From positions 1-61,327 of the forward strand of contig JAFYTT010000299.1 of assembly GCA_017558715.1 (NCBI GenBank): a stretch of 61,327 bases of DNA. Reading direction: 5' to 3'. The DNA comes from Clostridia bacterium. GTDB lineage: Bacteria; Bacillota; Clostridia; Oscillospirales; CAG-272. Positions 1 to 61,327 of the stretch are shown one piece after another (within the stretch, counting starts at the first letter, position 1; every line of letters starts with the position of its first letter). The notes beneath the pieces are model-generated. The model saw nothing but the letters and a program-made list of their open reading frames with translations. It had not been told where the DNA came from and made no database searches. The position numbers and the translations under genes are program-made.

Positions 1-141
1 CTACTACCTCGCAAAGCTCCTCGAAGAGAGCGTCCCGGAGGTTGACGGCACAGAGGAAGATGCAGAGCGCGTAGCAAACGAGCTCCTGGCGCTCAAGGCA
101 GAGCTGGGACTTTAAGGAAGGAGGCGCTGATGATTTACACC
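1..141. repeat. Terminal direct repeat copy 1 (identical to 61187..61327)
   Basis: ctactacctcgcaaag...gctgatgatttacacc is present at both ends. It carries the 3' end (stop 113-115) of CDS 60846..61301 and the RBS/start of CDS 130..321. Confidence 0.95.
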
Positions 142-321
142 CTCGAAAAGCGCCACTCCTTCGCCGGCGGTCAGATGTTCACCCATTACGAGGTAATCGA
201 ATACAAAGGGCGCATCGGCGCCGCCGGCATTCTGACCAACGGCAAGACGGTCAAGCAAGGAACCCTGGCGCAATGCGAAAAATACTGCCGCACCAAAGGC
301 ATCACACCAGAAAGAATATAA
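130..321 (+). CDS. Hypothetical small protein (63 aa)
   Basis: ATG preceded by aaggaaggagg. Part of a tightly packed + strand operon. No recognisable motif. Confidence 0.6.
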   Translation: MIYTLEKRHSFAGGQMFTHYEVIEYKGRIGAAGILTNGKTVKQGTLAQCEKYCRTKGITPERI

Positions 322-333
322 GGAGGAGCAAAC

Positions 334-570
334 ATGAACTTCACAGACAAACACGGCACACCCATCCAGGCAGGTATGACCATCAGACACGACAACGGCG
401 ACACCGAAAAGGTGTACGCCACCACGACGGCGTCCGGAGACGAAAGCCTCGGCGTCATGGCGACGAATCCCGCATACCTGAAGAACCACCCAGACTGCGA
501 GATCGAATACTACGACCTCTCCAACTTCAACCTGAAGGAGTGGGAGATCGTCCAGGAGGTGCAGCCATGA
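334..570 (+). CDS. Hypothetical protein (78 aa)
   Basis: ATG preceded by aaggagga. Abuts neighbouring genes. Confidence 0.6.
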   Translation: MNFTDKHGTPIQAGMTIRHDNGDTEKVYATTTASGDESLGVMATNPAYLKNHPDCEIEYYDLSNFNLKEWEIVQEVQP

Positions 571-743
571 AGCAGATGATCCTGACCGTACCCCTCAAAG
601 AGGGCGAGAAGATCCCCGCGACCATTCTCGTAGCAGCAAGCCGAATCGCCGGCGCCGTAGCCGATACCGTGAGCCACGTCGAGATCCACGACGAAGACGG
701 CCGCACGTACACACTCACCAGACCGAAGGAGGCAACAGTATGA
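567..743 (+). CDS. Hypothetical protein (58 aa)
   Basis: In-frame ATG at 567 overlaps the upstream stop (ATGA). The longer track ORF 273..743 would overlap two supported genes. Confidence 0.5.
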   Translation: MKQMILTVPLKEGEKIPATILVAASRIAGAVADTVSHVEIHDEDGRTYTLTRPKEATV

Positions 744-1039
744 GCCAAAGAGAACGTATGCTGCGGGAGGTCAAATACATAACCTCCTGCGAGGAATTCA
801 CACCGGAAGACATTGTCGATCACCTTCTGTATCGCGGGGCGCTTATGCCGCCCTGCCCGATCGGAACCAAGATATACATCCTGGTAACCAAGCGACCCAA
901 AATCACCTACCCGGAATTCACGTTCATAAAGGAATCGCACCTCACCTACTACAACCTGGAGCGCGTCCTGGCGGAATTCGGAAAGACCGTATTCCTCGAC
1001 TACGAGGCAGCGAAAGAAGCAAAGGAGAAGATGAAATGA
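740..1039 (+). CDS. Hypothetical protein (99 aa)
   Basis: ATGA overlap with the upstream gene, suggesting translational coupling. Confidence 0.6.
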   Translation: MSQRERMLREVKYITSCEEFTPEDIVDHLLYRGALMPPCPIGTKIYILVTKRPKITYPEFTFIKESHLTYYNLERVLAEFGKTVFLDYEAAKEAKEKMK

Positions 1040-1449
1040 ACCTCAAGCAAGCGATAACCGTGCTCGACAGCACGATCCCACCGTCGAACAACAAGATGGT
1101 GGACTTGGAGCACCTCCCGATCGCCCAGGCGTGGGAGACCATCAAAGCCGCCCTGAAATTAGGGCAAATTCAGACCGAAGGCAGACTGACCGCGTACAAC
1201 GACGGACTGCCATACTTCCCGGAGTGCTTCAAAGAGCCATGCTCCGGAATGGGATGCAAGAAGAAGGACTGCGAATTCATGACAGACGTCTGCAGGAAGC
1301 TCGCCGTCTTCGAGGACGAAGAGGAAAAGAGGGACCGCATCAAGCGCGAACAATGCTGTATGTGCCCCGGTGCAATATGCCCAGGCATACCGGGAACGCC
1401 GCACCCAGAAGCGTCCCCTTGTAGATTTTTTGAGGAGGAAAAGAAATGA
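1036..1449 (+). CDS. Hypothetical Cys-rich protein (137 aa)
   Basis: ATGA coupling. Multiple Cys clusters (CSGMGCKKKDC, CCMCPGAIC). Confidence 0.6.
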   Translation: MNLKQAITVLDSTIPPSNNKMVDLEHLPIAQAWETIKAALKLGQIQTEGRLTAYNDGLPYFPECFKEPCSGMGCKKKDCEFMTDVCRKLAVFEDEEEKRDRIKREQCCMCPGAICPGIPGTPHPEASPCRFFEEEKK

Positions 1450-2000
1450 ACATCGAACTCACACCCCGCGAGCAGGAAATGCTCGCAGCATTCGCAGAGA
1501 AGCAGCACGACGGAGCAAAGGACAACATCGGCACCATGACGCCCATCCACGTTGTGGAACGCATCCGCAAGGAATACGTAGAAAGCGAAGAAGGCGACGC
1601 ATGGCTGTGGACCGACGACTACGAATGGAAGACCTTCGACAGCTTCGACGAAATGCTGAACCACGCGAGAAAAGCCACCCAAAAGGAATACCCCCCATAC
1701 GAAGAGGTCGAATACGAGGAAGTGGACGACGTCTGGATCGAGAGCGAGAAAACCTACTGCAAAGCATACGGCATCAAAGCCTACCCTTGCAAAATGGTCC
1801 AGTGCACAGAACCGGTCGCCTTCTTCTTCATCAGAGACGAAGCGGTAAAATACAAGGAGGGATACCAGGCGCACAACTGCGCCGACTGCAGAATTTATAC
1901 ATACGGCCTCGGATATAGCAACAACGGAGACCTGCCGGTATTCCGCGCCCTGCTCATGAGAATGGGCGAAACCATCAACGCCGAAAAGGAGGGCAAATGA
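1446..2000 (+). CDS. Hypothetical protein (184 aa)
   Basis: ATGA coupling. Acidic central region. No recognisable motif. Confidence 0.6.
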   Translation: MNIELTPREQEMLAAFAEKQHDGAKDNIGTMTPIHVVERIRKEYVESEEGDAWLWTDDYEWKTFDSFDEMLNHARKATQKEYPPYEEVEYEEVDDVWIESEKTYCKAYGIKAYPCKMVQCTEPVAFFFIRDEAVKYKEGYQAHNCADCRIYTYGLGYSNNGDLPVFRALLMRMGETINAEKEGK

Positions 2001-2503
2001 TGAAAAACAACGACATTCTTCCCGGAGGAAGACTCACAACGGACGACCCGACCAATAACACTCAAACAATGCTCAATTACGCCTACGCAAAAGACGGTCG
2101 CGTACTTCTGCGCTACGGCGACGGAGAAGAAGACATCGACCTCTGCGAATACATTTCGAGAGAGGCTGCCGGCAAGCATTGCCGACCGACCCCGGAGGAG
2201 ATCATGGAGGGCGCCTGCTTGGAATGCGACTGTCCGCTCGCCATCCTCTACGTTGTCGCCACGCAAGCTGCAGAGCTCCGTGCAAGGTTGAAAGAATACG
2301 AGGACACCACCGAACGCCACACACCGCAACGCCCGGAATTCTGGGGCGACGGATACGACGAAAACGGCGAGCTCATATACGACCAGGCGAAATGCCCGAA
2401 CTGCGGCAACGACGACTTCGAGGAGGGCATAAACAACTGGGGATGCAAATTCTGCCCGGACTGCGGTCAGGCATTGGACTGGGGTGAAGCTGGTGAATCT
2501 TAA
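1997..2503 (+). CDS. Hypothetical protein with C-terminal zinc-ribbon (168 aa)
   Basis: ATGA coupling. CPNCG...CKFCPDCG motif near the C-terminus. Confidence 0.6.
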   Translation: MMKNNDILPGGRLTTDDPTNNTQTMLNYAYAKDGRVLLRYGDGEEDIDLCEYISREAAGKHCRPTPEEIMEGACLECDCPLAILYVVATQAAELRARLKEYEDTTERHTPQRPEFWGDGYDENGELIYDQAKCPNCGNDDFEEGINNWGCKFCPDCGQALDWGEAGES

Positions 2504-2711
2504 AGAAGCAACCGAGGTAGCCAAGCAGCGCCTGCCGGTCATCCATAACGGAATCGAATACCTTCGCATCAAGCAGGCGGGGTACGATTACGACGACCAG
2601 GGCAACCCGACGCCCTTCGTGCAGCTGCTCGACAAATGCAAGCACAGCGTATCATACGCCGATCCGGCGAGAGTAACACTAAAGGAGGAACCGCCATGTA
2701 CAGAATCGTGA
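2484..2711 (+). CDS. Hypothetical protein (75 aa, GTG start)
   Basis: Track ORF with a GTG start and weak RBS. Fills the gap between supported genes. Confidence 0.4.
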   Translation: MKLVNLKEATEVAKQRLPVIHNGIEYLRIKQAGYDYDDQGNPTPFVQLLDKCKHSVSYADPARVTLKEEPPCTES

Positions 2712-2848
2712 GATACTACAACGGCACCAAAGGCTACGGCCGCAAATTTGAAACAGAAAAGGAAGCGAGAGACCACATCGCCACGGATCCGAAGATCCAG
2801 CAGGACATCGAGGACGGCTTCAGCTTCGACGTGGAGGAATGCGACTGA
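2696..2848 (+). CDS. Hypothetical protein (50 aa)
   Basis: ATG at 2696 preceded by aaaggagga, in frame with track ORF 2636..2848. Confidence 0.5.
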   Translation: MYRIVRYYNGTKGYGRKFETEKEARDHIATDPKIQQDIEDGFSFDVEECD

Positions 2849-3066
2849 TGGGAAAAACATACAAAGTCAAAGTGCAGCGCCCCATCTTCCCCGAAGGAGC
2901 ACCGGCGCTCATTTACAGCAAATGCGGAACCATACCGCCCACCCACCTACCGCTCGAAGGTCCCCTCAAGGACGCCCTGGGCGACCGCGACAAGGCATAC
3001 TTCAGATGCCGCGTCGAAGGGACGCTCCTGGTGCTCCTGAAGGAGCTGCGCCACCAGAACTGGTAG
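2848..3066 (+). CDS. Hypothetical protein (72 aa)
   Basis: ATG 2848 (TGATG overlap) lies 9 nt after GGAGGA at 2833-2838. The track start 2839 abuts the SD directly. Confidence 0.5.
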   Translation: MGKTYKVKVQRPIFPEGAPALIYSKCGTIPPTHLPLEGPLKDALGDRDKAYFRCRVEGTLLVLLKELRHQNW

Positions 3067-3084
3067 AAATCCCAAAAAGCGAGA

Positions 3085-3100
3085 TGTTCCACGTGAAACA
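3085..3100. promoter_or_regulatory. parS: parS site, exact match to the B. subtilis Spo0J/ParB centromere 16-mer TGTTCCACGTGAAACA
   Basis: The 16-mer is read directly in the 3067-3179 intergenic gap. It is identical to the published spo0J parS (consensus TGTTNCACGTGAAACA). Confidence 0.8.
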
Positions 3101-3120
3101 CTCGACTACCGAGAAACCCA

Positions 3121-3149
3121 TTGAAAACAGAGCCGGAAAGTGATATAAT
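3121..3149 (+). promoter_or_regulatory. Sigma-A type promoter (TTGAAA - 17 nt - TGnTATAAT)
   Basis: -35 TTGAAA at 3121-3126, 17-nt spacer ending in tga, -10 TATAAT at 3144-3149. Lies 30 nt upstream of the RHH gene start. Confidence 0.6.
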
Positions 3150-3179
3150 AAACCAACGGCTGAAAAGGAGGAGATCGCA

Positions 3180-3401
3180 ATGGCATACGGAAGACCCATG
3201 AAGAACAAGACCAGGCGCGTACCGGTCACGGTACACATCCCCGTCGGTATGCTTGACCTCATCGACGACTACGTCGAGAAGCACAGCGAGGAAACCGAAA
3301 CCGCATACAGCCGGTCAGACTTCTACAACGAAGCAGCGGTGGCTTTGCTTCAGAGCAAAGGCGTGGACGTCGACGAAGACGGAAGCGTAACAAAAGCGTA
3401 A
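3180..3401 (+). CDS. Ribbon-helix-helix (CopG/Arc-like) DNA-binding protein
   Basis: RBS aaaaggagga. The N-terminal RRVPVTVHIPVGMLDLIDDYVEK...SRSDFYNEAAVALL pattern fits beta strand - helix - helix. Confidence 0.55.
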   Translation: MAYGRPMKNKTRRVPVTVHIPVGMLDLIDDYVEKHSEETETAYSRSDFYNEAAVALLQSKGVDVDEDGSVTKA

Positions 3402-3594
3402 CAGAAAAATCGCAAGCCGAAACCACCAGAGACAATAGAGATAATAGAGGCACGAAATGCACCAGAAAACACGACACAAAACCTCGTGCCAACCCGCTAC
3501 GAAAGAATGGGAATAAGAACCAAAAAGCCGTAACCCCTTGAAAATAAAGGGATTACGGCTTTATTTTTTTACCCAGCGTACCAAAAGCGTAACA
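3384..3594. other. Candidate attP region with paired arm-type repeats AGCGTAACA
   Basis: AGCGTAACA at 3384 and 3395. AGCGTACCA at 3575 and AGCGTAACA at 3586. Each pair has 11-bp phasing, and the pairs flank the intergenic region immediately 3' of int. Confidence 0.35.
3521..3570. terminator. Bidirectional rho-independent terminator
   Basis: Stem agccgtaa(c)ccctt / aaggg(a)ttacggct, flanked by an A-run on the left and ttattttttt on the right. Sits between convergent genes. Confidence 0.7.
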
Positions 3595-3596
3595 CT

Positions 3597-4709
3597 TTAC
3601 TGCAGATCCTCGATTTTTCTCTCGAACTCCGAGACCACACCAGCGTAATTCTCACCCTCGGAAGTTTCCAGCCGGGAGGAGACCTCCTCCTGCTTATCCG
3701 GATACAAATGCGAATACGTCTGCAGCGTCGTCTGGATGTTTTCGTGCCCCAGGCGTTCAGACACCAGGAGCGGAGAGAAACCCATCTCGATCAGAAGCGA
3801 AGCGTGGGAGTGCCGGAGGTCGTGAACGCGGATCCGTTTCACGCCTGCAGCTTTGCTACCACTCGCCATTTCATTCGTGAGGACGTGCTTCGTGAAATAG
3901 AAGAGACGATCGCGCGGCTCATAGTCCACCAGCTGATCGGCGTAGTCGCGGATCAGAGCCAGGACGAAACGAGGAACCGAGACGACACGGTTCGAGCGCG
4001 GCGTCTTCGGAGGCTGGATAACCGTCTCCCCTTTGACCTGCGCTGCCGTTTTATTGATGGAGATGCGCGACCGCTCGAAGTCCACGTCCAGGAGCGTCAG
4101 AGCCAGAAGCTCCCCGGACCGCATACCAGTCCAGAACAGCAACTCGAAAGCCAGCCTCGCGGCTGGTTTTTTTACGCACTCAATGAACCGGCGGAATTCA
4201 TCCCGCGTCCAGAACTGCATCTCATCCGCCGTCTTTTTCCCGAAGGGACCACACACCACGACCGGATTTGACGGCAACCCATAGAACCGGACGGCATAAT
4301 TCATCACCGCCGACATTTGATTATTGACGGTCTTCAGATACGTGGGAGAATACCCCGCAGGATCCGCGAGGAGATCGTTCTGCCAGCGGCGAATCATCGT
4401 GGGCGTGATTTCGTTCACCGGCACCGACCGGAACGTCGGTAGAATTTTAGAATCGAAGAGCCAGCGCTTATTCTCATACGTCGTCGGGCGAAGCCGAGTG
4501 GCGCAATCCTCCATGTAGAGCTCCACCAGGGAGCCGAAGGACATATCGGTACCGCCGCCCTTCTTCTTCAGGAATTCCCGCTCATACTCCAGAGCCTCCC
4601 GGCGCGTTTTGAATCCTTCCTTCTTTTTCTGCCGGCGCGTGCCGTCCCAATCCTTATACCGGAACGAGACGAACCACGTGCCGCGTTTTTCATTTTTATA
4701 GACCGGCAT
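3597..4709 (-). CDS. int: Tyrosine recombinase / phage integrase
   Basis: C-terminal RVHDLRHSHASLL...LGHENIQTTLQTYSHLY (R-H-R-Y catalytic signature). ATG at 4709 preceded by ggaaggagg. Confidence 0.9.
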   Translation of the reverse strand: MPVYKNEKRGTWFVSFRYKDWDGTRRQKKKEGFKTRREALEYEREFLKKKGGGTDMSFGSLVELYMEDCATRLRPTTYENKRWLFDSKILPTFRSVPVNEITPTMIRRWQNDLLADPAGYSPTYLKTVNNQMSAVMNYAVRFYGLPSNPVVVCGPFGKKTADEMQFWTRDEFRRFIECVKKPAARLAFELLFWTGMRSGELLALTLLDVDFERSRISINKTAAQVKGETVIQPPKTPRSNRVVSVPRFVLALIRDYADQLVDYEPRDRLFYFTKHVLTNEMASGSKAAGVKRIRVHDLRHSHASLLIEMGFSPLLVSERLGHENIQTTLQTYSHLYPDKQEEVSSRLETSEGENYAGVVSEFERKIEDLQ

Positions 4710-4734
4710 CAGACCGCCTCCTTCCTTTGCACAG

Positions 4735-4824
4735 TACAAGCACGGTGCTTTCCGCGCCTTATCCCTTAAACCTTAAACTTCAAACCTCATCCCTTAAATG
4801 GGGTACCTCAACCCTCAAACGCGG
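4735..4824 (+). repeat. Copy A of a two-copy element: 14-mer TACAAGCACGGTGC plus a 70-nt G-depleted CCTTAAAC-type array
   Basis: 4755-4824 aligns without gaps to 25821-25890 (55/70 identical by hand). Both are preceded by TACAAGYACGGTGC. The only G-run is the central TGGGG. Confidence 0.7.
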
Positions 4825-5302
4825 AACGGTTCCGCAGGACGTAGTCGCGGACATACCAGTCAAAGAGAACCAGCAGCACACCAACGACGCCACCCAGAAT
4901 CAGGTTGACGACCGCCATGACGATCAGCCAGACCTTCCGACCTTCAAAGTACGGAACGACGTGCGGATTGCCGGGCGTGATATTTTTACAATTCCGAAGA
5001 GCCACAATGGCATTGATAACATTCCAGACGCCTGCGGCCGCAGTATAGACCATGAGCAGCTGTACAACGCCGATCAGAAGCCAGGCAACACCGGAGACAA
5101 CCTCGCAGCGCTTCGCCTTCAGAGCGACCGCAGCGGGACCAGATACCGGCGCCTTCTTCTGCTTCACCGTTTGCCTGATCGTCACCGAGTACGGAGCCGA
5201 GCACCCAGGGCAGCTGACAGAATAAACGCCTGCCGCGTTCGGAACCTCGACGGAATACCGGCGGCGGCAGGACGGACACATTATATTCACTTTAACCAAC
5301 AT
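4808..5302 (-). CDS. Zn-ribbon / multi-pass membrane protein (lysogeny-module accessory gene)
   Basis: CPSC...CPGC at the N-terminus followed by about 3 hydrophobic helices. Located between int and the repressor. Confidence 0.6.
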   Translation of the reverse strand: MLVKVNIMCPSCRRRYSVEVPNAAGVYSVSCPGCSAPYSVTIRQTVKQKKAPVSGPAAVALKAKRCEVVSGVAWLLIGVVQLLMVYTAAAGVWNVINAIVALRNCKNITPGNPHVVPYFEGRKVWLIVMAVVNLILGGVVGVLLVLFDWYVRDYVLRNRSAFEG

Positions 5303-5346
5303 ACCACCTCAATCCCAAAAGACAAAATACCGCCGAAGCTGACGCT

Positions 5347-5754
5347 TCAGGCTTTCTTTTTGAAGTCGATGAAGTTTTTACCAGACTGAACTTCATCAAG
5401 CGTTTTGAGCATTTCGATATACTCCTCCGCTTTTTCGCGAGCTTCATCAGAAAGACCTTCCAGCATCTCGTGGACGTCAGGATCGGAAGCGATAGCTGGA
5501 GCGGCCGTGGAAGTACCAGCGGCGCCGACGCTTTCTGGAGCGTGCCCCATTACCGGAGACAACCCCAGGATATAATCAGCGGACACGTCATACAAACGAA
5601 TGAGCTCCTGGATCGTGTCCGGGTCCGGAGCCGAGGAATTAGTTTCATAGCGAGACAAAGACTTGTCGCTCAAGTTGATAAGAGCCATAACCTGCTTCTG
5701 GCTCAAGCCTTTTCTCTCGCGTGCCTTCTTCAGGCGTTCGCCGAAAGACAACAT
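5347..5754 (-). CDS. XRE-family HTH repressor (cI-like)
   Basis: MLSFGERLKKARERKGLSQKQVMALINLSDKSLSRYETN is a classic HTH_3 pattern. ATG at 5754 preceded by aaaggtggg. Divergent from the cro-like gene. Confidence 0.8.
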   Translation of the reverse strand: MLSFGERLKKARERKGLSQKQVMALINLSDKSLSRYETNSSAPDPDTIQELIRLYDVSADYILGLSPVMGHAPESVGAAGTSTAAPAIASDPDVHEMLEGLSDEAREKAEEYIEMLKTLDEVQSGKNFIDFKKKA

Positions 5755-5776
5755 AGTATCCCACCTTTCAAGAGTA

Positions 5777-5805
5777 ATTATAGCACGCTTCCCGATTTTT
5801 GAGAA
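5777..5805 (-). promoter_or_regulatory. Candidate repressor-maintenance promoter (TTCTCA - 17 - TATAAT on the minus strand)
   Basis: Reverse complement shows TATAAT (5777-5782) and a weak -35 (5800-5805), about 22 nt upstream of the repressor ATG. Confidence 0.4.
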
Positions 5806-5811
5806 TATATT

Positions 5812-5827
5812 TCTCGGAATTTGCGAA
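5812..5827. promoter_or_regulatory. Degenerate operator (tctcggaatttgcgaa)
   Basis: The left arm TCTCG is conserved and the right arm is imperfect. Lies between the divergent promoters. Confidence 0.3.
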
Positions 5828-5834
5828 AAAGGTA

Positions 5835-5863
5835 TTGACATCTCGGAAAACGAGTGTTATAAT
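5835..5863 (+). promoter_or_regulatory. Early rightward promoter, perfect consensus TTGACA - 17 - TATAAT
   Basis: -35 at 5835-5840 and -10 at 5858-5863. Drives the cro-like gene. Confidence 0.75.
5841..5855. promoter_or_regulatory. Operator TCTCGGAAAACGAGt (inside the promoter spacer)
   Basis: Inverted repeat CTCG-N5-CGAG. One of at least 5 near-identical copies. Confidence 0.5.
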
Positions 5864-5875
5864 GAGAGCAAGAAT

Positions 5876-5890
5876 TCTCGGAAAGCGAGA
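5876..5890. promoter_or_regulatory. Operator TCTCGGAAAGCGAGA
   Basis: 15-bp palindrome-type site just downstream of the -10. Confidence 0.5.
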
Positions 5891-5909
5891 GAAAGGAGGA
5901 AGCAGCACA

Positions 5910-6155
5910 ATGAAAAAAGTCCATCAGATGATGAGAGACTACCGCGAGAGCAAAGGCGTCTCCCAGTCCCACATCGCCAGGAAGACCAGGAAAAGCTCCC
6001 AGAGAATCAGCGCGCTCGAAAATGGCAACATTCGCCTGACCGCAGACGAATTCGTGGACATTTGCGTGAACGGTTTCGAGATTTCCCCGGCTATTTTTTT
6101 TACCATTGCACTCTCGGAAAACGAGAACAGCAACGTGGACCTTCCCTCTGATTGA
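5910..6155 (+). CDS. Cro-like XRE-family HTH regulator
   Basis: ATG 5910 preceded by gaaaggagga. MRDYRESKGVSQSHIARKTRKSSQRISALENG is an HTH pattern. The track start 5799 would read through the promoter. Confidence 0.75.
   Translation: MKKVHQMMRDYRESKGVSQSHIARKTRKSSQRISALENGNIRLTADEFVDICVNGFEISPAIFFTIALSENENSNVDLPSD
6112..6126. promoter_or_regulatory. Operator TCTCGGAAAACGAGA (within the 3' end of the cro-like gene)
   Basis: Perfect 5-bp arms TCTCG/CGAGA. Confidence 0.45.
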
Positions 6156-6199
6156 GAATCCTTACACTAAAATTATACCGAAAGGAGGCAGGAAAATAT

Positions 6200-6694
6200 A
6201 TGCCTAAACTCGCTACGAAAGCCAGCGACAACGAATTCTACAAAGCACGACTCGCGGCTTCATCGTGCAACGACAGACTGGCAAGCCGAGAAGGAGCATC
6301 CGAAGAGACCGGCATTGACCGCACTCGCCTGGCGAGAATCGAACTCGGAAGCCTGAACCCTTACCCCGAAGAGGTTCTGCTCATGGCGGACACCTACGAC
6401 GCGCCCCAGCTTGCGAACTTCTACTGCTCAAAGATGTGCCCACTCGGAAAGAAGACGGTGCCTCCTGCAGAGATGCGAAACATAGACCGATTGACGATCA
6501 GGATCATCACCGCGCTCGGAGAAGCCAACGAGATCCGCGACTCCATTCTCGAAGTGGTAAAGGACGGAGTGGTAACCGGAGAGGAAGCACCCAGGATCCA
6601 GGCAGTCGTCGCAGCGCTCGACCAGATAGCCATCACAGCGCAGGAGCTGAAGATGTGGGTCGGAAAGAACCTCAAAGAAGGAGGCAGCAAATGA
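6200..6694 (+). CDS. HTH-domain regulatory protein (164 aa)
   Basis: ATG 6200 preceded by aaaggaggcagg. SREGASEETGIDRTRLARIELG is an HTH-like segment. Confidence 0.5.
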   Translation: MPKLATKASDNEFYKARLAASSCNDRLASREGASEETGIDRTRLARIELGSLNPYPEEVLLMADTYDAPQLANFYCSKMCPLGKKTVPPAEMRNIDRLTIRIITALGEANEIRDSILEVVKDGVVTGEEAPRIQAVVAALDQIAITAQELKMWVGKNLKEGGSK

Positions 6695-6876
6695 AGAAAC
6701 CAGAAGAAGACAAAAAATACCTTCGAGTGACCGAGGTCGCCTCCCTCCTCGAAGTGAGCGAGAGCCGCGCCTACAAGATTATGCGCCAGCTCAACAAGGA
6801 GCTCGAAAAACAAGGCAAGATAGTAACAGCCGGAAGAATTTCAAAGCGGTACCTCATGGAGAGGCTCTACTGCTGA
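6691..6876 (+). CDS. Excisionase-family/MerR-like HTH DNA-binding protein (61 aa)
   Basis: KYLRVTEVASLLEVSESRAYKIMRQL is typical of small excisionase-type HTH proteins. RBS gaaggagg. Confidence 0.5.
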   Translation: MKKPEEDKKYLRVTEVASLLEVSESRAYKIMRQLNKELEKQGKIVTAGRISKRYLMERLYC

Positions 6877-6889
6877 AAGGAGAAACGAT

Positions 6890-7510
6890 ATGAAAAGAAA
6901 GATAACCTCCCTGATTATGGGAATAGCAATAGGAATCATCCTCACGGCGCTGATTATGAGCGCAGGAGGAACCGCAGCATCGAACAAAGCAGACCTTCAG
7001 ACCCCGGACGTCGACCTGGTGCTGGCGCCGCAGGACGGCAACGCAGGAACCGGCGACTACGAGATCACCCACCTGGTCTACAAAACCGAAACCGAGCAGC
7101 CATTCTTCACACCGAACGAAGCCGACGTCGAAATGCTCGCCAAGACGATCTGGGGCGAGGCTCGCGGAGTGGAATCCATCACAGAGAAGGCGGCGGTCGC
7201 CTGGTGCATACTTAACCGAGTGGACGCCAAAGGATACGCCTGCGGCGGCGACATCGAATACGTCCTGACCTTCCCCGGACAATTCGTAGGATACGACGAA
7301 GACAACCCGGTAACAACCGAATGCAAGAAAATAGCGGCAGACGTCCTGGCAAGATGGGCAGCCGAAAAGGCAGGCATCGAAGATGTGGGCAGAGTGCTGC
7401 CAAAAGAATACACCTACTTCACCGGCGACGGCGAGCGGAACTATTTCACAGACGAATGGAAGGGCGGCAACACCTGGGACTGGAGCCTTCCTTCACCATA
7501 CGAAAAATGA
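6890..7510 (+). CDS. SleB-like cell wall hydrolase with N-terminal membrane anchor
   Basis: N-terminal TM (ITSLIMGIAIGIILTALIM). LAKTIWGEARGVES...AVAWCILNRV...PGQFVGY matches the Hydrolase_2/SleB signature. Confidence 0.7.
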   Translation: MKRKITSLIMGIAIGIILTALIMSAGGTAASNKADLQTPDVDLVLAPQDGNAGTGDYEITHLVYKTETEQPFFTPNEADVEMLAKTIWGEARGVESITEKAAVAWCILNRVDAKGYACGGDIEYVLTFPGQFVGYDEDNPVTTECKKIAADVLARWAAEKAGIEDVGRVLPKEYTYFTGDGERNYFTDEWKGGNTWDWSLPSPYEK

Positions 7511-7524
7511 GAGGAGGCACAAAA

Positions 7525-7803
7525 ATGAGAGAGGAAGAGATCAGAGATGAAGCCTGCAGCTTCCTCGGAAGAGAAATCACCGACGAAGAGTGGAACGAAG
7601 CATACCCGGCAGCCAAGCGAAAACTTGACTGGATCATCAGTCGGGAAGGCGATGCAGACGGCGAAAGGCTCAAGCCTTACTACCTCGGCAAGCTGGTCGA
7701 GGAACACATCAACCAGAACACATTCAGCCGCTGGTGTAGAGAGATGAGCCAGTTCAACATGGAAAGGAGAAGAACACATGAAACTGTTGCAGCTTACACT
7801 TAA
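7525..7803 (+). CDS. Hypothetical protein (92 aa)
   Basis: ATG 7525 preceded by gaggaggc. In frame with track ORF 7321..7803. Confidence 0.5.
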   Translation: MREEEIRDEACSFLGREITDEEWNEAYPAAKRKLDWIISREGDADGERLKPYYLGKLVEEHINQNTFSRWCREMSQFNMERRRTHETVAAYT

Positions 7804-9775
7804 CAACTTCCAGGGCATCAAGACCCTGACATTCGACTTCGAGGGCGGAAAGAGCGCCAGCATTTACGGCGACAACGCCACCGGAAAGACAACGGTCTAC
7901 AACGCCATCACCTGGCTGCTTTTCGATAAAGCCAGCACGGCCGCGAAGAACTTCACGCCGAAAACCAAAGGACCGGACGGAGACCTTCACAACCTGGAGC
8001 ACAGCTCGGAGGGCGTCTTTGAAATGGACAACGGCAGGATCGTAACCCTGAAGAAGACCTTCAGAGAGGTGTACAAGAAGAAGCGCGGCAGCGCACACGA
8101 AGAATTCGATGGACACACCGTCGAGTATTCGGTGGACGGCGTACCGGTCAAAGAGAAGGAATTCACCGCAACCGTCCTCGGCTTTTGCGGAGGCGATCAG
8201 GAAAAGCCGAAGATGCTCACGATGCCCGACTACTTCCCGGAACAGCTCGCATGGGATACCCGCCGCAAGATCCTCCTGGAGATTTGCGGAGACATCATCG
8301 ACGACGAAATCATCGCCGGCAACAAGGAGCTGAAAGAACTCCCCGACTTCCTCCGAATGCCCGGCACCGCAGAACAGTACCACACCCCCGAAGAATACCG
8401 CAAGGTAGCCTCCGCAAAGAAGGCGGACATCAACAAACAGCTCGAAGGCATTCCCGCCAGAATCGACGAAGCCGAGAGAGCGATCCCGGACACCGCAGGA
8501 CTTGACGCCGAGGAAATCGACCGCAACATCGCGGCGCTTTCAAAGAAACTCGACGACCTGGCGATCGAGAAGGCGAACGCAGCCACCGGCGGTACCGCCA
8601 CGGCGGAACTTCAGAAGAAGGTCGCAGAGCTCAAGACTGAAATCGCGGAAGGCAGAGCCGCCCACACCAAGCGCCAGAACGAAATGACGGCAGACATCGA
8701 CGCCGACATCCTTCTCGCCAAGAGAGAGGCATCGGAAGCCAGACGCACGGTCGAGGACATCGAGGAAGATATCCGAAGAGCCGAAGCGCAGCTCAAGCGC
8801 CTGCGCGACCTCCGCACACAGCTGCTCGCAGACTACGACCGCATCAGCAAGGAAACGTGGGACGAAAGCCAGTCGGTATGCCCGACCTGCCACCAGAGCC
8901 TCCCTGCAGATCAGATCGAGAAGATGCGCGAGGAATTCAACCTCCGCAAGAGCAAAAAACTGGAGGACATCAACCAGCGCGGAAAGACCGAGGCAAGCAA
9001 GACGGCGATCGCCGAGCTTGAAACCAAAATCGCAACCCTTACCGCCTCCCTGGAGGAAGCCAAGCAGAAGAAGGCAGACGCCGAAGCGAAGGTCGCAGAC
9101 CTGGAAGCCAAGCGCCCTGCGCCTACGGTTTACGAGACAACCGCTCAATACCTCGCCCTGACCGCCCAGATTGCCGAAATTGAGGAGAAAATCGCTGACG
9201 AAGGAAAATGCACGACCGAAGCGGTAAGCGCCGTAGAAGCCAAAATTCGCGCCACAAAGGACGCCATCCGCGAGGAGCAGGATAAACAGATGCAGCTGAC
9301 GACGGCAGAAAACCAGCGCCGCCGCATTGCCGAACTGGAACGCCAGGAAGAACGCCTCTCCGGAGAGTACGAGGAAATCGAAAAAGGTCTCTACCTTTGC
9401 GACCTTTTCACAAAGGCAAAGGTAGCCGCCCTCACCGACAGAATCAACGGCAAATTCCAGAGCGTCCGCTTCCGCCTCTTCCAGGAGCAGCTGAACGGCG
9501 GACTCAAAGAAGACTGCGAGGTAATGATACCGGCGGCCGACGGCAGAATGGTACCGTATACCTTCGCCAACAACGCGGCGAGAATCAACGCAGGACTGGA
9601 GATCATCGGAACCCTTTCGGAGCACTGGGGACTCAAGATGCCGGTCTTCATTGACAACGCCGAGAGCGTGACACACCTCACGCAGACCAGCACACAAACA
9701 ATCCGCCTGGTGGTAAGCGAGGCAGACAAGAAGCTCCGCATGGAGGTGGAGCACGGTGCTGATATTCCCGATTAA
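7778..9775 (+). CDS. Rad50/SbcC-like AAA ATPase with coiled coil and CxxC zinc hook
   Basis: N-terminal Walker A (GDNATGKTT), a long Glu/Lys/Ala-rich coiled coil with a central CPTCHQ, and a C-terminal FIDNAES signature. Confidence 0.8.
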   Translation: MKLLQLTLNNFQGIKTLTFDFEGGKSASIYGDNATGKTTVYNAITWLLFDKASTAAKNFTPKTKGPDGDLHNLEHSSEGVFEMDNGRIVTLKKTFREVYKKKRGSAHEEFDGHTVEYSVDGVPVKEKEFTATVLGFCGGDQEKPKMLTMPDYFPEQLAWDTRRKILLEICGDIIDDEIIAGNKELKELPDFLRMPGTAEQYHTPEEYRKVASAKKADINKQLEGIPARIDEAERAIPDTAGLDAEEIDRNIAALSKKLDDLAIEKANAATGGTATAELQKKVAELKTEIAEGRAAHTKRQNEMTADIDADILLAKREASEARRTVEDIEEDIRRAEAQLKRLRDLRTQLLADYDRISKETWDESQSVCPTCHQSLPADQIEKMREEFNLRKSKKLEDINQRGKTEASKTAIAELETKIATLTASLEEAKQKKADAEAKVADLEAKRPAPTVYETTAQYLALTAQIAEIEEKIADEGKCTTEAVSAVEAKIRATKDAIREEQDKQMQLTTAENQRRRIAELERQEERLSGEYEEIEKGLYLCDLFTKAKVAALTDRINGKFQSVRFRLFQEQLNGGLKEDCEVMIPAADGRMVPYTFANNAARINAGLEIIGTLSEHWGLKMPVFIDNAESVTHLTQTSTQTIRLVVSEADKKLRMEVEHGADIPD

Positions 9776-10214
9776 GAAGACCTGGTTCGACATGATCGAC
9801 AAGGGCATCAAGAAGGAGGAGTACCGAGGAGACACACCATACTACCGGGCGAGGCTTGAGCCTTTCCTGGGGCAGGAGATAGAATGCAACCTCCGAAACG
9901 GATACTCCTCGGCTTCACCCACCCTCAAAATCAGAGCCAGGATAGAAAAAGGAACCGGCAACCCAGACTGGGGCGCTGAACCCGGCGAGGTTTACTACAA
10001 GCTGGTGATCCTCGACAAAGAGCGCATCGAGCCGGAGACCTTCATAATCAAAGCCAGACGCTGCAAACGATGCGGCGGACTGCTCACCAGCAAGCAGGCA
10101 GTCGAGGACGGATACGGCCACGTCTGCAAGATGAAAACCAAAGCGGAAATCGAAGCCGCGACACCAGACCCTAATCAACTAACGCTCTTCGATACCTTCG
10201 AGAGCGAAGAATAA
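9756..10214 (+). CDS. ASCH-like domain protein with C-terminal CxxC...C motif
   Basis: GTG start preceded by ggaggtgga. IFPIKKTWFDMIDKGIKKEEYR resembles an ASCH N-terminus. C-terminal RCKRCGGLLTSKQAVEDGYGHVC. Confidence 0.45.
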   Translation: MLIFPIKKTWFDMIDKGIKKEEYRGDTPYYRARLEPFLGQEIECNLRNGYSSASPTLKIRARIEKGTGNPDWGAEPGEVYYKLVILDKERIEPETFIIKARRCKRCGGLLTSKQAVEDGYGHVCKMKTKAEIEAATPDPNQLTLFDTFESEE

Positions 10215-10237
10215 AAAACAAATTGGAGGATTTAACT

Positions 10238-11305
10238 ATGGCAGCAACAACAAAGAAAAACGAACTCACCCCGACCCAGGGAGCCGAACTGGCGCCCCAG
10301 AAAGCAGAACAGCTCGCGACCAGCGAGAAATTCACAAACAAGGTCCTGATGGAATTCGGAGGCAGCGTCGCCGGAGCGATGCAGGTGACCGACTACCAGA
10401 GGACGCTCATCCAGGGATACTTCATCGTAATCGACCGCGCCCTCAAGGCAGCCGAGGAAGAACGTATCCGCAAGAATGAGAACAACAAGAACCACGACTA
10501 CGACAACAACCTCCCGATCAACTGGAACACGGTCAATCTGAACGACCTCGCCCTCGACCTGGTACACTACGCGAGAATGGGACTGGACATGACGCAGGAC
10601 AATATGCTCTTCCCGATCCCTTACAAAAACAACAAGCGCAACATTTACGACGTCACCCTCATGGAAGGCTACAACGGCATCCGATACATCGCAGAGAAAT
10701 ACGCGGTCGAGGTTCCGACAGCGGTCACCATTGAGGTAGTATACAGCACCGATAACTTCCGCCCCATCAAGAAGGGCAAAGACAACCGCGTAGAAAACTA
10801 CGAATTTGAGATCACGAACGCCTTCGACAGAGGCACGATCGTCGGCGGCTTCGCTTACCTGGAATTTGCAGACCCCACCAAGAACGAGCTCATCATCATG
10901 TCGATGAAGGACATCGAGAAGCGCAAGCCGAAATACGCCAGCGCGAACTTCTGGGGCGGCAAGCAGAAGGTATGGGAAAACGGCAAGCAGGTCGAAGTCG
11001 AGACCGAAGGCTGGCTCGACGAAATGGTTCGCAAGACCATCATCCGCGAAGCCTTCAGCGCAAAGCACCTGCCGAGAGACCCCAAGAAGGTGGACGACAG
11101 CTACCAGTACATGAAGATGCGCGAGGCGAGATACGCCGAGATCGAAGCGCAGGCAGAAATTGCAGCCAACGCCAACGCGACACTCATCGACACCTCACCG
11201 GTGGTCGCAGAGCTTCCTGCAGGCACAAAGGTCGACACAGAATCAGGAGAAGTTATCGACGCCGGATCGGCAGCACCGGCAGACGGAAGCGGCCCTGACT
11301 TTTGA
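10238..11305 (+). CDS. recT: RecT-family single-strand annealing protein
   Basis: ATG 10238 preceded by ggagga. Overall RecT-like pattern (LIQGYF, MEGYNGIRYIAEKY, IMSMKDIEKRK). Located in the recombination module. Confidence 0.8.
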   Translation: MAATTKKNELTPTQGAELAPQKAEQLATSEKFTNKVLMEFGGSVAGAMQVTDYQRTLIQGYFIVIDRALKAAEEERIRKNENNKNHDYDNNLPINWNTVNLNDLALDLVHYARMGLDMTQDNMLFPIPYKNNKRNIYDVTLMEGYNGIRYIAEKYAVEVPTAVTIEVVYSTDNFRPIKKGKDNRVENYEFEITNAFDRGTIVGGFAYLEFADPTKNELIIMSMKDIEKRKPKYASANFWGGKQKVWENGKQVEVETEGWLDEMVRKTIIREAFSAKHLPRDPKKVDDSYQYMKMREARYAEIEAQAEIAANANATLIDTSPVVAELPAGTKVDTESGEVIDAGSAAPADGSGPDF

Positions 11306-12006
11306 TGGAGATAACGGTCATCGCGTCCGGCAGCACCGGCAACGCCTATCGAATCAGCGATGGGCAGACCGCCGTCCTGCTGGACGCGGGAATCCCGCTC
11401 AAGGTTATTCAGAGAGCGCTCAACTTCCGGGTGCGTGACCTTTCAGGCTGCCTGATTACACACGCCCACGGAGACCACGTAAAAGCCGCAGGAGACCTCG
11501 CAAAGGCAGGGGTAAACATTTACACCAGTCAGGGCACGATCGGCGCCTGCAGGCTTTCAGGGCACCGGATAAAGGCGGTCAGAGCGCTCGAAGAATTCCA
11601 GGTCGGCACGTTCGCGGTGCTACCATTCGACGTACAGCACGACGCACCGGACCCCCTGGGATTTCTGATAACCTCAAGAACAACCGGCGAAAAGCTCCTA
11701 TACTTCACCGACACCTACTACATCAAGTACCGCTTCGAAGGACTGACCCACATCATGGGCGAGTGCAACTACTCAATGGACATCATCGAGCAGAGCGTCC
11801 GGAACGGATACATACCACCGGAACTCGTACCCAGACTGGTCAAGAGCCACATGAGCCTGGAGCATTTCACCGACCTACTAAAAGCAAACGACCTACGACA
11901 CGTCAAGCAAATATACCTGCTGCATTTGAGCAACAACAACAGCGACGCCGACCGCTTCAAAGAGGCGGTGCAGAAGCTGACCGGAACGGAGGTATATGTA
12001 TGCTGA
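11305..12006 (+). CDS. Metallo-beta-lactamase fold hydrolase (probable recombination nuclease)
   Basis: ITHAHGDH zinc-binding motif. TGATG overlap with recT. Confidence 0.8.
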   Translation: MEITVIASGSTGNAYRISDGQTAVLLDAGIPLKVIQRALNFRVRDLSGCLITHAHGDHVKAAGDLAKAGVNIYTSQGTIGACRLSGHRIKAVRALEEFQVGTFAVLPFDVQHDAPDPLGFLITSRTTGEKLLYFTDTYYIKYRFEGLTHIMGECNYSMDIIEQSVRNGYIPPELVPRLVKSHMSLEHFTDLLKANDLRHVKQIYLLHLSNNNSDADRFKEAVQKLTGTEVYVC

Positions 12007-12024
12007 AGAAAGGAGGAAGCGAAA

Positions 12025-12828
12025 ATGGCAAGAACCAGAAACATCAAGCCTGCCTTTTTTGACAACGACGTCCTCGGCGACCTCGAACCCCTGACCAGGC
12101 TTCTGTTCATCGGCCTCTGGTGCATCGCCGACCGAGAAGGAAGACTGGAAGACCGGCCGCGAAAAATCAAAAAGGCGCTGCTCGGATACGACGACGTCAC
12201 CGTGGAGGAAGCGAGCGGAATGCTTCAGCAGCTCGCAGACAGCGGCTTCATCATCCGATACCAGGCAAACGATGAAGACTACATTCAGATCGTCAACTTT
12301 ACCAAGCACCAAAACCCCCACATGAAGGAAAAAGAGAGCGAGATCCCGCCGCCCCCTGGTTTTGAGGCAGTAACACCGACAAGGCACCGTGCAAGCACCA
12401 GACAAGCACCGTGCAAAAATGAGGAAAACGACGACGAAACGCCCGACGGCGAAGAGCCGGCCGCAGAAGAAACGGCACCGAGCCTTCAGGAAAAGAGGTT
12501 CGCAGAATTCTGGGCGGCCTACCCGCTGAAGAAGGCAAAGCAGACTGCGTGGAAAGCGTGGTCAAAAATCAAACCGACGGCCGAGCTCTTCGAGAGAATC
12601 ATGGCGGCGATCGACACATCGAAGCGCAGCGAAGAATGGACGAAAGAGAACGGCAGATTTATACCGCACCCGGCGACATGGCTCAACGGCGGCCGCTGGG
12701 ATGACGAAATGAGGGAGGTGACACCTGGTGGAGGCAATGAACAACCTACTGGCAGCGGCAATGTCCGCTCCACTTTCAAGAGCCGAGAAGGCGGCAATGG
12801 AACCCCCGCAGGCTTCAAGTCAGAATGA
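12025..12828 (+). CDS. Replisome organizer / DnaD-like replication initiator
   Basis: N-terminal RNIKPAFFDNDVLGDL...LFIGLWCIADREGRLEDRP and C-terminal FAEFWAAYPLKKAKQTAWKAW...PATWLNGGRWDDE resemble phage replisome-organizer/DnaD-type proteins. Followed by a DnaC-like loader. Confidence 0.6.
   Translation: MARTRNIKPAFFDNDVLGDLEPLTRLLFIGLWCIADREGRLEDRPRKIKKALLGYDDVTVEEASGMLQQLADSGFIIRYQANDEDYIQIVNFTKHQNPHMKEKESEIPPPPGFEAVTPTRHRASTRQAPCKNEENDDETPDGEEPAAEETAPSLQEKRFAEFWAAYPLKKAKQTAWKAWSKIKPTAELFERIMAAIDTSKRSEEWTKENGRFIPHPATWLNGGRWDDEMREVTPGGGNEQPTGSGNVRSTFKSREGGNGTPAGFKSE
12379..12414. repeat. Iteron cluster ACAAGGCACCGTGC-AAGCACC-AG-ACAAGCACCGTGC inside the organizer gene (candidate ori)
   Basis: Two full and one partial copy of the ACAAGCACSGTGC box in the inter-domain linker coding region, followed by an A-rich stretch. 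Confidence 0.4.
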
Positions 12829-13774
12829 CGACGTAGAACCTGAAGAAAAGAACTACCAGATCCGCAGCGACGTGGCGATAGCTGAAGGCTGGACTATGCG
12901 AAAGGAACCACCGGAGCCGAAACAATGCCAATTTTGCGGCAACACCCTCTACTACTTCGGAATGAAGGACTTCATGGGAAGGCGCGAGGTCTTCCTCTGG
13001 TTCGAGGAACCGGAACGCTGCACTTGCGAAGAAGCACAGAAATACTGGCAAGAGCAGGCTCGCCTCAAGGCGGAAGCCGAAGCAGCAAAGAAACGCCAGG
13101 AGGAAGCGGATAGGATACAGCGCCGCATCGCAAAGCTGATAAAAGACAGCGGGATGCGCGGCCGCTTCACAAACCGAACCTTCGACAAATTCGAGGTCAA
13201 CGACATCAACCGGAAAGCATACGAGAAGTGCAAACGGTACGCCGACAGTTTCCCGATTATGCTCCCGACCAAAGATGATCGCGGAAACGTGACCCCTCCG
13301 AAGAAGGAGCGCAACGGTTTATTTATAACCGGCAGCTTCGGAACCGGAAAGACACACCTCGCCTCGGCCATAGCGAACCAGCTCATGCAGGGCGGCACCC
13401 CGGTCATTTGCATGACGATGATAGACCTCCTGGCGAAGATCAAGAACAGTTTCGACACCGAGGAGCAGGCCACGGAGGCCGAGATCATGAAGCTGTACGA
13501 AGAGATCCCGCTTCTGATAATCGACGACATCGGAAGCGAGCAACCCACCGAGTGGGGATCCACCAGAATCTACGCAATAATCAACGCACGGTACGAGGCT
13601 TATATGCCGACGATCGTGACAACCAACTACACCGGCGACGAACTGATCCGCAGAATGACACCTACATACGGCGGCAAGCTCGGAGACACCAGGAACGCCG
13701 AAAAAACCCTCGACCGCCTGCGCGAGATGTGCGCCGGGATGGAAATGTACTGGGAAAGCTGGAGGTCGAAGTGA
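12737..13774 (+). CDS. DnaC/IstB-like AAA+ helicase loader
   Basis: Walker A GSFGTGKTHLA and Walker B LLIIDDIG. The start is uncertain: candidates are 12728 GTG, 12737, 12797 and 12896 ATG. Confidence 0.75.
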   Translation: MNNLLAAAMSAPLSRAEKAAMEPPQASSQNDDVEPEEKNYQIRSDVAIAEGWTMRKEPPEPKQCQFCGNTLYYFGMKDFMGRREVFLWFEEPERCTCEEAQKYWQEQARLKAEAEAAKKRQEEADRIQRRIAKLIKDSGMRGRFTNRTFDKFEVNDINRKAYEKCKRYADSFPIMLPTKDDRGNVTPPKKERNGLFITGSFGTGKTHLASAIANQLMQGGTPVICMTMIDLLAKIKNSFDTEEQATEAEIMKLYEEIPLLIIDDIGSEQPTEWGSTRIYAIINARYEAYMPTIVTTNYTGDELIRRMTPTYGGKLGDTRNAEKTLDRLREMCAGMEMYWESWRSK

Positions 13775-14772
13775 TGGGATCGGGTACAAACTGGACACGG
13801 CAAGAGCTGGACTACCTCGAAAACAGCTGGGGACAGACATCGATCCCCTCGATAGCAAAACACCTGGGCAGAAGCGTGAACGCCATCAAGCTCAAGGCAG
13901 GGCGCATAGGACTGGGACGCCACATCCACAGCGGCGTCAGAATTACCCTCCTGCAGTTTTGCGATGCGATCGGCAAGAGGAACAGCTACGGCTGGATAAA
14001 GGACCGCTGGGTACGCCTCGGACTTCCGGTGCATTATCAGAAGAGCGTGACGAAGCGCTTCGCGATGATAGACATCGACGAATTCTGGGTATGGGCAGAA
14101 CAGCACAAAGACCTGATCGACTTTGACGCTTTCGTCGAGGGAACCTTCGGAGAAGAGCCGGAATGGGTGAAGGAAGCACGACACGCCTCCTGGCTCGCCA
14201 AAATGAAGAAGACACCCTGGACACCGGCGGAAGATAAAACCCTCGCCGACCTTCTGAAGAGATACCAATACACCTACAACGACCTCTGCACGTTGCTGAA
14301 CCGCACCGAAGGAGCCATCAAGAGAAGAATCATCACCCTGGGACTTATAGAAAGGCCGGTGCGAAACTACGACCGGCAATGGCAAGACGACGAAATCGAG
14401 ACCCTTCTCACGATGAGAGCCGCCGGGCATTGCTGGGAGGAGATAGGCAGAGCGCTGAAGCGTTCAGGAAGCGCAGTACGCGGAAAGTACGAACGCCTTC
14501 AGAACCCCGAATACTGCAAGCGCTACTACCGCAGGCAACGAGAAGCGCTTCAAGAGTATTTTCAAAAAGACCAATGCATCCACTACATCAAAACCGAAGG
14601 GTGCGAGCTTTGCAAAACCGACTGCGACAGCTGCACTCATTTCATAAGACGCCGACCCGGAGAGGCGGCGAGAACCGGCTGGACTTCCATCAGGGACATC
14701 ACGCCGGAGCAAATGCTTATAAACCGACAAGGAGGACAAAACAATGGCAAAGAAGAACTGCCGCATGACTGA
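13774..14772 (+). CDS. DNA-binding protein with three Myb/SANT-like repeats and a C-terminal Cys cluster
   Basis: Three W-x(2)-E/D...L repeats (WTRQELDYLENSW, WTPAEDKTLADLL, WQDDEIETLL...W). GTGATG coupling with the upstream gene. Confidence 0.45.
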   Translation: MGSGTNWTRQELDYLENSWGQTSIPSIAKHLGRSVNAIKLKAGRIGLGRHIHSGVRITLLQFCDAIGKRNSYGWIKDRWVRLGLPVHYQKSVTKRFAMIDIDEFWVWAEQHKDLIDFDAFVEGTFGEEPEWVKEARHASWLAKMKKTPWTPAEDKTLADLLKRYQYTYNDLCTLLNRTEGAIKRRIITLGLIERPVRNYDRQWQDDEIETLLTMRAAGHCWEEIGRALKRSGSAVRGKYERLQNPEYCKRYYRRQREALQEYFQKDQCIHYIKTEGCELCKTDCDSCTHFIRRRPGEAARTGWTSIRDITPEQMLINRQGGQNNGKEELPHD

Positions 14773-15061
14773 CGAAGAGAGAGCCATGCACGACCGCGCG
14801 GTCAGAATTCGCAAAATGACCGACCAGCAGATCTGCGAATTCGTAGACCGGCAGCACAGCGTCGGAATCGACGAAGGCATCAGACTGGCGCAGGAGAGCG
14901 CCGAGAAGACCAGAGACGACGCCGCGCTCATCAATAAATTCATCGACTACCTCGAAAACAAAAAGGGATCCGGCAACGGCATCGGCGGCGGTACCGTCTA
15001 CCGTCTCCGCAAGGAGGTAGCAAACGCCGTAGCGGACGGAATCATCGGAGGCACAGCATGA
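14744..15061 (+). CDS. Hypothetical protein (105 aa)
   Basis: Track ORF with RBS aaggagga upstream. Confidence 0.5.
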   Translation: MAKKNCRMTDEERAMHDRAVRIRKMTDQQICEFVDRQHSVGIDEGIRLAQESAEKTRDDAALINKFIDYLENKKGSGNGIGGGTVYRLRKEVANAVADGIIGGTA

Positions 15062-15429
15062 GCGTCCGAATATACGTAAAAGACAACACAGACGGCAAGG
15101 TTCACGAATACGGTACCAACCCGCACGACTCCCTGGTGCTGCAGGAGGACGGAAGCCTCCACTACGAGAACCTCCAGAACTGCACCGGCACCAAATACCC
15201 AGAGGAAGGATACTCCTTCTGCACGGTAAGCGGAAAGCCTCCGGAGGACACCGACGGAGAGCGCATCGTTGACATCGGAGGAGACCGCACCGGCGTGAAC
15301 TGCAACAGATGCAAATACCGCAAGCGCCCCCAGAAGTGCAGCTGCTGCCGAAGAAACCCAAACCTGAAGGACAACTTCGCACTTGATCCCAAAGCCATCG
15401 ACGCCGCCAGGAAGGCGGTGCTGAAATGA
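15058..15429 (+). CDS. Hypothetical protein with C-terminal Cys-rich basic tail
   Basis: ATGA coupling. NCNRCKYRKRPQKCSCC motif. Confidence 0.5.
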   Translation: MSVRIYVKDNTDGKVHEYGTNPHDSLVLQEDGSLHYENLQNCTGTKYPEEGYSFCTVSGKPPEDTDGERIVDIGGDRTGVNCNRCKYRKRPQKCSCCRRNPNLKDNFALDPKAIDAARKAVLK

Positions 15430-16031
15430 GAAGAGTCTACCAACACACCCAGGCGAACCGAGGGAAACCATTCGAGGACTTCCTGAAATTCGTCCACCAG
15501 AGATACCAGAGCGCAGGAATCGCCTGCGTCCACAAAGTACCGACGGAATTCATCCCGATACGAAACGCAGCCGGCGCCGTTTGCAACTGCAAAGTCGAAG
15601 AGAAGAGCTGCGTGGACTACCTCGGAAGATACAAGAGCGTCCCGGTCGCCATCGAGGCAAAGCACGAAGAAGGCGCCAGGATCGACTTCAGCCGCGTAGA
15701 ACCCCATCAGGCGGACTACATGGACGACTACACCAAAGACCCCGGAGCGGTCGGCATCGTGATCGTGAGCTTCGGACTGCGCCGCTTCTTTGCGGTACCG
15801 TGGGAATTTTGGAGAGAAGCCAGAGACGCCTGGCAAAAAAAGAAAGACCCCAAAGCGCGAAAATGTGAGCAGCGCACCGTAAAAGCTCACGGCTGGGAAT
15901 GGACTACGCCAGGCATGGCGAGCGCCTCCCCGGACCAATTTCACCCCGCCTGGGAGATAAAGACCGGCGGAGCTTCAGGTCTCCCTTACTTGGAGATCAT
16001 AGAACGCATGAAAGGAGGAGCACCGGAATGA
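15426..16031 (+). CDS. recU: RecU-type Holliday junction resolvase
   Basis: NRGKPFEDFL...GIACVHKVPTEFIPIR...VDYLGRYKSVPVAIEAKHEEG...HQADYM parallels B. subtilis RecU catalytic blocks. Confidence 0.8.
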   Translation: MRRVYQHTQANRGKPFEDFLKFVHQRYQSAGIACVHKVPTEFIPIRNAAGAVCNCKVEEKSCVDYLGRYKSVPVAIEAKHEEGARIDFSRVEPHQADYMDDYTKDPGAVGIVIVSFGLRRFFAVPWEFWREARDAWQKKKDPKARKCEQRTVKAHGWEWTTPGMASASPDQFHPAWEIKTGGASGLPYLEIIERMKGGAPE

Positions 16032-16180
16032 AAATCGCACTTCAGATCGTCCTGATGATATTCATGGTCTTATACCTCGGCGGCGGAATCGGCGCCAGAA
16101 AGACCGAAGAGCGCATCTTCAACCTCGTGGCAGCAGGACTGCTCATAGCCGCGCTTATTGCAACCATCGCCGTGCTTTGA
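16028..16180 (+). CDS. Small two-TM membrane protein (50 aa)
   Basis: ATG 16028 overlaps the recU stop. Two hydrophobic helices. Confidence 0.45.
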   Translation: MKIALQIVLMIFMVLYLGGGIGARKTEERIFNLVAAGLLIAALIATIAVL

Positions 16181-16194
16181 AAGGAGGAACCCCA

Positions 16195-16464
16195 ATGGCA
16201 GAACCAAGAGAAGACAAAGTGGTGCGAGCATTCGATCGGGCGAGGCTTGCAAAACAAACCAAGATGCCTCTGATAGTGGTTTACAATAACCCGGAGGACT
16301 ACCCGGACAAATACGTCGCCAGAGTATGGGACGTCAACAGACCCACCGCCCTCGTGGCGGTAGCCGACACGCTGGAGGAAATCAGAGAAGCGATCCCCCA
16401 GGATATGTACAACATCGGACGGACACCGCAGGACGACCCCTGCATCGTGGAAGTCTGGCTTTAA
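16195..16464 (+). CDS. Hypothetical protein (89 aa)
   Basis: ATG 16195 preceded by aaaggaggaa. Confidence 0.55.
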   Translation: MAEPREDKVVRAFDRARLAKQTKMPLIVVYNNPEDYPDKYVARVWDVNRPTALVAVADTLEEIREAIPQDMYNIGRTPQDDPCIVEVWL

Positions 16465-16489
16465 TAATTCAATTACGGAGGTATGAACC

Positions 16490-16705
16490 ATGAAGAATCA
16501 GAACAAAAGAAAGACCAGAACCGCCAGCATCATCAAGCGCATCAAAGCGAAGCTCCGTGCCCTCGGAGGCAAGACCGCAGGCAAGCCGACCGGCTTCTAC
16601 CCTCGCAAGCTCGCTCGCAGCGTAGCGAAGGCGAATATGAGAAGAGCTGGAGTGCAGCACATCAACCGCAACTTCGCCTACAACTGGCGCAACTGGGTGA
16701 GATAA
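16490..16705 (+). CDS. Small highly basic protein (71 aa)
   Basis: RBS acggaggt. Lys/Arg-rich throughout. Confidence 0.5.
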   Translation: MKNQNKRKTRTASIIKRIKAKLRALGGKTAGKPTGFYPRKLARSVAKANMRRAGVQHINRNFAYNWRNWVR

Positions 16706-16715
16706 GGAGGACGCC

Positions 16716-18080
16716 ATGAAAGCATTTATAACCGCCGAGCAGGCGATCGCCATCCTTCCCGAAGGAGAAACCGTCCACACCTTCTACAACGGACCGCTGA
16801 TGCTCGTAGGAGCCGACTGGCAACGTTCAGAGGTCGAGGATAAAATCAAAAAGAGCGACTTCAGAGAGCTGACCGGACCCGGCGCCAAAGGAATGCACCA
16901 CGGTCTCTGCGTTTACAACGAAGGAGCCACCCAGGGCGACATCCTCTTCATCGAGACCGACGACGCGAAGCTGGAGACTCTGGAAGCGCAGCTCACAGCA
17001 GAAAAACCGCAGAACAAACCGTGCGGCCGCTTATTCAGCACCGAGCAGGTCAGCAAATACCACCCGGACAAATACGCAGACCAGATCAGCGACGCCGTCC
17101 TGGACGCGTGCCTTCGCAGAGACAAGAATAGCCGCGTAGCCTGCGAGACTATGGTCAAGGGCAACACGGTAATCCTTGCCGGCGAAATCACGACCAGAGC
17201 CGAGATAAACTACGCCGAAATCGTAACCGGCGTAGCCAAGAAGCTCGGCTACCAGGTAGACAACATCCTGACCTACATACAGACCCAGTCCCCGGAGATA
17301 GCCGGAGGCGTCGGCAGCGGCGTCGACCTCGGCGCCGGCGACCAGGGAATGATGTACGGATACGCCTGCAGAGAGACCGAGAGCCTTCTTCCCTTCGGTT
17401 TCGACCTTGCCAACAGAATCATCGCCGCCATTGAGAAGGATGTGGAGACCAACCCCGACACCGTATTCAAAGGCGACGCCAAGTGCCAGGTAACCGTTGA
17501 CCTCGACGAAAAGCCGACGATGGACAGCGTGAAGAAGATCCTGGTGAGCGCCTGCCATGTGGAAGACACCACGCTCGAAGCGGTGCAGCATTCCATTCAC
17601 GAAATCCTCTGGGACTGCGGCGTGGACACCAAGAAGGTCGAAGTCATCGCAAACCCTGCAGGAACGTGGACGATCGGCGGACCCGCTGCAGACTGCGGAC
17701 TCACCGGCAGAAAGATCGTCTGCGACCAATACGGCGGATACTGCCCGGTCGGAGGCGGTGCCTTCTCCGGAAAAGACCCCTCGAAGGTTGACCGCAGCGG
17801 CGCCTACATGGCACGAAAGATCGCCTGCGACCTCCTTCAGCAATTCGAGGGCATCGAGTGGGCGGAGGTTCAGATCGCATACGCCATCGGACAGAGCAAG
17901 CCCATGAGCGTCAACGTCAAGACCAACGACCCCGGCATCTTCGACCGCGAAGCGGCGAAATGGATCACAGAAAACTACGACCTCACGCCTGCAGGAATCA
18001 TCACCACGCTGAACCTTCTCAACGAGAACTACGAGAAGCTGTCGGAAGGCTGCCACTTCAGATACGGAGGCTGGGTATGA
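16716..18080 (+). CDS. metK: S-adenosylmethionine synthetase (MetK) fused to an N-terminal domain of about 100 aa with unknown function
   Basis: HPDKYADQISDAVLDA, GAGDQGMMYGYA, CGLTGRKI and GGGAFSGKDPSKVDRSGAY are collinear with E. coli MetK from residue ~105 on. Residues 1-100 show no MetK similarity. Confidence 0.9.
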   Translation: MKAFITAEQAIAILPEGETVHTFYNGPLMLVGADWQRSEVEDKIKKSDFRELTGPGAKGMHHGLCVYNEGATQGDILFIETDDAKLETLEAQLTAEKPQNKPCGRLFSTEQVSKYHPDKYADQISDAVLDACLRRDKNSRVACETMVKGNTVILAGEITTRAEINYAEIVTGVAKKLGYQVDNILTYIQTQSPEIAGGVGSGVDLGAGDQGMMYGYACRETESLLPFGFDLANRIIAAIEKDVETNPDTVFKGDAKCQVTVDLDEKPTMDSVKKILVSACHVEDTTLEAVQHSIHEILWDCGVDTKKVEVIANPAGTWTIGGPAADCGLTGRKIVCDQYGGYCPVGGGAFSGKDPSKVDRSGAYMARKIACDLLQQFEGIEWAEVQIAYAIGQSKPMSVNVKTNDPGIFDREAAKWITENYDLTPAGIITTLNLLNENYEKLSEGCHFRYGGWV

Positions 18081-18436
18081 CCGGCAATGCGCTGACCTAC
18101 AGCCAGCGCATCCACAAAGAATACTGCGAGCAACACCCGGACTACTTCGCCTGCGGAGAGCGCAGCGTCCCCGGACTGGTGGAAAAAGCCAAGAAGGAGG
18201 CGGAGCAGATCCTGAAGGAATTCGCAATGTTCTACAGAGGAGACATCGGCATCACAATCGAGCCGAAATTTCACGACTTATGCTGGAGCATAACGGCTAC
18301 GCTTACCGTCAACGGAGAGCCGGTCAGAACCGAAGACCCCTGCGACCTTCTATTTTTACACCTGAACGAGCTCATGCTCAACAGAATGATCCAGCTCGGA
18401 ATCCCTCAACGCGGGAGGGCGATGGAGAATGGCTAA
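18077..18436 (+). CDS. Hypothetical protein (119 aa)
   Basis: ATGA overlap with the metK stop. In frame with track ORF 17858..18436. Confidence 0.55.
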   Translation: MTGNALTYSQRIHKEYCEQHPDYFACGERSVPGLVEKAKKEAEQILKEFAMFYRGDIGITIEPKFHDLCWSITATLTVNGEPVRTEDPCDLLFLHLNELMLNRMIQLGIPQRGRAMENG

Positions 18437-19115
18437 AACAGAACTAACCAAAGCGATCGAGGAAGCCATTCTCAACTGGCACCCAGCGGAGATAGGCGGC
18501 ATCAAAATAAACAAATTCAGGGGCGAGCACACGGCGCTGGAGGTTCCCGCAGAATGCGGGACCACAGCCGCCGGCATAGTGGACGCCGTCCGGATTTCCG
18601 AATACTTCGGAGACATTGAGCTGACGCACGTCTGCCGCCCGGCGTTCTGGCGCAAGGAAGGCATCAGAGCCACCATCGAATGCCCGAAGGGCAAAGACAT
18701 GACCGGCAAGCTCGAAGAGGAATGCGACCAGGCGACCTGCAGGTGGAACGGACTCAAGAAGCGAGGCGCCCCGAAGATCCTGCTGACGTGCTTCGAGATA
18801 AAGGTAACGAAGAGCGACTTCAAGAGCCAGCACGGCCACAACTTCATCGGAAACCAGAACTACTACGTCGTGCCGAGCGAATTATACCCGGAGATCGAGA
18901 GCATGGTGCCCGAAGGCGTGGGCGTCCTGGTTTACCTTCACAAAGGGATGTACGTCGGACTCCGAACCAAGCGTCGCGCCGAATTCAGACCAATGACCGA
19001 CGAAGACCAGAAATGGCTCCTCCTTTCCGTCCTGAAGAGGATCCGCGACATGGACTACAAGAAATACCACGAATGGATGCAAAGAGCCTCCAAACCAACG
19101 GAATGGGGACCGTAA
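18429..19115 (+). CDS. Putative PD-(D/E)xK nuclease-fold protein (MmcB-like, tentative)
   Basis: IVDAV...CFEIKVTKSDFKS...GHNFIGNQNYYVVP resembles a D...E-x-K core. The assignment is tentative. Confidence 0.35.
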   Translation: MAKTELTKAIEEAILNWHPAEIGGIKINKFRGEHTALEVPAECGTTAAGIVDAVRISEYFGDIELTHVCRPAFWRKEGIRATIECPKGKDMTGKLEEECDQATCRWNGLKKRGAPKILLTCFEIKVTKSDFKSQHGHNFIGNQNYYVVPSELYPEIESMVPEGVGVLVYLHKGMYVGLRTKRRAEFRPMTDEDQKWLLLSVLKRIRDMDYKKYHEWMQRASKPTEWGP

Positions 19116-19160
19116 CGTGCATAAAACCCCGAAATATGATCGTTAGAGGAGGAACCCGCA

Positions 19161-20174
19161 ATGATGAAAAAGACCAAAATCGACTGGTGCGACTTCACAT
19201 GGAACCCAGTCACCGGCTGCCGACACACGTGCGAATATTGCTACGCACGAAGGCTCGCGCAGCGCTTCTGCGGAGACGTCAGACTGAACAAGTCCAGCGA
19301 CCGGCTGCAGCTTGACGCACCCAGAGGCATATACACCCTGAAAGAACCGTTCCTGAACGAGGACGGCACCCTCACAACACACTACCCGGCAGGCTTCGAG
19401 CCTACGCTTCACGAATACCGCCTGGACATGGTCGCACAGAAGAAAAAGCCGGCGAACATATTCGTCTGCAGCATGGCTGACCTTTTCGGAGAATGGGTAC
19501 CCACCGAATGGATCACCCGCGTATTTGACGCCTGCAAGGCGGCGCCCTGGCACAATTACCTCTTCCTGACAAAGAACCCGCAGCGATACTGCGAACTCGC
19601 AAACGCCGGAATCCTTCCAAAGGAGAAGAACTTCTGGTACGGTACCAGCGTAACCACCAAAGGGGCGCCATTCTTCAATGGCAGCGTAACCTATAACGCT
19701 TTCTTGAGCATCGAACCCCTTCATGGACACCTCGAAGCTGGCATCGGCAGCTTCGGAGGGGTACGGTGGATAATCGTCGGCGCCGAAACCGGAAACCGCC
19801 GCGACAAGATAAAGCCACAGCGCGAATGGATCGAGAACATCATCGAGACCGCAGCGCTCACCCACGCGGCCGTGCTTCTGAAAGACAGCGCAGAGATGCG
19901 CGAGGTCTGGGGAGACGACCTGCGCCAGGAATTCCCTCCGGAGCTTCAGCGCCCGGCGGAAAGACCTCTCCCCAGATGCGAGAAGTGCCGCTTCTGCGAG
20001 ACGAAGATCCAGGGCAAGCGCGGAAAGACCCGCACGTGCGAAATCGGATGGAGCGCTGACCCGGCATACGACGATCGACACGAACCCAGACACATCCCGG
20101 CACACTACGCAAAGCAATCGCCCCTCTGGTGCCCCTTGCGAAAGGAGGACTGCCCGTATGAAGCCGAAGATTGA
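19161..20174 (+). CDS. DUF5131 (phage Gp37/Gp68) family protein with CX3CX2C motif and Cys-rich C-terminal extension
   Basis: IDWCDFTWNPVTGCRHTCEYCYA matches the family N-terminus. The CX3CX2C triad is visible. Extra C-terminal CEKCRFC...C...C. Confidence 0.65.
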   Translation: MMKKTKIDWCDFTWNPVTGCRHTCEYCYARRLAQRFCGDVRLNKSSDRLQLDAPRGIYTLKEPFLNEDGTLTTHYPAGFEPTLHEYRLDMVAQKKKPANIFVCSMADLFGEWVPTEWITRVFDACKAAPWHNYLFLTKNPQRYCELANAGILPKEKNFWYGTSVTTKGAPFFNGSVTYNAFLSIEPLHGHLEAGIGSFGGVRWIIVGAETGNRRDKIKPQREWIENIIETAALTHAAVLLKDSAEMREVWGDDLRQEFPPELQRPAERPLPRCEKCRFCETKIQGKRGKTRTCEIGWSADPAYDDRHEPRHIPAHYAKQSPLWCPLRKEDCPYEAED

Positions 20175-20643
20175 ATTCTGCGGTAACTGCGGAATCGGAG
20201 CGCTGAACCACCGAACCGCACCCGGCGCCTGCGATTATTTCTCCCCAGGAACCAAAAGGAGATGCAACAGCTGGACGGCAGCGCGTATCACCAACCGAGA
20301 GCGCGTCGTTTACATCTGCAGTCCCCTGCGAGGAGACATCGAGGGCAACCTGCGGCGAGCAGCGGCATACAGCCGCGCCGCCGTGGAATCCGGCGCAGTA
20401 CCAATGACCCCGCACCTTTTCTACGCCTCATTCCTGGACGACACCAAAAAAGCCGACCGCATCGTCGGAATGGCGATGGGAATCGAGATGCTGAAGAGAT
20501 GCGACGAACTGTGGGTATTCGGAAAACCCACCGAAGGAATGGCTGCGGAAATAACCGAAGCCGAACACCTTCAGATACCAATCATCTACGTGCCGGAAGA
20601 TACCGTGCGCGAACTCAACGAAAGGAGCAACAGCAATGGCTGA
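20158..20643 (+). CDS. DUF4406 / nucleoside 2-deoxyribosyltransferase-like protein with N-terminal Cys cluster (tentative)
   Basis: VVYICSPLRGD...ELWVFG...GMAAEI..A resembles the Rossmann-like NDT/DUF4406 layout. N-terminal CGNC...C...C. Confidence 0.35.
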   Translation: MKPKIEFCGNCGIGALNHRTAPGACDYFSPGTKRRCNSWTAARITNRERVVYICSPLRGDIEGNLRRAAAYSRAAVESGAVPMTPHLFYASFLDDTKKADRIVGMAMGIEMLKRCDELWVFGKPTEGMAAEITEAEHLQIPIIYVPEDTVRELNERSNSNG

Positions 20644-21061
20644 TATAAACGTAAATATTTACACCGGAAGAATCGGAACCGATATCGAACTGAAAATGAC
20701 CGCAGGTGCCAACCCGGTAGCGGTCGCAACTTTCCCTCTGGCGGTAGAGAGACCAAAGGCGAAGGACGCGGAGCACGGAGAGACCGACTGGCTCGACATG
20801 GTAGCCTGGAGAGGCACCGCAGAATTCTGCAGCAAATATCTCGGAAAGGGACGCAAGGTAACCGTCCAGGCGGTCACCCGGACCCGCACCTGGGAAGAAA
20901 AGGACACCGGGAAGAAGCGCAAAGCCGTAGAATTCCACATCACCGAGATCAAACCAGCTGACGCCAAGCCGCAGAGCAACGACGCCGGCGCGTTCCAGGG
21001 ATACACCGCCCCGCCTGAAGACTTCACCGACCTCGGAAACGATGAAGACCTGCCATTCTAA
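20636..21061 (+). CDS. ssb: Single-stranded DNA-binding protein
   Basis: OB-fold pattern (NIYTGRIGTDIELK...WLDMVAWRGTAEF...GRKVTVQ) and an acidic C-terminal tip DEDLPF. Confidence 0.9.
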   Translation: MADINVNIYTGRIGTDIELKMTAGANPVAVATFPLAVERPKAKDAEHGETDWLDMVAWRGTAEFCSKYLGKGRKVTVQAVTRTRTWEEKDTGKKRKAVEFHITEIKPADAKPQSNDAGAFQGYTAPPEDFTDLGNDEDLPF

Positions 21062-21076
21062 AGGAGGATGAACCAG

Positions 21077-21274
21077 ATGGAAATCAGAGAAGTAACCAAC
21101 GAAGAGGTCGCGAAGATCATCGTTGACCGCGAGCCGAGAGGCTTATTCTACCAGAAAGACGGCGACGTTTACGTCGGCATTGATAACACCACCGGAGAGG
21201 CATGGACTGAAGACTTCCCGAACCTTGACGAATGCCTCGCATGGTTGAAAGGAGGACAGCGCAATGGACAGTAA
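21077..21274 (+). CDS. Hypothetical protein (65 aa)
   Basis: ATG 21077 lies 9 nt after GGAGG. The track start 21068 abuts the SD. Confidence 0.5.
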   Translation: MEIREVTNEEVAKIIVDREPRGLFYQKDGDVYVGIDNTTGEAWTEDFPNLDECLAWLKGGQRNGQ

Positions 21275-21863
21275 ATCGAGCATGGGAGTCGTAGCAGCAG
21301 GCTATGCGGCGGTCGGGGCGAGGGTGCTGGAAGTCGCCACCGCTCGCGGAATCGAAATCGGCATCAGAGCGGCGATGGACTACCTGGCAGAGGAAAAGGA
21401 AAAGGCAAGGAAGAGCCGATACGACCGCAGACTCCGCAACACCAGACTGCTCCTGAAGAATTACCGCTCCTTTAAGAGACACGCCCAGGGCGCCATTTTT
21501 AACGCCAAGCAGGCAAAGGAGAACGCGATCGACATCCTGGACGGACTGGACGACGGAATGCTCAACGACAACCTCTACGTCGAAGGCATCAAGAAGAGCC
21601 AGCAGCGCACCATCATCATCCTGAACCACGTGGAAGAAATGCTCCGCTACTACCGAATCGCCTGCGAACAGTCAGGCAAGGAAGAAGAAATGCGCCGCTA
21701 CCGCGTCATCATGGCGATGTACATTGACGACGACAAAATGACTGCCCAGGACATAGCGGAAAAAGAGAACATCGAAGGGCGCACCGTTTACAAAGACATC
21801 ACCAACGCCATAAAGCCTTTAAGTGCCTTAATCTTCGGTATTGACAGCATCAAAATCGAATGA
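21264..21863 (+). CDS. Putative late-gene transcriptional regulator (ArpU/RinA/sigma-70 region-4-like)
   Basis: Position immediately upstream of the packaging genes. C-terminal TAQDIAEKENIEGRTVYKDITNAIKPL HTH resembles sigma region 4. Confidence 0.4.
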   Translation: MDSKSSMGVVAAGYAAVGARVLEVATARGIEIGIRAAMDYLAEEKEKARKSRYDRRLRNTRLLLKNYRSFKRHAQGAIFNAKQAKENAIDILDGLDDGMLNDNLYVEGIKKSQQRTIIILNHVEEMLRYYRIACEQSGKEEEMRRYRVIMAMYIDDDKMTAQDIAEKENIEGRTVYKDITNAIKPLSALIFGIDSIKIE

Positions 21864-21874
21864 AACCAGCACCA

Positions 21875-21888
21875 TACAAGCACGGTGC
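21875..21888 (+). promoter_or_regulatory. Intergenic copy of the 14-mer TACAAGCACGGTGC
   Basis: Identical to 4735-4748 and 13/14 identical to 25779-25792. Embedded in the hairpin gcacc-N10-ggtgc. Confidence 0.4.
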
Positions 21889-21951
21889 AAAATGTGGGCA
21901 TTTAATCGGCAAAAGAAAAATGATAAAATGATAGCATGGAGGAATGGACAA

Positions 21952-23601
21952 ATGGCAAAAAAGAAGACCAAGAACACCTTCATCGGGATAGACTACGAGA
22001 CCTCCGCTACACCGAAAGCCACCACGGCTGACGGTGTGCCGGTCTTTTGCGCTCACGACGAACTACTCGCCATCGCAAAAGTTATCCCGAACCCGAAGAA
22101 CCCGAACCAGCACAGCGACGATCAGATCGCCCTGCTGGGCAACATCATCGAGGCAAACGGCTGGAGACAGCCGATAACCATCAGCAAGCGCAGCGGCTTT
22201 ATAGTGAAAGGACACGGACGCCTGGCTTCAGCCATCAAGAAAGGCTGGAAAGAAGTCCCCATCGACTGGCAGGAATACGCCAGCGAGGCGGAGGAATGGG
22301 CAGACCTTATCGCAGACAACCGCCTGGCGGAACTTTCCACGATCGACAACACGAAGCTCATCGACATGATCGCAGACCTGGACACCGGAGAGGTGCCGGT
22401 CGAGCTTACCGGTTATACCGAGGAAGACATCGCCGCCATCATTGCAGCTTGCGAAGGAGCAGACGACACGGTGGACGACAAAGCCGACGCCGTGGCTCCT
22501 GCAGATAACATCCCTATGACCAAAGCAGGCGACCTCTGGTGCCTGGGTCCGCACCGCCTTATTTGCGGCAGCGCAACCGACGAAAAGACCGTCGAGCGAC
22601 TGATGCAGGGCGAGAAGGCGGACATGGTCAACACAGACCCGCCCTACGGCGTGAGCTACGAAAGCCAGAGCGGCAAATTCGACATGATCCAGAACGACGA
22701 CCTCACCGGCGACGATCTGATGAAGACGCTGCTCATTCCGGCATTCAAGAACTACGCCAAATTCACAAAGGACGATGCAGCCTTCTACATCTGGCACGCC
22801 AGCAGCACCCGCCGCGACTTTGAGGACGCGATGACAGCTGCAGGACTTGTCGAGAAGCAGTACATCATCTGGGTGAAGAACGCACCGGTACTCGGACACG
22901 CCGACTACCAATGGGCACACGAACCGTGCTTCTATGCGGAAAAAGCGGGACAAAGCGCACACTTCTACGGAGACAGAGCGCAGAGAACCACCTGGAAGGT
23001 AGTCCTCCGCGACGAAGACGGTACAGCAACCGTGCTCTCCGGAGGTGTAGTCCTTACCGACGGAGCCGGAAACAAGCTCTACCTGGCAGACAAGGTGCCG
23101 AAAGGCAAGAAAATACGGTATATCCGGCTCTCGGAAGGACGGAGCGTCACGCTGTACTCGACGGAGTGCGACCGTTCCACCGACACGTGGGAGGTCTCAC
23201 GTGAGACAAAGACCGAGCACCCCACACAGAAACCCGTGGAGCTCGCAGTCAGAGCCATCGACAACAGCACCGAGGCAGGCAACCTCGTGATCGACTTCTT
23301 CGGAGGATCCGGCAGCACACTACGCGGCGCCGAACTCACCGGAAGACGATGCAACACCATCGAACTCGACCCCAGATACTGCGACGTTATCGTAAACTCC
23401 TACGTCAAGCTCACCGGAAACATCGGTGTAACGTGCGAAAGGGACGGAGAAATCCACCAGTACGTAGAGCTCAAAGAGGAGAACGAAAAAGCCAACGGAA
23501 TCGCGGGGGGGGGGGTACTTGTCAGCCTCTGGAGAGCCGCAAGGCGAACCTTCCGACTGATAGCGAGGACGATCCGCCGCAAACTGAATAAAACCCATTG
23601 A
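21952..23601 (+). CDS. ParB N-terminal (ParB/Srx) domain fused to an N6A/N4C DNA methyltransferase
   Basis: N-terminal IVKGHGRLASAIK ParB-like arginine-patch region. Methylase motifs NTDPPYG (IV), TEHPTQKP and VIDFFGGSGST (I). ATG 21952 lies 8 nt after GGAGGA. Confidence 0.85.
   Translation: MAKKKTKNTFIGIDYETSATPKATTADGVPVFCAHDELLAIAKVIPNPKNPNQHSDDQIALLGNIIEANGWRQPITISKRSGFIVKGHGRLASAIKKGWKEVPIDWQEYASEAEEWADLIADNRLAELSTIDNTKLIDMIADLDTGEVPVELTGYTEEDIAAIIAACEGADDTVDDKADAVAPADNIPMTKAGDLWCLGPHRLICGSATDEKTVERLMQGEKADMVNTDPPYGVSYESQSGKFDMIQNDDLTGDDLMKTLLIPAFKNYAKFTKDDAAFYIWHASSTRRDFEDAMTAAGLVEKQYIIWVKNAPVLGHADYQWAHEPCFYAEKAGQSAHFYGDRAQRTTWKVVLRDEDGTATVLSGGVVLTDGAGNKLYLADKVPKGKKIRYIRLSEGRSVTLYSTECDRSTDTWEVSRETKTEHPTQKPVELAVRAIDNSTEAGNLVIDFFGGSGSTLRGAELTGRRCNTIELDPRYCDVIVNSYVKLTGNIGVTCERDGEIHQYVELKEENEKANGIAGGGVLVSLWRAARRTFRLIARTIRRKLNKTH
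23505..23515 (+). repeat. Homopolymeric G11 tract in the 3' end of the methyltransferase ORF
   Basis: tcgc + 11 consecutive G + tactt, counted directly. Confidence 0.95.
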
Positions 23602-23636
23602 GGGCAGGCTGGAAACGGTCTGCCCTTTCATTTTTG
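23601..23636 (+). terminator. Rho-independent terminator
   Basis: agggcag...ctgccct stem followed by tttcattttt. Confidence 0.7.
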
Positions 23637-23654
23637 TAGAAAGGAGGACGCCAC

Positions 23655-24311
23655 ATGGCAGAGACCAAGAAGACCACCAAGAAGGCACCCGCCAAGACGT
23701 CAACGAAAAAGAAGGAACCGGCGAAGAAGCCGGAACCCGAAATGCCGGAAGACATCTGGGAACAGATCCCCGGCGAGAACGCCGACCAGTATGCAAAATT
23801 CTGCGCTTACAGAGACATGGCATACCAGGACGGCAGAAGGCTCAACAAGCGAAGCCTTCGGAGGCTCGCAACGCAGCTGAACCTCAAGGCGGCACGTCCG
23901 CTGGAATTGCTCTCGGTCAAATTCGACTGGACAGCACGGTGCGAGGCTTACGACAAAGACCTCGACTACCGAGCACGGCAGGCGCAGGAAAGCGCCGTCA
24001 TTAAGATGCGCGAAGACCACGCTCTGCTCGCTTCCCAGATGATAAGGAAAGCCACCAAGCGCCTCCTAACAATGGACGAAAGCCAGATATCCGCCTCCGA
24101 CCTGGTAAGGCTGGCGGACGTCGGTGTCAAAATCGAGAGATTGAGCCGAGGCGAAAGCACCGAGAACCAGAACATCAGCGGCGCCGTTTCCCACAAAGGC
24201 ACCGTCAAGGTGTCGGTGGAGACGCAGCACGACCTCTCCTCGCTCTCCGATGAGGAGCTGAATCAGCTTGAGCAGCTACTGGGAAAGGTACATTCAAAGT
24301 CCGGCGTTTGA
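23655..24311 (+). CDS. terS: Terminase small subunit
   Basis: Position directly upstream of and overlapping terL. Lys-rich N-terminus. RBS aaaggagga. Confidence 0.6.
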   Translation: MAETKKTTKKAPAKTSTKKKEPAKKPEPEMPEDIWEQIPGENADQYAKFCAYRDMAYQDGRRLNKRSLRRLATQLNLKAARPLELLSVKFDWTARCEAYDKDLDYRARQAQESAVIKMREDHALLASQMIRKATKRLLTMDESQISASDLVRLADVGVKIERLSRGESTENQNISGAVSHKGTVKVSVETQHDLSSLSDEELNQLEQLLGKVHSKSGV

Positions 24312-25767
24312 TGCCGGAGCGCTTCACGCCGCGATCCTGAAGGAGAAGGCGGAGCGCAGCCTTTCAGATTTCATCGTGCAGGCGTGGCCAGTTATCGAAC
24401 CAGGCACGACATACGTGGACAACTGGCATATCGGACTGATAGCGGAGCACCTGCAGGCGGTAAACGACGGCGAATGCCGCCGCCTTATTATTAACATTCC
24501 GCCCCGACACATGAAGTCCATCGAAGCGACAGTCTGCTACCCCGCATGGACGTGGGCAAAGCGACCGGAGAAGCGCTTCATCAAGGTAAGCTACAGCGAT
24601 AGCCTCTCACGAAAGCACAATATTCTCACCAGAGACATCATCACCAGTCCGTGGTACCAGGAGAACTGGGGCGAGACGTTTACCCTCAAGGACGACGTCA
24701 ACCGTCAGAACGAATTCGAGAACAACCACCACGGCATGATGTACAGCACATCCGTCGGCGGCGCTATCACCGGTAACGGTGCCGACGTAATCATCATAGA
24801 CGACCCGCAGAACCCGCTCATGGCGAACAGCGAGACGGAGCGAGCCAACAGCATCAACTTCTTCAAAAACACGCTCCAGACGCGACTGAACGACCCGAAG
24901 ACCGGCGCCATTATCATCATCATGCAGCGACTGCACGAAAACGACCTCACCGGCTACGTCTTATCGGAAGACCTCGGATACACCCACCTCTGCCTCCCTG
25001 CAGAAGCACCGGAGCGCACGGTGATCACGTTCCCGAAGACCGGCAAGACAGTCATCCGGGAAGAGGGCGACATTCTGAACCCGCAGCGCTTCGACCACGA
25101 AGTCCTGGCAGGCTTGAAGAAATCAATGGGAAGCCTGCAGTACGCGGGACAATTCCAGCAGGTACCCGCACCGGCAGAAGGCGTCATATTCAAGCGCGAC
25201 TGGCTGAACAACTTCTACAGCGACGGAGCGGCACCAAGCACAATGGACATCCAGAGCTGGGATATGGCATTCACCAAGAGCGAAGGATCCGCAAAGGTAG
25301 CCGGCTACGTCATGGGACGACACGGCTCGGACATTTACATCAAAGACCTGGTGAACGACAAGATGAGCTTCACCGAATCGGTCGCGGCCGTCCGAACCCT
25401 TTCCGGCAAATGGAGCAGAGCCAGAGCGAAGGTGGTCGAGAACAAGGCAAACGGACCCGCCATCGTTGACCTTCTGAAGAAGGAGATCCCCGGAATGGTG
25501 GAATTCAACCCGAAGGGCAGCAAGGAAGAACGTGCGATCAGCGTGACGCCATACTTCGAGGCGGGAAATATTCACTTCCCGGACCCGAAGACGCACCCCT
25601 GGGTACACGACCTTATAAAAGACCTTCTGATATTCCCGAAGGGCACATTCAAGGACACCGTGGACGCCCTGGTGCAAGGCATTCTCTACTTGATGGATAA
25701 GCCGACCACCACCGGACCACCGAAGAACACAACACTCTCCAAAGAGAGCTACTGGCGCGGAAGATAA
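24268..25767 (+). CDS. terL: Terminase large subunit
   Basis: PRHMKS (Walker A-like region), VIIIDDPQN (Walker B) and a C-terminal nuclease-like region. TTG start 10 nt after gaggag. No in-frame ATG exists near the 5' end. Confidence 0.85.
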   Translation: MSSYWERYIQSPAFDAGALHAAILKEKAERSLSDFIVQAWPVIEPGTTYVDNWHIGLIAEHLQAVNDGECRRLIINIPPRHMKSIEATVCYPAWTWAKRPEKRFIKVSYSDSLSRKHNILTRDIITSPWYQENWGETFTLKDDVNRQNEFENNHHGMMYSTSVGGAITGNGADVIIIDDPQNPLMANSETERANSINFFKNTLQTRLNDPKTGAIIIIMQRLHENDLTGYVLSEDLGYTHLCLPAEAPERTVITFPKTGKTVIREEGDILNPQRFDHEVLAGLKKSMGSLQYAGQFQQVPAPAEGVIFKRDWLNNFYSDGAAPSTMDIQSWDMAFTKSEGSAKVAGYVMGRHGSDIYIKDLVNDKMSFTESVAAVRTLSGKWSRARAKVVENKANGPAIVDLLKKEIPGMVEFNPKGSKEERAISVTPYFEAGNIHFPDPKTHPWVHDLIKDLLIFPKGTFKDTVDALVQGILYLMDKPTTTGPPKNTTLSKESYWRGR

Positions 25768-25778
25768 CCAAAGCATTA

Positions 25779-25890
25779 TACAAGTACGGTGCGAGCATCG
25801 GAAAAGCACAGAACTATCCTCGCCTTAACCCTCAAACCTTATACCTTAAACCTTAACCCTCAAATGGGGAACCTTAAACCTTCAATACGG
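25779..25890 (+). repeat. Copy B of the two-copy element: 14-mer TACAAGTACGGTGC plus a 70-nt G-depleted CCTTAAAC-type array
   Basis: 25821-25890 aligns to 4755-4824 (55/70). Bracketed by the inverted repeat aaaagcac (25802-25809) / gtgctttt (25909-25916). Occupies an unusually long 183-nt terL-portal gap. Confidence 0.7.
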
Positions 25891-25950
25891 CAAGTGGCAC
25901 CCTTCCCGGTGCTTTTGCAATATAACAACCCGAAGAAAGGAGGAAACACA

Positions 25951-27393
25951 ATGGCAAACAGCATGAAAGAACTCGGTCGCCTCGGTCAGAAACGATACGG
26001 CGGCTTTTTTTACGAGGAATTCCTGAAGGAGCTGCAGGGCAGAAAAGGCATCGCGGTCTACCAGGAGATGAGCGAGAACGACGACGTCGTCGGCGCTATT
26101 CTCTTTGCGATCGAAATGCTAATACGCCAGGCAATCTGGGACGTGCAACCAGGCGGAACCACACCGGCAGACGAAGAAGCGCGAGACTTCGTGCTCTCCT
26201 GCATGGACGACATGAGCGACACCTGGAGCGATACCGTCTCGGAAATCCTCTCATTCTTAACCTACGGCTGGAGCGCCCACGAAATCGTCTACAAGCGACG
26301 CTGCGGCAAGCGGAAAGACCCGCGCCTTCGCAGTAAGTACACAGACGGTCTCATCGGTTGGCAGAAGCTCCCCATCAGAGCGCAAGAGACGCTCTACGAA
26401 TGGCTGTACGACGGCAACGATAACATCGTCGGTCTGGTACAGAACCCGCCTCCGGACTTCGGACTGATTAACATCCCGATCGAGAAGCTCCTGCTTTTCA
26501 AGACCAAGAGCCGCAAGGGCAACCCCGAAGGACGAAGCATCCTGCGAAACGCATACCGCGACTGGTACTTCAAGCGCCGCATTCAGGAGATCGAAGGCAT
26601 CGGTATCGAAAGAGACCTCGCCGGACTTCCCACAATGACCGCGCCGGAAGGACTGAACATCTGGGACGAAGAGGATCCGGAAATGGTCGCAATGCGAGCA
26701 GCTGCAGAGCGCGTCGTTCAGAACATCAGACGCGACAGCCTCGAAGGACTGGTCGTGCCGAACGGCTGGAAGGTGGAGCTTTTGAGCACCGGCGGACGCC
26801 GGCAGTTTGACACCAGCGCCATCATCGAGCGCTACGACAGCAGAATCGCCATGACGGTACTGGCGGACTTCATCCTGATGGGACACCAGAGCGTCGGCAG
26901 CTTCGCGCTTTCGAGCGACAAAACGAAGATGTTCAGCATGGCGATCGGCTCATACCTCGACATTATCTGCGAAGTTTTCAACAACGTCGCAATTCCCGCC
27001 CTTATCGATATAAACGGCGACCATTTCGCAGGCATCACGGACTACCCGCAGCTGACACACGGCGACGTGGAGGACGCGAACCTCGAAAAACTGGGCAACT
27101 TCATCAACCAGATGGTAGGATGCGGCGTCTTGATCCCGGACGAAGGTCTGGAGGATTTCGTCAGAGACGCAGCCGGAATGCCGGAACGCCTCGAAGACTG
27201 GGACGACAAAGAAGACACGTCGGCCAGCGACGGCGGTACCGACCCGAACGGCAACCAGAAAAACCCCACAAAGCCTCCCAGCTCCAACGTCTCCCCGGAT
27301 GACGACGACCTCGACACCGAGGAAGAAGACGCAGAAGACCTGGAAAAAGCCAAAAAGGCACGCCAGAGGCTCGGAAGGAAGGCGAGACGATGA
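25951..27393 (+). CDS. Portal protein
   Basis: 480 aa, directly after terL and before an SPP1 gp7/Mu F-type gene. ATG 25951 preceded by gaaaggagga. The track start 25789 reads through the repeat element. Confidence 0.8.
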   Translation: MANSMKELGRLGQKRYGGFFYEEFLKELQGRKGIAVYQEMSENDDVVGAILFAIEMLIRQAIWDVQPGGTTPADEEARDFVLSCMDDMSDTWSDTVSEILSFLTYGWSAHEIVYKRRCGKRKDPRLRSKYTDGLIGWQKLPIRAQETLYEWLYDGNDNIVGLVQNPPPDFGLINIPIEKLLLFKTKSRKGNPEGRSILRNAYRDWYFKRRIQEIEGIGIERDLAGLPTMTAPEGLNIWDEEDPEMVAMRAAAERVVQNIRRDSLEGLVVPNGWKVELLSTGGRRQFDTSAIIERYDSRIAMTVLADFILMGHQSVGSFALSSDKTKMFSMAIGSYLDIICEVFNNVAIPALIDINGDHFAGITDYPQLTHGDVEDANLEKLGNFINQMVGCGVLIPDEGLEDFVRDAAGMPERLEDWDDKEDTSASDGGTDPNGNQKNPTKPPSSNVSPDDDDLDTEEEDAEDLEKAKKARQRLGRKARR

Positions 27394-28328
27394 AACATAC
27401 CCATAAACACAAAAGGCTCGCCAAAGCCAAAACAAGGAACCAGAGGAACGCTCTGCACCGCTTGAATTCATTTCTGAATGCGAATCAGCGGAAGCCGGTG
27501 CGCCTCCTCATTTCCATGTGGAAGGACCAACAGCAGGCTATCACATACAAGCAGCTGCGCGAAGCAATTCTCCTCGGATACATGACCGAGGAAGAATTCA
27601 CGAACTGGCAGGACGACTACGTGGCGTTTTTCAACACCCACCTGAAGCCGATACTTGACAGCGCAACCTTCAAAGGCGGCAAGGACATCGCGGCCGCGCT
27701 TCTTCAGAACCCCGACCTCTATATGCCTATGACCACCGGCATCGACAACTGGATCACTGTCCACGGCGCCGAATGGATCACGCAGATGAGCGACGAAGCG
27801 AAGGAAGCGGTCTCCAGCATGATCCACTACACCGCCAAAGGACACATGACCGTTGACGAACTCGCCCGAATCATCAGACCGACCATCGGACTGACAGAAC
27901 CCCAGGCGCTCGCCAACGCGCATTATTACGAGAAGGTAAAGGCGAAGCTCATGGAGGATAATCCCACCATGAAGGAAACCACCGCCGCCAAGCGAGCCAG
28001 AGAGGCGGCCGCACGGTACGCCGGAAGGCAGCACCGGGAGCGCGCTCAAATGATAGCCGAAACGGAGCTGGCGTATGCCTACAACAAAGGTGCAGACGAC
28101 GCAATTCACCAGGCGCAGGACGCAGGACTGCTCCCCAGGATGAAAGCGGTATGGAGCACAGCGGACGACGAAGGGGTCTGCGGAATATGCGGCGCCCTGG
28201 ATGGCGTCGCGGTAGACCTCGGCGACAGCTTCGAGTACCAGGGCAAAAGCCTATACGGTGGACAGAAGCAAACCCCGCCTGCACACCCACGCTGCAGATG
28301 CGCCATCTGCTACGAAGAAGCAGAATAG
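27390..28328 (+). CDS. Minor head / head morphogenesis protein (SPP1 gp7 / Mu F family)
   Basis: C-terminal CGICGALDG...PPAHPRCRCAI motif typical of the family. ATGA coupling to the portal gene. Confidence 0.8.
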   Translation: MKHTHKHKRLAKAKTRNQRNALHRLNSFLNANQRKPVRLLISMWKDQQQAITYKQLREAILLGYMTEEEFTNWQDDYVAFFNTHLKPILDSATFKGGKDIAAALLQNPDLYMPMTTGIDNWITVHGAEWITQMSDEAKEAVSSMIHYTAKGHMTVDELARIIRPTIGLTEPQALANAHYYEKVKAKLMEDNPTMKETTAAKRAREAAARYAGRQHRERAQMIAETELAYAYNKGADDAIHQAQDAGLLPRMKAVWSTADDEGVCGICGALDGVAVDLGDSFEYQGKSLYGGQKQTPPAHPRCRCAICYEEAE

Positions 28329-28339
28329 GAGGAACGACA

Positions 28340-28813
28340 ATGTTCACATTCAAGGAGACTCTGAAAAAGGAGCCAATCGGAAAAGCGTCCGGGGTAACCG
28401 GGCGATTTAAGATAGCAAAATCGGACGACGACAAACGCCTCGCCTTCGGCTGGGCAAACGTCTCCGTGAGCGCCGCCGGAGAGCAGCTGGTCGACTGGCA
28501 CGAAGACATGATCGACATCGAAGAGCTGGAGCAGGCGGCTTATAAATTCGTGGAGCTTTACCGCGAAGGCGGAGAGATGCACGAACGCGGCGGATGCGCC
28601 GTCCTCATTGAGAGCATGGTATTCACCAAAGAGAAGCAGGCTGCCCTCGGACTTCCCGAAGGCACCGTCCCGGAAGGCTGGTGGATCGGTTTCTACGTAA
28701 CCGACGACGACGTCTGGGAAAAGGTCAAATCCGGAGAATACCCGATGTTCAGCATCGAGGGCGAAGCCATCAGAGAGCCGGTCGAAGAGCCTGCCGCAGG
28801 AGCCGAAGCGTAA
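28340..28813 (+). CDS. XkdF-like putative prohead serine protease
   Basis: KSDDDKRLAFGWANVS...DWHEDMIDIEELEQAAYKFV...MHE...ESMVF pattern of the XkdF family. RBS taggagga. Confidence 0.65.
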   Translation: MFTFKETLKKEPIGKASGVTGRFKIAKSDDDKRLAFGWANVSVSAAGEQLVDWHEDMIDIEELEQAAYKFVELYREGGEMHERGGCAVLIESMVFTKEKQAALGLPEGTVPEGWWIGFYVTDDDVWEKVKSGEYPMFSIEGEAIREPVEEPAAGAEA

Positions 28814-28855
28814 GCTCGGCAAATTACCGGCAAATTAAAAACCCTGATAAATAGA

Positions 28856-28885
28856 GGGATGCCGCACCGTCGGCGCCCTTTGTTT
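28856..28885 (+). terminator. Candidate rho-independent terminator / attenuator inside the head module
   Basis: gggatgccg-caccgt-cggcgccc stem followed by tttgttt. Confidence 0.5.
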
Positions 28886-28914
28886 ATAAATTCAGCAAGA
28901 AAGGAGGAAAACCA

Positions 28915-30141
28915 GTGGCAAAATCGAAACTCAAGGACCTGAAAATCACGAAGGTAGACTTCGTGGATGCTGGCGCCAACCAGCAGGCGGACGTTCTTCT
29001 CTTCAAGAACAAAGAGGGAGCACCCGCACCCGCAGCGGCAGAACCTGCTCACCAGAGCATGGTGAAGCGCTTCCTGGCGGGAGTGATGTCCATCGCAAAG
29101 CGCGAAGGCATCGAGCAAACGGAAATCGAGGAAATCGCCAAAGGATGCGACGCGGAGACTTTCGATGAGAAATTCCAATCCGCACAGCTCCGCAAGACGA
29201 CCGACGAAATCTGGGACTTCTGCTATTTCCTGCAGGATAGCCTCTGCTCCATCGTCCGCGATGCCGACGTGGCAGTCGCCGACAAAGGCACGATGATGAG
29301 TCAGAGCCTCGCTGAATTCAACGAAGCGGTCACGGCCGCAATCGCACTCTGGGCAAGCGGCACACCCACAAAGGTGTTGAAATCCGCGCCCGAAATGACT
29401 GCCGAACAGATAGAAGTCGCCAAAGCAAGGCTGGCGGCTATTATCGCCAAATCCACCGGCACAGAACCTGCCGGAACCACAAACCCTGGCACCGATCCGG
29501 TGACCAAAACAACGAAAGGAGTCGACGAAGACATGAAAATCGACAAGAGCAAACTCACCCCTGAAGAGCTCGCTGCTCTCGAAGCGATCGAGAAGAAGGC
29601 TGGCATTCAGGAAGAACCCGCCGCTACTGACCCCGTGGCAAAGTCCACAGAGCCTGCGGCAACTGAACCCGCTGCTGAACCTGCAGCAACCGATCCCGCT
29701 CCTGCTGCCGAGCCTGCCGGCAACGAGGACATCTACAAGGGTCTCCACCCTGCCGTAGCCGCTGAATTGAAGGCGCTCCGCAAGAGAGCCGACGAAGCAG
29801 AGGATCGCGAGCTCGCAGAGGTAGCCAAGAAGTACGAGATCATCGGCAAGAAGCCTGAAGAACTCGTTCCTCTCTTCAAGAGCCTCAAGGCAGCCGGCGG
29901 CGCAGCTTACGACCAGATGATCGCCGTTTTGGACGCTTCCGTTCAGACCGTCGAGAAGTCCGGCGCATTCAGCGAAATCGGCAAGAGCACCAGCGGCGGT
30001 CAGTCCGACGCATGGGCACAGATCGAGAAGCACGCTGAAGCAATTCAGAAGAGTGCTCCTACTATGACCTGGAACCAGGCTATCGACAAAGCCTGCGAAC
30101 AGCACCCTGAACTCGTAGCCGAATACGAGACCAACAGATAA
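28915..30141 (+). CDS. Scaffolding protein (Ala/Pro/Glu-rich)
   Basis: Position between the protease and decoration/capsid genes. Low-complexity PAAT/EPAA repeats and helical segments. GTG start after aaaggagga. Confidence 0.55.
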   Translation: MAKSKLKDLKITKVDFVDAGANQQADVLLFKNKEGAPAPAAAEPAHQSMVKRFLAGVMSIAKREGIEQTEIEEIAKGCDAETFDEKFQSAQLRKTTDEIWDFCYFLQDSLCSIVRDADVAVADKGTMMSQSLAEFNEAVTAAIALWASGTPTKVLKSAPEMTAEQIEVAKARLAAIIAKSTGTEPAGTTNPGTDPVTKTTKGVDEDMKIDKSKLTPEELAALEAIEKKAGIQEEPAATDPVAKSTEPAATEPAAEPAATDPAPAAEPAGNEDIYKGLHPAVAAELKALRKRADEAEDRELAEVAKKYEIIGKKPEELVPLFKSLKAAGGAAYDQMIAVLDASVQTVEKSGAFSEIGKSTSGGQSDAWAQIEKHAEAIQKSAPTMTWNQAIDKACEQHPELVAEYETNR

Positions 30142-30153
30142 GGAGGAGAAATC

Positions 30154-30546
30154 ATGAGCTATTTCGGAACTACTATCAACGACAGCGCCACCATCGTGGG
30201 CGCAGCCGCAGCGGCACTCGAAAACAACGCGTTTCTTGCCGCTAAATTCGACAGCAACGGCAAAATCGCCGTAGCTAACACCAAGGGCGAGAACGCCGTC
30301 GGCTTATTCCTCGCAGCAGAGGAAGGCATCAAAGCCGGCGAGGACGTAACCGTCCAGATCAAGGAGTGCGGTCTCTGGAAGGCTGGCGAAGCCGTAAAAG
30401 CCGGGGACGAACTCACCACAGACGCCAACGGTAAAGCCATCAAGGCTACTGCTGGCAATTTCATCACCGCTATCGCGCTTGAAGCAGCCAACGCCGCAGA
30501 CGACGTCATCAAGGTACAGATCGTCAAGGCTGGCTACAAGGCGTAA
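30154..30546 (+). CDS. DUF2190-type head decoration / capsid cement protein
   Basis: 130 aa immediately upstream of the major capsid gene. G(E/D)(D/E)V..Q and A..AGD pattern typical of DUF2190. Confidence 0.6.
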   Translation: MSYFGTTINDSATIVGAAAAALENNAFLAAKFDSNGKIAVANTKGENAVGLFLAAEEGIKAGEDVTVQIKECGLWKAGEAVKAGDELTTDANGKAIKATAGNFITAIALEAANAADDVIKVQIVKAGYKA

Positions 30547-30568
30547 CCGCTAAAGGAGGATACCAACA

Positions 30569-31591
30569 ATGAAAAACACTAACGCAGGCATCCAGAGCGC
30601 AATCGCGAAAGGCTGGAAGCCTAACAACTATTTGACAAATATGTCAATGGCGCATTTCGCCAACCCCGCAGACTTTGTCGCAACGAAGATCTTCCCGATC
30701 TGCCCCGTTGCACAGAGCTCCAGCTACTACTACAAATTCAGCAAGGCAGACCTCGCTCGCGACAACGTGAGCCGCAAGCCTGCCTTCGGTAAGGTTCAGC
30801 CTGCCATCATGGGTCAGACCGACGACACCTACAAGTGCGAAGTCGATCAGATCATCGTGGGCATCGACCAGATCGCAACTCTCGACTTCCAGAGAGCTCA
30901 CGCTCCTGGCGTAGCCGATCCTCGCCGCGCGAAGGTTCGCTTCGCAACAGAGCAGATGCTCCTCCACCAGGACATCCTCTTCGCGAACAACTTCTTCAAA
31001 GCTGGCGTATGGGCAAACGAGTGGTCCGGTGTTGCTGACGGCGCATCCGACGGCGAGAAGAAATTCCTCAAGTTTACTGACGCCAACTTCGATCCCGTGA
31101 ACTTCTTCGACGCACGCAAGAAGGACATCAAGCTCTCCGGCCGCAGAACTCCTAACAAGCTCTGCCTCGGCGTGGATGCCTTCAACGCATTGAAGAACCA
31201 CGGCGACATCATCGAGCGCGTGAAGTACACCGGCAGCACCGCAAACCCTGCGACTGTCAACGAGCAGGTTCTCGCCCAGCTCTTCGGCTTCAAGGAAGTC
31301 GTTGTGCTTGAGAGCACCTACAACTCCGCAGGCATCGGCGGCGAGAACATGGAATTCATCTGCGATCCCGCCGGCGCTTTGCTTTGCTACGTAACTGACG
31401 CACCTGCCATCGACGAACCTTCTGCCGGTTATATCTTCACTTGGGATATGCTCGGCAACGGCCAGCACGTGGCATTCGACCAGTACGAAGGCGAGAAGGG
31501 CACCCACAGCGAATTCATCGAAGGCTTGATGTCCAGCGACATGAAGAAGACCTGCGACGACCTCGCTATCTACTTCAAGGAATGCGTATAA
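30569..31591 (+). CDS. Major capsid protein
   Basis: 340 aa with a strong RBS aaaggagga. Synteny after the decoration protein. Size comparable to lambda gpE-type capsid proteins. Confidence 0.75.
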   Translation: MKNTNAGIQSAIAKGWKPNNYLTNMSMAHFANPADFVATKIFPICPVAQSSSYYYKFSKADLARDNVSRKPAFGKVQPAIMGQTDDTYKCEVDQIIVGIDQIATLDFQRAHAPGVADPRRAKVRFATEQMLLHQDILFANNFFKAGVWANEWSGVADGASDGEKKFLKFTDANFDPVNFFDARKKDIKLSGRRTPNKLCLGVDAFNALKNHGDIIERVKYTGSTANPATVNEQVLAQLFGFKEVVVLESTYNSAGIGGENMEFICDPAGALLCYVTDAPAIDEPSAGYIFTWDMLGNGQHVAFDQYEGEKGTHSEFIEGLMSSDMKKTCDDLAIYFKECV

Positions 31592-31604
31592 GGAGGGGCG
31601 AACA

Positions 31605-32114
31605 ATGAACGGCTATATTGCACTTAAATCCATTACTCTCTCCGGCGTCGCTTACGCCGCAGGAGACAGCATCCCGGCTGACGCCGTTCTCCCTTCCCGC
31701 GTTCCCGCTCTTATTCGCACCAAGTCCATCGCTCGCGCAAACGAGCACCCCGCAGAAGCGCAGAAAACGCCCCAGGACGACGCGAACAACTTCGGAGGGG
31801 TAAACTTACCCATCCACACCGAAGACGGCATCCTGGAGCTTCCTGCGAGCGGTGAGGACATCGTGAAGGCGGTCGAGGTCATGCAGATGAACGCAGACGA
31901 TGCCGCAAAGGCAGTCGGCGACATTGAGTCGGAGACGGCTCTCATCATCATTGACGCCTGCGAAAGCAGAAAGACTGTCAAATCAGCCGTAAAGGCAAGA
32001 GCGGAAGAACTCAACGCAGCAGCTGAAGGCGACGGCGACGATGACCAGGACGGTCAGAACGGCGCCGACGGTACCGGCACGGAGGGAGACACCGAAGACG
32101 GCGGTGATGAGTAA
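31605..32114 (+). CDS. Hypothetical head-associated protein with acidic C-terminus
   Basis: Synteny. RBS aaggagg. DGDDDQDG...EDGGDE tail. Confidence 0.5.
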   Translation: MNGYIALKSITLSGVAYAAGDSIPADAVLPSRVPALIRTKSIARANEHPAEAQKTPQDDANNFGGVNLPIHTEDGILELPASGEDIVKAVEVMQMNADDAAKAVGDIESETALIIIDACESRKTVKSAVKARAEELNAAAEGDGDDDQDGQNGADGTGTEGDTEDGGDE

Positions 32115-32554
32115 TGGCAAGATACACCTACTCATACGACGCCACCAAAATCGGCGAACGCGGAAAGGATAGGATGCGCTTCGAGCTCGGCGACATTATG
32201 GTCGAGGGCATGGAGCAGACGTCCGCCCTTTCCGACGAAGAGTACAACGCCATCATCCAGGCATACCCCGGCAAGTGGAAGAAGGCGAAGCTGGCGCTCA
32301 TCGAGAGCATCATGCGACGCTTTTCTTACGAGGTGGACACCGACGTGGGTCCGCTTTCCCTTTCCCTTCGCCAGAGATATGACGACTGGAAGGCGATGTA
32401 CGACCAGCTGAAGAAAGAGGTCTGCGCGGCTACCGTTCCCAGCGCAAACCCGGCGGCGATAAACGGTGGTCATTACTTCACAGAAGGAATGCACAACAAC
32501 CCGAACGCCGGAGGAACGGAGGCGAAAGGAGGCGGCCGTCGTGTTTTACCATAG
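32114..32554 (+). CDS. Hypothetical head-completion/connector protein
   Basis: Synteny only. Confidence 0.4.
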   Translation: MARYTYSYDATKIGERGKDRMRFELGDIMVEGMEQTSALSDEEYNAIIQAYPGKWKKAKLALIESIMRRFSYEVDTDVGPLSLSLRQRYDDWKAMYDQLKKEVCAATVPSANPAAINGGHYFTEGMHNNPNAGGTEAKGGGRRVLP

Positions 32555-32900
32555 ACCTGAAAACCTCTGGAAGGATTTCGTGGTCGAGAGCAAGACTGAA
32601 AGCACGACAAGCCGAGGACGCGCGGCAAATTCCTACGATACCGAGCACCCCGAATACATCCACGCCATATTGTGCGGCGCCACTCCCAGCGAGAAATTGA
32701 AATACCACCAGATGGGACACCCGATAACCCACGTTATAAGCCACCGAGGAAAGCCGAAAGCCAAAGAGGGCGACCGGCTCATACTCCAAAATCGCGCATT
32801 TTATGTGCAGGGCGTGGACGATCCGGGCGACCAGGGACTCTGGGCAATTTACTACGCGGAGGAAAGGAGCGACGCTCACGATGGAAATCAACTGGAGTAA
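32541..32900 (+). CDS. Head-tail adaptor / head closure protein (tentative)
   Basis: GTG 32541 preceded by gaaaggagg. DRLILQNRAFYVQGVDDPGDQGLWAIYYAEE resembles the head-tail joining family. Confidence 0.45.
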   Translation: MFYHRPENLWKDFVVESKTESTTSRGRAANSYDTEHPEYIHAILCGATPSEKLKYHQMGHPITHVISHRGKPKAKEGDRLILQNRAFYVQGVDDPGDQGLWAIYYAEERSDAHDGNQLE

Positions 32901-33321
32901 GCAAGAGGCGGCGGTACAGAATCGCATCAAGGAAGCCGTGAGAGACGCCAACACGAAGGCACAGTCGTGCGCCGTCCGAGCTTCCAACCACCTACGCAAT
33001 GCCGCCCTGACAGTCCTTCGAGGACAGCGCAGCGGCAGGCGGTACAAAAAGCCGCACACCAAGACCTACTACACCGCATCGGCGCCGGGAGAGCCACCGG
33101 CGGTACGGACCGGAATGCTCCGCATGAGCTGGGGCATGAAAGCCGAGGGCGACGGCAAGGGCAACTACACAGCCGGAATCTACACCGACGTGCCCTACGC
33201 AGAAGACCTCGACACCGGCACACCGGGCGGAAAGATAAAACCACGTCCGTACAAAGACAAGATCATCGAGACAGCCAAGCCGAAGGTCGTCTCGGTTTTC
33301 GCAGAGCTCGAAACAAAGTGA
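32881..33321 (+). CDS. HK97 gp10-like tail-completion/neck protein (tentative)
   Basis: GEPPAVRTGMLRMSW...VPYAEDLDTGT...KPRPY pattern. Confidence 0.5.
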   Translation: MEINWSKQEAAVQNRIKEAVRDANTKAQSCAVRASNHLRNAALTVLRGQRSGRRYKKPHTKTYYTASAPGEPPAVRTGMLRMSWGMKAEGDGKGNYTAGIYTDVPYAEDLDTGTPGGKIKPRPYKDKIIETAKPKVVSVFAELETK

Positions 33322-33334
33322 GAGGAGGAAAGCC

Positions 33335-33616
33335 ATGTCGATTACCACAAACACCACCGCGCCGTCATTCAATGGTGCGAAGGTTCAGAAGGGCGACTTC
33401 ATCAGAGCGAAATACCGCTCCTGGGAGAAGCCGCACAACGGTCTCGTAGCAAACGTGACCGAGGACGAAATCCGCGTCCTTTACGTGCCTGACATCGGGA
33501 ACGTGACGAACTACTTCGTCATTCCGATCGCAGAGGTCGCAGAAGGACTCTGGACGCTTTCGGTCAGCGCCGATATGAAGACCGTGGAAACGGAGGGCGG
33601 AAACGATGACGCTTGA
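33335..33616 (+). CDS. Hypothetical protein (93 aa)
   Basis: RBS gaggagga. Synteny. Confidence 0.5.
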   Translation: MSITTNTTAPSFNGAKVQKGDFIRAKYRSWEKPHNGLVANVTEDEIRVLYVPDIGNVTNYFVIPIAEVAEGLWTLSVSADMKTVETEGGNDDA

Positions 33617-34493
33617 AGATTTAATCTACCAGCGGCTGACACAGCACCCCTCCCTCATTAAGAAGCTGGCGAAATACGCCAGCGCTCCGGCCGTATTCTT
33701 TCAGAACGCACCGGACGACAAGGCACAAGGCTGGAAAGGGCGCCTGCAGTACCCGCGTATCGATTACGTCGTGGATCTGCAGCACAACCCGGAGAGAAAA
33801 ACCAGCGGCTCCCTCACCCTGAACATCTGGAGCACAGAAGAAGCAGGCGTAACGCCGCCGGAGGAACTGGAGCCGATCGTGCGCCAGCTCTTATGCGGCG
33901 TTTTTCTAAAGCCGCAAGACGCTCCCCCTTATGCTTTGTCATGGGCAAGGAGTGAACCGTTCGACGCACCCAGAGAAGGCACAGACGGAATCGTCATAGG
34001 TGCAACGATCATCTTCGACGTTTTCGCGTTCCCTTCCCAGGTCACAACGGATCCCGACCCCATTCTGGCAATAAACCAATTCGCAAAACAGCTGATACCG
34101 TGCGCCACCGTCATCGGCAAGGACGACCTCATGGCAGAGACCGTCCCGACGGAGAAAACCCCGGCGCTTTATTTCCGACTGGAGACGATGAGAAACCAGC
34201 GAGAGACCAACACCGTCGCATGGATGGATGCGGTCATTGCAGGTCACGTCTTCGCCGGAGGCGAGGAGACCACCTGGATCAGAGCCATCGTAGACGCGCT
34301 GGCGCTGAACGGAGAGGTAACGATGCTCGACACGTCCCCGATGTTTATCACAACGCTGACGGCAGACAGCACCCTCAACGCCACATCTGCAGGACAGCTC
34401 CGGATCGGCGTCCGCTTCGGACTTTTGCGAAGGAAACCACTACCCCATGTACTGCACAACGCAAACATGGAGCAAACCAAAGGAGGCGAGTAA
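33606..34493 (+). CDS. Hypothetical neck/tail-terminator region protein (295 aa)
   Basis: Synteny upstream of the sheath gene. Confidence 0.4.
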   Translation: MTLEDLIYQRLTQHPSLIKKLAKYASAPAVFFQNAPDDKAQGWKGRLQYPRIDYVVDLQHNPERKTSGSLTLNIWSTEEAGVTPPEELEPIVRQLLCGVFLKPQDAPPYALSWARSEPFDAPREGTDGIVIGATIIFDVFAFPSQVTTDPDPILAINQFAKQLIPCATVIGKDDLMAETVPTEKTPALYFRLETMRNQRETNTVAWMDAVIAGHVFAGGEETTWIRAIVDALALNGEVTMLDTSPMFITTLTADSTLNATSAGQLRIGVRFGLLRRKPLPHVLHNANMEQTKGGE

Positions 34494-34494
34494 T

Positions 34495-34701
34495 ATGGCA
34501 GCAGCTAAAAAAGCACCCGAAGTCGTCCAGGAACCGGAATACACCGTGGAGGAATTCGCGGCGAACCCTTCCGCAGTCTTCGGTGAAGCCATATCGCCCG
34601 ATATCGTAACAGCAGCGCTGCGTGTGGCGGGCGTTAAGAAGACCACAAAGAGCGCAGCAAAAACCATCATCAACAAATTCAGATCGAAGGAGGTCAAGTA
34701 A
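34495..34701 (+). CDS. Hypothetical protein (68 aa)
   Basis: ATG 34495 preceded by aaaggaggcg. Confidence 0.5.
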   Translation: MAAAKKAPEVVQEPEYTVEEFAANPSAVFGEAISPDIVTAALRVAGVKKTTKSAAKTIINKFRSKEVK

Positions 34702-34704
34702 CCT

Positions 34705-36123
34705 ATGGGAACTTTCACTATTGGAGAAACCAAAGTCCGCCCTGGCGAGTACCATCGCTTTGAAAATGCTGGCGGCATTCCCACCGCAGGTGCGACCAAC
34801 GGAATCGTAGCTGGCGTAATTCGCGCCAACTGGGGACCGCTCAACAAGGCGGTAGTTTTCGATCCGAGCACAGACGTGAAGGCGGTATTCGGTAAAGGAC
34901 AGACCGAAGACCTCATCAGCGCAATGTTCGAGGAAGGAAACTCGAAGGGATACTTCGTCCGCTGCGGTACCGGTGGTACCTACGGCTCCATCACGCTGAA
35001 GGACAACGCAGCCGAGGCAGCTGACGCCGTGAAGATCACGGCTAAATACGTCGGCGACCGCGCGTTCACCGTCAGCATCAGAGACAGCTTGACAAACGAC
35101 GCAAAGAGAGAATGCATCATCTACGACGGCACTACCGAATTTGAGAAGATCGAATTCGCGAAGGGTGCCGAAGGCGGCGAAGCAGCTGCTCTTGTTGCGG
35201 CTTTTGCAGCTTCCGAAAACTTCACAGCACAGAAGGTAGCCGACGGCTCCGGCGTCCTTGCCTCTGTAACGCAGTCCGCGTTCACAGCCGGCACTAACCC
35301 GACCGTTGACACCGAGGCATACTCCACCGCCCTCAACGCATTGGAGCCTCACACTTACAACGTGCTCTGCGTAGACACCGAGGACGTCGCAGTCCATGCG
35401 GTCGTTCACTCTTTCATCAAGAGAACCTTCGCAGCAGGCGCGTATCCCATGACTGTCCTCTCCGAAAAGTCCAGCACCGAGAACACCCTCGACGTGAGAA
35501 TGCAGCACGCTGCAGCTTTCAACGACGCGAAGATCATCTACGTGCTGAACGGCGGCGAAGACACCAGCGGCAACAAGAAGGAAGGCTACATCAACGCTGC
35601 CAGAATCGGCGGCATTATCGCGGCCGTTCCTTCCAACCAGAGCGTAACTCACTACGTCGTGAGCGGCTACGCTGACCTTGCGGAAACCCTCACCAACACG
35701 CAGATCGAGAAGGCGCTCCTCTCCGGCTGCATCGTTTTGACAAAGAACAGCAGCGGCCAGGTATGGATCGAGCAGGGCATCAACACCCTCATCACTCCTT
35801 CTGGCAACGAGGACGAAGGCTGGAAGAAGATCCGCCGCGTAAAGACTCGCTTCGAGCTTATGCAGCGCATCGGCGACACAACCGACGCCCTCATCGGCAA
35901 GATCAACAACGACACCGACGGCAGAGCCGCCATCGTAGCAGCTGGTCAGTCGGTAATCGATACCATGATCGCCGAGAAAAAGCTCGCTCCCGGTTCAATT
36001 ATGACCGAGGACGGCGCAAATCCTGCGAAGGGCGACAGCGCATGGTTCGTCATCGCGGTAGACGACATCGATAGCATCGAGAAGATCTACCTGACCTACC
36101 GCTTCCGCTTCTCCGCAAATTAA
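34705..36123 (+). CDS. Tail sheath protein (XkdK-like)
   Basis: 472 aa. N-terminal TKVRPGEYHRFENAG motif. Followed by an XkdM-like tube gene. Confidence 0.85.
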   Translation: MGTFTIGETKVRPGEYHRFENAGGIPTAGATNGIVAGVIRANWGPLNKAVVFDPSTDVKAVFGKGQTEDLISAMFEEGNSKGYFVRCGTGGTYGSITLKDNAAEAADAVKITAKYVGDRAFTVSIRDSLTNDAKRECIIYDGTTEFEKIEFAKGAEGGEAAALVAAFAASENFTAQKVADGSGVLASVTQSAFTAGTNPTVDTEAYSTALNALEPHTYNVLCVDTEDVAVHAVVHSFIKRTFAAGAYPMTVLSEKSSTENTLDVRMQHAAAFNDAKIIYVLNGGEDTSGNKKEGYINAARIGGIIAAVPSNQSVTHYVVSGYADLAETLTNTQIEKALLSGCIVLTKNSSGQVWIEQGINTLITPSGNEDEGWKKIRRVKTRFELMQRIGDTTDALIGKINNDTDGRAAIVAAGQSVIDTMIAEKKLAPGSIMTEDGANPAKGDSAWFVIAVDDIDSIEKIYLTYRFRFSAN

Positions 36124-36141
36124 CGAAGGGAGGACACCTAA

Positions 36142-36600
36142 ATGCTTAATCAGAGAGGACCGATCGATACCAGAAAGGTATTGACCGGCAAAGACGGCGC
36201 TCTTTACAACGACGCAGGCGTAATGCTCGCAACCGTTGAGAGCTTCCAGGCGCAGGTTAACGTAACCAACGCCAAATACCAGCCGCTCGGCGACGCGCAG
36301 GAGCATGAAGCCTTCCAGGCTTACTCCGTAACGCTTACCTTCTCCCAGATCGTCATTGAAGACGACGCATTCATCGTCGAATTCATGAACGCTTTGAAAG
36401 CAGGTACCATGCCGAGCTGGAACTTCCAGGGGCTCATGAAGGGCAGAAACGGCTCGGAGCAGCGCATGAACTACCGTTCTTGCGTACCTTCCGGCACCAT
36501 CGACCTTCAGAACGTCACAGTCGGAGACATTCTCAAGAGAGCGTGGAGCTTCTTCGTAAACGAACCCCCTGCTCTCCAGAAGCTGCTCACCGCAGATTGA
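36142..36600 (+). CDS. Tail tube protein (XkdM-like)
   Basis: GKDGALYNDAGVMLATVESFQAQVNVTNAKYQPLGD pattern. Synteny. Confidence 0.8.
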   Translation: MLNQRGPIDTRKVLTGKDGALYNDAGVMLATVESFQAQVNVTNAKYQPLGDAQEHEAFQAYSVTLTFSQIVIEDDAFIVEFMNALKAGTMPSWNFQGLMKGRNGSEQRMNYRSCVPSGTIDLQNVTVGDILKRAWSFFVNEPPALQKLLTAD

Positions 36601-36623
36601 TAACAATCGCCCCATAACACACG

Positions 36624-36659
36624 GCAGGGGCGGGTAAAACTGCCCCTGCTTATTTTTTT
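36624..36659 (+). terminator. Rho-independent terminator after the tube gene
   Basis: gcaggggc / gcccctgc stem with a 10-nt loop, followed by ttattttttt. Confidence 0.7.
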
Positions 36660-36682
36660 ATAACGAAAAGGAGGACACGACC

Positions 36683-37195
36683 ATGTCTGAAACCAAGAAA
36701 AACACAGCCATCGAAGAAGTCGAGATGGACAAAGAAACCAACGAAGGTATCATGAGAACCTACGAGGACGACATCCTCGGCGGCTTGCTTGCCGCAGCTG
36801 ACTACATCAACGATGAGGACGAAATCGTTCCCATCGAGATCGCCAGAAACGGCGTCGTCTTGATTAAATTCCGCATCAGACCTCTCTCCGAAGAAGAGTA
36901 CGTCAAGTGCAAGAACCGCCACACCAAGTACATCCGCAACAAGCAGATCGGCATCAAGATCCCCGAAGACACCGACACCGCTATGTACCGCAACGCCCTC
37001 ATTTACCAGGCAACCATCCCGGAAGACCGCGAGAAGGTCTGGGACAACAAGGCAGCGTGGAAGAAGCTCGACGTGCTCAACGGAACCGAACTCATCGGCA
37101 AGGTGCTCAAGGCTGGCGAAAAAGACGCAGTCTGCGACAAGATCGACACCATCAGCGGCTACAGCGCTATGGCTGAGGAAGTCGCAAAAAACTAA
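36683..37195 (+). CDS. Tail assembly chaperone (XkdN-like), short product
   Basis: Position between the tube and tape measure genes. RBS aaaggagga. Confidence 0.7.
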   Translation: MSETKKNTAIEEVEMDKETNEGIMRTYEDDILGGLLAAADYINDEDEIVPIEIARNGVVLIKFRIRPLSEEEYVKCKNRHTKYIRNKQIGIKIPEDTDTAMYRNALIYQATIPEDREKVWDNKAAWKKLDVLNGTELIGKVLKAGEKDAVCDKIDTISGYSAMAEEVAKN

Positions 37196-37365
37196 TACTG
37201 GCCGGAGGCAAGGCAACGGTTCTCCATCACATTTTTCAAAGGCAAGGGATAACACCGGACGAAGTGATGGCAAAACCGCCCGGCGTCCGTGCCTTTATGT
37301 TCGCCTCCACCAGAGTGCAGGTGGAAGCGGAAAATAACAAGCTTCATGGAGAGGAGGAATCGTAA
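36683..37365 (+). CDS. Tail assembly chaperone, -1 frameshift-extended product (gpG/gpGT analogue)
   Basis: Hand translation of the -1 frame (LILAGGKATVLHHIFQRQGITPDEVMAKPPGVRAFMFASTRVQVEAENNKLHGEEES*). It fills the otherwise non-coding 170-nt gap and ends overlapping the TMP start (TAATG). Confidence 0.55.
37186..37192 (+). promoter_or_regulatory. -1 programmed ribosomal frameshift slippery heptamer A_AAA_AAC
   Basis: Codons gca aaa aac taa end the chaperone ORF. The -1 frame from c37192 stays open for 57 codons up to TAA 37363-37365. Confidence 0.6.
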
Positions 37366-40300
37366 TGGCAGCTGAAGCATTCCGAATCGAAATACCCATT
37401 CACGTCGAAGACAAAACCGACCCCGGCGTCAGCAAGGCGACGGAGAAGATGAACAAATTCGACAAGCAGAATGAGAAGACCAAGAAGCGGCTCGATCAGA
37501 TGAACAAGACGAAGTGGCAGGTCGCCATTGAAGCGGTCGATAAAGTGACCAGCGTCGTGAGCAAGATCGGAACCACCGTCAGGGGCGTCGCCGGCAGGGC
37601 GTGGAGCTTTACGATGGGCGTCGTAGATAAAGTCACGGCACCCGTCAAGAAGATGATATCAGTCCTGGGCGATATGCTCGGCATTTCAACAGCCGTCTCG
37701 ACAGTCCTCGCGGGTCTCTCGATCAAGAACGCATTAGAGGCGTCCGCCGAATCCTCCCGAATGCTGGCACAGCTGCAAGTGTCGGCAAAGAACATGGGAA
37801 TTGACGACAGCGGAATCCAGAAGATCCTGGATAAAGCCTCGCAAATCCAGCAAACCACGATGTACTCGGACGACGCAATGACCGGCGCAGCTGCCGAACT
37901 TGCGACGTACTTCGAGGACACCGAAGCCATCACCCGAATGATGGATACCGTAATCGACTACGCGGCCGGTATGTCCGGAGGCGTGGAACTTTCCACGGAG
38001 GAAATCATCGACTACACCACCAACCTCGCGAAGATGACCACCGGAGCCTACGACGCCATGACGAAGAAAGGCTTCGAGGTAACTGACGCCCAGAAGAAGA
38101 TCCTCGAAACCGGCACCGACATGGAGAAGGTAGCCGTAATCGAGAGCATCATCCAGGAGAACTGGGAAGGAATGGCGCTCGCCATGAGCAACACCCCGAC
38201 CGGACAGCTCACCAAGATGAAGAACTCCTTCGGCGACATCAGCGAAATGATAGGCGACAAATTATCCCCAGGGGTAACGAGCCTCTTCAGAATGCTGAAC
38301 AACAAGATGCCGACCATCTCCAAACTCCTCGAAGGCGGCGCAGATGCAGCAGGAGCGTGGCTGGAAGAATTCATGCCAACGCTTGAGGACTGGATCGACA
38401 GCGCCATCGAGTGGGTGGACAATTTCGGAAAGCGCGTAAGCGAAGTACTGGGCAGCGACGAATTCAAGAAAGCTGACCTCTTCGGAAAAGTCAAAATCGC
38501 GTGGAACAAGATCATCGCGGAACCCTTCAGCGAATGGTGGGACAGCACCGGCAAGGCGTGGTTCGCGGAGAAAATGAACGGAGTCGGCGAAGCCATCGGC
38601 TCCGGACTGACGACTGGACTACTCGCACTACTCGGAATCGACCTCGACAAAACCCTGCAGGACGGTACCAGCGTAGGCGGAGCGTTCATCGAAGGCTTCA
38701 AGAAAGGCTTTGACACCGAAAAAATCACCGAAGCTCTGAAGGAATGGGCAGACAACAACAAGGAGGTCGTGATAGGCATCGGCGCCGTGGTAGGCTTCAA
38801 CCTTATCACCGGAATCGCCGGCAAGCTCAACGACCTGATCTCCCTCTTCAGGAAGGACAGCGGCGGATCCTCCGCAGCTGACACCGGAAGCCTCGGCGCA
38901 ATGACGGTAACAAGCACAACCACGACCGTCAACGGTACCGTGGTCAACGTTTACGGTGCAACCGTGAACAACGCCAGCGGCAGCGGCGTAGGAACTGCCC
39001 TGAAGAACTTCCTGCCTTCTCTGGCAGGCGGAGCTGCAGGAACCGGTCTCCTTCTCGGCGGCGGAAAAACCATCGCCGGACTGCTCGGAAGCGGCGGAGC
39101 CAAGATCGCAGGTCTCCTCGGAGGAGGAACTGCGGCCGCAGGAGGCACCGCAACCGGACTGACAGCTGCAGGTAGCTGGTTGAGCAAACTGCTGACCCTC
39201 GGCTCGACTTCTTCTGTAATTGGCGCAGACGGAACCCTTCTCGCCGTTCAAGGAGGACTGGGCGGAACCCTCGGCAGCTTTGCAGGCGCTCTCGGAAGCG
39301 GAGCCTCAACAGCGGCAGGAGCCGCAGCGGTAGGCGGCGCATCCATCAGCGGCATCATCGGCGGCATTCTCGGTCTCGGCTCGGCAGCGATCGACCTCTT
39401 CCAGGGTATCGGCAAGAGCAAAGAGGGAGACAAGAAGGCAGCCAAAGACGAATACTGGAAGGCAGGAACCAAGACTGGTATGGTCGGCGCAGGCGCAGGC
39501 ATCGGCGCAGGCATTGGCGCACTCTTCGGAGGCGTTGGCGCAGGACCCGGAGCACTCATCGGCGCAGGCATCGGCGGAATTATTTCGCTTTTCACCGGCG
39601 ACAAAGCCGGCAAGGCACTCTCCGACGGTTCAGACGAAGGCGGCTGGCTTTCCAACGCGTGGGAAGGCACGAAGAAATTCTTCAAGGAAGACCTCGGAAA
39701 ATTCTTCACGCAAACCATCCCGAAAGGCTGGAACAGCTTCTGGGGAGCAATCTCGAACTTTTTCACGACCACAATCCCGACCTGGTGGGGCGGCTTGAAG
39801 GAGAAGGTCTCGACCTTCTTCACAGAGACGATCCCGGAGAAATGGGACGAAATGTGGGAAGGGATCGGCGCCTTCTTTACGGAAGACGTGCCATACGCCA
39901 TAGGCTACGCCTGCGGTAAGATCGAGATATTCTTCACCGAGACAATCCCTGGCTTCTTCGGAGACCTCTGGGACGGAATCAGCACATTCTTCTCTGACAC
40001 GCTGCCTACCTGGGCAAGCGACGTCTGGAATAACCACATCGTCCCATTTTTCACAGAAACCATCCCCGAATTCTTCGGCGGAATCTTTGAAGCTATCGGA
40101 ACCTTCTTCACCGATACCCTTCCCACCTGGGCGTCGGACGTTTGGAACAACTCGATCGTTCCATTCTTCACCGAAGACATTCCGAACTTCTTCAGCGGAC
40201 TGTGGAATTCAATATCAACATTTTTCACGGACACCCTGCCGACGTGGGCATCGGATACGTGGAATAACCATATTGTGCCCTTCTTTACGGAGAGCATCCC

Positions 40301-41015
40301 GTCCTTTTTCTCAACCCTCTGGAATTCGATCTCGACGTTTTTCACAGAGACGCTGCCTACCTGGGCAAGCAACATCTGGAACAACAACATCGTGCCGTTT
40401 TTCACGGAGACAATCCCTGGCTTCTTTGCGAGCATCTGGGACGCCGTGACGAAATTATTCACAGAGGCGATCCCGACCCTGGCATCGAACATCTGGGGAG
40501 CCATCAGCGGATGGTTCAGCAGCATCGGCGACTGGTTCGGCGACGTTTGGGACAAAGTGAGCGGCTTCTTCGGAGCCGGCTATAACGACGCGAAAGGCAA
40601 GCACGCATGGGGCGGCATTATGCACTCCCCGCACGTGGGACTTGTCGCAGAAGACGGACCCGAAGCAATTATTCCTCTTTCGCCCAGCAAGAACGCAAGA
40701 GGACTCGACCTCTGGATGAGAGCCGGCGAACAGCTCGGCGTCAGACCTTACGCAGAAGGCGGAATCGTGGGAGATATCCCCGAAGATATTCCGGTCTCAA
40801 CCTTCAGCGGATCCGGCGGAGGAAACAACGTCGAAATCAAGGTAGAGGTCAACCCGCAATTTGTAATTGAAGCCAAAGACGCAGGCTTTGATGGCGAGAG
40901 CTTGATAGCCGTCATCAAGGCACACATCCGCGAACTGGTGGACGACATCGGCGATGAGCTGGCAGACCGCCTCGCTCGCGTCTTTGCAAATATGCCTGTG
41001 AAGGGAGGAGCGTAA
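37365..41015 (+). CDS. Tape measure protein
   Basis: 1216 aa. Gly/Ala-rich TM-like middle region, tandem FFTETIP...TLPTWAS...WNN.IVP repeats and a C-terminal GLVAEDGPEAIIPL motif. Confidence 0.9.
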   Translation: MAAEAFRIEIPIHVEDKTDPGVSKATEKMNKFDKQNEKTKKRLDQMNKTKWQVAIEAVDKVTSVVSKIGTTVRGVAGRAWSFTMGVVDKVTAPVKKMISVLGDMLGISTAVSTVLAGLSIKNALEASAESSRMLAQLQVSAKNMGIDDSGIQKILDKASQIQQTTMYSDDAMTGAAAELATYFEDTEAITRMMDTVIDYAAGMSGGVELSTEEIIDYTTNLAKMTTGAYDAMTKKGFEVTDAQKKILETGTDMEKVAVIESIIQENWEGMALAMSNTPTGQLTKMKNSFGDISEMIGDKLSPGVTSLFRMLNNKMPTISKLLEGGADAAGAWLEEFMPTLEDWIDSAIEWVDNFGKRVSEVLGSDEFKKADLFGKVKIAWNKIIAEPFSEWWDSTGKAWFAEKMNGVGEAIGSGLTTGLLALLGIDLDKTLQDGTSVGGAFIEGFKKGFDTEKITEALKEWADNNKEVVIGIGAVVGFNLITGIAGKLNDLISLFRKDSGGSSAADTGSLGAMTVTSTTTTVNGTVVNVYGATVNNASGSGVGTALKNFLPSLAGGAAGTGLLLGGGKTIAGLLGSGGAKIAGLLGGGTAAAGGTATGLTAAGSWLSKLLTLGSTSSVIGADGTLLAVQGGLGGTLGSFAGALGSGASTAAGAAAVGGASISGIIGGILGLGSAAIDLFQGIGKSKEGDKKAAKDEYWKAGTKTGMVGAGAGIGAGIGALFGGVGAGPGALIGAGIGGIISLFTGDKAGKALSDGSDEGGWLSNAWEGTKKFFKEDLGKFFTQTIPKGWNSFWGAISNFFTTTIPTWWGGLKEKVSTFFTETIPEKWDEMWEGIGAFFTEDVPYAIGYACGKIEIFFTETIPGFFGDLWDGISTFFSDTLPTWASDVWNNHIVPFFTETIPEFFGGIFEAIGTFFTDTLPTWASDVWNNSIVPFFTEDIPNFFSGLWNSISTFFTDTLPTWASDTWNNHIVPFFTESIPSFFSTLWNSISTFFTETLPTWASNIWNNNIVPFFTETIPGFFASIWDAVTKLFTEAIPTLASNIWGAISGWFSSIGDWFGDVWDKVSGFFGAGYNDAKGKHAWGGIMHSPHVGLVAEDGPEAIIPLSPSKNARGLDLWMRAGEQLGVRPYAEGGIVGDIPEDIPVSTFSGSGGGNNVEIKVEVNPQFVIEAKDAGFDGESLIAVIKAHIRELVDDIGDELADRLARVFANMPVKGGA

Positions 41016-41018
41016 CGC

Positions 41019-41705
41019 ATGGATTTATACCTGACCGAAAAAGACACCGGCTGGAGACTTTCATGGTGCCTCCTCCCGGAAAAGGTGAAAGCGAAGGCAG
41101 ACAGCGACTTCATCACCTACAAATTCATCAACATCGGCGAAGTTAAAATACCGAGCGGCCAGAAACTCCGCACATTCTCATGGAGCGGCACATTCCCCGG
41201 ACCGGCGATGCGTCAGATGCCGTTTGTAAAGACGGCGCTCTACCATTCACCGAAGGAAATGATAACGTGCATCGAGAAGTGGAGAACGAACCGCACGGAG
41301 CTGGTTCTGATGCTTACCGAGACACCGATATACGCCAACGTCTATCTGAAGTCCTTCACCTACGAGCCGACCGGCGGCGTGGGCAACTACGACTACACGA
41401 TAGAATTCATCGAGGCGAAAGCGGCGACGGTTTATACCATCACGGAAGCGCAGACCACCCAGAGCGCCCAGAATTCGAACGTAGCGAGCGGATCGAGACC
41501 GACGACTAATTCTACCAACACTCCGACAAAATCGGAGCAGACGAAGACGTACACGGTCAAGAAGGGCGACTGCCTCTGGAACATCGCAAAGGCGAAGCTC
41601 GGCAGCGGAGCCAAGTACACGGAAATCTACGCGCTGAACAAAAAGACGATAGGATCAAACCCGAACCTCATCAGACCGGGAATGGTTCTGCTCTTGCCTT
41701 ATTAA
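41019..41705 (+). CDS. LysM-domain tail protein (XkdP-like)
   Basis: C-terminal YTVKKGDCLWNIAKAKLGSGAKYTEIYALNKKTIGSNPNLIRPGMVLLLP is a LysM domain. Confidence 0.8.
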   Translation: MDLYLTEKDTGWRLSWCLLPEKVKAKADSDFITYKFINIGEVKIPSGQKLRTFSWSGTFPGPAMRQMPFVKTALYHSPKEMITCIEKWRTNRTELVLMLTETPIYANVYLKSFTYEPTGGVGNYDYTIEFIEAKAATVYTITEAQTTQSAQNSNVASGSRPTTNSTNTPTKSEQTKTYTVKKGDCLWNIAKAKLGSGAKYTEIYALNKKTIGSNPNLIRPGMVLLLPY

Positions 41706-41720
41706 GGAGGTGCAGCACGG

Positions 41721-42992
41721 ATGATTGACGTCAGCAAAATCGCATACAAGACCTATCTGCTCCGGGAGAACGGCGAACAACTGGACATCACCGGAGCCTC
41801 AACGGACGTCGGCTGGGAGGAAAACGAGGGAGAACTCGCACAGCGTGTCTCCCTCAACCTCGCCAACGTCGTCCACAAAGGCAGCAGAATGTCGAGCCTG
41901 GCAAAGCCGAACTGCTACATCATCGTGAAAGCCGAATACGGCGGAAAATCCGAAGAGGTAGCAAGAGGCAAAATCACGGACTGGGCACCGGCGCGCTCCA
42001 GCACGTCGGACGCCCTCGACCTTCTCGGCTATGACGAACTATTCGACCTGCAGGGATCGCAAGACAACCGATACATCAGCGCAGGCGTAGGCACCAAAAC
42101 CGCCCTGATGGGTATTTTTAACGACTGGGGAATCCCGGTGGAAAAGTACGAAGGACCGGACGTCTCGCACGCGAAGACCACCTTCAAGAACGAATACCTA
42201 TCAGACATCGCCCTGGAGCTCCTGGAGACCGCCCATAAGCACGGAGGAGCAGACTGCATCATCCGCGCCAAAAAGGGCAAGGTCTCGGTCATTCCGAAAG
42301 GCAGCAACTCAACCATTTACTGCTTCGAGGAAGAGAAAAACCTCGAAATGACCAAGTACAAGATCAGCACCGGGGACATGGTAACGGTCGTAAAAGTCGT
42401 AGCTTCGGAAGACGACGACGGCCGCCAAGCGGTAGAAGCCATCATCAACGGCAAGACGGAGTACGGCAAGCGCCAGAAGATCTACGTCCGCGATGACGAC
42501 GACTCCCTGGCGACCGCCACAGCTGCAGCAAAGGAAATCCTCAAGGAAGAAGGCGAACCTGAAGAGACAATGAGCTTCAAAGCACCAGACATCCCCTGGC
42601 TTCGCAAAGGAGACAAGGTGAAGGTGACCGCCCGCGTTTTCACCGGGTACGCTCTTGTTGTTTCCATTCAGCACAACGCCTCCAACAAGTCCATGAGCAT
42701 GGGACTGGTGAAATACAACGCCGACGCCATCAAGGGCAGCGGCGCCGTACAATCCACGACCACCAAGAAGGACTACAAGGTCGGCGATATCGTCAACTTC
42801 AACGGAGGAAACCACTACTACACGTCGCAGGACGCAAGTCCGCGCGGCGGCAACAGAACCGGCGGCAAAGCAAAAATCACCGCCATAGCAAAAGGAGCCA
42901 AGCACCCATACCACCTCATCGGCGGCGCTTATAACAACGTCGGCGGCAGCAGTAACGTCTACGGCTGGGTAGATGCTGGCTCGTTCAGTTAA
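41721..42992 (+). CDS. XkdQ-like tail/baseplate hub protein with a C-terminal SH3-like wall-binding-type domain
   Basis: Synteny with the PBSX order. The C-terminal 75 aa are shared with the endolysin C-terminus. Confidence 0.65.
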   Translation: MIDVSKIAYKTYLLRENGEQLDITGASTDVGWEENEGELAQRVSLNLANVVHKGSRMSSLAKPNCYIIVKAEYGGKSEEVARGKITDWAPARSSTSDALDLLGYDELFDLQGSQDNRYISAGVGTKTALMGIFNDWGIPVEKYEGPDVSHAKTTFKNEYLSDIALELLETAHKHGGADCIIRAKKGKVSVIPKGSNSTIYCFEEEKNLEMTKYKISTGDMVTVVKVVASEDDDGRQAVEAIINGKTEYGKRQKIYVRDDDDSLATATAAAKEILKEEGEPEETMSFKAPDIPWLRKGDKVKVTARVFTGYALVVSIQHNASNKSMSMGLVKYNADAIKGSGAVQSTTTKKDYKVGDIVNFNGGNHYYTSQDASPRGGNRTGGKAKITAIAKGAKHPYHLIGGAYNNVGGSSNVYGWVDAGSFS

Positions 42993-43004
42993 GGAGGCGA
43001 GGAC

Positions 43005-43439
43005 ATGGACGAAGGAATGAACAAGCTCGCAAGAGTGCTCCACGGCCGAATACAAGGCGAACGAGAAGCGCACAGCTCCCTCGTGCTTGACTTCGGAGAA
43101 ATCCAGAAGGACTACAGCCTCCTCACCAACACATACCCGATACCGATCCCGAAAGCGGACTACCTCGTTCTCGAAGACTTAACCCTCGGAGAGACCGGGA
43201 CGAAGCTCACAACAACCACCCAGAATGGCGCACACACCCACGGCAACAACGGAAGCCACGGAGGACACCTCGCAGGCGACGGATCCCATGAGCACGAAAG
43301 CAGCGGAACCCACAGCCACACCGTCCTCATTCCAGAAAAGCTCCGCTGGCTCAAGCCTGGCGACCGCGTCCTGGTGGCGTGGGTCCAGCACGACGCCATC
43401 GTCGTGGGAAGAGTCCGCCCGGCGACTGACATCGGATAG
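43005..43439 (+). CDS. XkdR-like (DUF2577) baseplate protein with His-rich loop
   Basis: LVLDFGEIQKDYSLLTNTYPIPIPKADYLV pattern. HTHGNNGSHGGH...HEHESSGTHSH. Confidence 0.6.
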   Translation: MDEGMNKLARVLHGRIQGEREAHSSLVLDFGEIQKDYSLLTNTYPIPIPKADYLVLEDLTLGETGTKLTTTTQNGAHTHGNNGSHGGHLAGDGSHEHESSGTHSHTVLIPEKLRWLKPGDRVLVAWVQHDAIVVGRVRPATDIG

Positions 43440-43450
43440 GAGGCGAAATC

Positions 43451-43900
43451 ATGGCAGAAAAGAACCTATTCCCCGTCTTTGACGTGCCGGAGATCTCGGC
43501 GCCTACGCAGAGCGAAACGCGAACGTACAAACCGAGCGTATTCTTCGACTACGACAAGGGCGACTTCAGGCTTGATGGTGCCCATAAGATGACAGCCTCC
43601 ACCGGCAAAGAAGCCTATATGCAATGGTGCCGCAAGGTCGTGATGACCGAGCGCGACGCCTTCCTCTCTTACAGCACCGACATCGGTGCAGAAAAAGAGG
43701 CAGCGCTTGCAGAAGGCGACCACGCCGCCGTGGAATCGGCACTCGAAAAAACCATCACAGAGGCGCTGATGGTCAATACCCACACCGAATACGTCCGAGG
43801 ATTTGAATTCAGCTGGAGAGCAGACGCCCTCTACCTGGCATTCACGATCAAGGGCAAGGAGTGGGAAGAAGAGACAATAAGCGTCTCATTCTCAACGTAA
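43451..43900 (+). CDS. XkdS-like (DUF2634) baseplate protein
   Basis: Synteny and size. Confidence 0.55.
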   Translation: MAEKNLFPVFDVPEISAPTQSETRTYKPSVFFDYDKGDFRLDGAHKMTASTGKEAYMQWCRKVVMTERDAFLSYSTDIGAEKEAALAEGDHAAVESALEKTITEALMVNTHTEYVRGFEFSWRADALYLAFTIKGKEWEEETISVSFST

Positions 43901-43912
43901 GGAGGAAGAAGC

Positions 43913-45061
43913 ATGGCACAGAATACCACATTCGTCCCGCCAGCCTGGCTTGAAGACCAGGACGCGGAGACGATCCACGCGCGAATGATGCAAAACCTCC
44001 CTGACGACATCGACGACACCGAGGGCGGATTTCCGTGGGATTTCACGAAGCCGTCAGCTCTTGAAAAAGCAGAGCTGCTCGAATTCCACATGATGGAGAC
44101 CACCAAAATCATGCATTATATGTTCTCCTACGGAATCTACCTCGACTACCACGCAAAGGCGGTAGGCATCGCCAGAAAGGAAGCGAGCCGAGCTTCAGGC
44201 GTCCTGCAGATCACCGGCTCACCAGGAACGGTTATCCCGAACCGCTTCCTTTTTGCAGTCCCGGCATCCGGAGACACGGCGGCGATAACCTTCTACACAA
44301 CAGAAGAAGCGATCATCAGCACCGACGGTGTGGCGATGGTTCCTATTGAGGCGACCGAAACCGGCACCATCGGGAACGTGGCAGCAGACACCATCATCAT
44401 CATGGTGTCGCCTTCCGTTTCCGGCATCGAAAGGATCACCAACACCGAAAGCACCAGCGGCGGCGCAGCTGAAGAGGACGACGAATCGCTCCGCAGCCGA
44501 ATCGGCGAAATATGCGAAGCGTCAGATGCCTCGTTCGTAGGCTGCGACAACGACTATATGCGCTGGGCGAAGGAGATCAACGGCGTGGGAGACGTTATCG
44601 TCATAGCAGAATGGAACGGACCCGGCACCGTGAAGGTCGTCGTCATGGACGCCAACGGACAGCCGGCAAATCCCAAAATCATCGAGGACGTGGAGAACCA
44701 CATCATCGCGCCGAACAACCGACGCGCCAGACTGGCGCCGATCGGAGCAACGGTAACAATTACAGCACCGACGACGGTGAACGTCAACGTCGCCTGCGAC
44801 CTTACCATCGCACCCGGCGAAAGCTACACCGCCATCGTGGCAGACATCGGAGAGAGCCTGAAGGACTACTTCGAGACAGCGCAGAAGGAAGGAGTCATCA
44901 AGCGAAACCGAATCGGCTCGATTATTATCGGCACCGACGGCGTAGCAGACTACGCCAACCTAACGCTCAACGGAGGAACCGACAACATCGCTCTCGCGCA
45001 GGATGAGTACCCGAACCTCATCGGGCAGTTTGCAACAGCAACCAGCAGCGCGGAGGTGTAA
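43913..45061 (+). CDS. Baseplate J-like protein (XkdT-like)
   Basis: 382 aa, with synteny and a typical N-terminal region (IHARMMQNLPDDIDDTEGGF). Confidence 0.75.
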   Translation: MAQNTTFVPPAWLEDQDAETIHARMMQNLPDDIDDTEGGFPWDFTKPSALEKAELLEFHMMETTKIMHYMFSYGIYLDYHAKAVGIARKEASRASGVLQITGSPGTVIPNRFLFAVPASGDTAAITFYTTEEAIISTDGVAMVPIEATETGTIGNVAADTIIIMVSPSVSGIERITNTESTSGGAAEEDDESLRSRIGEICEASDASFVGCDNDYMRWAKEINGVGDVIVIAEWNGPGTVKVVVMDANGQPANPKIIEDVENHIIAPNNRRARLAPIGATVTITAPTTVNVNVACDLTIAPGESYTAIVADIGESLKDYFETAQKEGVIKRNRIGSIIIGTDGVADYANLTLNGGTDNIALAQDEYPNLIGQFATATSSAEV

Positions 45062-45064
45062 CCC

Positions 45065-45736
45065 ATGAAGAAAGACTTTGACATTGAACGCTTCCCAGAA
45101 AGCGAAAGCGCAAAACAAATGATGAGCCGCATCTCGCCGATTTATGAGAATTCATACGTCGGCAAGTGGCTCTTCGAGGTCATGGGCATCGAATGGGACC
45201 AGGCACGACAACTCGTAGAGAGCCTCCGTCAGCAATGCTTCCTCGAACAATGCACCTGGGGCATCAGATACTGGGAGCAGCGCTACGGTTTAGAGGTTGA
45301 CGAAACAAAAGACCTCGAAACCAGACGCGCGGCGGTAATTGCGAAGCGCGGACGCAAGCAGCCGCTCACCCCAGCCACCCTGGAGGATATTCTGGAAGCG
45401 CTCACCGGAAGACCGGTGACGGTGAACGAAGACAACGGCAACTACACCTTCAAGGTTTCCATCGAAGAAGGAACCTCGACCGTGGACTACATCGCGGTCA
45501 TCAAGAAGATCAACACCGTGAAGCCTTCACACCTCGCATATTCCATCGAGCTGCCCCGCAAGGGCACGCTCTCCATGTACTTCGCGGCCGCCGTCCACGA
45601 AATGAAGACGGTAGCAATCACGGAGTACGACGATAGAGGCGTTTCAGACGTCGTATGGCTTGTTGATGAACTCGGCAACACGCTGGCGGATGAAAATATG
45701 AACGTCTTTATTGACGACGAAAGGAGGCAAACATGA
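45065..45736 (+). CDS. XkdU-like (DUF2313 / P2 gpI-like) baseplate protein
   Basis: Synteny. QCTWGIRYWEQRYGL motif. Confidence 0.6.
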   Translation: MKKDFDIERFPESESAKQMMSRISPIYENSYVGKWLFEVMGIEWDQARQLVESLRQQCFLEQCTWGIRYWEQRYGLEVDETKDLETRRAAVIAKRGRKQPLTPATLEDILEALTGRPVTVNEDNGNYTFKVSIEEGTSTVDYIAVIKKINTVKPSHLAYSIELPRKGTLSMYFAAAVHEMKTVAITEYDDRGVSDVVWLVDELGNTLADENMNVFIDDERRQT

Positions 45737-48033
45737 GCTTAATACCTCAACTCACAGACGCAGGTAGGGGTCTGCTTATTTCCGCGCTTTCCGGCAGTCC
45801 CCTGAACTTCACCAAAATAAAAATCGGCAACGGAACCGCGCCGGACAGTCCGTCTGCCGGTGACTTCTGGTACGACACAGAGAACGAAATTCTCTACGAG
45901 TACAAGGAGACGTGGAGCACCAGCGGAAGATCCATCACAGTCGGAGAATCCGCACCGGAGGAACCGTCAGAGAACGACCTCTGGTACAACACCACGAACA
46001 ACACCCTCTACTACTTCGGAGAAGGCTGGGCAACCGAGACGGCAAACATCACCTGCTCAACCACACCCCCTCCTGAAGCAGAAAACGGCGACCGCTGGTA
46101 TGACACAGCGAACGAAATCCTCTACGCATTCGGAAACAAATGGAACGAGGAGACCGGCGTCGTTATTACTTGCGCCCAGAACGCCCCAGAATCGCCGTCA
46201 GCGGGCGATTACTGGTACGACCAAGCAAACACCAAACTAAAGGTCTGCGCGGCTCTGTGGGGCGCAAAAGAGGGCGTAAACTTCACCATTGCAGACGCGG
46301 CACCCGAAACAGCTGCAGACGGCGACTACTGGTACGACTCCACCAACAACGTGCTGATGAAACACAACGGCACCGAATGGGCGGCAGACAATCAGAAATT
46401 CACCTACGCAGGCGTAGCACCGGAAGCGGCAGCTCTTGGCGACTGGTGGTACGACACTTCAACCGACAGCCTCAAGGAATACGCGCTCGGCTGGCAGAAT
46501 GACGACCACGCCTTCAGCTACGGAATGAGCGCACCTGAAGCACCGAACCAGGGCGACTGGTGGTACGACACATCGCTCCACGTTTACGGTACCGGATGGG
46601 TACCCGACAACGCGACTGTATTCACCTACGGAAGCGCAGCGCCGGCAACACCGGCATCTGGCGAGTGGTGGTTTGACACCGCGTCGTCCATTCTCAAGGT
46701 TTACGGAATGCTCTGGCTGAACGACACCGAGGACAACTTCACCTACAGCGGCACAGAGCCGGCAAGAGCCTACGATGGCGACCTCTGGTATGACACCGAA
46801 GCTGCAGAACTGAAGGAATTCGCAACCGGCTGGATGCAGAACGACGAAAAGCCGTTCACATACGACCCGGTAGCACCCCTCGAACCAAACGCCGGCGACT
46901 GGTGGTACAGCACAGCAGAAGACGTGCTCTACGAATACACCGGAACGCAATGGAACCAGAACTACAGCACCATCACCTGCAGCGTCTCACAGCCGGCGAC
47001 GCAGGATGCGCTCGTAGACCTGGTAAATCCGATGGTCACAATTCCGATCGAGAGCATCGAAAGAGGCTCGAACTACGTCAGCCTTGCTGGTTCCTTCAAC
47101 AACAGCGACGTGGTCGCAGGCTTCAACTGGGCAGAGACCGGCGTCTTCGCAGAGGACGCAGACGGAAACGAGCTGCTATATGCATACTGCCACGCCGGAG
47201 AGCTCGACGAATTCATCCCGGCAAACGACTGCGGCAAAACAATCGAGGTCTCCCTGACCATTCTCGTAATGGTGGGCGATGCCGAGGAAGTAACCGCGAC
47301 GATCGGCGAAGGCTCCGTATACGCCACCAAGAAGAGCCTGGAGGAGCACAAGCGCGACTTCACCAACCCTCACGGCGTAAACGCGGAGCAAATCGGTCTC
47401 GGCAACGTCGAGAACGTGGCGCCGGCAAACATGGCTATTCATTACGACATCGCGGCGACACTTGAAGAACCCGTGCCGGACGAAAAAATGTCCACATTCA
47501 TGGGGAAAGTCAAGCGAGCAATCAACAACCTCATCCTTCACCTGAAGGCAGAGAACCCACACAGCATCACCCCGAAGAAGATCAAAGCAGCAGAAGAGAC
47601 GCACAAACACTCCACCAACGACATGACGGAGGGCATCCTGGGCGCTTCCAGAGGCGGAACCGGATGCGCCAGCATCGGCGCCCTGGCGGAACAGCTCGGC
47701 TCTTACTTCGGTGCTCCGGTCTTCGGCGTTTACAGCGGAAACGGCGACACAAAGCGCTTGATCTCGCTGGACTTCACCCCTTCGGCGGTATTCCTCTGCA
47801 ACGGCAGAGGTATGGTGGGCGACGACGTCGATGGCGTCTGCGGCGGTCTTGCCGTCGGCACCTACGGCTTGCGAACCAGAGGCTGCACATCGTCTGCGCA
47901 CGAAACCACGTGGAGCAACACCCACACGGCGCTGCTCATCACGACGAACGGCTTCTACGTAAACTACAACTCCTCTAACAAGGTCGCAACCAACAAGAGC
48001 GGCGAAACTTACCGCTACATCGCATTCAGATAA
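45733..48033 (+). CDS. Tail fibre protein with at least 10 GDxWYDT-type repeats
   Basis: Repeats GDFWYDTENEILYEY, NDLWYNTTNNTLYYF, GDRWYDTANEILYAF and so on. Position after the baseplate genes. Confidence 0.7.
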   Translation: MSLIPQLTDAGRGLLISALSGSPLNFTKIKIGNGTAPDSPSAGDFWYDTENEILYEYKETWSTSGRSITVGESAPEEPSENDLWYNTTNNTLYYFGEGWATETANITCSTTPPPEAENGDRWYDTANEILYAFGNKWNEETGVVITCAQNAPESPSAGDYWYDQANTKLKVCAALWGAKEGVNFTIADAAPETAADGDYWYDSTNNVLMKHNGTEWAADNQKFTYAGVAPEAAALGDWWYDTSTDSLKEYALGWQNDDHAFSYGMSAPEAPNQGDWWYDTSLHVYGTGWVPDNATVFTYGSAAPATPASGEWWFDTASSILKVYGMLWLNDTEDNFTYSGTEPARAYDGDLWYDTEAAELKEFATGWMQNDEKPFTYDPVAPLEPNAGDWWYSTAEDVLYEYTGTQWNQNYSTITCSVSQPATQDALVDLVNPMVTIPIESIERGSNYVSLAGSFNNSDVVAGFNWAETGVFAEDADGNELLYAYCHAGELDEFIPANDCGKTIEVSLTILVMVGDAEEVTATIGEGSVYATKKSLEEHKRDFTNPHGVNAEQIGLGNVENVAPANMAIHYDIAATLEEPVPDEKMSTFMGKVKRAINNLILHLKAENPHSITPKKIKAAEETHKHSTNDMTEGILGASRGGTGCASIGALAEQLGSYFGAPVFGVYSGNGDTKRLISLDFTPSAVFLCNGRGMVGDDVDGVCGGLAVGTYGLRTRGCTSSAHETTWSNTHTALLITTNGFYVNYNSSNKVATNKSGETYRYIAFR

Positions 48034-48044
48034 GGAGGTAAAGT

Positions 48045-51000
48045 ATGGCAACAACCAAGATAACCGAAAAACAGAGTACGGAAAACGTCAGAAATAGCGC
48101 CAGCGTACTCATCACCCAGCCGGAAACGATCGGCGGCAAAACGAAGGAAAGCCTTCGCAGAGCCACGCTCGCCGCATTCATCCAGGCATTAAAAGACGCC
48201 GGAATTCACGAAGGAATGCAGACCGAAGCAGGCATCGAGGAAATGTACTCGAACCTGGTCAAGAGCGTAGACCCGATCGACACCGGAATCAGAATCACAT
48301 TCTGGGACGACACGTCTGCAGACATCGCCATCGAGAGTGGCGGTCTTGCATTTGACAGCGTGACGTACAACCAGGAGACCGGATACCTTCACATCCAGAT
48401 GGAAGGCGAGGACGTCGTGGATCCTTGCTTCATCGGAGGCGGCGGAGGCGGCGGAAGCTCCTCCGGCACCGTCGTAAAGCTGGAGAACCTCACCGGCGCA
48501 TCGGCAATCACCGTCGCGCATGGCGAAGACGTGAATATCGCCTTCAGCTTTTACGACTACGACAGCGGCGGCGAATTCACAAACAGCAGCGGTACGCTTG
48601 AGCTCTCTATTAACGGCTCAACCGTTATCCAGAAGAACATCGAGCAGGGCAACCACACCATCAACGTGGGACCGTACCTCGTAGAAGGAACCAACAAAGT
48701 GAAGGTAAAGGTAACAGACGAAGACGACAACTACGGCACGAAGACATGGACGATCAGCGCCATCGCGCTATCCGTAAGCGCCAGCTTTGACGACACGGCT
48801 ATCTACACCGGGGACGTCCTCTTCAGATACACCCCGATCGGCAACAACATCGAGAAGCTGATCCACTTCGAGATTGACGGCACGGAGGTAGCGACAGCTA
48901 CCGTCACCGCCTCCAACAGACAGCAGACGCAGAGCATCCCCAGACAGATCCACGGCGCCCACAGGCTGAAGGTTTACGCCACAGCCACGGTGGACGGCGT
49001 CGACGTAACCAGCAACACGCTGGAATACGACGTGATCTGGGCAGAGGAAGGAAACTCCACTCCTATCATCGCCTGCAGCTACGTCGGAGGAGCGAAGCAA
49101 TACACGACAATCTCAATCCCTTACATCGTCTACAACCCGGCAAGCCTGACGGCTTCCATCGTCCTTGCGGTGGACGGCGTGGAAGTTTCCAACCTTACCG
49201 TCGACAGAACGAGACAGACGTGGAGCTACAAGCCAGACACAGCCGGCACGAAGGCGCTCACCATCACTTGCGGCACCGTTGTCAAAACGATAACCCTCGA
49301 AGTCGAGGACATCGGAATCAACGTGGAACCGGTGACAACCGGTCTCGTTTTTGACCTTAACCCCGCAGGACACACAAACAACGACACCGACCGCGAAGAA
49401 TTCGGATATAAAGACGGCGCCGGCACAAACCACCCGCTGACCTTCTCCGACAACTTCGACTGGTCGAACGGCGGCTTCAAGACAGACGCCGACGGAAACA
49501 CGTACTTCTGTGTGAAGTGCGGCACTTACGTGGAAGCCGACAAGTCCTTATTCGCAGACGATGCGATGAGAACCGGCAAGGAGCTGAAATTCATATTCAA
49601 GGCAACCAACTGCCGAAATTATGACGCCCAGATCCTCTCCTGCATGGCGGACAACATCGGCGTACAGCTTCAGGCGCAGAGAGCGACAGTCAGATCGCAG
49701 CTGACCTCGATGGAGGTACCATACTGCGAAGACAGCATCATCGAGATGGACATCAACATCGAGCCTGACGGCGGCGACCGCGTAATGATGATCTGGCTCG
49801 AAGGCATTCCGTCGAAGGTGGCTATTTACGCCGACAACGACAACTTCACGCAGGACAATCCGCAGCTGCTCCGAATCGGATCCAATGACTGCGACGTCCA
49901 CATTTACCGCGTGAAGGCTTACGAGAACGACCTGACACGCCTCGAAATCCACGAAAACTGGATGGCAGACGCGCCCGACGCCGAGGAAATGCTGGAGCGC
50001 TACAACCGCAACAACATCTACGACTCCAACGGCGACATCGACATCCAGAAGCTCATTGACGCAAGTCCGAACCTCCGCGTGATTACGGTACACGCACCGA
50101 AGATGACCACGGCAAAGACGGACGAAGTCACCTGCACGGTCGATCACGTCATGAAAGCCGGCGGCGTAAAGCACAAATTCACCGGCGCCAACGTTACGAT
50201 GAAGGCTCAAGGTACTTCCTCCGCACAGTACGGAGAAGCCGCGCTGAACCTCGACCTCGAATTTGAGGCAATCGAGGACGACGCAGGCGAGGTAACCACG
50301 GCAGCCTTCGTTTTCGGAGACGGAACCACCGGAGACAAATACTCCATGACCGACAAGAGCATCGGCGTGAATTACTTCAACATCAAGCTGAACGTTGCTT
50401 CTTCGGAAAACGCGAACAACGTCGTCATCGCAGACGAATACAACGAATTCCAGCCGTACATCAACCCGGCAAGAGCGGCGAATCCCAAGGTCAGAGACAC
50501 CGTCGAGGGACACCCCTGCGTCGTATTTTTCCACAACACCGGAACCGAGGCGACCAAGATGGGATCCATTACGGTACCGGCAGGCGCAACCGTTCTCTAC
50601 GGATGCGGCGATATGAACAACTCGAAGAAAAACCTCGCCGTATTCGGACAGCAGGACAACGCGCTGCAGTCATGCGTTGAAATCAACAACAACACAAATA
50701 ATGGCTGCTTATGGAAGAGCGACGACTTGACGAATGAGACCTGGGACGACGAGGGATCGTTCCAATTCCGCTACCCGAAAAAGCCGTCTGCAGACCACAA
50801 GGCAGCATTCCAGAGAGTCCTCTCCTGGGTAGTTTCCACCGACAGAACTGCAGCGACCGGCGCGGCACTTCCGGAGAGCAAGACGTACAACGGAAAAACC
50901 TACACGCACGACACGGCAGAATACCGTGGCGCGAAATTCGTGGCAGAATTCGAGGACTACTTCATCAAGAGCTCCGCGCTTTACCATTACTTATTCACAG

Positions 51001-54000
51001 AGCGCCACGCGATGGTTGATAACCGCGCGAAGAACGTCTTCGTCTCCACCGACGACGGTATCCATTGGGACTTCACAAAGGACTACGATAACGATACCGC
51101 CGACGGTAACGACAACGAGGGCGGCTTGACGCTTTCCTACGGTATGGAAGACACCGACACCATCGGCACAAAGGACGTCTTCAACGCGTCCAGCAGCGTG
51201 CTCTGGTGCAACGTCCGCGACTTCTTCTACGACGACCTCCGCGCACTCTTCCTGACGCTCGAATCAAAGGGCGCATGGAACGCAGAGCGAATTCTCGCAA
51301 AATTCGCAGCGCACCAGTCGCCAAGACCGGAAGCGCTGGTCATTGAGGATATGTGGAAGAAATACATCCGCCCGTACACCAACAGCGGAACCGAAGCATA
51401 CCTCGAAATGCTCTACGGCACCAAAGCAGACCAGAGGCGCCAGTTTGAGATTTACCAGGAGAAATACATCGCCTCCAAATACAGAGGCTCAAAGGCGACC
51501 TCCGACACGATCACATTCCGCGCATACACCCCGACCAACTGGGGCGGCGTAGCACCGAGCGACCTGATAACAATCACGCCATACGCCGATATGTACATCA
51601 CGCTGCAGTCCGGCTCCGGAATCGTAAGCGTGAGAGCGAAGCGCGGACAATCCTACGAATTGAAGTGCCCGATCGACACCCTGAACGACACCGAAATCTA
51701 CATCTACACGGCTTCGATGGTTTCAGACGTCGGCGACCTGGCGCCCCTTTACATCGGCTACTTCAACATCGCAAGCGCCGTAAAACTTCGCCACCTGAAG
51801 ATAGGCGACGGCGCCGTGGGATACAGCAACACCAACGCCACGACCATCGGTCTGGGCAATAACGTGCTCCTGGAGACTCTCGACATTCAGAACCTGCCAA
51901 ACCTGGCACAAACACTCGACCTCACCGGCTGCGACGCCCTTCTCACTTTGAAGGCGAACGGATCCGGAATCACCGGCGTATCGTTTGCGCCCGGAGGAAA
52001 AATCCAGACAGCGCAGGTGCCAGCAATCAGCAGCATCTCCGCAATCGCTCTGAAGAACCTGCAGAGCCTCACATTCGCATCCTACGACGCGCTCCGCACA
52101 GCGAGAATCGAGGACTGCCCGACCATCAACACCCTCGACTTCATCGAGAGAGCCACCGGACTGACCAGAATCCGTATCCTCGGAATCAACTGGACGCTTC
52201 CTGACACAACGATCCTCGACCGCCTCGTGGCGATTAAGGGTCTGGACGAAGCAGACCACAACCTGGAGCAGTCGGTATTGACCGGCGCCGTTTACGTGCC
52301 GATTATGAGGCAGTCGAAGCTCACGGCGTACCGAAACGCATGGTCAGACCTTGCGATCAGCTACGAAACCCTCGTACAGCAGTACCTGGTAACATTCCTC
52401 AACTGGGACGGCACGGTACTCCACAGCGAATACGTCGACCGAGGAAACGACGTCGCCGACCCGGTAGCAGCAGGAACCATCCAGACGCCGACACGCGAGA
52501 GCAGCATCTCAACCGTTTACACATACGACGGATGGGACAGCGACCTGACAGCGATTATTGCACCGAGAACCATCACCGCGACGTACAACGAGACGCCTCG
52601 ACAGTACACCGTGCGCTGGATCTCCCAGGTCGGAATCGTTATGGACACCCAGGTCGTAGATTACGGCTCTGAAGCCACCTACGCAGGCGAGACGCCCGAA
52701 AGAACCGACGAAGAGGGACAATTCGTGTATTACCTCTTCGAGGGATGGGATAAGAGCACCGGCTTCATCACCGGAGACCTCGACGTCTGGGCAGTATGGC
52801 AGCGCGGCGAACTTCCGAACGCAGGAACGGACATCGGCAGAATGACACCGGCGCAGATTTACGCCGTATCAAAAAGCGGCAAGAGCCTCGACTACTTCTC
52901 GTTGAAGGACAGAGTGCCGGTAACCCTCGGCTTCACACCGGAGTATAGCAACATCCCATTCACGGATGTAGCGACCGAGCTGAAGCTCGACGGCAGAACC
53001 TACGTCGACACCGGGATCCAGCTCTTGAAAAACGGCATCGGCGACGCCTGGACGGTAGTCGCAGACGTAACCTTCAGCGACACGACCGCAGACCAGACGA
53101 TGATCTGCTGTATGCAGGAAGACGGATACATGGGCTTCAAGCTCAAGTATTCGGGCGGACCTTCCGTACAATGGAGCACCAACACCTACAACAGCGGCGC
53201 AACCACATACCGAGAGATTATGGTCATCAGACACGAAGCCGGCAGCAGAAACGTCAAGGTTTACTCCTCGAAGGCGTACACCAACGCTCCGGAATTCAAA
53301 GAGCTGACAAAGACCATCGACACCCAGAGCAACTGCACACTTGTGCTCGGCGCAACCAAGACCGACTCCGGCTACATCGGAGACTACGCAAAGGGTACAA
53401 TTCACTCCTGCCGCATCTGGCACGGAGATCTCGGCGACACGGACTGCCGCAACATTGTAACCTGGCCGCGTGAGACCTACCTCTTCGAGGTGGGCGGCTT
53501 CGGAAATTACAAGCTGGCAGCCAACAGCGTACAGCCGACCAGCGTGGACTTCATCTGCGCAAGCCTCCTGGAGCGCACCATGCAGATGAACACGGTCAAC
53601 AAGAACACCGGCGGCTTTGACGATATGCCACTCTTCGCATGGATGCAGAATCGCCTTTATAAGGCATTCCCCGAAGTATGGCGCCAGATGATGAAGCAAT
53701 GCAAAATCAGCTACAACTGCTACGTCGACGGCACCAACCACGAAATCGAATCCGCGAACGCATACCTCTGGGTACCGTCATACGCGGAGGTTCAGAGCAC
53801 CACAGCAGAGCCGTGGATTTACGAAGGCAACTGGGTGACGTTCTTCACGAACAACACAACCAGAATCAAATTCAGAGGCGTGGCGCTTCCGGACGGATAC
53901 TCGATATTCACATCCGGAACCGACCCGACAACCAACGCGGCGAACAACGTCAAGGAAGGCGACCTCTGGATCAACACTTCAGAATCCAGCAAAGGCTACA

Positions 54001-54164
54001 TCCGACACAACGGCGCATGGTTTGGTGCGTACTACTTCTGGCTTCGCGGCGCGGCAGTCGCGAACGCGCCGACCTTCGGCTTTGTGAACTACACCGGCTA
54101 CGCGTACTACGGCGGCTACCACGCGACGTCCAGCCTTGGCGTCTGCCCTCGCTTCTCAATCTAA
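48045..54164 (+). CDS. Giant multidomain tail fibre / receptor-binding protein; DGR target (VR at the C-terminus)
   Basis: 2039 aa. CotH-like segment (VDNRAKNVF...HWDFTKDYDNDTADG, tentative), LRR region, two Listeria-Bacteroides/InlB-B type repeats (YLVTFLNWDG..., YTVRWISQVG...GWD), a LamG-like region and a C-type-lectin-like end carrying the VR. Confidence 0.85.
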   Translation: MATTKITEKQSTENVRNSASVLITQPETIGGKTKESLRRATLAAFIQALKDAGIHEGMQTEAGIEEMYSNLVKSVDPIDTGIRITFWDDTSADIAIESGGLAFDSVTYNQETGYLHIQMEGEDVVDPCFIGGGGGGGSSSGTVVKLENLTGASAITVAHGEDVNIAFSFYDYDSGGEFTNSSGTLELSINGSTVIQKNIEQGNHTINVGPYLVEGTNKVKVKVTDEDDNYGTKTWTISAIALSVSASFDDTAIYTGDVLFRYTPIGNNIEKLIHFEIDGTEVATATVTASNRQQTQSIPRQIHGAHRLKVYATATVDGVDVTSNTLEYDVIWAEEGNSTPIIACSYVGGAKQYTTISIPYIVYNPASLTASIVLAVDGVEVSNLTVDRTRQTWSYKPDTAGTKALTITCGTVVKTITLEVEDIGINVEPVTTGLVFDLNPAGHTNNDTDREEFGYKDGAGTNHPLTFSDNFDWSNGGFKTDADGNTYFCVKCGTYVEADKSLFADDAMRTGKELKFIFKATNCRNYDAQILSCMADNIGVQLQAQRATVRSQLTSMEVPYCEDSIIEMDINIEPDGGDRVMMIWLEGIPSKVAIYADNDNFTQDNPQLLRIGSNDCDVHIYRVKAYENDLTRLEIHENWMADAPDAEEMLERYNRNNIYDSNGDIDIQKLIDASPNLRVITVHAPKMTTAKTDEVTCTVDHVMKAGGVKHKFTGANVTMKAQGTSSAQYGEAALNLDLEFEAIEDDAGEVTTAAFVFGDGTTGDKYSMTDKSIGVNYFNIKLNVASSENANNVVIADEYNEFQPYINPARAANPKVRDTVEGHPCVVFFHNTGTEATKMGSITVPAGATVLYGCGDMNNSKKNLAVFGQQDNALQSCVEINNNTNNGCLWKSDDLTNETWDDEGSFQFRYPKKPSADHKAAFQRVLSWVVSTDRTAATGAALPESKTYNGKTYTHDTAEYRGAKFVAEFEDYFIKSSALYHYLFTERHAMVDNRAKNVFVSTDDGIHWDFTKDYDNDTADGNDNEGGLTLSYGMEDTDTIGTKDVFNASSSVLWCNVRDFFYDDLRALFLTLESKGAWNAERILAKFAAHQSPRPEALVIEDMWKKYIRPYTNSGTEAYLEMLYGTKADQRRQFEIYQEKYIASKYRGSKATSDTITFRAYTPTNWGGVAPSDLITITPYADMYITLQSGSGIVSVRAKRGQSYELKCPIDTLNDTEIYIYTASMVSDVGDLAPLYIGYFNIASAVKLRHLKIGDGAVGYSNTNATTIGLGNNVLLETLDIQNLPNLAQTLDLTGCDALLTLKANGSGITGVSFAPGGKIQTAQVPAISSISAIALKNLQSLTFASYDALRTARIEDCPTINTLDFIERATGLTRIRILGINWTLPDTTILDRLVAIKGLDEADHNLEQSVLTGAVYVPIMRQSKLTAYRNAWSDLAISYETLVQQYLVTFLNWDGTVLHSEYVDRGNDVADPVAAGTIQTPTRESSISTVYTYDGWDSDLTAIIAPRTITATYNETPRQYTVRWISQVGIVMDTQVVDYGSEATYAGETPERTDEEGQFVYYLFEGWDKSTGFITGDLDVWAVWQRGELPNAGTDIGRMTPAQIYAVSKSGKSLDYFSLKDRVPVTLGFTPEYSNIPFTDVATELKLDGRTYVDTGIQLLKNGIGDAWTVVADVTFSDTTADQTMICCMQEDGYMGFKLKYSGGPSVQWSTNTYNSGATTYREIMVIRHEAGSRNVKVYSSKAYTNAPEFKELTKTIDTQSNCTLVLGATKTDSGYIGDYAKGTIHSCRIWHGDLGDTDCRNIVTWPRETYLFEVGGFGNYKLAANSVQPTSVDFICASLLERTMQMNTVNKNTGGFDDMPLFAWMQNRLYKAFPEVWRQMMKQCKISYNCYVDGTNHEIESANAYLWVPSYAEVQSTTAEPWIYEGNWVTFFTNNTTRIKFRGVALPDGYSIFTSGTDPTTNAANNVKEGDLWINTSESSKGYIRHNGAWFGAYYFWLRGAAVANAPTFGFVNYTGYAYYGGYHATSSLGVCPRFSI
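54017..54151 (+). repeat. DGR variable region (VR)
   Basis: Aligns without gaps to TR 55060-55194. 20 mismatches, all at positions that are A in the TR. The 3' 14 nt ggcgtctgccctcg are identical (IMH-like). Confidence 0.9.
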
Positions 54165-54186
54165 AAGGCGCAGCCGCAATCCTAAA

Positions 54187-54215
54187 TATCTGCCCCGCAT
54201 AAGTCGGGGCAGATA
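54187..54215 (+). other. Perfect 11-bp stem / 7-nt loop hairpin 36 nt downstream of the VR (DGR target-recognition hairpin and/or terminator)
   Basis: tatctgccccg-cataagt-cggggcagata. Confidence 0.7.
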
Positions 54216-54236
54216 ACCAGGAAGAAAGGAGAAACC

Positions 54237-55031
54237 ATGTCGGTACTACGGAGCAAAAGAAAGACCGCATTCAGCGAATTTGAAAGGCAAATGGGGATCA
54301 TAGTCCGGCACACCAGCGACCGGCTCAACTCCGTGCCGATGCGGTATCGAAAATTCATGTACCCGAAAATTTACGACCCGACGAACCGAGCATACACCGA
54401 CGTCATTCTCGCCAACGAGCAGAACGTCAAGACGCCGGAGGGAGCACGGCAAAGAAGCGCACTCTTCACCGATGCGCTTCGCGCCATACTCTCGCTTCAG
54501 AAACCCCTTCTATCGCTTTGGAACATCCTCGACATTGGCGAAGACAGCGCAAAGCAATGGGCGGATATGCTCAACCGGGAAATCGCCTTAATTTTCGGAG
54601 CAACAAAAAGAGAGGAGGTGCAGCCGATGATCGTAGCGCTGCCCAAACGCAAAATGCAGAGGCTCGCGTTCCTTCAGAAGATGGCGGAGCTTCACAAATA
54701 CACCTACGAGAAAATCGGACACGCACCGAATCATTGTAAGGACTTCTTGAGCGGAAGGATAGCTGATCACATCGACACCGCCCTCTGCTCGGTCGTCCTT
54801 GCGAACCACAAAATACCGGAGACCAGGGCGGAAGCAGAAAAGCGCGAGCGCTACATTCAGGCGGCAATAGATAGCCTCAACGCTATGCAGAGACCGCTCC
54901 TGGCTCTTTGGAACATCATGGACTACAGCGAAAAGACGATGGACGACTGGGCAGGTCTCCTCGACGAAGAGCTGAAACTTCTGGAGGGAATGAAGAAGGC
55001 GGATCGCGCCCGATACCAAGACCTTCGGTAG
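54237..55031 (+). CDS. avd: Accessory variability determinant, internally duplicated (tandem Avd-Avd, 264 aa)
   Basis: Position between VR and TR. The two halves align (KRK..., VILANEQN/VVLANHKI, LQKPLLSLWNILD/MQRPLLALWNIMD, KQWADMLNREIALI/DDWAGLLDEELKLL). Basic helical protein. Confidence 0.65.
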   Translation: MSVLRSKRKTAFSEFERQMGIIVRHTSDRLNSVPMRYRKFMYPKIYDPTNRAYTDVILANEQNVKTPEGARQRSALFTDALRAILSLQKPLLSLWNILDIGEDSAKQWADMLNREIALIFGATKREEVQPMIVALPKRKMQRLAFLQKMAELHKYTYEKIGHAPNHCKDFLSGRIADHIDTALCSVVLANHKIPETRAEAEKRERYIQAAIDSLNAMQRPLLALWNIMDYSEKTMDDWAGLLDEELKLLEGMKKADRARYQDLR

Positions 55032-55059
55032 AAAGGAGACATCGGGTGGCGTTCTGTCA

Positions 55060-55194
55060 ATGGTTTGGTGCGAACAACTTCTGGCTTCGCGGCGCGGCAG
55101 TCACGAACGCGACGAACTTCGGCAATGTGAACAACAACGGCAACGCGAACAACAACGGCAACAACGCGACGAACAGCAATGGCGTCTGCCCTCG
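55060..55194 (+). repeat. DGR template region (TR)
   Basis: Contains 14 AAC and 2 AAT codons in the VR reading frame. Located between avd and RT. Confidence 0.9.
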
Positions 55195-55500
55195 ATTTTC
55201 ATAATTACAGTAACCAGGTATGAGGGTGAAATAATCAAAATTATGAGAAGGAGAACGCAACCCTCCGGGAGAAACACCCGGTAAATTCAAGGTCGCCCTG
55301 CTTCAAGGGCGGCACACCACGTCGGTGTCCCAGGTGCGGTCGGGAGGACGCTTCTTGCATGGCAGGAGGACAACCGTCTCCTCTTGTTTCATTCCCGGTA
55401 CCGCTTACCCGGCAGAACGGCGGAGAACCAAAATCCGGAGGCAACTCCGGACGGCGGGGACTATACCAGCCGGGACGGGCGGAGGCGAAACTTCATCACT
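55195..55500 (+). ncRNA. DGR RNA spacer between TR and RT (structured, GC-rich)
   Basis: Several perfect local hairpins (cgccct-gcttca-agggcg, cacc-acgtc-ggtg, ccggag-gcaa-ctccgg). No convincing RBS or ATG. Confidence 0.45.
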
Positions 55501-56718
55501 ATGACCAATCAAGAAAGAATTCAAGCAAGAATCGCTCGTGATAAGGCAAGGAAAGCCGAGAAGCGCAAAGCGCAGATCGAGCAGCACGGAACCTTCACGA
55601 ACGTAATCACCATGCAGGCGCTTCTCCGCTCGCTTCAGAGGCGCCGGAAAGATGTGGAGTGGAAAGGCAGCGTTCAGAGCTACATCGCCCACGCACCAGT
55701 CAAAATGAAAAGAGCCAAAGACAGCCTATGGGCAGGACGGCTCGACGTCAACCGCAAAATCAAACAGATGACGATCTGCGAACGCGGCAAGAAGCGAAAC
55801 ATCCACGCCATAATGATCGACAGCCGAGTAATCCAGGGCGCATTGTGCGACAGCTCGATAACCCCGCTCACCCAGCCGTCCCTCATTTATGACAACCCAG
55901 CGAGCACCAAAGGAAAAGGCGTCAGCCACGCCCGGCGCCGAATTGTGCGACACATCGAAGACCAGGTAAGGCAAAGCAGGAGCGACTTCTACGCTCTTGT
56001 TTACGACTTCTCCGGCTTCTTCGATAGCATAAGCCACAGCCTCTGCAGGAGGAAACTGGCAGAAGCCGGTCAGGATGAACAACTCCAGGCGCTGACGATG
56101 TACTTCATCAAAATGTACCAGGAGCAGGACATCTCATTGATAACCGACAAAAGCGAAAAAGAAAGGCTTATGGAAGAACTGCGAGCCGACAGAGCCTGCG
56201 GGGCAACCCTCGGCAGTCAGATCTCGCAGGACATGGCGCTGGTGGTGCCAAACGAACTCGACCACGCCATCAAGGACAAAGCGGGCATACGGCACTACAT
56301 CCGCTACATGGACGACGGCAATATCCTCCATGCCGACAAGGACTACCTACGAAGGCTTCTGAAAAGCATCAAAAGGCTATGCGCCAAGCTCGGACTAAAA
56401 CTGAACGAAAAGAAGACCCGCATCGTCAAGGCGACGCGAGGCTTCACATTCCTGAAGGTTCGATATACCGTGACCGAGACCGGCAGAATCATCAAAAAGA
56501 TGGCGAAGTCGGGCATCGTCCGGATGCGGCGCAAACTGAAGAAATTCCGCAAGCTGGTGGATGCCGGTCTGATGACCCGCGACGATGCCTTCAATTCCTT
56601 CAAGTCGTGGTTCGGAAACGCCAAGACCATCGCGCACAGCTACCGCACCAGGAAGGCAATGCTCATCCTTTACAACCGCTTATTTAACCGATACAGAACA
56701 GGAGGTCTGATAGCATGA
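55501..56718 (+). CDS. DGR reverse transcriptase
   Basis: IRYMDDGNIL (motif 5, YMDD), ATLGSQISQ (the DGR-type xxxSQ motif 4) and FYALVYDFSGFFDSI (motif 3). First in-frame ATG at 55501. The track TTG start 55384 lies in the spacer. Confidence 0.9.
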   Translation: MTNQERIQARIARDKARKAEKRKAQIEQHGTFTNVITMQALLRSLQRRRKDVEWKGSVQSYIAHAPVKMKRAKDSLWAGRLDVNRKIKQMTICERGKKRNIHAIMIDSRVIQGALCDSSITPLTQPSLIYDNPASTKGKGVSHARRRIVRHIEDQVRQSRSDFYALVYDFSGFFDSISHSLCRRKLAEAGQDEQLQALTMYFIKMYQEQDISLITDKSEKERLMEELRADRACGATLGSQISQDMALVVPNELDHAIKDKAGIRHYIRYMDDGNILHADKDYLRRLLKSIKRLCAKLGLKLNEKKTRIVKATRGFTFLKVRYTVTETGRIIKKMAKSGIVRMRRKLKKFRKLVDAGLMTRDDAFNSFKSWFGNAKTIAHSYRTRKAMLILYNRLFNRYRTGGLIA

Positions 56719-57185
56719 AATACTACAAAGTCATAGCCAACGGAACCGTCATAGACGCGAACTTCGTCTGGCTGAAATGGCAGGAGAAGAACCGCATCCT
56801 CATCGGCTGCGATGCCGAGGACGCTCAATTCATCCAGTCAACAGACCAGGCGCACGTGTGGCGCGTTCCCTGGCTCAACCCCGTGCCTGCAGGCGCCGGC
56901 GAATACGAGACGGTGGAAGCCGTGGAGATTACCGAAGAGGAATACATCACGATCCGCCAGCAGCTCGATGACGGCTTCGAGGTCGTGGAACCGGAAGAAC
57001 CGGAAACACCGGTCGAGCCGGATCCCGAAGAAGGCACCGAGGAAACACCCACAGAACCCGTGATGACGCCCGAAGAGATGAGGCGCAAGATCACGCAGCT
57101 GGAAGCAGCGCTCGAAGAGCAGACCATGACGAACGAATTCCTCATGGGGTGCCTGCTCGAAATGTCGGAGGTCGTCTATGATTAG
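56715..57185 (+). CDS. Hypothetical acidic protein (156 aa), translationally coupled to the RT
   Basis: ATGA overlap with the RT stop. PEEPETPVEPDPEEGTEETPTEP low-complexity linker. Confidence 0.5.
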   Translation: MKYYKVIANGTVIDANFVWLKWQEKNRILIGCDAEDAQFIQSTDQAHVWRVPWLNPVPAGAGEYETVEAVEITEEEYITIRQQLDDGFEVVEPEEPETPVEPDPEEGTEETPTEPVMTPEEMRRKITQLEAALEEQTMTNEFLMGCLLEMSEVVYD

Positions 57186-57228
57186 GCGTTTAATATTCCG
57201 AATTTTATACGGAAAGGAGGGCGAAGCA

Positions 57229-57360
57229 ATGATGGCAATGTTATGGGCACAGCAGATCATGCTGGGTAAGAAGACATTCGCGCAGGTTCCCCGCTTGCTG
57301 AAGGACCAGGTCAAAGAGCTCCTGGTTGACAGCGGCATGGGCGATCTGGCAGCCGAGTAA
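57229..57360 (+). CDS. Small XkdX-like protein (43 aa, tentative)
   Basis: ATG 57229 preceded by gaaaggaggg. Size and position as in PBSX-like phages. Confidence 0.4.
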   Translation: MMAMLWAQQIMLGKKTFAQVPRLLKDQVKELLVDSGMGDLAAE

Positions 57361-57389
57361 AACACACCACGAAAGGAGCACATGAGGCA

Positions 57390-57617
57390 ATGAACCCAAT
57401 CGAACTCATCGACCGCCTCTGTGCGGTCACGGAAGCACAGTCCCGCATTATCCGCGAGCAGGCGCTCTTCATTGAGCAAATGGAAACGATAGATGCGGAG
57501 ACGAAAAAACAATTTGCAGACAAGCGTGATCCCGTTGACGCGGAGCTCGACCGAATCGAAGTCGCGCTCCGTCCGTACCACAACACCGGCTGCAGGAAAG
57601 GAGACGACCATGCTTGA
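57390..57617 (+). CDS. Hypothetical coiled-coil protein (75 aa)
   Basis: Track ORF with RBS aaaggag. Confidence 0.45.
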   Translation: MNPIELIDRLCAVTEAQSRIIREQALFIEQMETIDAETKKQFADKRDPVDAELDRIEVALRPYHNTGCRKGDDHA

Positions 57618-57954
57618 AGTATCCGTCGGAGAATTGATAGCGATCGTCGCCGCAGCATTCGGAATCCCGACTGCGTTCACCGGCTTTTGCGTATGGCAGC
57701 TGAAGCGAAAAATTGAGAAGAGAGAAAAGCACGAAGAAGCTCGCGAGTTAGCACGCGAGCAGAACCAGCTCATCTTGATAAAAAGCACCAGCGCCGCCAT
57801 AGCACTCGGCGAAGCAACCGCCAGAGCCGTGCAGCGGATCCCCGACGCCCACTGCAACGGTGATATGCACGCCGCCCTGGAGTACGCCACAAAAGTAAAG
57901 CACGAGCAGAAGGACTTCCTCGCCAAACAAGGAATCCATGCTCTCTACGAGTAA
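57610..57954 (+). CDS. Membrane-anchored coiled-coil protein (holin-associated, tentative)
   Basis: One N-terminal TM (LIAIVAAAFGIPTAFTGFCVW). Located in the lysis cassette. Confidence 0.4.
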   Translation: MLEVSVGELIAIVAAAFGIPTAFTGFCVWQLKRKIEKREKHEEARELAREQNQLILIKSTSAAIALGEATARAVQRIPDAHCNGDMHAALEYATKVKHEQKDFLAKQGIHALYE

Positions 57955-57968
57955 AGGAGGCGCGCTTC

Positions 57969-58322
57969 ATGGCAAACAAGAAGCGCAGCAAGCTGACGCT
58001 CTGGTTCCGCCGTAAAAAGCGAGCCAGGGCGAAAGCCAGAGCTGCGAAGCAACCGAAAAAAATCAAAACGATGGACATCATCCTACTGGTCGTCGCGGTG
58101 GCGCTCCTGGCGTTCACCATCGAGATGATCGCACTCTTCAAAGAGACCGGGATGATACCCGACACGCTGGTCACGTGCGTATTTGCCGCCCTGGGCGGTG
58201 AGTGCGGCGCGATGGCATGGATTAAGACCGCGAAGGAGCGCAACAAAGAGCGCAAGTGGGAGACCGAGGATCGGGACCACATGGAGAAGCGCGAGGACGC
58301 GGCAAACGAAACGGAGGAATAA
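57969..58322 (+). CDS. Holin candidate (two TM, basic N-terminus, charged C-terminus)
   Basis: RBS aaaggagg. TM1 [20 protein letters not shown] and TM2 [19 protein letters not shown]. Immediately upstream of the endolysin. Confidence 0.5.
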
Positions 58323-58326
58323 ACCA

Positions 58327-59859
58327 ATGGCACTCAAAGGCACTACAACCGAAGAGAAAATCTGGAATTTTCTCAAAGACAATGGTCTGAACGACTTCGG
58401 CGCCGCCGGTCTGATGGGCAACCTTTACGCAGAATCGGCACTCCGCCCGACGAACCTTCAGAACACCTACGAGAAGAGCCTCGGCATGACCGATGCCGAG
58501 TACACCGCAGCCGTGGACAACGGATCCTACTGCAACTTTGTGAAAGACTGCGCCGGGTACGGACTCGCACAATGGACATACTGGTCGCGCAAGCAGAACC
58601 TGCTCGATTTCGCAAAGAGCGCAGGCAAGTCCATCGGCGACCTGGAGATGCAGCTCTCCTTCTTGATGAAGGAGCTGAAGAGCGGATACGCATCCGTCCT
58701 CCAGACCCTGAAGACTGCGACCACCATCCTGGCGGCATCAAACGCAGTCCTTCTCAAATTTGAACGTCCGGCAAACCAGGGCACCAGCGTCCAGAACGCC
58801 AGAGCCTCCTACGGACAAAAATACTACGACCAATTCGCAAAACCAGCAAAGAAGGAGGAAACCTCTATGTCAACCAAAATCACCACCGGCGCCCAGCTCG
58901 CTGCCAAAGCGAAGGAAGTGGCGCAGAAGTACAAGACGCTCTACGTTATGGGATGCTTCGGAGCACCGATGAACGCCTCCAACAAGAAGCGCTACTGCGC
59001 GAATCATACCTATAACAAAGCAGCCGATCGCCAGGCAATGATTAACGCGGCCAGCGCCGATACCTTCGGCTTCGACTGCGTCTGCCTCATCAAAGGACTG
59101 CTCTGGGGATGGTGCGGCGACGCCACAAAGACATACGGTGGCGCAGGTTATGCCGTGAACGGCGTCCCTGACATCGGCGCAGACAGCATGATCGGCGTCT
59201 GCAAGGACGTGAGCACCGACTTCTCCAAAATCGAGGTCGGCGAAGCGGTATGGTGCAAGGGACACATCGGCATCTACATCGGCGGCGGTCTCGCCGTTGA
59301 ATGCACACCGGCGTGGAAGAACTGCGTACAGATTACCGCCTGCAACTGCACCAAGAGCGGCTACAGCCGCCGCAACTGGACGAAGCACGGCAAGCTGCCG
59401 TATGTTTCCTACACCGGCGCCAGCGAAAATGTGAACGCCGGAACCTCCACAAAGCCGAGCACCAGTACCGGTACCGGCAGCGAGACGGTCTACGTCGTAA
59501 AGGCAGGCGACACACTCTCCGCGATTGCCAAGAAATACGGCACTACTTATCAGAAGCTCGCCCAGTACAACGGCATCGCCAACCCGAACATCATCAGCGT
59601 CGGTCAGAAGATCAGGATCCCCGGCAAAGCCACCCAGGCTGCAGCGTGGACACCTGCAAAGGGCGACACCGTCAACTTCACCGGCAACAAGCACTACGTA
59701 AGCGCCAACGCGACGAACGGTCCCGCCTGCAAACCCGGCAAGGCGAAGATCACCGCGATCGCGAAAGGCACGAAACACCCCTACCACCTGGTAAGGGTAA
59801 GCGGAGGCGGCTCTACCGTTTACGGCTGGGTCGACGCCGGAACCTTCACGAAGGCGTAA
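58327..59859 (+). CDS. Modular endolysin: phage-tail-lysozyme-type domain + NlpC/P60-like peptidase + LysM + SH3-like domain
   Basis: [16 protein letters not shown]...[12 protein letters not shown]...LSFLMKEL (lysozyme-2 type). [11 protein letters not shown]...[10 protein letters not shown] (Cys/His peptidase). [28 protein letters not shown] (LysM). The C-terminal 66 aa are shared with the XkdQ-like protein. Confidence 0.85.
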
Positions 59860-59861
59860 GC

Positions 59862-60044
59862 ATGGGCGCCCTTCTGAACCTCCTCCTGCTTGCTGCAGGA
59901 CTGGCGGTCGCCGTTTTATGGATCGCCAGCCTCTGCAGGCAGGAAGGAGAACCCAAATGCAACCCAAACGAATGTGAGACGTGCCCCTTCCCATGCGAGG
60001 GGCACACCGCTAAAAATAATAATGGAAAGGAAACCACACCATGA
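59862..60044 (+). CDS. Small membrane protein with Cys-rich tail (60 aa)
   Basis: ATG 2 nt after the endolysin stop. N-terminal TM, then CRQEGEPKCNPNECETCPFPC. Confidence 0.4.
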   Translation: MGALLNLLLLAAGLAVAVLWIASLCRQEGEPKCNPNECETCPFPCEGHTAKNNNGKETTP

Positions 60045-60460
60045 AAGATTTCATTCTCGTACTGCTCCAGGCAGTAATCATCGCGGCCGTCCCGGTCATC
60101 ACATCCCACCTCTGCAGCTTCCTCAAGCAGAAGAGCAACCAGGCAGCCGCAAAAACCAACAACGAGCTCGCCGCTTCCTATATTAAGGAAGCAGCCGACG
60201 CGGTCACAACGGCGGTAACGTTCACCAGCCAGACCTACGTGGACAACCTGAAGAACAGCGGAGCCTTCTCGGCGGAGAACCAGAAGGAAGCATTCAACAA
60301 GGCAATGAGCAAGGCTATGGAAATTATGAGCGCCGAGGCGAAGAACTACCTCGCCAAAGCATACGGAGACTTGACGAACTACCTCGCAACCAAGATCGAG
60401 GCGGAGGTCAGGGACCAGAAAAACACAGCCATCCTCACCGGCGAACTCATCACGGAATAA
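60041..60460 (+). CDS. N-terminally anchored helical protein (LL-H-type holin-like, tentative)
   Basis: ATGA coupling. Single N-terminal TM followed by an Ala/Lys-rich helical region. Confidence 0.4.
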   Translation: MKDFILVLLQAVIIAAVPVITSHLCSFLKQKSNQAAAKTNNELAASYIKEAADAVTTAVTFTSQTYVDNLKNSGAFSAENQKEAFNKAMSKAMEIMSAEAKNYLAKAYGDLTNYLATKIEAEVRDQKNTAILTGELITE

Positions 60461-60464
60461 AAAT

Positions 60465-60479
60465 TCTCGGAAAATGAGA
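60465..60479. promoter_or_regulatory. Operator-like site TCTCGGAAAATGAGA
   Basis: 14/15 identical to the 6112-6126 operator. Lies 9 nt upstream of the P1 -35. Confidence 0.45.
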
Positions 60480-60487
60480 AAAAGTTA

Positions 60488-60516
60488 TTGACAAATCGGT
60501 AACCCCGTGATATACT
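60488..60516 (+). promoter_or_regulatory. Promoter P1 (TTGACA - 17 - TATACT)
   Basis: -35 at 60488-60493 and -10 at 60511-60516. Confidence 0.7.
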
Positions 60517-60522
60517 GGCGGA

Positions 60523-60631
60523 GGGGAGGGGGTCTAAGGGGGAGAAAGCCTCCACCCCTCCCATCCCTCTAATTTGTTGAAAAGTGCCAGAAATACTCGC
60601 ATATTCTTTGTGTAGTATTTTTGGCATTTTT
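60523..60631 (+). ncRNA. Candidate small RNA of about 110 nt (P1 to terminator)
   Basis: No ATG or RBS inside. The 5' G-rich/C-rich hairpin (ggaggggaggggg...cctccacccctcc) and the terminator hairpin sit between two consensus promoters. Confidence 0.4.
60586..60631 (+). terminator. Rho-independent terminator
   Basis: gccagaaatact / agtatttttggc (11 of 12 pairs) followed by atttttctctt. Confidence 0.6.
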
Positions 60632-60634
60632 CTC

Positions 60635-60663
60635 TTGACAATAAACCGATGGTGGTTTATAAT
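60635..60663 (+). promoter_or_regulatory. Promoter P2, perfect consensus TTGACA - 17 - TATAAT
   Basis: -35 at 60635-60640 and -10 at 60658-60663. Confidence 0.75.
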
Positions 60664-60665
60664 GT

Positions 60666-60680
60666 TCTCGTAAACCGAGA
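60666..60680. promoter_or_regulatory. Operator TCTCGTAAACCGAGA overlapping the P2 transcription start
   Basis: Perfect TCTCG/CGAGA arms, 3 nt after the -10. Confidence 0.5.
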
Positions 60681-60845
60681 GAGGAAGAGCCTCCGAGGAT
60701 AAAACAGAATGCGACAGTGCAAGTCGGGCGGAAGCGGTCAGAGAACCGGGAAAGCCGGCGGACGGTAACGGCTGCGAAAGGTAACCTCGGCACCTTCCCC
60801 TCCGGGATACACCAAAACAAAAATAACAAATTGGAGGACACCACC
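60681..60845 (+). ncRNA. Long structured 5' leader of the small-ORF operon (riboswitch-like, class not identified)
   Basis: Nested helices GGAAG(60683)/CTTCC(60794) and CCGAGG(60693)/CCTCGG(60785). CCTCC (60799-60803) could alternatively pair with the SD GGAGG (60833-60837). Confidence 0.3.
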
Positions 60846-61301
60846 ATGAAAACTAATTACAGAGAAATCGTAGGAATGCCCAAACTCGCACCCACCCTCG
60901 GAATCACCAGCCTGAAGACCGACCTCAACCTCAAGCAGAAGAAGGCAGTCAAGAACATCAAATACTGCGCGAATGATCAATGGCAATTTGTGAATTCCTG
61001 GTACGACGAAAAGAGCGAAAGCGCCCGTCAGTTTATGATGGATCCGAAGGCGCTCTTCCAAACCATTTATAAAGAGTCAATGGAGAACGTCTACGACGAA
61101 GGCTTCTGCGGCTTCGGAGGCGGCGCGGCTTCCTACCTGAAGGACATCCGCTTCTGCGGAAAGCAATTCCTGCAGACGGTAACCTTCTACTACCTCGCAA
61201 AGCTCCTCGAAGAGAGCGTCCCGGAGGTTGACGGCACAGAGGAAGATGCAGAGCGCGTAGCAAACGAGCTCCTGGCGCTCAAGGCAGAGCTGGGACTTTA
61301 A
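60846..61301 (+). CDS. Hypothetical protein (151 aa), first gene of the P2 operon
   Basis: ATG 60846 lies 7 nt after GGAGGA. The track start 60717 lies in the leader. Confidence 0.6.
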   Translation: MKTNYREIVGMPKLAPTLGITSLKTDLNLKQKKAVKNIKYCANDQWQFVNSWYDEKSESARQFMMDPKALFQTIYKESMENVYDEGFCGFGGGAASYLKDIRFCGKQFLQTVTFYYLAKLLEESVPEVDGTEEDAERVANELLALKAELGL

Positions 61302-61327
61302 GGAAGGAGGCGCTGATGATTTACACC
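61187..61327. repeat. Terminal direct repeat copy 2 (identical to 1..141)
   Basis: See copy 1. Confidence 0.95.

Follow-up and report, generated by a model that had tools for sequence, protein, structure and literature searches.

Meijer et al. are said to have described, in 2005, host parS sites in phages phi29 and Nf and a Spo0J-dependent spore entrapment of these phages. This small, linear, protein-primed and strictly lytic Bacillus podovirus, phi29, has five host parS sites, and Spo0J helps to segregate the infecting genome into the prespore (PMC2731898). It also has Spo0A boxes at early promoters, through which lytic growth is suppressed in sporulating cells. In phi29, parS lets the phage DNA use host segregation; for the phage of Clostridia considered here the same role is a proposal by analogy. 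The integrative element SGI1, which has no partition proteins of its own, bears parS mimics of its IncC helper plasmid, whose ParAB serves SGI1 stability, and an adjacent small protein, Sci, has an enhancing effect (PMC10954446). Phages P1 and N15 and the extrachromosomal actinophages use a ParB-parS complex for inheritance of the temperate genome, with their own ParA and ParB, a cognate non-chromosomal parS and usually no integrase. KorB of plasmid RK2 is a ParB-family protein that acts on promoters near its OB operators. Spreading of pneumococcal ParB represses comCDE and leaves a constitutive synthetic promoter unaffected (PMC4488948), while the ParB of P. aeruginosa represses the promoters adjoining parS3 and parS4 (PMC5521831). 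Chromosomal parB is present in 84% of bacterial orders (PMC12704722).

We have analyzed a 61,327-nt stretch of DNA (the window) that resembles a complete temperate phage genome with ~55-57% GC; no tRNA genes were found in it, and ENA holds the identical contig at the same length. It carries one exact copy of the chromosomal parS. As in phi29 and Nf, a host-type parS is found on a phage that encodes neither ParA nor HTH-containing ParB, and the hosts are Firmicutes, probably with Spo0J/Soj. The present phage differs from phi29 in being 61 kb long, temperate and integrase-encoding, in having one parS only, immediately before a promoter at one end of the prophage, and in its gut Clostridia hosts. 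Like SGI1, it is an integrative element without partition proteins that bears the parS of another replicon; SGI1 differs in that a plasmid ParB is targeted, through two sites, and in being a mobilizable island of Gammaproteobacteria. None of the traits of the P1, N15 and actinophage systems applies here, and a ParB-parS complex for inheritance is only proposed. The resemblance to comCDE, parS3/parS4 and KorB-OB lies in a parS-type palindrome near a promoter, where clamp spreading could dampen transcription; chromosomal ParB effects are weak (PMC4488948), and the promoter here is a predicted, near-consensus one. In the literature searched, we found no integrating temperate phage with a parS of host type. 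The initial annotation was aware of no role described for a solitary parS of this type in a phage of this kind. This is too strong, because phi29 uses host parS with Spo0J (PMC2731898); the precedent of phi29 and Nf had been missed.

The features on which the analysis rests are as follows.

2848..3066, plus strand: 72-aa ORF preceding parS, with its stop codon 18 nt before parS
3060..3247, no strand: segment missing in relatives L121, L122 and L123 (from BLAST coordinates and alignment)
3085..3100, no strand (exact match read on the plus strand): host-type parS, TGTTCCACGTGAAACA, 16/16 to TGTTNCACGTGAAACA
3113..3149, plus strand: promoter of the small gene, comprising a conserved GAAACCCA block, the -35, a 17-nt spacer and an extended -10
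3180..3401, plus strand: gene of a 73-aa RHH-like protein, RBS GGAGG at 3167-3171
3383..3404, no strand: tandem AAGCGTAAC repeats, putative integrase arm-type sites, attP left arm
3509..3517, no strand: attP crossover region, with …TGGGAATAA as the last phage letters of three integrated copies
3524..3562, no strand: strong hairpin with a 16-bp stem, between the RHH-like gene and int
3597..4739, minus strand: tyrosine integrase (Pfam Phage_integrase, SAM_3 and Arm-DNA-bind_4)
21841..23601, plus strand: ParB-N-domain (CTPase-fold) fused to an N6/N4 DNA methyltransferase (Pfam/PHROGs)

On the minus strand lie the integrase, whose true start is likely one that gives 370 aa ending at 4709, and after it the genes of a Zn-ribbon membrane protein and a cI-like repressor. 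Genes on the plus strand then encode a cro-like protein, an SMC-like ATPase, RecT, an MBL-fold protein, a replication initiator and a DnaC-like loader; RecU, MetK, SSB, the ParB-N-domain methyltransferase, the terminase and the structural genes come next in order, and a DGR, the lysin and a series of small ORFs lead up to parS and the RHH-like gene at the end.

The 16-mer at 3085-3100 (…GCGAGA-TGTTCCACGTGAAACA-CTCGAC…) is identical to the B. subtilis parS consensus (PMC7022226), and its 14-bp core, GTTCCACGTGAAAC, lies at 3086-3099. The full 16-bp consensus TGTTNCACGTGAAACA of that source, with its 14-bp core GTTNCACGTGAAAC, is matched at 16/16. Positions 1, 5 and 16 are those at which the consensus varies between B. 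subtilis, S. pneumoniae (AGTTTCACGTGAAACT) and M. smegmatis (GTTTCACGTGAAAC) (PMC7022226, Table 1). A search allowing up to 3 mismatches returned no further site in the 61-kb window, the second listed match being the same near-palindrome on the opposite strand, and half-parS sites occur in the phage genome at chance level, with no enrichment. By arithmetic (2 x 61327 / 4^16), ~3e-5 exact matches are expected, which is consistent with the 1e-5 first given as a rough estimate. The site lies in a gap of 113 nt, between the stop of the preceding ORF at 3066 and the start of the following one at 3180, and it ends 20 nt before the -35, since TTGAAA sits at 3121-3126; its centre is thus near -64. The presence of the perfect site, its solitary status, the width of the gap and the 20-nt distance had all been proposed from the initial reading of the sequence and were recovered here. 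A distance of about 300 nt to attP had also been proposed; the arm repeats are ~285 nt and the crossover itself ~417 nt away.

The phage does not appear to supply a ParB of its own. Among ~40 ORFs outside the structural block, no ParA and no HTH-ParB was found with Pfam or PHROGs, and a self-encoded ParABS cassette of the P1, N15 or actinophage type was likewise absent from these ~40 ORFs. The sole ParB-related sequence is the methyltransferase fusion: PHROGs 'ParB-like' families match its residues ~74-230, with the methyltransferase domain after them, and it aligns with Spo0J structures over Spo0J residues 7-111 only, so that the HTH falls outside the alignment. On both counts the initial annotation was right. 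Fusions of this kind are common in phages (PMC12704722). The idea that parS is the target of the fusion protein was considered and is unlikely, because the protein is without the HTH that reads parS.

Ten near-identical copies of the region were read. The exact 16-mer is at the same position in 9 of them, and the remaining copy, L252, has A16G; bases a few positions away from parS do vary among the 10. Searches of viral, genome and metagenome collections with the integrase and the RHH-like protein brought up diverged relatives. Their versions of the site are listed here with the nucleotide identity to the window where noted.

L166 (Eubacteriales MAG; protein 55% identical, DNA ~74%): TGTTCCACGTGAAACA, 16/16
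L125 = L156 = L174 (~73%): TGTTTCACGTGAAACT, 15/16
L163 (same contig as L252): 15/16
L165 (~69%): GGTTTCACGTGAAACT, 14/16, core intact
L152, L164 and L171-173 (~70-75%; aligned for L164 only): ATTTTCACGTGAAACA, 14/16
L151: ATTTTCACGTTAAACA, 13/16, degraded
L196: palindrome lost, promoter kept

The 14-bp core is kept in 4 of 5 lineages, and most substitutions fall at positions 1, 5 and 16, as in natural parS sites. Conservation was expressed as the mean pairwise identity among five lineages, with one representative of each. By this measure the parS core scores 0.87, close to the -35 box (0.93) and the extended -10 box (0.91), and it is conserved beyond its surroundings, which score 0.63 for the rest of the gap and 0.46 for the promoter spacer; the right half of parS is among the three best-conserved blocks of the gap. 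The distance from parS to the -35 is 18-20 nt in every lineage, and the homology that L125 shares with the window starts at the very first base of parS.

The element has also been lost. L121, L122 and L123, sister contigs from three different samples with ~91-95% nucleotide identity, share a clean deletion of 188 bp that takes out parS, the promoter and ~23 codons at the start of the RHH-like gene and fuses the preceding 72-aa ORF to the C-terminal part of that gene. Because these three share the deletion, the parS module is dispensable, and the sequences of two further lineages (L151 and L196) indicate decay. A search of relatives for the 16-mer at the syntenic position had been proposed from the outset, with its absence from close relatives taken as an argument against a functional site. 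The search favours the site, which is exact in 9 of 10 close copies and matches at 14-16 of 16 positions in diverged lineages at the same position; the counter-argument applies in part, in that the site is kept in the 9 copies and deleted in the sisters L121-123.

Three of the 10 close copies are integrated (L252, L258 and L260), and alignment places the switch from phage to host sequence at ~3516/3517 in all three, each with a different host flank. This crossover gives the prophage order late genes – small ORFs – parS – promoter – RHH-like gene – attR. The hairpin at 3524-3562 is on the int side of the crossover and is therefore apart from the RHH-like gene in the prophage; it was scored as a terminator for the minus (int) strand, with a T run also on the plus side. 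The AAGCGTAAC repeats overlap the final codons of the RHH-like gene, and related copies occur at 3573-3598. Their position flanking the crossover makes them probable arm-type sites of the integrase, which carries an Arm-DNA-binding domain according to Pfam. The site is thus borne both on free ~61-kb phage contigs and, in the integrated copies, inside a prophage, where parS, promoter and RHH-like gene form a self-contained module at the right end.

The integrated copies are in Ruminococcus and in MAGs of Oscillospiraceae or other Clostridia: L252 lies in Ruminococcus sp. RGIG2074, on the same contig as L163, and L258 in assembly GCA_054285245.1; the host assemblies also include GCA_017410265.1. 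The host flanks have 40%, 46% and 52% GC, against 55% for the phage, and carry amylase and his-operon genes, or GH26, GH130 and F420-ligase genes. No origin markers and no second parS were found within 10 kb of host flank. Integration close to the origin was considered as an explanation and rejected, as the flanks hold nothing origin-like. In this respect the phage site is unlike chromosomal parS, from which it also differs in being single and unclustered, away from parAB, and on an element that inserts at several sites. The biochemistry of chromosomal parS would still be expected at its identical 16 bp, namely nucleation, CTP clamp closure, sliding, and interaction with ParA and SMC. R. bromii, a cultured species from the same bacterial group as one of the hosts (Ruminococcus), is a spore former with several genes of the soj and spo0J families (PMC5814915). 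Against 50,697 GenBank phage genomes, neither megablast of window positions 1-8000 nor tblastn of the RHH-like protein gave a match. The 73-aa protein occurs in identical form in 347 sample blocks, often on contigs of ~60-61.5 kb; the phage is widespread in gut Clostridia and the element is abundant.

The promoter downstream of parS scored 11/12 in a consensus scan, with TTGAAA at 3121-3126 and TATAAT at 3144-3149, the latter preceded by TG (TGaTATAAT, 3141-3149). Directly beside the -35 is another conserved block, GAAAC, which resembles a third half-site. The gene that it precedes had been called an RHH gene. The AF2 model fits this call, with strand-helix-helix topology at pLDDT 78, whereas searches do not add to it: no match was found in Pfam or PHROGs, Foldseek of the model against the PDB gave matches without significance, and a profile search of the PDB gave MazE6 as the best hit at only E=0.3. 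The RHH label is plausible on the model and we use it provisionally. A search gave 31 homologs, and an N-terminal strand motif, RRVP[VI]T[VL]H, is kept among RHH homologs. Most of the wider family lies directly behind an ADP-ribosylglycohydrolase-like gene or another gene and has no promoter of its own. No parS-like sequence was found at more than 70 such loci, with 1-12 kb read at each of them; the matches there have 3 mismatches or more, and the best of them never lies upstream of the gene. As judged from these sequences, the palindrome accompanies the promoter and not the RHH-like protein as such. An operator of the RHH-like protein itself is thus an unlikely identity for it, because it is missing from all these homolog loci; an autoregulatory RHH operator would be a palindrome that overlaps the promoter and co-occurs with the gene family, and this one does neither.

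Other viral contigs place the site in a wider context. The exact 16-mer is in at least 120 IMG/VR contigs, with at least 105 distinct sequence contexts, as compared with 5 and 19 contigs for two dinucleotide-matched shuffles; a centre-swapped control 16-mer, with at least 52 contexts, is as frequent as parS among the matches listed, and the enrichment is no more than suggestive. Isolated parS matches do occur, since 47 of the 120 listed sites lie within long open frames. No Spo0J or Soj homolog was found within ~6 kb on either side of the 120 listed sites, and a search for an integrase near the other viral parS sites gave no match. A general link between viral parS and promoters was not seen, as a strong promoter-like site lies within 100 nt of 4 of 111 parS sites and 3 of 115 control sites. 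Contigs of ~11 kb, of which L036 is one, are identified as phi29-like podoviruses by their genes for a protein-primed DNA polymerase, an encapsidation ATPase, an upper collar connector and a major head protein; they have exact parS pairs, 42 bp apart, in both terminal inverted repeats. The known phi29 situation is thereby recovered from metagenomic contigs.

Several explanations of the phage site have to be weighed. The palindrome could be an ordinary operator, bound by the RHH-like protein in autoregulation like that of Mnt and Arc or by a host regulator, with its identity to parS coincidental or irrelevant; we consider this possible but doubtful. Such an operator would account for the constant 18-20 nt to the -35, for the shared inheritance and shared deletion of site, promoter and gene (as seen in the start of the L125 homology and the L121-123 deletion), for the absence of the palindrome wherever a homologous gene has no promoter of its own, for the conserved third half-site-like block at the -35, and for a right half that is better conserved than the left. 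It accords less well with the sequence itself, since by our reckoning a random 14-16-bp palindrome would match the universal parS core with a probability of ~1e-4 or less, and the substitutions follow the tolerance of parS at positions 1, 5 and 16. Moreover, parS ends 20 nt upstream of the -35, and an RHH autorepressor would normally sit on the -35 or -10; homologs with the same RRVP[VI]T[VL]H motif are in contexts without such a palindrome, and no second copy exists in the genome, the immunity region included. In a ParB-encoding host a perfect parS would in any case be occupied by ParB. An operator of cI was dropped because nothing similar is found elsewhere in the phage genome. By eye, the site does not fit the consensus sequences of cre, Rex, CodY, LexA or Noc.

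The site could also be an unselected passenger, either host DNA captured beside attP by imprecise excision or a relic linked to the promoter. Its place ~420 bp from the crossover, in a region that tends to gather morons and captured host DNA, would suit such an origin, as would its dispensability (deleted in L121-123, decayed in L151, lost in L196) and the many exact parS in IMG/VR contigs, including those inside long open frames. We nevertheless regard a passenger as improbable: the core is kept in 4 of 5 lineages at ~25-30% divergence, for which neutral persistence of 13 fixed positions would be expected at very roughly 0.72^13, or ~1-2% per lineage; its conservation equals that of the promoter hexamers, with 0.46-0.73 for the flanking spacer; and the surrounding gene family is phage-associated and not host-derived. 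A pure chance match, an event of 3e-5 that could occur somewhere when many windows are scanned, might draw some comfort from the frequency of the centre-swapped control among the IMG/VR matches listed, but independent lineages and 9 of the 10 close copies keep the site in its syntenic place, which effectively excludes chance, and the dinucleotide-matched controls occur in few contigs (5 and 19), as against at least 120 with parS. Chance and neutral persistence are both poor explanations because the core is conserved and most substitutions are at the positions where parS varies.

The most economical reading of these sequences is recruitment of host ParB, since the site is real, phage-borne and conserved (retained at the same position across lineages ~70-75% identical), with canonical identity, no ParA or HTH-ParB in the phage, and Clostridia as hosts. 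We estimate a probability of about 0.55 that the 16-mer is a genuine loading site for host chromosomal ParB (Spo0J), selected in a family of temperate phages of gut Clostridia; the estimate rests on the expectation that a perfect parS would be occupied and on the great improbability of an arbitrary operator that matches it. In a host with canonical ParB, dimers would nucleate at parS, close into CTP clamps and slide onto the flanks, so that a partition-type complex would form on the free circular phage genome and, after integration, would sit ~420 bp inside the right end of the prophage. The most likely benefit, by analogy with phi29 and with parS-dependent plasmid stabilisation in B. subtilis, would be that un-integrated or excised genomes ride on host ParABS/SMC into daughter cells or forespores. 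ParB occupancy may in addition modulate or insulate transcription of the RHH-like gene, as at comCDE or with KorB; this second effect is plausible because parS is always 18-20 nt from the -35 and travels with the promoter and gene as a module. The initial annotation had proposed episome segregation, silencing of attP/int or an ectopic centromere as uses and did not stress a promoter-linked role. Module-like inheritance and fixed spacing favour promoter modulation or insulation, whereas the phi29 precedent, sporulating hosts and the universality of parS across apparently diverse hosts favour hitch-hiking on host segregation. A more elaborate version is unlikely in our view: parS would serve un-integrated genomes as a host-independent cis element, would become an ectopic ParB/SMC site once integrated, and would let ParB gate an RHH regulator expressed in the lysogen, which the prophage could use as a read-out of the host cell cycle or sporulation state. 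A link between the RHH-like protein and ParB, like that of Sci, is pure conjecture.

Some observations do not favour a host ParB site. Even with 3 mismatches allowed, the 61-kb genome has one site only, as against five in phi29, with no enrichment of half-sites or of Spo0A boxes (TGTCGAA; 8 found in the phage and 9.6 expected, with none in the cI/cro immunity region, and thus no counterpart of the boxes at phi29 early promoters). The phage integrates, so that a need for episome segregation is not obvious. The element has been lost without apparent harm (L121-123, L151 at 13/16, and L196), its fixed promoter-proximal position would also fit an ordinary transcription-factor operator, and strong promoters are rarely affected by chromosomal ParB (PMC4488948). 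If host ParB is recruited, the element is beneficial and not essential to the phage.

The phage parS is, on its sequence, best seen as a temperate, single-site, promoter-linked form of the known phi29 strategy, in which a copy of the host centromere stands in for a partition system of the phage's own. If host ParB is loaded, this paradigm of a few lytic Bacillus podoviruses would take in large temperate phages as well, and would reach the abundant Clostridia of gut and rumen in a promoter-linked format with one site. The deletion lineage and the graded variants, from 16/16 down to 13/16, amount to a natural allelic series. As parS is nearly universal, the element would be a plausible device for a broad host range. 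Lysogeny would then equip the chromosome with an ectopic ParB/SMC loading site whose position varies, which would be a lysogenic conversion of chromosome architecture.

Host-type parS sites recur in viral contigs other than the phage analysed here, and one such set is a group of contigs of ~11 kb each (L036, IMGVR_UViG_3300045988_004033, and the similar contigs L007, L044, L057, L058, L068, L076, L081, L088 and L117). Since these parS-bearing contigs encode a protein-primed DNA polymerase, an encapsidation ATPase, an upper collar connector and a major head protein, they are phi29-like podoviruses. Pairs of exact host-type copies, spaced 42 bp apart, lie in both terminal inverted repeats; in L036 the sites are at 252, 294, 11475 and 11517. 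No Spo0J or Soj homolog was found in the contigs with these parS pairs. The initial ~33 nt of L036 resemble sequencing adapter.

In L054 (IMGVR_UViG_3300037518_000322; 116 kb, GC 0.65), 11 exact parS copies are packed into 5 kb (8906-13863). This contig may come from a chromosome's origin region or from a plasmid, wrongly classed as viral in either case; it may also be a large element that carries a centromere array. In two unrelated viral contigs, L074 (parS at 1734) and L090 (parS at 6039), an exact site precedes a sigma-70-like promoter by 23-24 nt, and a small gene follows in the direction of that promoter. Over the 111 viral parS sites that could be evaluated, the frequency of this parS-upstream-of-promoter arrangement is not above that of a control 16-mer.

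The features of the phage considered here, in window coordinates, are as follows.

3060-3247, segment absent from three sister phage contigs
3383-3404 and 3573-3598, AAGCGTAAC repeats, on both sides of the attP crossover
7778-9775, SMC/RecF-like ATPase (665 aa), at the head of the early operon beside the RecT and MBL-fold protein genes
16716-18080, full-length, phage-encoded S-adenosylmethionine synthetase (MetK)
48045-56715, diversity-generating retroelement
54017-54158, its variable repeat, at the 3' end of a 2039-aa DUF6273 tail-fibre-like ORF
54237-55031, its accessory ORF (264 aa)
55060-55201, its template repeat, with 85% identity to the variable repeat
55384-56718, its reverse transcriptase

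The 188-bp deletion is identical in L121, L122 and L123, which come from different samples. It takes out parS and the promoter together with the start of the RHH-like gene, and joins the upstream ORF to the remainder of that gene in an in-frame-looking fusion; these contigs are a natural knockout lineage. The AAGCGTAAC repeats are probably integrase arm-type sites. The left pair doubles as the 3' end of the RHH-like gene, supplying its final residues (…VTKA) and stop, and longer homologs of about 104 aa continue through the left-repeat region.

In most members of the RHH-like family, an ADP-ribosylglycohydrolase-like gene, whose product has the C-terminal motif …GAWYGY..IP..W…, lies immediately upstream with zero gap (L157-L161, L167, L169 and L175-L250). 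The two genes form a conserved unit in phage-like contigs.

Three integrated copies (L252, L258 and L260) have near-identical phage parts of 55% GC and an identical RHH-like protein, and share one attP position with three different host flanks (GC 40%, 46% and 52%). An amylase with CBM26 (R. bromii-like) is encoded in one of these flanks, and GH26 and GH130 genes lie in another. Such different flanks at the same attP position suggest that the phage has an unusually wide range of hosts or uses several attB sites; MAG chimerism is an alternative explanation.

Follow-up and report, generated by a model that had tools for sequence, protein, structure and literature searches.

A 70-nt stretch poor in G, lying antisense in the leader of a phage integrase gene (copy A, 4755–4824), has a counterpart in the late region of the same genome (copy B, 25821–25890), which raises the question of what function such a paired element could serve. 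The original prediction, made from the letters of the sequence, proposed four roles: a trans-antisense RNA coupling late transcription to integrase expression, a ribosome standby or decoy array, a phased protein-binding array and a miniature mobile element. The window, i.e., the whole analysed stretch of 61,327 nucleotides, has identical ends (positions 1–141 correspond to 61187–61327) and hence represents a complete, circularly assembled phage genome. TerL genes 99% identical to that of the window were found on long contigs of Clostridia metagenome-assembled genomes originating from Ruminococcus sp. (goat colon) and Oscillospiraceae (sheep colon), and on this basis the window phage is regarded as a temperate phage of gut Clostridia.

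Genomic setting and composition of the two tracts

Copy A is situated in the lysogeny module encoded on the minus strand, which comprises a cI-like HTH gene (5347–5841), a Zn-ribbon membrane gene (4808–5302, with the stop codon at 4808–4810) and int (3597–4709, start at 4709). The int product combines an arm-binding domain with a tyrosine recombinase domain and the gene is followed by a strong terminator at 3562–3524. As originally given, 98 nt separate int from the Zn-ribbon gene, and the int ribosome binding site (RBS), GGAAGGAGG, had also been identified correctly. Copy B is located in the intergenic region between TerL (24268–25767) and a Mu-type portal gene (25951–27393), downstream of terS (23655–24311). 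Each copy is placed immediately upstream of an RBS, that of int in the case of A and that of portal in the case of B. The genes assigned to replication initiation lie elsewhere: a replication initiation protein is encoded on the plus strand at 12025–12828 (PHROG phrog_16167, E = 2.7e-52), followed by a DnaC-like helicase loader at 12728–13774 (phrog_50, E = 7e-70, together with NCBIfam matches of the DnaC/DnaI type). No similarity of the initiator to any solved structure (PDB) or curated family (NCBIfam) was detected.

Copies A and B are both on the plus strand and are identical at 55 of 70 positions without gaps, exactly as claimed in the original prediction. Shifting the register between them by ±7, 14 or 21 nt lowered the identity to 35–39 of 70, and the genome-wide background match for copy A was 17.7 ± 3.6, with 32 as the best value on the minus strand. 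As 55 of 70 is far above both the shifted registers and the background, A and B are true paralogues and not merely two arrays built of the same unit. The gapless similarity extends upstream to about position 4730. The depletion of G was equally well founded, with six G in copy A and five in copy B against a genome mean of 18.9 per 70 nt, and both copies rank among the three 70-nt windows of the plus strand with the fewest G.

The repeat unit, described originally as roughly 8 nt long, is in fact 7 nt long, since Tandem Repeats Finder (TRF) assigned period 7 and the consensus CCTTAAA to both copies. Each tract consists of nine units with the common consensus CCTYAAA. Tract A (4757–4819, plus strand) reads CCTTATC CCTTAAA CCTTAAA CTTCAAA CCTCATC CCTTAAA TGGGGTA CCTCAAC CCTCAAA and tract B (25823–25885, plus strand) reads CCTTAAC CCTCAAA CCTTATA CCTTAAA CCTTAAC CCTCAAA TGGGGAA CCTTAAA CCTTCAA. 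Tract A lies in the intergenic space ahead of int, its final 12 nt being placed inside the Zn-ribbon gene, and at its right end copy A extends over the terminal 17 nt of that gene. No region of the genome scores higher for period 7 than tract B. A periodicity scan for G-free CCY.A heptamers returned only A and B in the window and only the same two positions in related contigs.

Duplex stability calculated in 50-bp windows placed tract A within the least stable 0.5% and tract B within the least stable 0.2%. At 70–100 bp windows the heptamer tracts were unremarkable (least stable 1.4–9%), which, together with an A+T content of only about 53%, shows that the tract is not a classical DNA-unwinding element. 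A coding reading of the copies was rejected, as the open frames that cross the two copies read the element in different phases. The region of copy A had no nucleotide match among 50,697 GenBank phages.

Iterons, inverted repeats and their conservation

A 14-mer, TACAAGYACGGTGC, had been noticed ahead of both copies. It is indeed present at 4735–4748 and 25779–25792, at unequal distances of 6 nt before A and 28 nt before B. The 14-mer corresponds to one unit of an iteron with an 11-bp period, CAAGCACnnTG, which constitutes a repeat family separate from the heptamers and occupies four sites in the window, all on the plus strand. The iteron pair by copy A (4729–4750, plus strand; GCACAGTACAAGCACGGTGC) includes the 14-mer and forms the palindrome AAGCAC-G-GTGCTT, and the array by copy B (25779–25814, plus strand) contains three to four 11-nt units, TACAAGTACGG, TGCGAGCATCG and GAAAAGCACAG. 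Another array, GCACCGTGCAAGCACCAGACAAGCACCGTGCAA, is located at 12374–12416 (plus strand) in the linker of the initiator; it is composed of three 11-nt units and two 22-nt units (TRF periods 11 and 22), represents the strongest period-11 region of the genome and is not followed by a heptamer tract. At the third extragenic site, 21860–21890 (plus strand; CCAGCACCATACAAGCACGGTGCAA), the iterons are succeeded by a C-poor, A+T-rich tract at about 21895–21965, which is among the least stable regions of the genome. The window thus holds two complete modules, A and B, plus two iteron-only sites. The 14-mer belongs to an iteron that is found also inside the initiator gene, which points to a link of A and B with the replication initiator. 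This link had been missed in the original prediction, whose statement that the element was not a known one is fair for the heptamer tract itself.

Both tracts are followed by inverted repeats. The palindrome GCGGAAC-G-GTTCCGC at 4821–4835 lies at the 3' end of the Zn-ribbon gene and folds as a hairpin in the minus-strand RNA; the relative L042 keeps a palindrome there by means of a different Ser codon (GCTGCGG-TT-CCGCAGC). Behind tract B, an inverted pair of iteron-like units, GCAAGTGGCACC and GGTGCTTTTGC, occupies 25890–25918 and gives a hairpin just before the portal RBS (fold z = -2.85), with arms GCACCC/GGGTGC invariant among relatives and a variable loop. As this hairpin is an inverted iteron-like pair, tract B is bracketed by iterons. 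The anatomy common to the modules is, on one strand and in one order, two to four iterons, about nine G-poor heptamers and an inverted repeat.

Relatives were collected through TerL and through int, and the element recurred at the same two positions in them. Phages with 88–99% TerL identity share the TerL–portal intergenic layout of the window, in which the TerL stop is followed by 3–4 units nCAAGCACnnT, 7–9 heptamers of the CCTTAAA type, GCACCC..GGGTGC and the portal RBS. Upstream of int, phages with 82–97% int identity carry 1–2 AAGCAC units (the unit is kept in L039–L043), 8–10 heptamers and a palindrome ending the Zn-ribbon gene, and the gene order of int, element and Zn-ribbon gene is intact in all relatives. 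The single central G-run reported for the element is present in the window copies and variable in relatives, where it is replaced by CCGATTA, CGGATATA or CCCTTATG.

Larger arrays were observed within the same TerL–portal intergenic region in phages of about 80% TerL identity. There, 6–8 iterons, an insert of ~170 nt, 4–5 iterons, the connector GCACAGTTCTTTCC, 6–8 CCTATTA heptamers and a small hairpin succeed one another, and a moron gene often stands between the module and the portal gene. The same connector, GCACAGTTCTTTCC, is common to these modules and to those found inside initiator genes. Identity between A and B of one genome, compared in three genomes carrying both copies, was 0.79 in the window lineage and 0.65 and 0.74 in the two other genomes, the between-genome range being 0.61–0.75.

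Modules within the initiator genes of other phages

Loci with initiator homologues were fetched (43) and 39 of them were analysed. A G-poor heptamer tract directly after the in-gene iterons was present in each of the 28 loci with 36–64% initiator identity, its heptamers being CCTGATT, CCCTTAA and CCGGATT. In 11 loci with 55–90% initiator identity, which form the window's clade and thus exactly the group that has tracts A and B, the in-gene iterons were found and the heptamer tract was found in none (0/11). Four of these 11 contigs also yield a TerL or int locus, and these carry tract A, tract B or both. The distribution of in-gene tracts, 28/28 against 0/11 in a clade with extragenic tracts, supports the reading of the module as an origin.

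Two cultured phages, Fyn8 of Pseudomonas and Louie of E. coli, have the module within the gene at the position of lambda O, ahead of a helicase-loader gene; it is composed of AAGCACC-type iterons followed by CCTGCTGATTCCC..CCTGATTCC heptamers. A scan of the whole Fyn8 genome for periods 7 and 11 returned no region other than this module. A conserved peptide, PADSL..LIPDS, is encoded by the in-gene heptamers, and part of their conservation could therefore be at the protein level. Whichever frame is read, an uninterrupted (CCTGATT)n array meets TGA after no more than about three units; arrays inside a gene therefore need interruptions, and variants like CCGGATT are explained in this way.

An nhmmer profile built from 15 distant in-gene modules only, with close relatives excluded, was searched against the window. 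The best match, 25770–25859 (E = 2.9e-9), corresponded to copy B, including its iteron array, and spanned both iterons and heptamers. The next matches were 12384–12415 (E = 0.005), 21867–21890 (E = 0.1) and the iterons of copy A (E about 0.25), the latter being matched on both strands with E between 0.25 and 1.3. The profile reaches only the iterons of copy A, and the heptamers of A are connected with the in-gene modules only via copy B.

The 15-mer CTGATTCCTGATTCC was detected in at least 120 IMG/VR contigs, and in 97 of 120 it was placed within or beside an initiator homologue on the same strand. Over 93 loci, the iteron type varied with the N-terminal domain of the initiator and the heptamers were constant. 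GCAC-type cores averaged 2.09 per 160 nt where the N-terminal domain was at least 55% identical to that of the window initiator and 1.0 at 45–55% identity, with a background of 0.26, and divergent N-terminal domains were accompanied by other iteron classes, e.g., AACGGTTA or CGATTTATCGGTAGC. In several phages the modules were non-coding and consisted of iterons, then 6–7 perfect CCTGATT units and then a GC hairpin. Such modules were situated ~2.3 kb from an initiator homologue with a repeat-free linker, one of them right after a cI-like repressor gene. Judged by these arrangements, the module has two complementary configurations, in-gene and extragenic, and the window is a mixed case, in which the gene retains iterons and the complete modules are extragenic.

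The pattern CCTYAAATGGGGWACCTYAA matched two true relatives and, by chance, one locus (L001) with palindromic repeats ACCTCAWATGRGGT, and the 16-mer CCTTAAACCTTAAACC occurred in 63 contigs, mostly in unrelated microsatellite-like arrays or as chance matches. In L075 and L095, AAAGCA repeats and AAACCTT were located inside a replication-type gene whose protein was not detectably related to the window initiator, an observation that is only suggestive.

Candidate origins and competing explanations

A and B are most likely DNA elements and not RNA genes, and it is probable that they represent two out-of-gene copies of origin-type DNA, in which iterons for the initiator are joined to a presumably easily melted heptamer tract. 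On the analogy of lambda ori and of SPP1 oriL/oriR, we infer that the initiator (12025–12828) would bind the iterons as double-stranded DNA, that the adjacent heptamer tract, characterized by low duplex stability and strong strand asymmetry, would melt and that the melted tract would be the entry site at which the DnaC-like loader (12728–13774) places the host helicase, leading to origin firing at A, B or both. In most phages of this family the linker of the initiator gene contains the whole module; in the window's clade the gene retains the iterons only, with complete modules upstream of int and between TerL and portal. The phased protein-binding array, one of the four roles suggested at the outset, is compatible with such a DNA-level array tied to the initiator. 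The cumulative GC skew of the window falls monotonically and gave no origin signal.

The lambda origin is embedded centrally in gene O and combines iterons with an AT-rich tract, two iterons and the tract being sufficient for unwinding (PMC7466680). The modules described here resemble it in having tandem repeats of the initiator-binding type beside a strand-asymmetric and presumably easily melted tract, mostly in the linker of the initiator and before the loader, as in the O/P arrangement. They differ in the iterons, which are of the GCACnGTGC type with an 11-bp period whereas the lambda units have 19 bp, and in the tract, a strictly 7-bp-periodic sequence in which CC recurs at 7-nt intervals and A+T amounts to only about 53%. 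In the window phage, moreover, the tract is outside the gene and in two copies, and the initiator is without detectable similarity to known structures or families.

In phage SPP1, gene 38 harbours oriL, oriR is found amid morons in the late part of the genome, and both contain direct repeats and an unwinding element (PMC6316719). Common to SPP1 and the window phage are two similar sequences of origin type, with one repeat set in the initiator gene and one in the late region with morons, which occur also in the B region of relatives. The two are not related in sequence, however, and the late origin of SPP1 follows gene 7, whereas B stands between TerL and portal; the in-gene site of the window lacks the second half of the module and there is an extra complete copy upstream of int. 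The satellite phage P4 has two separated clusters of short repeats, ori and crr, both engaged in replication, of one octamer type and bound by the primase-helicase. The separated clusters of initiator-type repeats are a similarity to P4, but the modules studied here contain two repeat types, of 11 bp and 7 bp, whose order and polarity are constant.

The register of the tract is strictly 7 bp, with CC recurring at this interval, and this suggests protein recognition rather than mere instability; against the origin reading, replication slippage can keep periodic arrays without selection. A more specific reading, which at present seems unlikely, is that the heptamer tract would be a sequence-specific platform with a 7-nt register for an oligomeric single-strand-binding replication protein, with the C-terminal domain of the initiator, the DnaC-like loader, the helicase and the primase as candidates. 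Conservation of the tract extends over a very large family of phage initiators, from Proteobacteria to Clostridia, in which the iterons have diversified. CCTGATT, the commonest heptamer in proteobacterial phages, contains CTG, reported as the preferred start of proteobacterial DnaG primase, and the clostridial CCTATTA and CCTTAAA contain CTA and TTA, reported as preferred starts of firmicute DnaG. Should this primase preference prove real, the tract would serve as an inbuilt priming array adapted to the host.

Other explanations of A and B have to be weighed against the origin reading. The modules might bind the initiator without firing, as a roadblock or regulatory site that acts as a fork barrier in the transition from theta to rolling-circle replication, titrates the initiator or couples int and portal expression to it. 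There is a precedent in SPP1, where gp38 bound at oriR was proposed to stall forks and thereby switch theta to rolling-circle replication (PMC6316719), and four iteron sites are more than a single origin requires; the positions of A and B directly before the int and portal RBS would also suit such a role. We nevertheless consider it rather doubtful, because the in-gene tract is lost in the clade, so some extragenic site must supply the role of the tract, and because a single extragenic module beside a repeat-free initiator, as found elsewhere, fits an essential origin better. On the SPP1 oriR analogy, one of the two copies may instead act as an initiator-bound barrier or regulatory site. Improbable, too, is the possibility that the tracts are non-functional leftovers of an in-gene origin, moved by recombination and kept periodic by slippage and gene conversion. 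The number and sequence of units vary in relatives (7–9 units, with the G-run coming and going), the A–B identity of 0.79 in the window lineage suggests recent gene conversion and the TerL–portal region is a hot spot of recombination and moron insertion. Against this, both modules are kept in the same order at both sites down to 79–82% TerL or int identity, some relatives have changed the whole array to another heptamer type (CCTATTA), the in-gene and extragenic configurations are complementary and extragenic modules occur in unrelated phage groups.

Explanations at the level of RNA or of other DNA-binding systems appear far weaker than the origin reading. It is very improbable that sense RNA of the late copy B hybridizes to the complement of A in the int leader, or that the leader boxes work as a standby or decoy. 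The geometry permits pairing, as both copies are on the plus strand, int is on the minus strand and the identity is 79% over 70 nt. The AAGG/GAGG/AGGG boxes are also real, ten of them being present in the tract complement and hence in the int leader; AAGG and GAGG arise simply by complementing CCTT and CCTC, and neither their pseudo-Shine-Dalgarno role nor a standby or decoy array found support. The tracts folded no better than shuffled sequences on either strand (z = -0.1 and +0.7), no promoter-like site that would delimit a small RNA was found at A or B, and the Rfam check called for in the original prediction was negative for the element with gathering thresholds as well as with E ≤ 1, the sole match in the window being the RT-2 RNA of a diversity-generating retroelement. 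Co-variation of A and B preserving the pairing was not consistent: among the three genomes compared, identity was raised in the window lineage only, the values of 0.65 and 0.74 being at the between-genome level. Homologous modules in initiator genes or beside repressor genes, moreover, lack an antisense geometry. For these reasons the trans-antisense coupling is unsupported. Rho-utilisation (rut) sites are C-rich, G-poor and unstructured in RNA, and with a C:G ratio of about 3:1 over 70 nt and an unstructured RNA the tract could pass for one, ending antisense transcription at A and tuning TerL–portal read-through at B. Such a function would leave the strict 7-nt register, the obligatory iterons and the 28/28 in-gene location unexplained and is highly improbable.

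The omega sites of plasmid pSM19035 are contiguous 7-bp repeats of the consensus WATCACW, arranged in arrays of 7–10 with several arrays per replicon; they lie in promoters and serve as both operator and centromere. To our knowledge, this is the only well-known system with an unspaced 7-bp geometry. The tracts share with it the unspaced 7-bp direct repeats, the array size of about 7–10 and several sites per replicon, and B adjoins terS/terL, so a heptad operator or centromere bound by an omega-like ribbon-helix-helix protein, or a pac site of the small terminase, could be envisaged. The chance of either is slight: the heptad CCTYAAA is unrelated to WATCACW, the arrays are coupled to initiator iterons, no ParA or omega-like gene was found among the 36 window proteins scanned, the tight association with initiator genes (97 of 120 contigs) fits neither, and a position before int or within an initiator gene would be unexpected for a pac site. 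A miniature mobile element, the last of the roles originally proposed, is unlikely as well, since there are two copies per genome at the same positions in all relatives and no terminal inverted repeats, the flanking 14-mers being direct, not inverted, repeats at differing distances from the tracts. A phage attachment site (attP) at copy A was also considered and rejected, as int is often at the contig end in prophage-derived contigs, with the attachment side downstream of int; the terminator at 3562–3524 and the conserved order of int, element and Zn-ribbon gene oppose it further.

Origins composed of iterons and a melting tract, as well as second origins in late regions, are already known. 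A search of the paper library by motif and keyword gave no description of variable iterons combined with a constant G-poor heptamer tract, in-gene or extragenic, in a very large initiator family, and no module of this kind is described in a paper on mycobacteriophage RepA (PMC7157519). If the origin reading is correct, variable iterons followed by constant G-poor heptamers would be a signature locating origins in thousands of phages, uncultured and cultured, that use this initiator family, and an origin would be able to sit inside the initiator gene or to move out of it and duplicate. The strict 7-bp register of the half that would melt has no counterpart in textbook origins and points to a defined protein–DNA geometry. 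In the window phage, the candidate origins beside int and in the packaging operon would bear on the coordination of replication, integration and packaging, and the parallel with SPP1 oriR suggests that they may have a role in the switch to concatemer synthesis.

Iteron and heptamer layouts outside the close relatives

A similar succession of repeats was also encountered within a gene of another kind. In two A+T-rich viral contigs, L075 (about 1150-1300) and L095 (1440-1630), about 10 AAAGCA(C) repeats spaced by 11-12 nt are located within a gene and are followed, in the same gene, by AAACCTT heptamers. No relationship of this repeat-bearing gene to the replication initiation protein of the window was detectable. 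The 16-mer CCTTAAACCTTAAACC is common to both contigs and unchanged, their proteins being just 46% identical. Such repeats may represent the same kind of origin, serving another initiator family. In L075, an ORF classified by eye as DnaB-like lies downstream of the repeat-bearing gene.

The human faecal phage MT835537 (L321) encodes a homologue of the initiator (31% identity), with different iterons, GCGGCAATCTGCGGC, in the linker. After these comes a G-poor tract in which the period is 6 nt (AATCCG/AATCCA), not 7 nt, which indicates that the register of the second half of the module, the part that follows the iterons, is not universal. The viral contig L001 (IMGVR_UViG_3300022697_000157) was rejected as a relative of the window, the match being due to chance. 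A non-coding stretch at 190-370 contains about seven copies of the palindromic 14-mer ACCTCAWATGRGGT, an arrangement resembling an array of operators recognised by a dimeric DNA-binding protein.

The iteron site at 21860-21965

The iterons CCAGCACCATACAAGCACGGTGCAA constitute the third extragenic iteron site in the window (region 21860-21965). On their 3' side, the place of the heptamers is taken by a C-poor, A+T-rich tract with two copies of AAAATGAT, and this region was the third least stable site genome-wide when 100-bp windows were compared. It could be an origin of the more classical 'iterons plus AT-rich' type or simply a promoter region. A gene encoding a ParB-domain DNA methylase is located immediately downstream.

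Inserted and repetitive genes

The TerL-portal intergenic region of the relatives is a hot spot of gene insertion, with inserts present in L005 (about 3714-4300), in L015, L018 and L028 (3' of the heptamers), in L022, L036 and L186, and in L021, L023 and L185. One inserted gene, equipped with a separate consensus promoter (TTGACT-17-TATAAT), encodes a small protein judged ribbon-helix-helix-like by eye. Other inserts encode a small protein (about 80 aa) and a membrane protein whose tail is Pro/Glu-rich; further genes were also found. These inserts parallel the moron cluster adjoining oriR in SPP1.

Structural genes of the window contain long in-frame tandem repeats, with a period of 57/117 nt at 39690-40480 (ORF 37365-41015, 1216 aa) and of 114-117 nt at 45830-46920 (ORF 45733-48033), the latter with GDxWYD at the unit ends. 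A diversity-generating retroelement occupies 54017-56718. It comprises an RT-2 RNA (55196-55479; Rfam, 67 bits) and a 142-nt pair of variable and template repeats (54017-54158 and 55060-55201, 85% identity), the copy at 54017-54158 being situated at the 3' end of ORF 48045-54164 (2039 aa). ORF 55384-56718 probably encodes the reverse transcriptase.

Surroundings of copy A

The palindrome GCGGAAC-G-GTTCCGC (4821-4835) lies in the 3' end of the Zn-ribbon gene and borders the copy A heptamer tract; its counterpart in the relative L042 is GCTGCGG-TT-CCGCAGC. The palindrome is retained there through another serine codon (TCC to AGC), with the peptide VLRNRSAFE the same in both. Its retention in this way suggests selection on a hairpin or binding site bordering the heptamers. 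A promoter-like site (TTGACG, 16 nt, TG-GAGAAT; 9/12 matches) is located on the + strand at 4324-4351, within int on its antisense strand, and is directed at copy A. If active, this putative promoter would drive transcription across the copy A module, through the iterons and then the heptamers, recalling the transcriptional activation of lambda ori.

Follow-up and report, generated by a model that had tools for sequence, protein, structure and literature searches.

The stretch of DNA analysed here (61,327 nt, called the window below) holds a phage of ~61 kb with a contractile tail, and a DGR lies in its tail module. Phage gene annotation places terminase, portal, head, sheath, tape measure, baseplate and fibre genes ahead of the DGR target gene. 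Its relatives occur as prophages in MAGs of Ruminococcus and Acutalibacteraceae, and the INPHARED phage collection gave no nucleotide match to the window. All the parts of the DGR are found on one strand, in the order target-VR, hairpin, avd, TR, spacer of 306 nt and RT. The ORFs of the window are all intact, and no promoter-like site was found within the cassette. The features are the following:

48045-54164, + strand: DGR target gene, 2039 aa, 3' of the baseplate and tail-fibre genes (ORF list)
about 53589-54104, + strand: DUF6273 domain carrying the VR, at the target C-terminus (Pfam match)
54017-54151, + strand: VR, 135 nt, coding for the final ~48 residues of the target
54138-54164, + strand: IMH-like element, the 14-nt block GGCGTCTGCCCTCG shared with the TR, then the VR-specific tail CTTCTCAATCTAA
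54188-54214, + strand: hairpin of 10 bp, ATCTGCCCCG / CATAAGT / CGGGGCAGAT, 36 nt past the IMH block
54237-55031, + strand: fused double avd in a single frame, 264 aa, pI 9.4
54237-54626, + strand: N-terminal Avd-like domain, one half of the fused avd
54612-54629, + strand: internal Shine-Dalgarno (SD) sequence and candidate start (GAGGAGG, 8 nt, in-frame ATG at 54627-54629), at the domain junction
54627-55028, + strand: C-terminal Avd domain, matching phrog_3206 ('Avd protein of DGR')
55060-55194, + strand: TR, 135 nt, 38 adenines, IMH* block at 55181-55194
55196-55479, + strand: spacer RNA, Rfam RF03077 (RT-2 RNA), within a spacer that spans 55195-55500
55501-56718, + strand: DGR reverse transcriptase, 405 aa, pI 10.4
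56715-57185, + strand: acidic ORF, 156 aa, pI 4.05, its ATG overlapping the RT stop (ATGA)

A first-pass annotation of this DNA had read it as a complete DGR with this gene order, a spacer of about 300 nt, a "giant" target and an RT coupled to the next gene. All of its checkable statements held when they were recomputed, including the coupling (ATGA at 56715-56718) and the size of the target, which is conserved among relatives (their targets have about 2030-2160 aa and share the C-terminus).

The DUF6273 domain of the target (PF19789; 26.3 bits against a Pfam cut-off of 23.5) covers residues 1849-2020, and the homologues of the target C-terminus in the database all bear PF19789. From this domain and from the position of the gene, past the baseplate and fibre genes, we infer that the target forms the tail-fibre tip. 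The AF2 model of the VR-bearing domain, built from a 5-sequence alignment, is unusable (pLDDT 44), and a profile search found no sequence relative of this domain in the PDB. Its predicted C-type-lectin-like fold comes from the literature on other DUF6273 proteins (PMC10743442).

DUF6273 is on record as a DGR target domain of this fold, and DGRs with DUF6273 targets have already been described in gut Firmicute phages (PMC10743442, PMC11792537). Such DGRs in (pro)phages from Faecalibacterium and other gut Firmicutes (Lelie, CP11, Roos, Pioen; target2 of nd4/nd12) also have their VR at the C-terminus of a DUF6273 domain, modelled as C-type-lectin-like (PMC11792537, PMC10743442), and they share with the window gut Clostridia hosts and selected VR codons with many Tyr and other aromatics. 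The target of the window is much larger (2039 aa, where target2 of nd4/nd12 has 234-294 aa), and it is the only one: the check for additional VRs that the first-pass annotation had proposed, run within the window as a masked-TR search (<=3 mismatches), returned the VR and the TR only. This DGR is an ordinary one for gut phages and a system of a known kind; it is one more well-supported and apparently active example from a gut Clostridia phage, mainly useful as annotation. The less ordinary part of the cassette is its fused double Avd, which keeps a candidate start site for the second half alone.

TR-to-VR transfer among relatives

The VR and the TR align over 135 nt without gaps, and the 20 mismatches between them, which affect 16 codons, all fall on TR adenines, the other 115 of 115 positions being the same. 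The chance that all 20 would fall on the 38 adenines among 135 positions is 8.9e-14 (hypergeometric), and the recomputed alignment returns exactly the adenine-only mismatches, codons and adenines counted in the first-pass annotation. In the VR frame, the TR has 14 AAC and 2 AAT codons, and 36 of its 38 adenines are at codon positions 1-2. None of its 21 adenine-containing codons can turn into a stop, and the repertoire that it encodes is about 1.7e21 peptides.

The two sequences are identical over their last 14 nt and then diverge, as had been described, with one refinement. Position 136 (55195/54152) is an additional mismatch with A in the TR and C in the VR; as it is synonymous (CGA/CGC) and in the same state in 11/11 loci compared, it is a fixed difference between IMH and IMH* rather than a product of mutagenesis. 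The first non-adenine mismatch between VR and TR comes at position 139. In all the loci compared, the identical 14-nt block is followed by fixed divergence.

The relatives extend the comparison to other phages. In 24 distinct TR/VR pairs, 388 of the 399 mismatches are at TR adenines. Loci L011 and L012 have the same TR and flanks that are 99.9-100% identical, and their VRs differ at 24 positions, all 24 at TR adenines; L001 and L013 also share a TR, and 22 of the 23 differences between their VRs are at adenines. When the window is compared with L001 and with L013, every substitution between the TRs recurs in the VR of the same phage (7/7), and the other VR differences are at adenines in 19/19 cases (L001) and 22/23 cases (L013). 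Unidirectional TR-to-VR transfer with adenine mutagenesis is thus what genome comparison among relatives reveals. These two observations, differences at adenines in the VR only and TR substitutions mirrored in the VRs, are those from which the element is taken to be active or recently active; for the phage of the window itself, probable activity is read from relatives that are 91-93% identical.

The cassette could instead be a fossil, in which the VR/TR pattern is a relic and the information of the TR is no longer mobilised. Members of the clade can be static or broken: the VRs of L006 and L007, which come from different metagenomes, are the same, the RT ORF of L016 is truncated, and the VR of L003 has suffered a frameshifting deletion of 26 nt. 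In the window, however, every ORF is intact, and the seven TR substitutions relative to L001 and L013 were copied into the respective VRs, which places homing after the split of these lineages at about 8% divergence. Moreover, VR and TR agree at every non-adenine position, while relatives differ from one another by 6-8% in the flanking DNA. We therefore consider a fossil improbable. Mirrored TR substitutions, together with adenine-only differences in the VR, make up a comparative test of activity that needs no reads and that could be used at scale; here it takes the place of the read mapping that the first-pass annotation had suggested.

Reverse transcriptase, spacer RNA and hairpin

The RT carries both motifs named in the first-pass annotation, LGSQISQ (56209-56229, of the form [I/L]GxxxSQ) and YMDD (56305-56316). 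It matches RVT_1 in Pfam (2e-19) and phrog_1423 (2.5e-59), and its best match in the PDB is chain 8ub7_A (E 2.8e-15), which we take to be the bRT of Bordetella phage BPP-1, ahead of group II (6e-7) and retron RTs. Its motifs and this best match point to an RT of the DGR type. The other possibility would be an RT from a group II intron, a retron or a defence system, beside a repeat that is nothing but an ordinary partial duplication followed by point mutation. Pfam does show only the generic RVT_1 domain, and the NCBIfam models of group II maturase, Drt3a and retron RTs do give weak matches, but these lie far under their curated cut-offs (71 against 300, 45 against 200 and 32 against 235 bits, respectively), and the nearest solved relative is 8ub7_A. 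Rfam finds neither a group II intron RNA nor a retron msr/msd in the window, where RT-2 is its only match. Random divergence would put 20/20 mismatches on adenines with P of about 9e-14, and 24 independent pairs show this bias as well. Such an origin is extremely improbable.

The overlap of 4 nt between the RT and the acidic ORF is kept in 14/14 loci, and the acidic protein, which has a conserved N-terminal domain and C-terminal helix, has no family in Pfam, PHROG or NCBIfam. Coupled in this way to the RT, it may be a further, so far unrecognised accessory factor of the DGR, or possibly it is simply the next phage gene. It is small and acidic like CH1, a protein of 160-169 aa that is found only in DGRs without avd, HRDC or MSL (Wu et al. 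2018); since the present cassette has an avd, the description of CH1 sets the two apart.

The spacer is a structured RNA. The RT-2 covariance model matches it at full length (positions 1-222 of 222; 67.2 bits against a gathering score of 40; E 2e-14), in the place expected for RT-2, upstream of an RT gene (RF03077; Weinberg et al. 2017). Compensatory changes are found at 29 of 61 consensus pairs. The motif lies at this place in 8/9 relatives. In the window, as in seven of these, it begins 2 nt past the IMH* block and its end lies 22 nt ahead of the RT start; in the eighth, L008, the match is partial and begins about 150 nt downstream of the TR. The only candidate helix for a priming duplex joins the 3' end of the TR with the 3' end of the spacer and is weakly supported. 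The text of the 2017 paper ties only RT-10 to a DGR and treats such a link as speculation for the other RT motifs, and the spacer of BPP-1 is of the RT-10 type and 140 nt long, against 306 nt here (PMC5737381). We assign to RT-2 the role of DGR spacer in this clade. An orphan Rfam motif thus gains a role, and a second, unrelated spacer architecture can be set beside that of BPP-1.

The hairpin after the VR, also proposed in the first-pass annotation, is conserved. Its DNA fold has a z of -4.7; across 12 loci, 96.7% of the cells are paired and 4/10 pairs show compensatory changes, with a covariation score that was reached by 0/500 shuffles. No terminator is called at the hairpin, and no T-tract lies downstream of it.

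The prototype DGR of BPP-1 (mtd-avd-TR-brt) has the same gene order, the same adenine-specific differences between TR and VR, and a VR that closes the gene of a tail-associated protein of the receptor-binding type. It also has a GC-rich 3' block that is the same in VR and TR, past which IMH and IMH* diverge, the inverted repeat after the VR, a basic accessory protein of Avd fold and a structured RNA between TR and RT. The window differs from it in its target (2039 aa with DUF6273 against 381 aa for Mtd), in a hairpin loop of 7 nt (CRTRAGT) and in an RT of 405 aa that is translationally coupled to an acidic ORF. By analogy with BPP-1, avd, TR, RT-2-type spacer RNA and RT would be transcribed on one strand, and the TR-spacer RNA would serve as an assembly platform for the basic RT and the basic Avd. 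Synthesis of the cDNA would be primed inside the spacer and copy the TR with random misincorporation opposite adenines, and the cDNA would then take the place of the VR, at the 3' end of the gene for the 2039-aa target. The 14-nt IMH block that VR and TR have in common and the conserved hairpin, 36 nt further on, would have the putative role of directing this replacement. The outcome would be <=20 recoded residues in the C-terminal DUF6273 domain, with ~1e21 variants and no stop among them, on a surface that is presumably receptor-binding. The DGR reading is supported by the adenine-only mismatches, the RT, the Avd fold, the hairpin, the spacer RNA and the comparative transfer, and the cassette is very probably a complete and functional DGR, carried within the tail module of a gut Clostridia phage whose tail is contractile.

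The fused double Avd

The first-pass annotation had spoken of a tandem Avd. The two units are indeed there, as homologous halves (30% identity, E 3e-18), but they form one fused ORF and not two genes. The AF2 model of the fusion (pLDDT 90.5) shows two helical bundles, for which Foldseek returned 2gsc (TMt 0.86-0.89), 2rld and 4dwl (TMt 0.71), the last being the Avd of BPP-1; Avd-like proteins from BFVD match the model with TMt of about 0.8. An Avd fold is thus supported for both halves, and a basic four-helix-bundle protein is encoded next to the TR. Canonical Avd, however, is a protomer of ~110-135 aa (128 aa in BPP-1) that forms a homopentamer and binds RT and spacer RNA at 5:1:1, whereas the gene of the window encodes two diverged Avd domains in one chain of 264 aa. 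The sole structural model of a DGR ribonucleoprotein that we know of has a homopentameric Avd, and fused pairs alone cannot build a strict homopentamer of bundles.

The fused ORF might be an artefact of assembly or of a frameshift, or else the internal SD and ATG might be a leftover without a role, with the fusion as single product. The artefact is excluded by the family itself, for which many samples gave full-length matches of 260-290 aa: clustering leaves 68 groups at 90% identity and, at 50% identity, about 100 representatives. As for the leftover, the distant relative L028 has two separate genes for the halves, with AAAGGAG-7 nt-ATG as their junction, so the internal signals might just have been inherited, and the acidic residues of the linker (EE, KE) might be under selection at the protein level. 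Against this, the SD core is present at the junction in 13/13 loci, with a background of 10.6%, and 7 further loci agree, so that SD core and ATG or GTG are found together in 20/20 distinct loci, down to 47% protein identity. The GGAG core is kept although it is encoded by varied residue pairs (EE, KE, TE, PE, EG), and where the junction codon is Val it is GTG in 7/7 loci, though GTG makes up only 42% of Val codons. Taken as a whole, this alternative remains a serious one, but we lean against it. The internal ATG is a candidate start for a stand-alone C-terminal Avd.

A bolder proposal, which we put forward tentatively and consider rather unlikely, is that the fused avd would give two products, AvdN-AvdC and AvdC alone, and that the ring would be a hetero-assembly of two paralogous types of bundle. 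In the RT:Avd:RNA particle (1:5:1), only two protomers are touched by the RT and all five by the RNA. Two fused chains and one free AvdC would make five bundles and fit this asymmetric particle. If so, this clade would have turned a homopentamer into a heteromer with division of labour, whose stoichiometry is set by translation, and the split form of L028 would be ancestral or alternative. A natural heteromeric Avd would also reveal which protomer positions bind RT or RNA, and the double Avd would offer a ready-made asymmetric complex for structural work.

We found no published description of the fused double form: there is no mention of a double Avd in PMC11792537 or PMC10743442, and the term 'Avd' is absent from the former. 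The closest case comes from Wu et al. 2018, who surveyed 372 DGRs and list a single one with two avd genes. It shares with the window more than one Avd unit per cassette, and its arrangement is, from its description, that of L028, whereas the units of the window are in one reading frame with the internal start kept. A large conserved family of DGRs thus uses a double Avd, either fused with the internal start kept or as two genes.

Adenine-restricted variation in a phage cassette

The window encodes a terminase, portal, major head protein, sheath, tape measure, baseplate and endolysin, and its two ends are identical over an exact 141-nt direct repeat (1-141 and 61187-61327), the usual mark that a k=141 assembler leaves on a circular contig. 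We therefore read it as the complete genome of a contractile-tailed phage, with a unique length of 61,186 bp. Related prophages occur in MAGs of Ruminococcus sp. (from goat colon, with 92% identity in Avd) and of Acutalibacteraceae, Eubacteriales and Clostridia. The diversity-generating retroelement (DGR) in this phage is a further member of a well-known kind, and two results go beyond its routine annotation: a paralogous double Avd that appears to retain an internal start, and an RT-2 RNA that can be assigned the role of DGR spacer.

Features of the DGR cassette
48045-54164, + strand: DGR target ORF, 2039 aa, after the baseplate-wedge and tail-fibre genes
54017-54151, + strand: variable region (VR)
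54188-54214, + strand: 10-bp hairpin, 36 nt downstream of the IMH block
54237-55031, + strand: avd, one frame of 264 aa
55060-55194, + strand: template region (TR)
Between TR and RT: spacer RNA, 306 nt, full-length match to Rfam RF03077 (RT-2 RNA)
55501-56718, + strand: reverse transcriptase (RT), motifs LGSQISQ and YMDD
ATG overlapping the RT stop (ATGA): acidic ORF, 156 aa, pI 4.05

VR and TR align without gaps over 135 nt with 20 mismatches, and the TR base is an adenine at all 20 of them. As the TR holds 38 adenines, the probability that 20 random differences would all land there is 8.9e-14. The mismatches change 16 codons in the target frame, in which the TR has 14 AAC and 2 AAT codons; of its 38 adenines, 36 occupy codon positions 1 or 2. 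A stop codon cannot be reached by mutation from any of the 21 adenine-containing TR codons, and the reachable repertoire amounts to about 1.7e21 peptides. The first-pass annotation had claimed a complete DGR at 54017-56718 on these same counts of mismatches, codons and adenines, and our recomputation agrees with each of them; both its observation and its interpretation are correct. Two of the checks that it had named gave these results: the realigned pair contains 0/20 non-adenine mismatches, and a masked-TR search of the whole window found no further VR. It had also described an identical 3' block of 14 nt followed by divergence between IMH and IMH*, and this holds as well. The base that follows the block is A in the TR and C in the VR, a state that is the same in 11/11 loci compared and is synonymous, so that we regard it as a fixed IMH/IMH* difference and not as mutagenesis. 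The earliest non-adenine mismatch lies three bases further on. Read in the VR frame, the TR is open (a 98-aa TTG ORF, 54908-55204), and gene callers annotated ORFs of 49-53 aa over the TR in two relatives (L011 and L023); such calls are probably spurious and come from the TR copying coding sequence.

The C-terminus of the target scores above the curated cut-off of Pfam DUF6273, described in the literature as a C-type-lectin-like domain bearing the VR in the DGR targets of gut phages, those of Faecalibacterium among them (PMC10743442, PMC11792537), so this type of target domain is already documented in DGRs. Single-query and profile searches yielded only four usable homologues of this domain, its AF2 model is poor (pLDDT 44), and a PDB sequence search with the C-terminal profile returned chance matches only. 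A related locus (L024, 368-2932) has the same cassette type, with fused avd, TR and RT, but its DUF6273 target is 854 aa long against about 2030 aa, which means that the N-terminal part of the target is exchangeable; this locus has 6 TR/VR mismatches only. Immediately upstream of the target in the window, a tail-fibre-like protein of 766 aa (45733-48033) carries at least 7-8 tandem repeats of about 38 aa with a conserved GDxWYD motif (repeats at 45838-46916; repeat families D1 and D4, periods 108-117 nt).

The cassette had no nucleotide match among INPHARED phages, and an exact search of IMG/VR and JGI metagenome contigs with the adenine-masked TR pattern found none either. As the genome is absent from these two contig collections and its relatives differ at non-adenine TR positions, activity was examined through loci seeded by protein searches, which are numbered here with the prefix L. 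We gathered 24 distinct related cassettes, all of the same architecture, in which 388/399 TR/VR mismatches fall at TR adenines.

Pairwise comparison of related cassettes
L011 and L012 (two samples of one study): TR identical; flanks 99.9-100% identical; 24 VR differences, 24/24 at TR adenines
L001 and L013: TR identical; flanks 92-97% identical; 23 VR differences, 22/23 at adenines
Window and L001: 7 TR differences; flanks about 92-94% identical; 19/19 VR differences at adenines
Window and L013: 7 TR differences; flanks about 92-94% identical; 22/23 VR differences at adenines

In the two comparisons that involve the window, the VR of each phage mirrors its own TR at 7/7 of the TR differences. 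TR and VR have thus changed together at non-adenine positions, which requires transfer from TR to VR after the lineages split, and these sequence comparisons indicate that the DGR of the window is active or was so very recently. In some relatives the element is static or damaged. L006 and L007 have identical VRs. In L003 (IMG/VR UViG_3300045988_007930), the VR (8541-8660) has, relative to its own TR, a deletion of 26 nt between AAC-repeat units that frameshifts the target C-terminus, while L002, from the same metagenome and with the same TR, has an intact VR; the deletion is either a product of faulty retrohoming or template slippage, or an assembly error. In L016 (9103-9729, on a MAG contig), the RT reading frame spans 208 aa only and is probably truncated or frameshifted; its fused avd and TR/VR pair are intact, with 22/26 mismatches at adenines.

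The fused double Avd and its candidate internal start

The "tandem Avd" of the first-pass annotation is right as to the two homologous halves (30% identity, E 3e-18; both basic), but these form a single fused ORF of 264 aa. Its AF2 model (pLDDT 90.5, pTM 0.87) consists of two helical bundles, which Foldseek matches one at a time to the pentameric 2gsc (TMt 0.86-0.89, rmsd 1.9 A) and to 2rld, to the Avd of BPP-1 (4dwl, TMt 0.71) and to single-domain "Avd-like" phage proteins in BFVD (TMt about 0.8); no BFVD structure covering both bundles was found. A PDB sequence search with the fused protein gave chance matches only, so that the relationship is visible at the level of the fold only. An artefactual fusion is excluded by the 68 clusters at 90% identity, nearly all of 263-266 aa, and by a profile search run exhaustively over 1.84 billion representatives, in which about 100 of the 322 matches were full-length at 260-290 aa. 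Ordinary Avds of about 133 aa match within the C-terminal half only. The literature that could be searched yielded, on double Avds, only a mention of two avd genes in 1/372 DGRs (PMC5758913).

The junction between the two domains retains the appearance of a gene start. At every locus examined, a Shine-Dalgarno core precedes an in-frame ATG or GTG by 7-12 nt; in the first set this core is present at 13/13 loci against a background of 10.6%, the combination of core and start codon occurs at 9/2927 other in-frame codons, and 7 further loci agree. The GGAG core is encoded by varied residue pairs (EE, KE, TE, PE, EG), and its persistence through such changes suggests that selection acts on the nucleotides. 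In loci with Val at the junction, its codon is GTG in 7/7, compared with 42% of the Val codons in these genes.

In L028, a distant relative, each half has a gene of its own, avdN of 129 aa and avdC of 133 aa, 12 nt apart: the avdN frame closes with TAG, after which come AAAGGAG, a gap of 7 nt and the avdC ATG. Both products show homology to the corresponding half of the fused protein (E 3e-8 and 4e-23, respectively), and L028 represents the two-gene counterpart of the fused form. It is also the only evidence of split avd genes. Two half-length protein matches, P0077 and P0139, were rejected as such because they abut contig edges; the frame upstream of P0077 is open, and P0139 begins 31 nt inside a contig of 903 nt. 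The L028 locus (298-1967, on a Logan SRR9008937 contig) is low in GC, and its avd genes are preceded by a small DUF6273 ORF of 196 aa, which a VR-like stretch apparently follows in another frame.

From these sequence patterns we conclude that the clade uses two paralogous Avd units and that the fused form maintains the initiation signals of the second. The BPP-1 particle contains one RT, five Avd and one RNA, in which two protomers touch the RT and all five touch the spacer stem (bioRxiv 10.1101/2023.10.23.563531). Fused pairs alone cannot give five bundles; an oligomer of two fused chains and one free AvdC would do so, a hypothesis that we consider rather unlikely.

The RT-2 spacer RNA, the reverse transcriptase and the flanking signals

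The spacer scores 67.2 bits against RF03077 (gathering score 40), the only Rfam match in a scan of the entire window, and RT-2 lies between TR and RT in 8/9 relatives. An alignment of the spacers of 12 loci holds 61 consensus pairs, of which 29 show compensatory changes, including a 10-bp stem directly after IMH*. The BPP-1 spacer has its Avd-binding stem at the 5' end (bioRxiv 10.1101/2023.10.23.563531), and the placement of the 10-bp stem recalls it, which makes it a candidate analogue. Where the RT motifs were defined, the main text links RT-10 alone to a DGR, namely that of BPP-1, and for other motifs only speculates on such a link (Weinberg et al. 2017, PMC5737381); in this clade, the RT-2 RNA is now assignable to the role of DGR spacer. 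The structure is evident only through the Rfam model and the 12-sequence alignment, as a single-sequence fold of the whole TR and spacer (z -0.6) was no better than shuffles. A candidate helix between the 3' ends of TR and spacer, considered as an analogue of the priming duplex, is predicted but poorly supported. In L002 (16070-16134) and L003 (16074-16138), a match to the type II hammerhead ribozyme (RF02276, 41 bits against a gathering score of 37) lies about 5 kb downstream of the DGR; the window has no such match.

The hairpin between VR and avd is also conserved. Across 12 related loci its pairing reaches 96.7%, with compensatory changes in 4/10 pairs, a covariation score attained by 0/500 shuffles and a loop conserved as CRTRAGT. 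It has no T-tract, and the terminator scan did not call it. A promoter scan of the cassette found no site.

The RT matches PHROG 1423 (2.5e-59), and all its matches to the NCBIfam group II, retron and Drt models fall far under cut-off. Its closest solved structure is chain 8ub7_A (2.8e-15), ahead of group II (6e-7) and retron-type (3e-5) RTs. This chain of 328 aa, deposited as "Reverse transcriptase", carries IGSLTSQ and YMDD, and we take it to be the bRT of the Bordetella phage. The DGR-type RT with LGSQISQ and YMDD of the first-pass annotation is thus borne out, as is the overlap with a downstream gene that it read as translational coupling: the 4-nt overlap with the acidic ORF is found in 14/14 loci checked and in the gene tables of 6/7 further loci. 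All these loci come from one phage clade, so that the shared gene order does not tell whether the ORF is a DGR accessory or just an adjacent gene of the phage. In the acidic protein, an N-terminal domain and a C-terminal helix are conserved and are joined by an acidic Pro/Glu linker; it matches no Pfam, PHROG or NCBIfam family. Its size and charge are like those of the CH1 class; CH1 is, however, defined as occurring only in avd-less DGRs (Wu et al. 2018), and we rejected this assignment since the present cassette has avd. The next ORF, of 60 aa (57178-57360), is CD1375-like (Pfam, 28.7 bits against a cut-off of 27), a family found at the same position in several relatives, directly before the lysis genes.

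Other repeats and genes of the phage

The tape measure gene (37365-41015) contains about ten copies of a 57/60-nt repeat (19-20 aa, motif FFTExIP) at 39693-40474, and Gly-rich repeats of 12 nt at 39492-39588. Upstream of the terminase, a protein of 586 aa (21841-23601) combines a ParB-like nuclease/partition domain with a DNA methyltransferase (phrog_498, 6.7e-134). Tandem 21-nt units, AAACCTTAAACC...AAATGGGGAAC (repeat family D8), occur at 4761-4827 and 25827-25893, 21 kb apart. The second of these falls at the beginning of the portal ORF (25789-27393), which closely follows the terminase gene (24268-25767), and the two sites could be a regulatory or packaging signal.

Follow-up and report, generated by a model that had tools for sequence, protein, structure and literature searches.

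Avd is essential for reverse transcription in diversity-generating retroelements (DGRs), which are targeted-mutation systems, and its role is only partly understood. In the single complex solved so far, a symmetric homopentamer engages an asymmetric reverse transcriptase (RT)-RNA partner, so that mutating Avd alters every one of its roles at once. In the Bordetella system, Avd is a homopentamer in which the N-terminal extension of the RT (bRT) contacts two of the five protomers and all five touch the Sp stem-loop, bases of which insert between them, and fusion of the Avd C terminus to another pentamer-forming domain is tolerated (bioRxiv 10.1101/2023.10.23.563531). The Avd of Bordetella phage BPP-1 (4DWL) is a basic four-helix bundle of 128 amino acids (aa), with one bundle per chain and C5 symmetry; its gene lies between the variable repeat (VR) and the template repeat (TR) and adjoins the DGR RT. 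The BPP-1 DGR also has a structured spacer RNA 3' of the TR and adenine-specific TR/VR differences. The survey of Wu et al. 2018 (PMC5758913) characterizes avd genes as "of similar length" without mention of a double-length Avd, gives an average Avd pI of about 9.5, and includes 1 DGR of 372 with two separate avd genes.

The window analyzed here, a 61,327-nucleotide stretch from a Clostridia bacterium (JAFYTT010000299.1), contains a DGR that shares with BPP-1 a basic, four-helix-bundle accessory protein encoded between VR and TR next to the RT, a structured spacer RNA 3' of the TR, and adenine-specific TR/VR differences; its accessory protein, here called Avd2, departs from the Avd size norm of ~110 to 130 aa and one bundle per chain: it is 264 aa long with two predicted bundles. 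Avd2 has a sequence identity of ~9% to BPP-1 Avd and, unlike it, no match to Pfam PF05635. Like the two-avd DGR of Wu et al. 2018, the cassette has two Avd units, but here they are fused rather than encoded by separate genes. No tandem, duplicated, or fused Avd was found described in the full-text literature, the main survey, or recent DGR papers, which does not prove absence, and Avd2 is apparently a conserved, widespread, so far unannotated and undescribed tandem Avd of gut Clostridia phage DGRs. It implies no new mechanism but would break the homopentamer paradigm. The explanation that we favor, with a probability of roughly 85%, is that Avd2 is a tandem Avd that arose through a single duplication, that its halves have specialized, and that it would serve RT and RNA, by analogy to Bordetella, in an altered assembly.

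The DGR cassette

The cassette is laid out in the order target gene with VR, hairpin, Avd2, TR, RT-2 spacer RNA, and RT, with the following features, all on the plus strand:

48045 to 54164, +, DGR target gene, 2039 aa, phage tail-fiber/receptor-binding type, with a C-terminal DUF6273 variable domain
54017 to 54158, +, VR at the 3' end of the target gene, a 142-nt repeat
54187 to 54215, +, hairpin 3' of the VR, an inverted repeat with an 11-bp stem (TATCTGCCCCG/CGGGGCAGATA) and the loop CATAAGT
54237 to 55031, +, tandem Avd (Avd-Avd fusion, Avd2) open reading frame (ORF), 264 aa, stop codon included
54237 to 54632, +, predicted N-terminal Avd-like four-helix bundle, residues 1 to 132 (AlphaFold2, Foldseek, pI, motifs)
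54606 to 54644, +, interdomain linker, residues ~124 to 136, KREEVQPMIVALP, coil in the AlphaFold2 model
54633 to 55028, +, predicted C-terminal Avd-like four-helix bundle, residues 133 to 264 (phrog_3206, AlphaFold2, conservation, dN/dS, motifs)
55060 to 55201, +, TR 3' of Avd2, with 40 adenines
55196 to 55479, +, spacer RNA between TR and RT, Rfam RF03077 "RT-2 RNA"
55501 to 56718, +, DGR RT, 405 aa, Met at 55501 (phrog_1423, E = 2.5e-59; RVT_1, E = 2e-19)

The last 439 aa of the target gene product match Pfam DUF6273 (E = 4e-7), a domain found at the equivalent position in the target homolog of a related locus (L001). Over their 142 nt, TR and VR are 85% identical, and 21 of the 22 mismatches fall at TR adenines. 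The RT, whose homologs are also called at 405 aa, contains LGSQISQ at residue 237 and YMDD at residue 269, the former conforming to the [ILV]GxxxSQ motif that is a hallmark of DGR RTs. The hairpin between the VR and the Avd start recurs at the equivalent position in 36 of the 38 distinct loci, as a GC-rich stem of 9 to 11 bp with a conserved 7-nt loop (CGTAAGT, CGTGAGT, or CATAAGT), and the stems show compensatory changes between lineages (CTGCCCCG/CGGGGCAG, CTGGGCGG/CCGCCCAG, and CTGGTCGG/CCGACCAG). This element is probably a DGR target-site hairpin, of the kind reported for the Bordetella phage (Guo et al. 2011).

The RT-2 RNA, which spans from the 3' end of the TR to shortly before the RT start, is a full-length match to its model (67.2 bits against a gathering score of 40; E = 1e-14). 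Judged by its position, it would be the equivalent of Sp in the Bordetella phage DGR RNA. The same RNA was found in related loci:

L052, 2502 to 2719
L006, 6961 to 7236
L025, 6958 to 7223
L023, 1138 to 1403
L013, 6963 to 7234
L001, 8961 to 9272
L019, 7110 to 7246

The first of these, L052, is a cassette with a single-domain Avd, and its RT-2 RNA scores 111 bits. The RNA was considered as a cis-acting element specific to tandem cassettes and was rejected as such, being common to single-Avd and tandem-Avd cassettes; it therefore leaves the duplication unexplained.

An internally duplicated open reading frame

The Avd2 ORF is uninterrupted, begins with ATG, and has no internal stops, and an AAGGAG ribosome-binding site lies at 54226 to 54231, 5 nt upstream of the start. 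It is the sole ORF between VR and TR and the sole Avd-like ORF in the whole window, in agreement with an earlier note on this DNA, made from the sequence alone, which described a single double-size ORF at this place and proposed that its halves are homologous. Residues 1 to 132 and 133 to 264 are 30% identical over 103 aa by BLASTP (E = 6e-18) and align with hardly any gaps. Their Smith-Waterman score is 171, compared with 26.8 ± 4.6 in 1,000 shuffles (z = 31), and HHalign comparison of the family alignments of the N-half and the C-half gave a probability of 99.6% (E = 7.4e-24) over 118 aligned columns. The blocks quoted in the earlier note (KRKTAF/KRKMQR, DVILANEQN/SVVLANHKI, LQKPLLSLWNILD/MQRPLLALWNIMD, and KQWADMLNREIALI/DDWAGLLDEELKLL) all align as it had claimed. 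The internal duplication is genuine and far above chance.

Profile and structural evidence for Avd-type bundles

Among PHROGs, the C-half matches phrog_3206, "Avd protein of DGR," at E = 4.7e-7 over profile positions 10 to 132 of 154. A direct PHROGs match for the N-half was not found, and this half is tied to phrog_3206 through its homology to the C-half. Single-domain relatives match the same profile, over their full length at E values of 1e-12 to 1e-6 and overall at 2.5e-12 to 1e-3. The earlier note had looked to the Avd/PF05635 family for each half; in this it was borne out through PHROGs for the C-half and for neither half through Pfam, where PF05635 was not matched at E ≤ 10 by whole Avd2 or by either half, nor by ten Avd2 relatives that included single-domain ones. 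NCBIfam likewise gave no match for Avd2 or either half, and no solved Avd structure was reached in sequence searches of the PDB with the single sequence, the family profile, or a profile of the stacked halves. Since neither half matches PF05635, the assignment to Avd relies on PHROGs together with fold and genomic context.

The AlphaFold2 model of whole Avd2, built from a 59-sequence family alignment (pLDDT 91, pTM 0.87), consists of two four-helix units with a coil of ~13 residues between them; the helices of the N-half span residues 14 to 30, 35 to 61, 67 to 97, and 102 to 123. The best Foldseek matches of this model in the PDB were 2GSC (TM-target 0.86 to 0.89) and 2RLD (~0.8), both with a probability of 1.0, and Bordetella phage Avd 4DWL was matched with a probability of 0.87 and a TM-target of 0.72. 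Each of the PDB matches spans ~115 columns, the equivalent of one half. Modeled alone, the N-half (pLDDT 88) again matched 2RLD and 2GSC best, with a probability of 1.0 and a TM-target of up to 0.84. In BFVD, the good matches were single-domain "Avd-like protein" entries of 113 to 134 aa (TM-target ~0.8), and no match spanned both halves. The Foldseek E values are weak (0.1 to 3) despite the high probabilities and TM scores, and the four-helix bundle is a common fold, so that the fold alone is unspecific for Avd. The two best structural matches, 2GSC (Xcc0516) and 2RLD (BT_0352), belong to PF05635/"S23 ribosomal protein" (23S rRNA intervening-sequence protein); unlike Avd2, they are single-domain proteins of ~110 to 120 aa with no link to DGRs, and their relationship to Avd2 is undetectable by sequence profile.

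Avd2 is basic, as expected of an Avd, with a pI of 9.4 for the whole protein, 9.8 for the N-half, and 8.5 for the C-half, each half being 132 aa long. An Avd-type fold in both halves, a profile match for one of them, and the position of the gene where Avd is expected (in 41 of 41 testable loci) together support the earlier note's identification of both halves as Avd-type four-helix bundles, a prediction that draws on structural models.

Conservation and activity across related loci

A search of 5.8 billion proteins returned 68 clusters at 90% identity, mostly of 263 to 266 aa, which cover the full query at identities down to 43%; the exact Avd2 protein of the window occurs on 18 contigs. One cluster member from a Ruminococcus metagenome-assembled genome (MAG) is labeled "hypothetical protein" at NCBI. 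The related loci comprise eight from GTDB genomes, namely Ruminococcus, Acutalibacteraceae, Eubacteriales, and Clostridia MAGs from gut-type assemblies (goat colon, rabbit, and others), and 41 more on IMG/VR contigs. One intact ORF of ~264 aa, followed 285 to 500 nt downstream by a related RT, was present in 49 of 50 loci, which are independent (MAGs and viral contigs from many samples) and extend down to ~31% identity. The order VR-Avd2-TR was found in all 41 loci with enough upstream sequence. Searches of the INPHARED phage genomes by blastn and tblastn gave no match to the cassette or to the tandem protein.

TR/VR differences summed over 41 loci fall at TR adenines in 620 of 655 cases (95%), and near-identical phages differ in their VRs; together, these two observations indicate that the cassettes are active in nature. 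Purifying selection acts on each half, with median dN/dS values over 126 pairs of 0.11 for the N-half and 0.06 for the C-half.

The earlier note had raised the possibility of a frameshift or missed stop that hides two separate genes. The long ORF might be an assembly or sequencing artifact, or a recent accidental fusion of two ~130-aa avd genes: canonical Avds are ~110 to 130 aa and similar in length in the survey of Wu et al. (PMC5758913), the same survey includes the one DGR with two avd genes, and the junction in Avd2 carries an SD-like motif and a Met. An artifact is contradicted by the uninterrupted ORF, which was recovered from 49 of the 50 loci, from 68 clusters formed at 90% identity, and from 90 representative clusters formed at 50% identity, and by the occurrence of the exact protein on 18 contigs; since a single ORF is kept so widely, a concealed frameshift or overlooked stop is excluded. 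The history of the two halves, described below, bears on a recent fusion.

Family size and origin of the tandem

A 133-position profile of the stacked N- and C-halves, searched against 1.84 billion representatives at 50% identity, returned 457 representatives at E ≤ 1e-3. The best 151 of these included 90 with two full domains (235 to 358 aa, median 266) and 37 full-length single-domain proteins, the remainder being partial. The rarity of the tandem form implied by the earlier note thus gives way to a large family.

In a simple neighbor-joining tree of 212 domains over ~133 columns, one bipartition places all 90 N-halves on the same side, a second group contains 82 C-halves, and a third contains 24 true single-domain proteins; the few "singles" that fall among the N-halves or the C-halves are fragments. 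Because the N-halves are monophyletic and the C-halves are monophyletic, the fusion is ancient. The true singles start with MSV(L/I)KSKR, like the N-half, and end with KKD.ERYK.L, like the C-half, and the ancestral C-terminal tail has been lost from the N-half and the ancestral MSV head from the C-half. The separate monophyly of the halves and this reciprocal loss speak against a recent fusion, and the reading of Avd2 as an artifact or recent fusion is effectively refuted. The sequence comparisons instead fit one ancient head-to-tail duplication and fusion of a single-domain Avd.

The true singles match phrog_3206 and phrog_30516 and are located in an equivalent cassette, which in L052 runs target, 135-aa Avd, TR, RT-2 RNA, and RT. 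In L052, the RT shares 37% identity with that of the window, TR and VR differ at 14 positions, 13 of which are at A, and the Avd shares 28% identity with either half of Avd2. These single "MSVxKSKR" Avds of Clostridia phage DGRs, for example, those from L052 and from a Faecalibacterium phage, resemble the Avd2 system in their identical cassette order, related RT, and homologous target, and share the head with the N-half and the tail with the C-half at ~28% identity to each over full length; unlike Avd2, they have one bundle per chain, presumably the ancestral state. Among the cultured phages in INPHARED, matches come from the single-domain relative only. In Faecalibacterium phage FP_Taranis (MG711467.1, L054), a 152-aa ORF at 3501 to 3959 (AUV56872.1), deposited as "hypothetical protein," lies between the annotated DGR target and RT and is related, as a single-domain protein, to the Avd family described here; a 61-aa ORF (3309 to 3494) is found directly 5' of it.

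A natural two-gene split form was sought among the single representatives that resemble one half, and no convincing case was found. Entry P0107, considered as such a form, was rejected: it lies on a 1.6-kb contig, is followed by short overlapping ORFs, and looks like a frameshifted copy. L053 (Logan SRR28794299_99335, 436 to 1579) contains an N-half-like ORF of 149 aa followed by overlapping ORFs at 882 to 1130 and 1127 to 1579 and resembles a tandem Avd gene that has been frameshifted or has decayed, rather than a true split form; its contig is short.

Divergence of the two halves

The two halves differ in charge and in rate of change. In the close family, the pI of the N-half is 9.72 ± 0.28 (net charge +8) and that of the C-half is 7.6 ± 1.0 (net charge +0.7), and pairwise identity is 60% for the C-half versus 46% for the N-half. 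The charge asymmetry is weaker in the broad family than in the close one, the N-half being the more positive in 63 of 90 proteins. Of 46 columns conserved in true singles, 13, mostly in the hydrophobic core, are kept by both halves, 10 only by the N-half (the MSV..KR..S head and P-K/R-R at the start of helix 2), 14 only by the C-half (A-N in helix 2, P64, E69, G121, and the K.D.RY tail), and 9 by neither. Such complementary retention of ancestral columns is a signature of subfunctionalization. Charge, conservation, and motif retention thus agree with the earlier note's suggestion of specialized halves.

The same differences could be read another way, with the C-half alone working as the Avd and the N-half having been recruited as a four-helix module for a separate task, such as nonspecific nucleic acid binding, regulation, or solubility. 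The direct PHROGs match is limited to the C-half, which is also nearer to the single Avds (mean distance of 0.868 versus 0.900) and better conserved, and the N-half evolves faster, as its higher dN/dS shows. The N-half is, however, homologous to the C-half, on its own matches the PF05635-type structures 2RLD and 2GSC best, and alone retains the MSV..KR head, the P-K/R-R motif, and the Avd-like basic charge. It is also under strong purifying selection in every lineage, and the high pTM (0.87) implies that the two bundles are packed against each other in a fixed way. We regard a C-half acting alone as quite improbable and favor two specialized Avd-type halves.

A model for Avd2 function and assembly

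Under the favored explanation, a single-domain "MSVxKSKR...RYKxL" Avd was duplicated head to tail and fused once. The N-half then kept the basic head and P-K/R-R, together with nearly all of the net positive charge in the close subfamily, and the C-half the A-N motif and the C-terminal tail, with slower evolution. By analogy to the Bordetella bRT-Avd-RNA complex, Avd2, as the sole accessory protein of the DGR, would oligomerize and bind both the N-terminal extension of the RT and the structured RT-2 spacer RNA, and this binding would license adenine-mutagenic cDNA synthesis from the TR. The roles played by identical protomers of the homopentamer have in this way probably been hard-wired into two nonidentical bundles.

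A ring of five bundles is impossible from whole two-bundle chains alone, so the assembly must differ from the homopentamer; the altered stoichiometry or symmetry that the earlier note foresaw follows by logic, the usual route to the standard ring of five copies being closed to Avd2. Five chains could form two coaxial five-bundle rings, or three chains could form a pseudohexamer. The oligomeric state, and which half would contact the RT and which the RNA, are inferred. A non-C5 complex in which roles are split between the bundles, for example, the N-half for the spacer RNA and the C-half for the RT extension, is a proposal for which we see the odds as even.

A five-bundle, pentamer-like ring would be restored if the gene gave two products, the full chain and a free C-half from an internal start at Met131, in a ratio of two tandem chains to one free C-half. 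At 54609 to 54629 (+), AGAGAGGAGGTGCAGCCGATG places GGAGG ~7 nt upstream of the in-frame ATG of Met131, at the domain boundary, and an SD-like motif with ATG or GTG recurs at the linker in the close family even though the peptide varies. The SD duplex energy at the linker is stronger than the mean of synonymous resampling in 19 of 23 distinct junctions, but the same resampling shows it to be not significantly stronger than the protein sequence and codon usage would lead one to expect (per-site p = 0.1 to 0.8; combined p = 0.19). The linker Met is absent from the most divergent loci (L008, L047, and L048), and among the 90 tandem representatives a Met occupies the aligned Met131 column in 7 and lies within ±4 columns of it in 43. 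Database entry P0083, considered as a free C-half, was rejected as an artifact of a 517-bp contig. An internal start is therefore unlikely in our judgment, and the preferred reading is of whole tandem chains in an altered assembly.

The existence of diverged, individually conserved tandem halves suggests that the homopentamer is not the sole workable solution, and in the Avd2 system the RT-binding and RNA-binding surfaces should be separately mutable. If the complex is indeed non-C5 with split roles, nature would have dissected the functions of Avd in a genetically separable form, and the DGR reverse transcription machine would have a second architecture. Avd2 may also supply compact parts of defined stoichiometry for engineered DGR mutagenesis. 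For annotation, the family draws attention to many DGRs of gut Clostridia phages in which the accessory gene is "hypothetical" and has no PF05635 match.

Phage setting of the cassettes

In one related locus (L037, IMGVR_UViG_3300045988_016921), the TR (6837 to 6961) is 99% identical to its own VR (5716 to 5840). It lacks 19 adenines that are present in the TRs of the sibling loci L032 and L034, to whose Avd genes its own is 98% identical, and it keeps an IMH*-like end. Either a diversified copy overwrote the template, an event that would freeze the element, or the two repeats were merged during assembly.

A tmRNA gene (163 bits) was found at 11340 to 11691 on the minus strand of L006, a Clostridia MAG, ~4.5 kb 3' of the cassette, and a tRNA gene at 11683 to 11754 on the minus strand of L025, near the end of the viral contig; these genes may be prophage attachment sites. 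Near-identical Avd2 cluster members are carried on contigs of 60.9 to 61.7 kb, and the longest contig with the exact protein is 61,327 nt, equal in length to the window. The window thus probably represents a phage genome in complete or nearly complete form. A 92%-identical copy of Avd2 lies inside a 324-kb contig of a Ruminococcus sp. MAG (L002), a location that suggests a temperate lifestyle.
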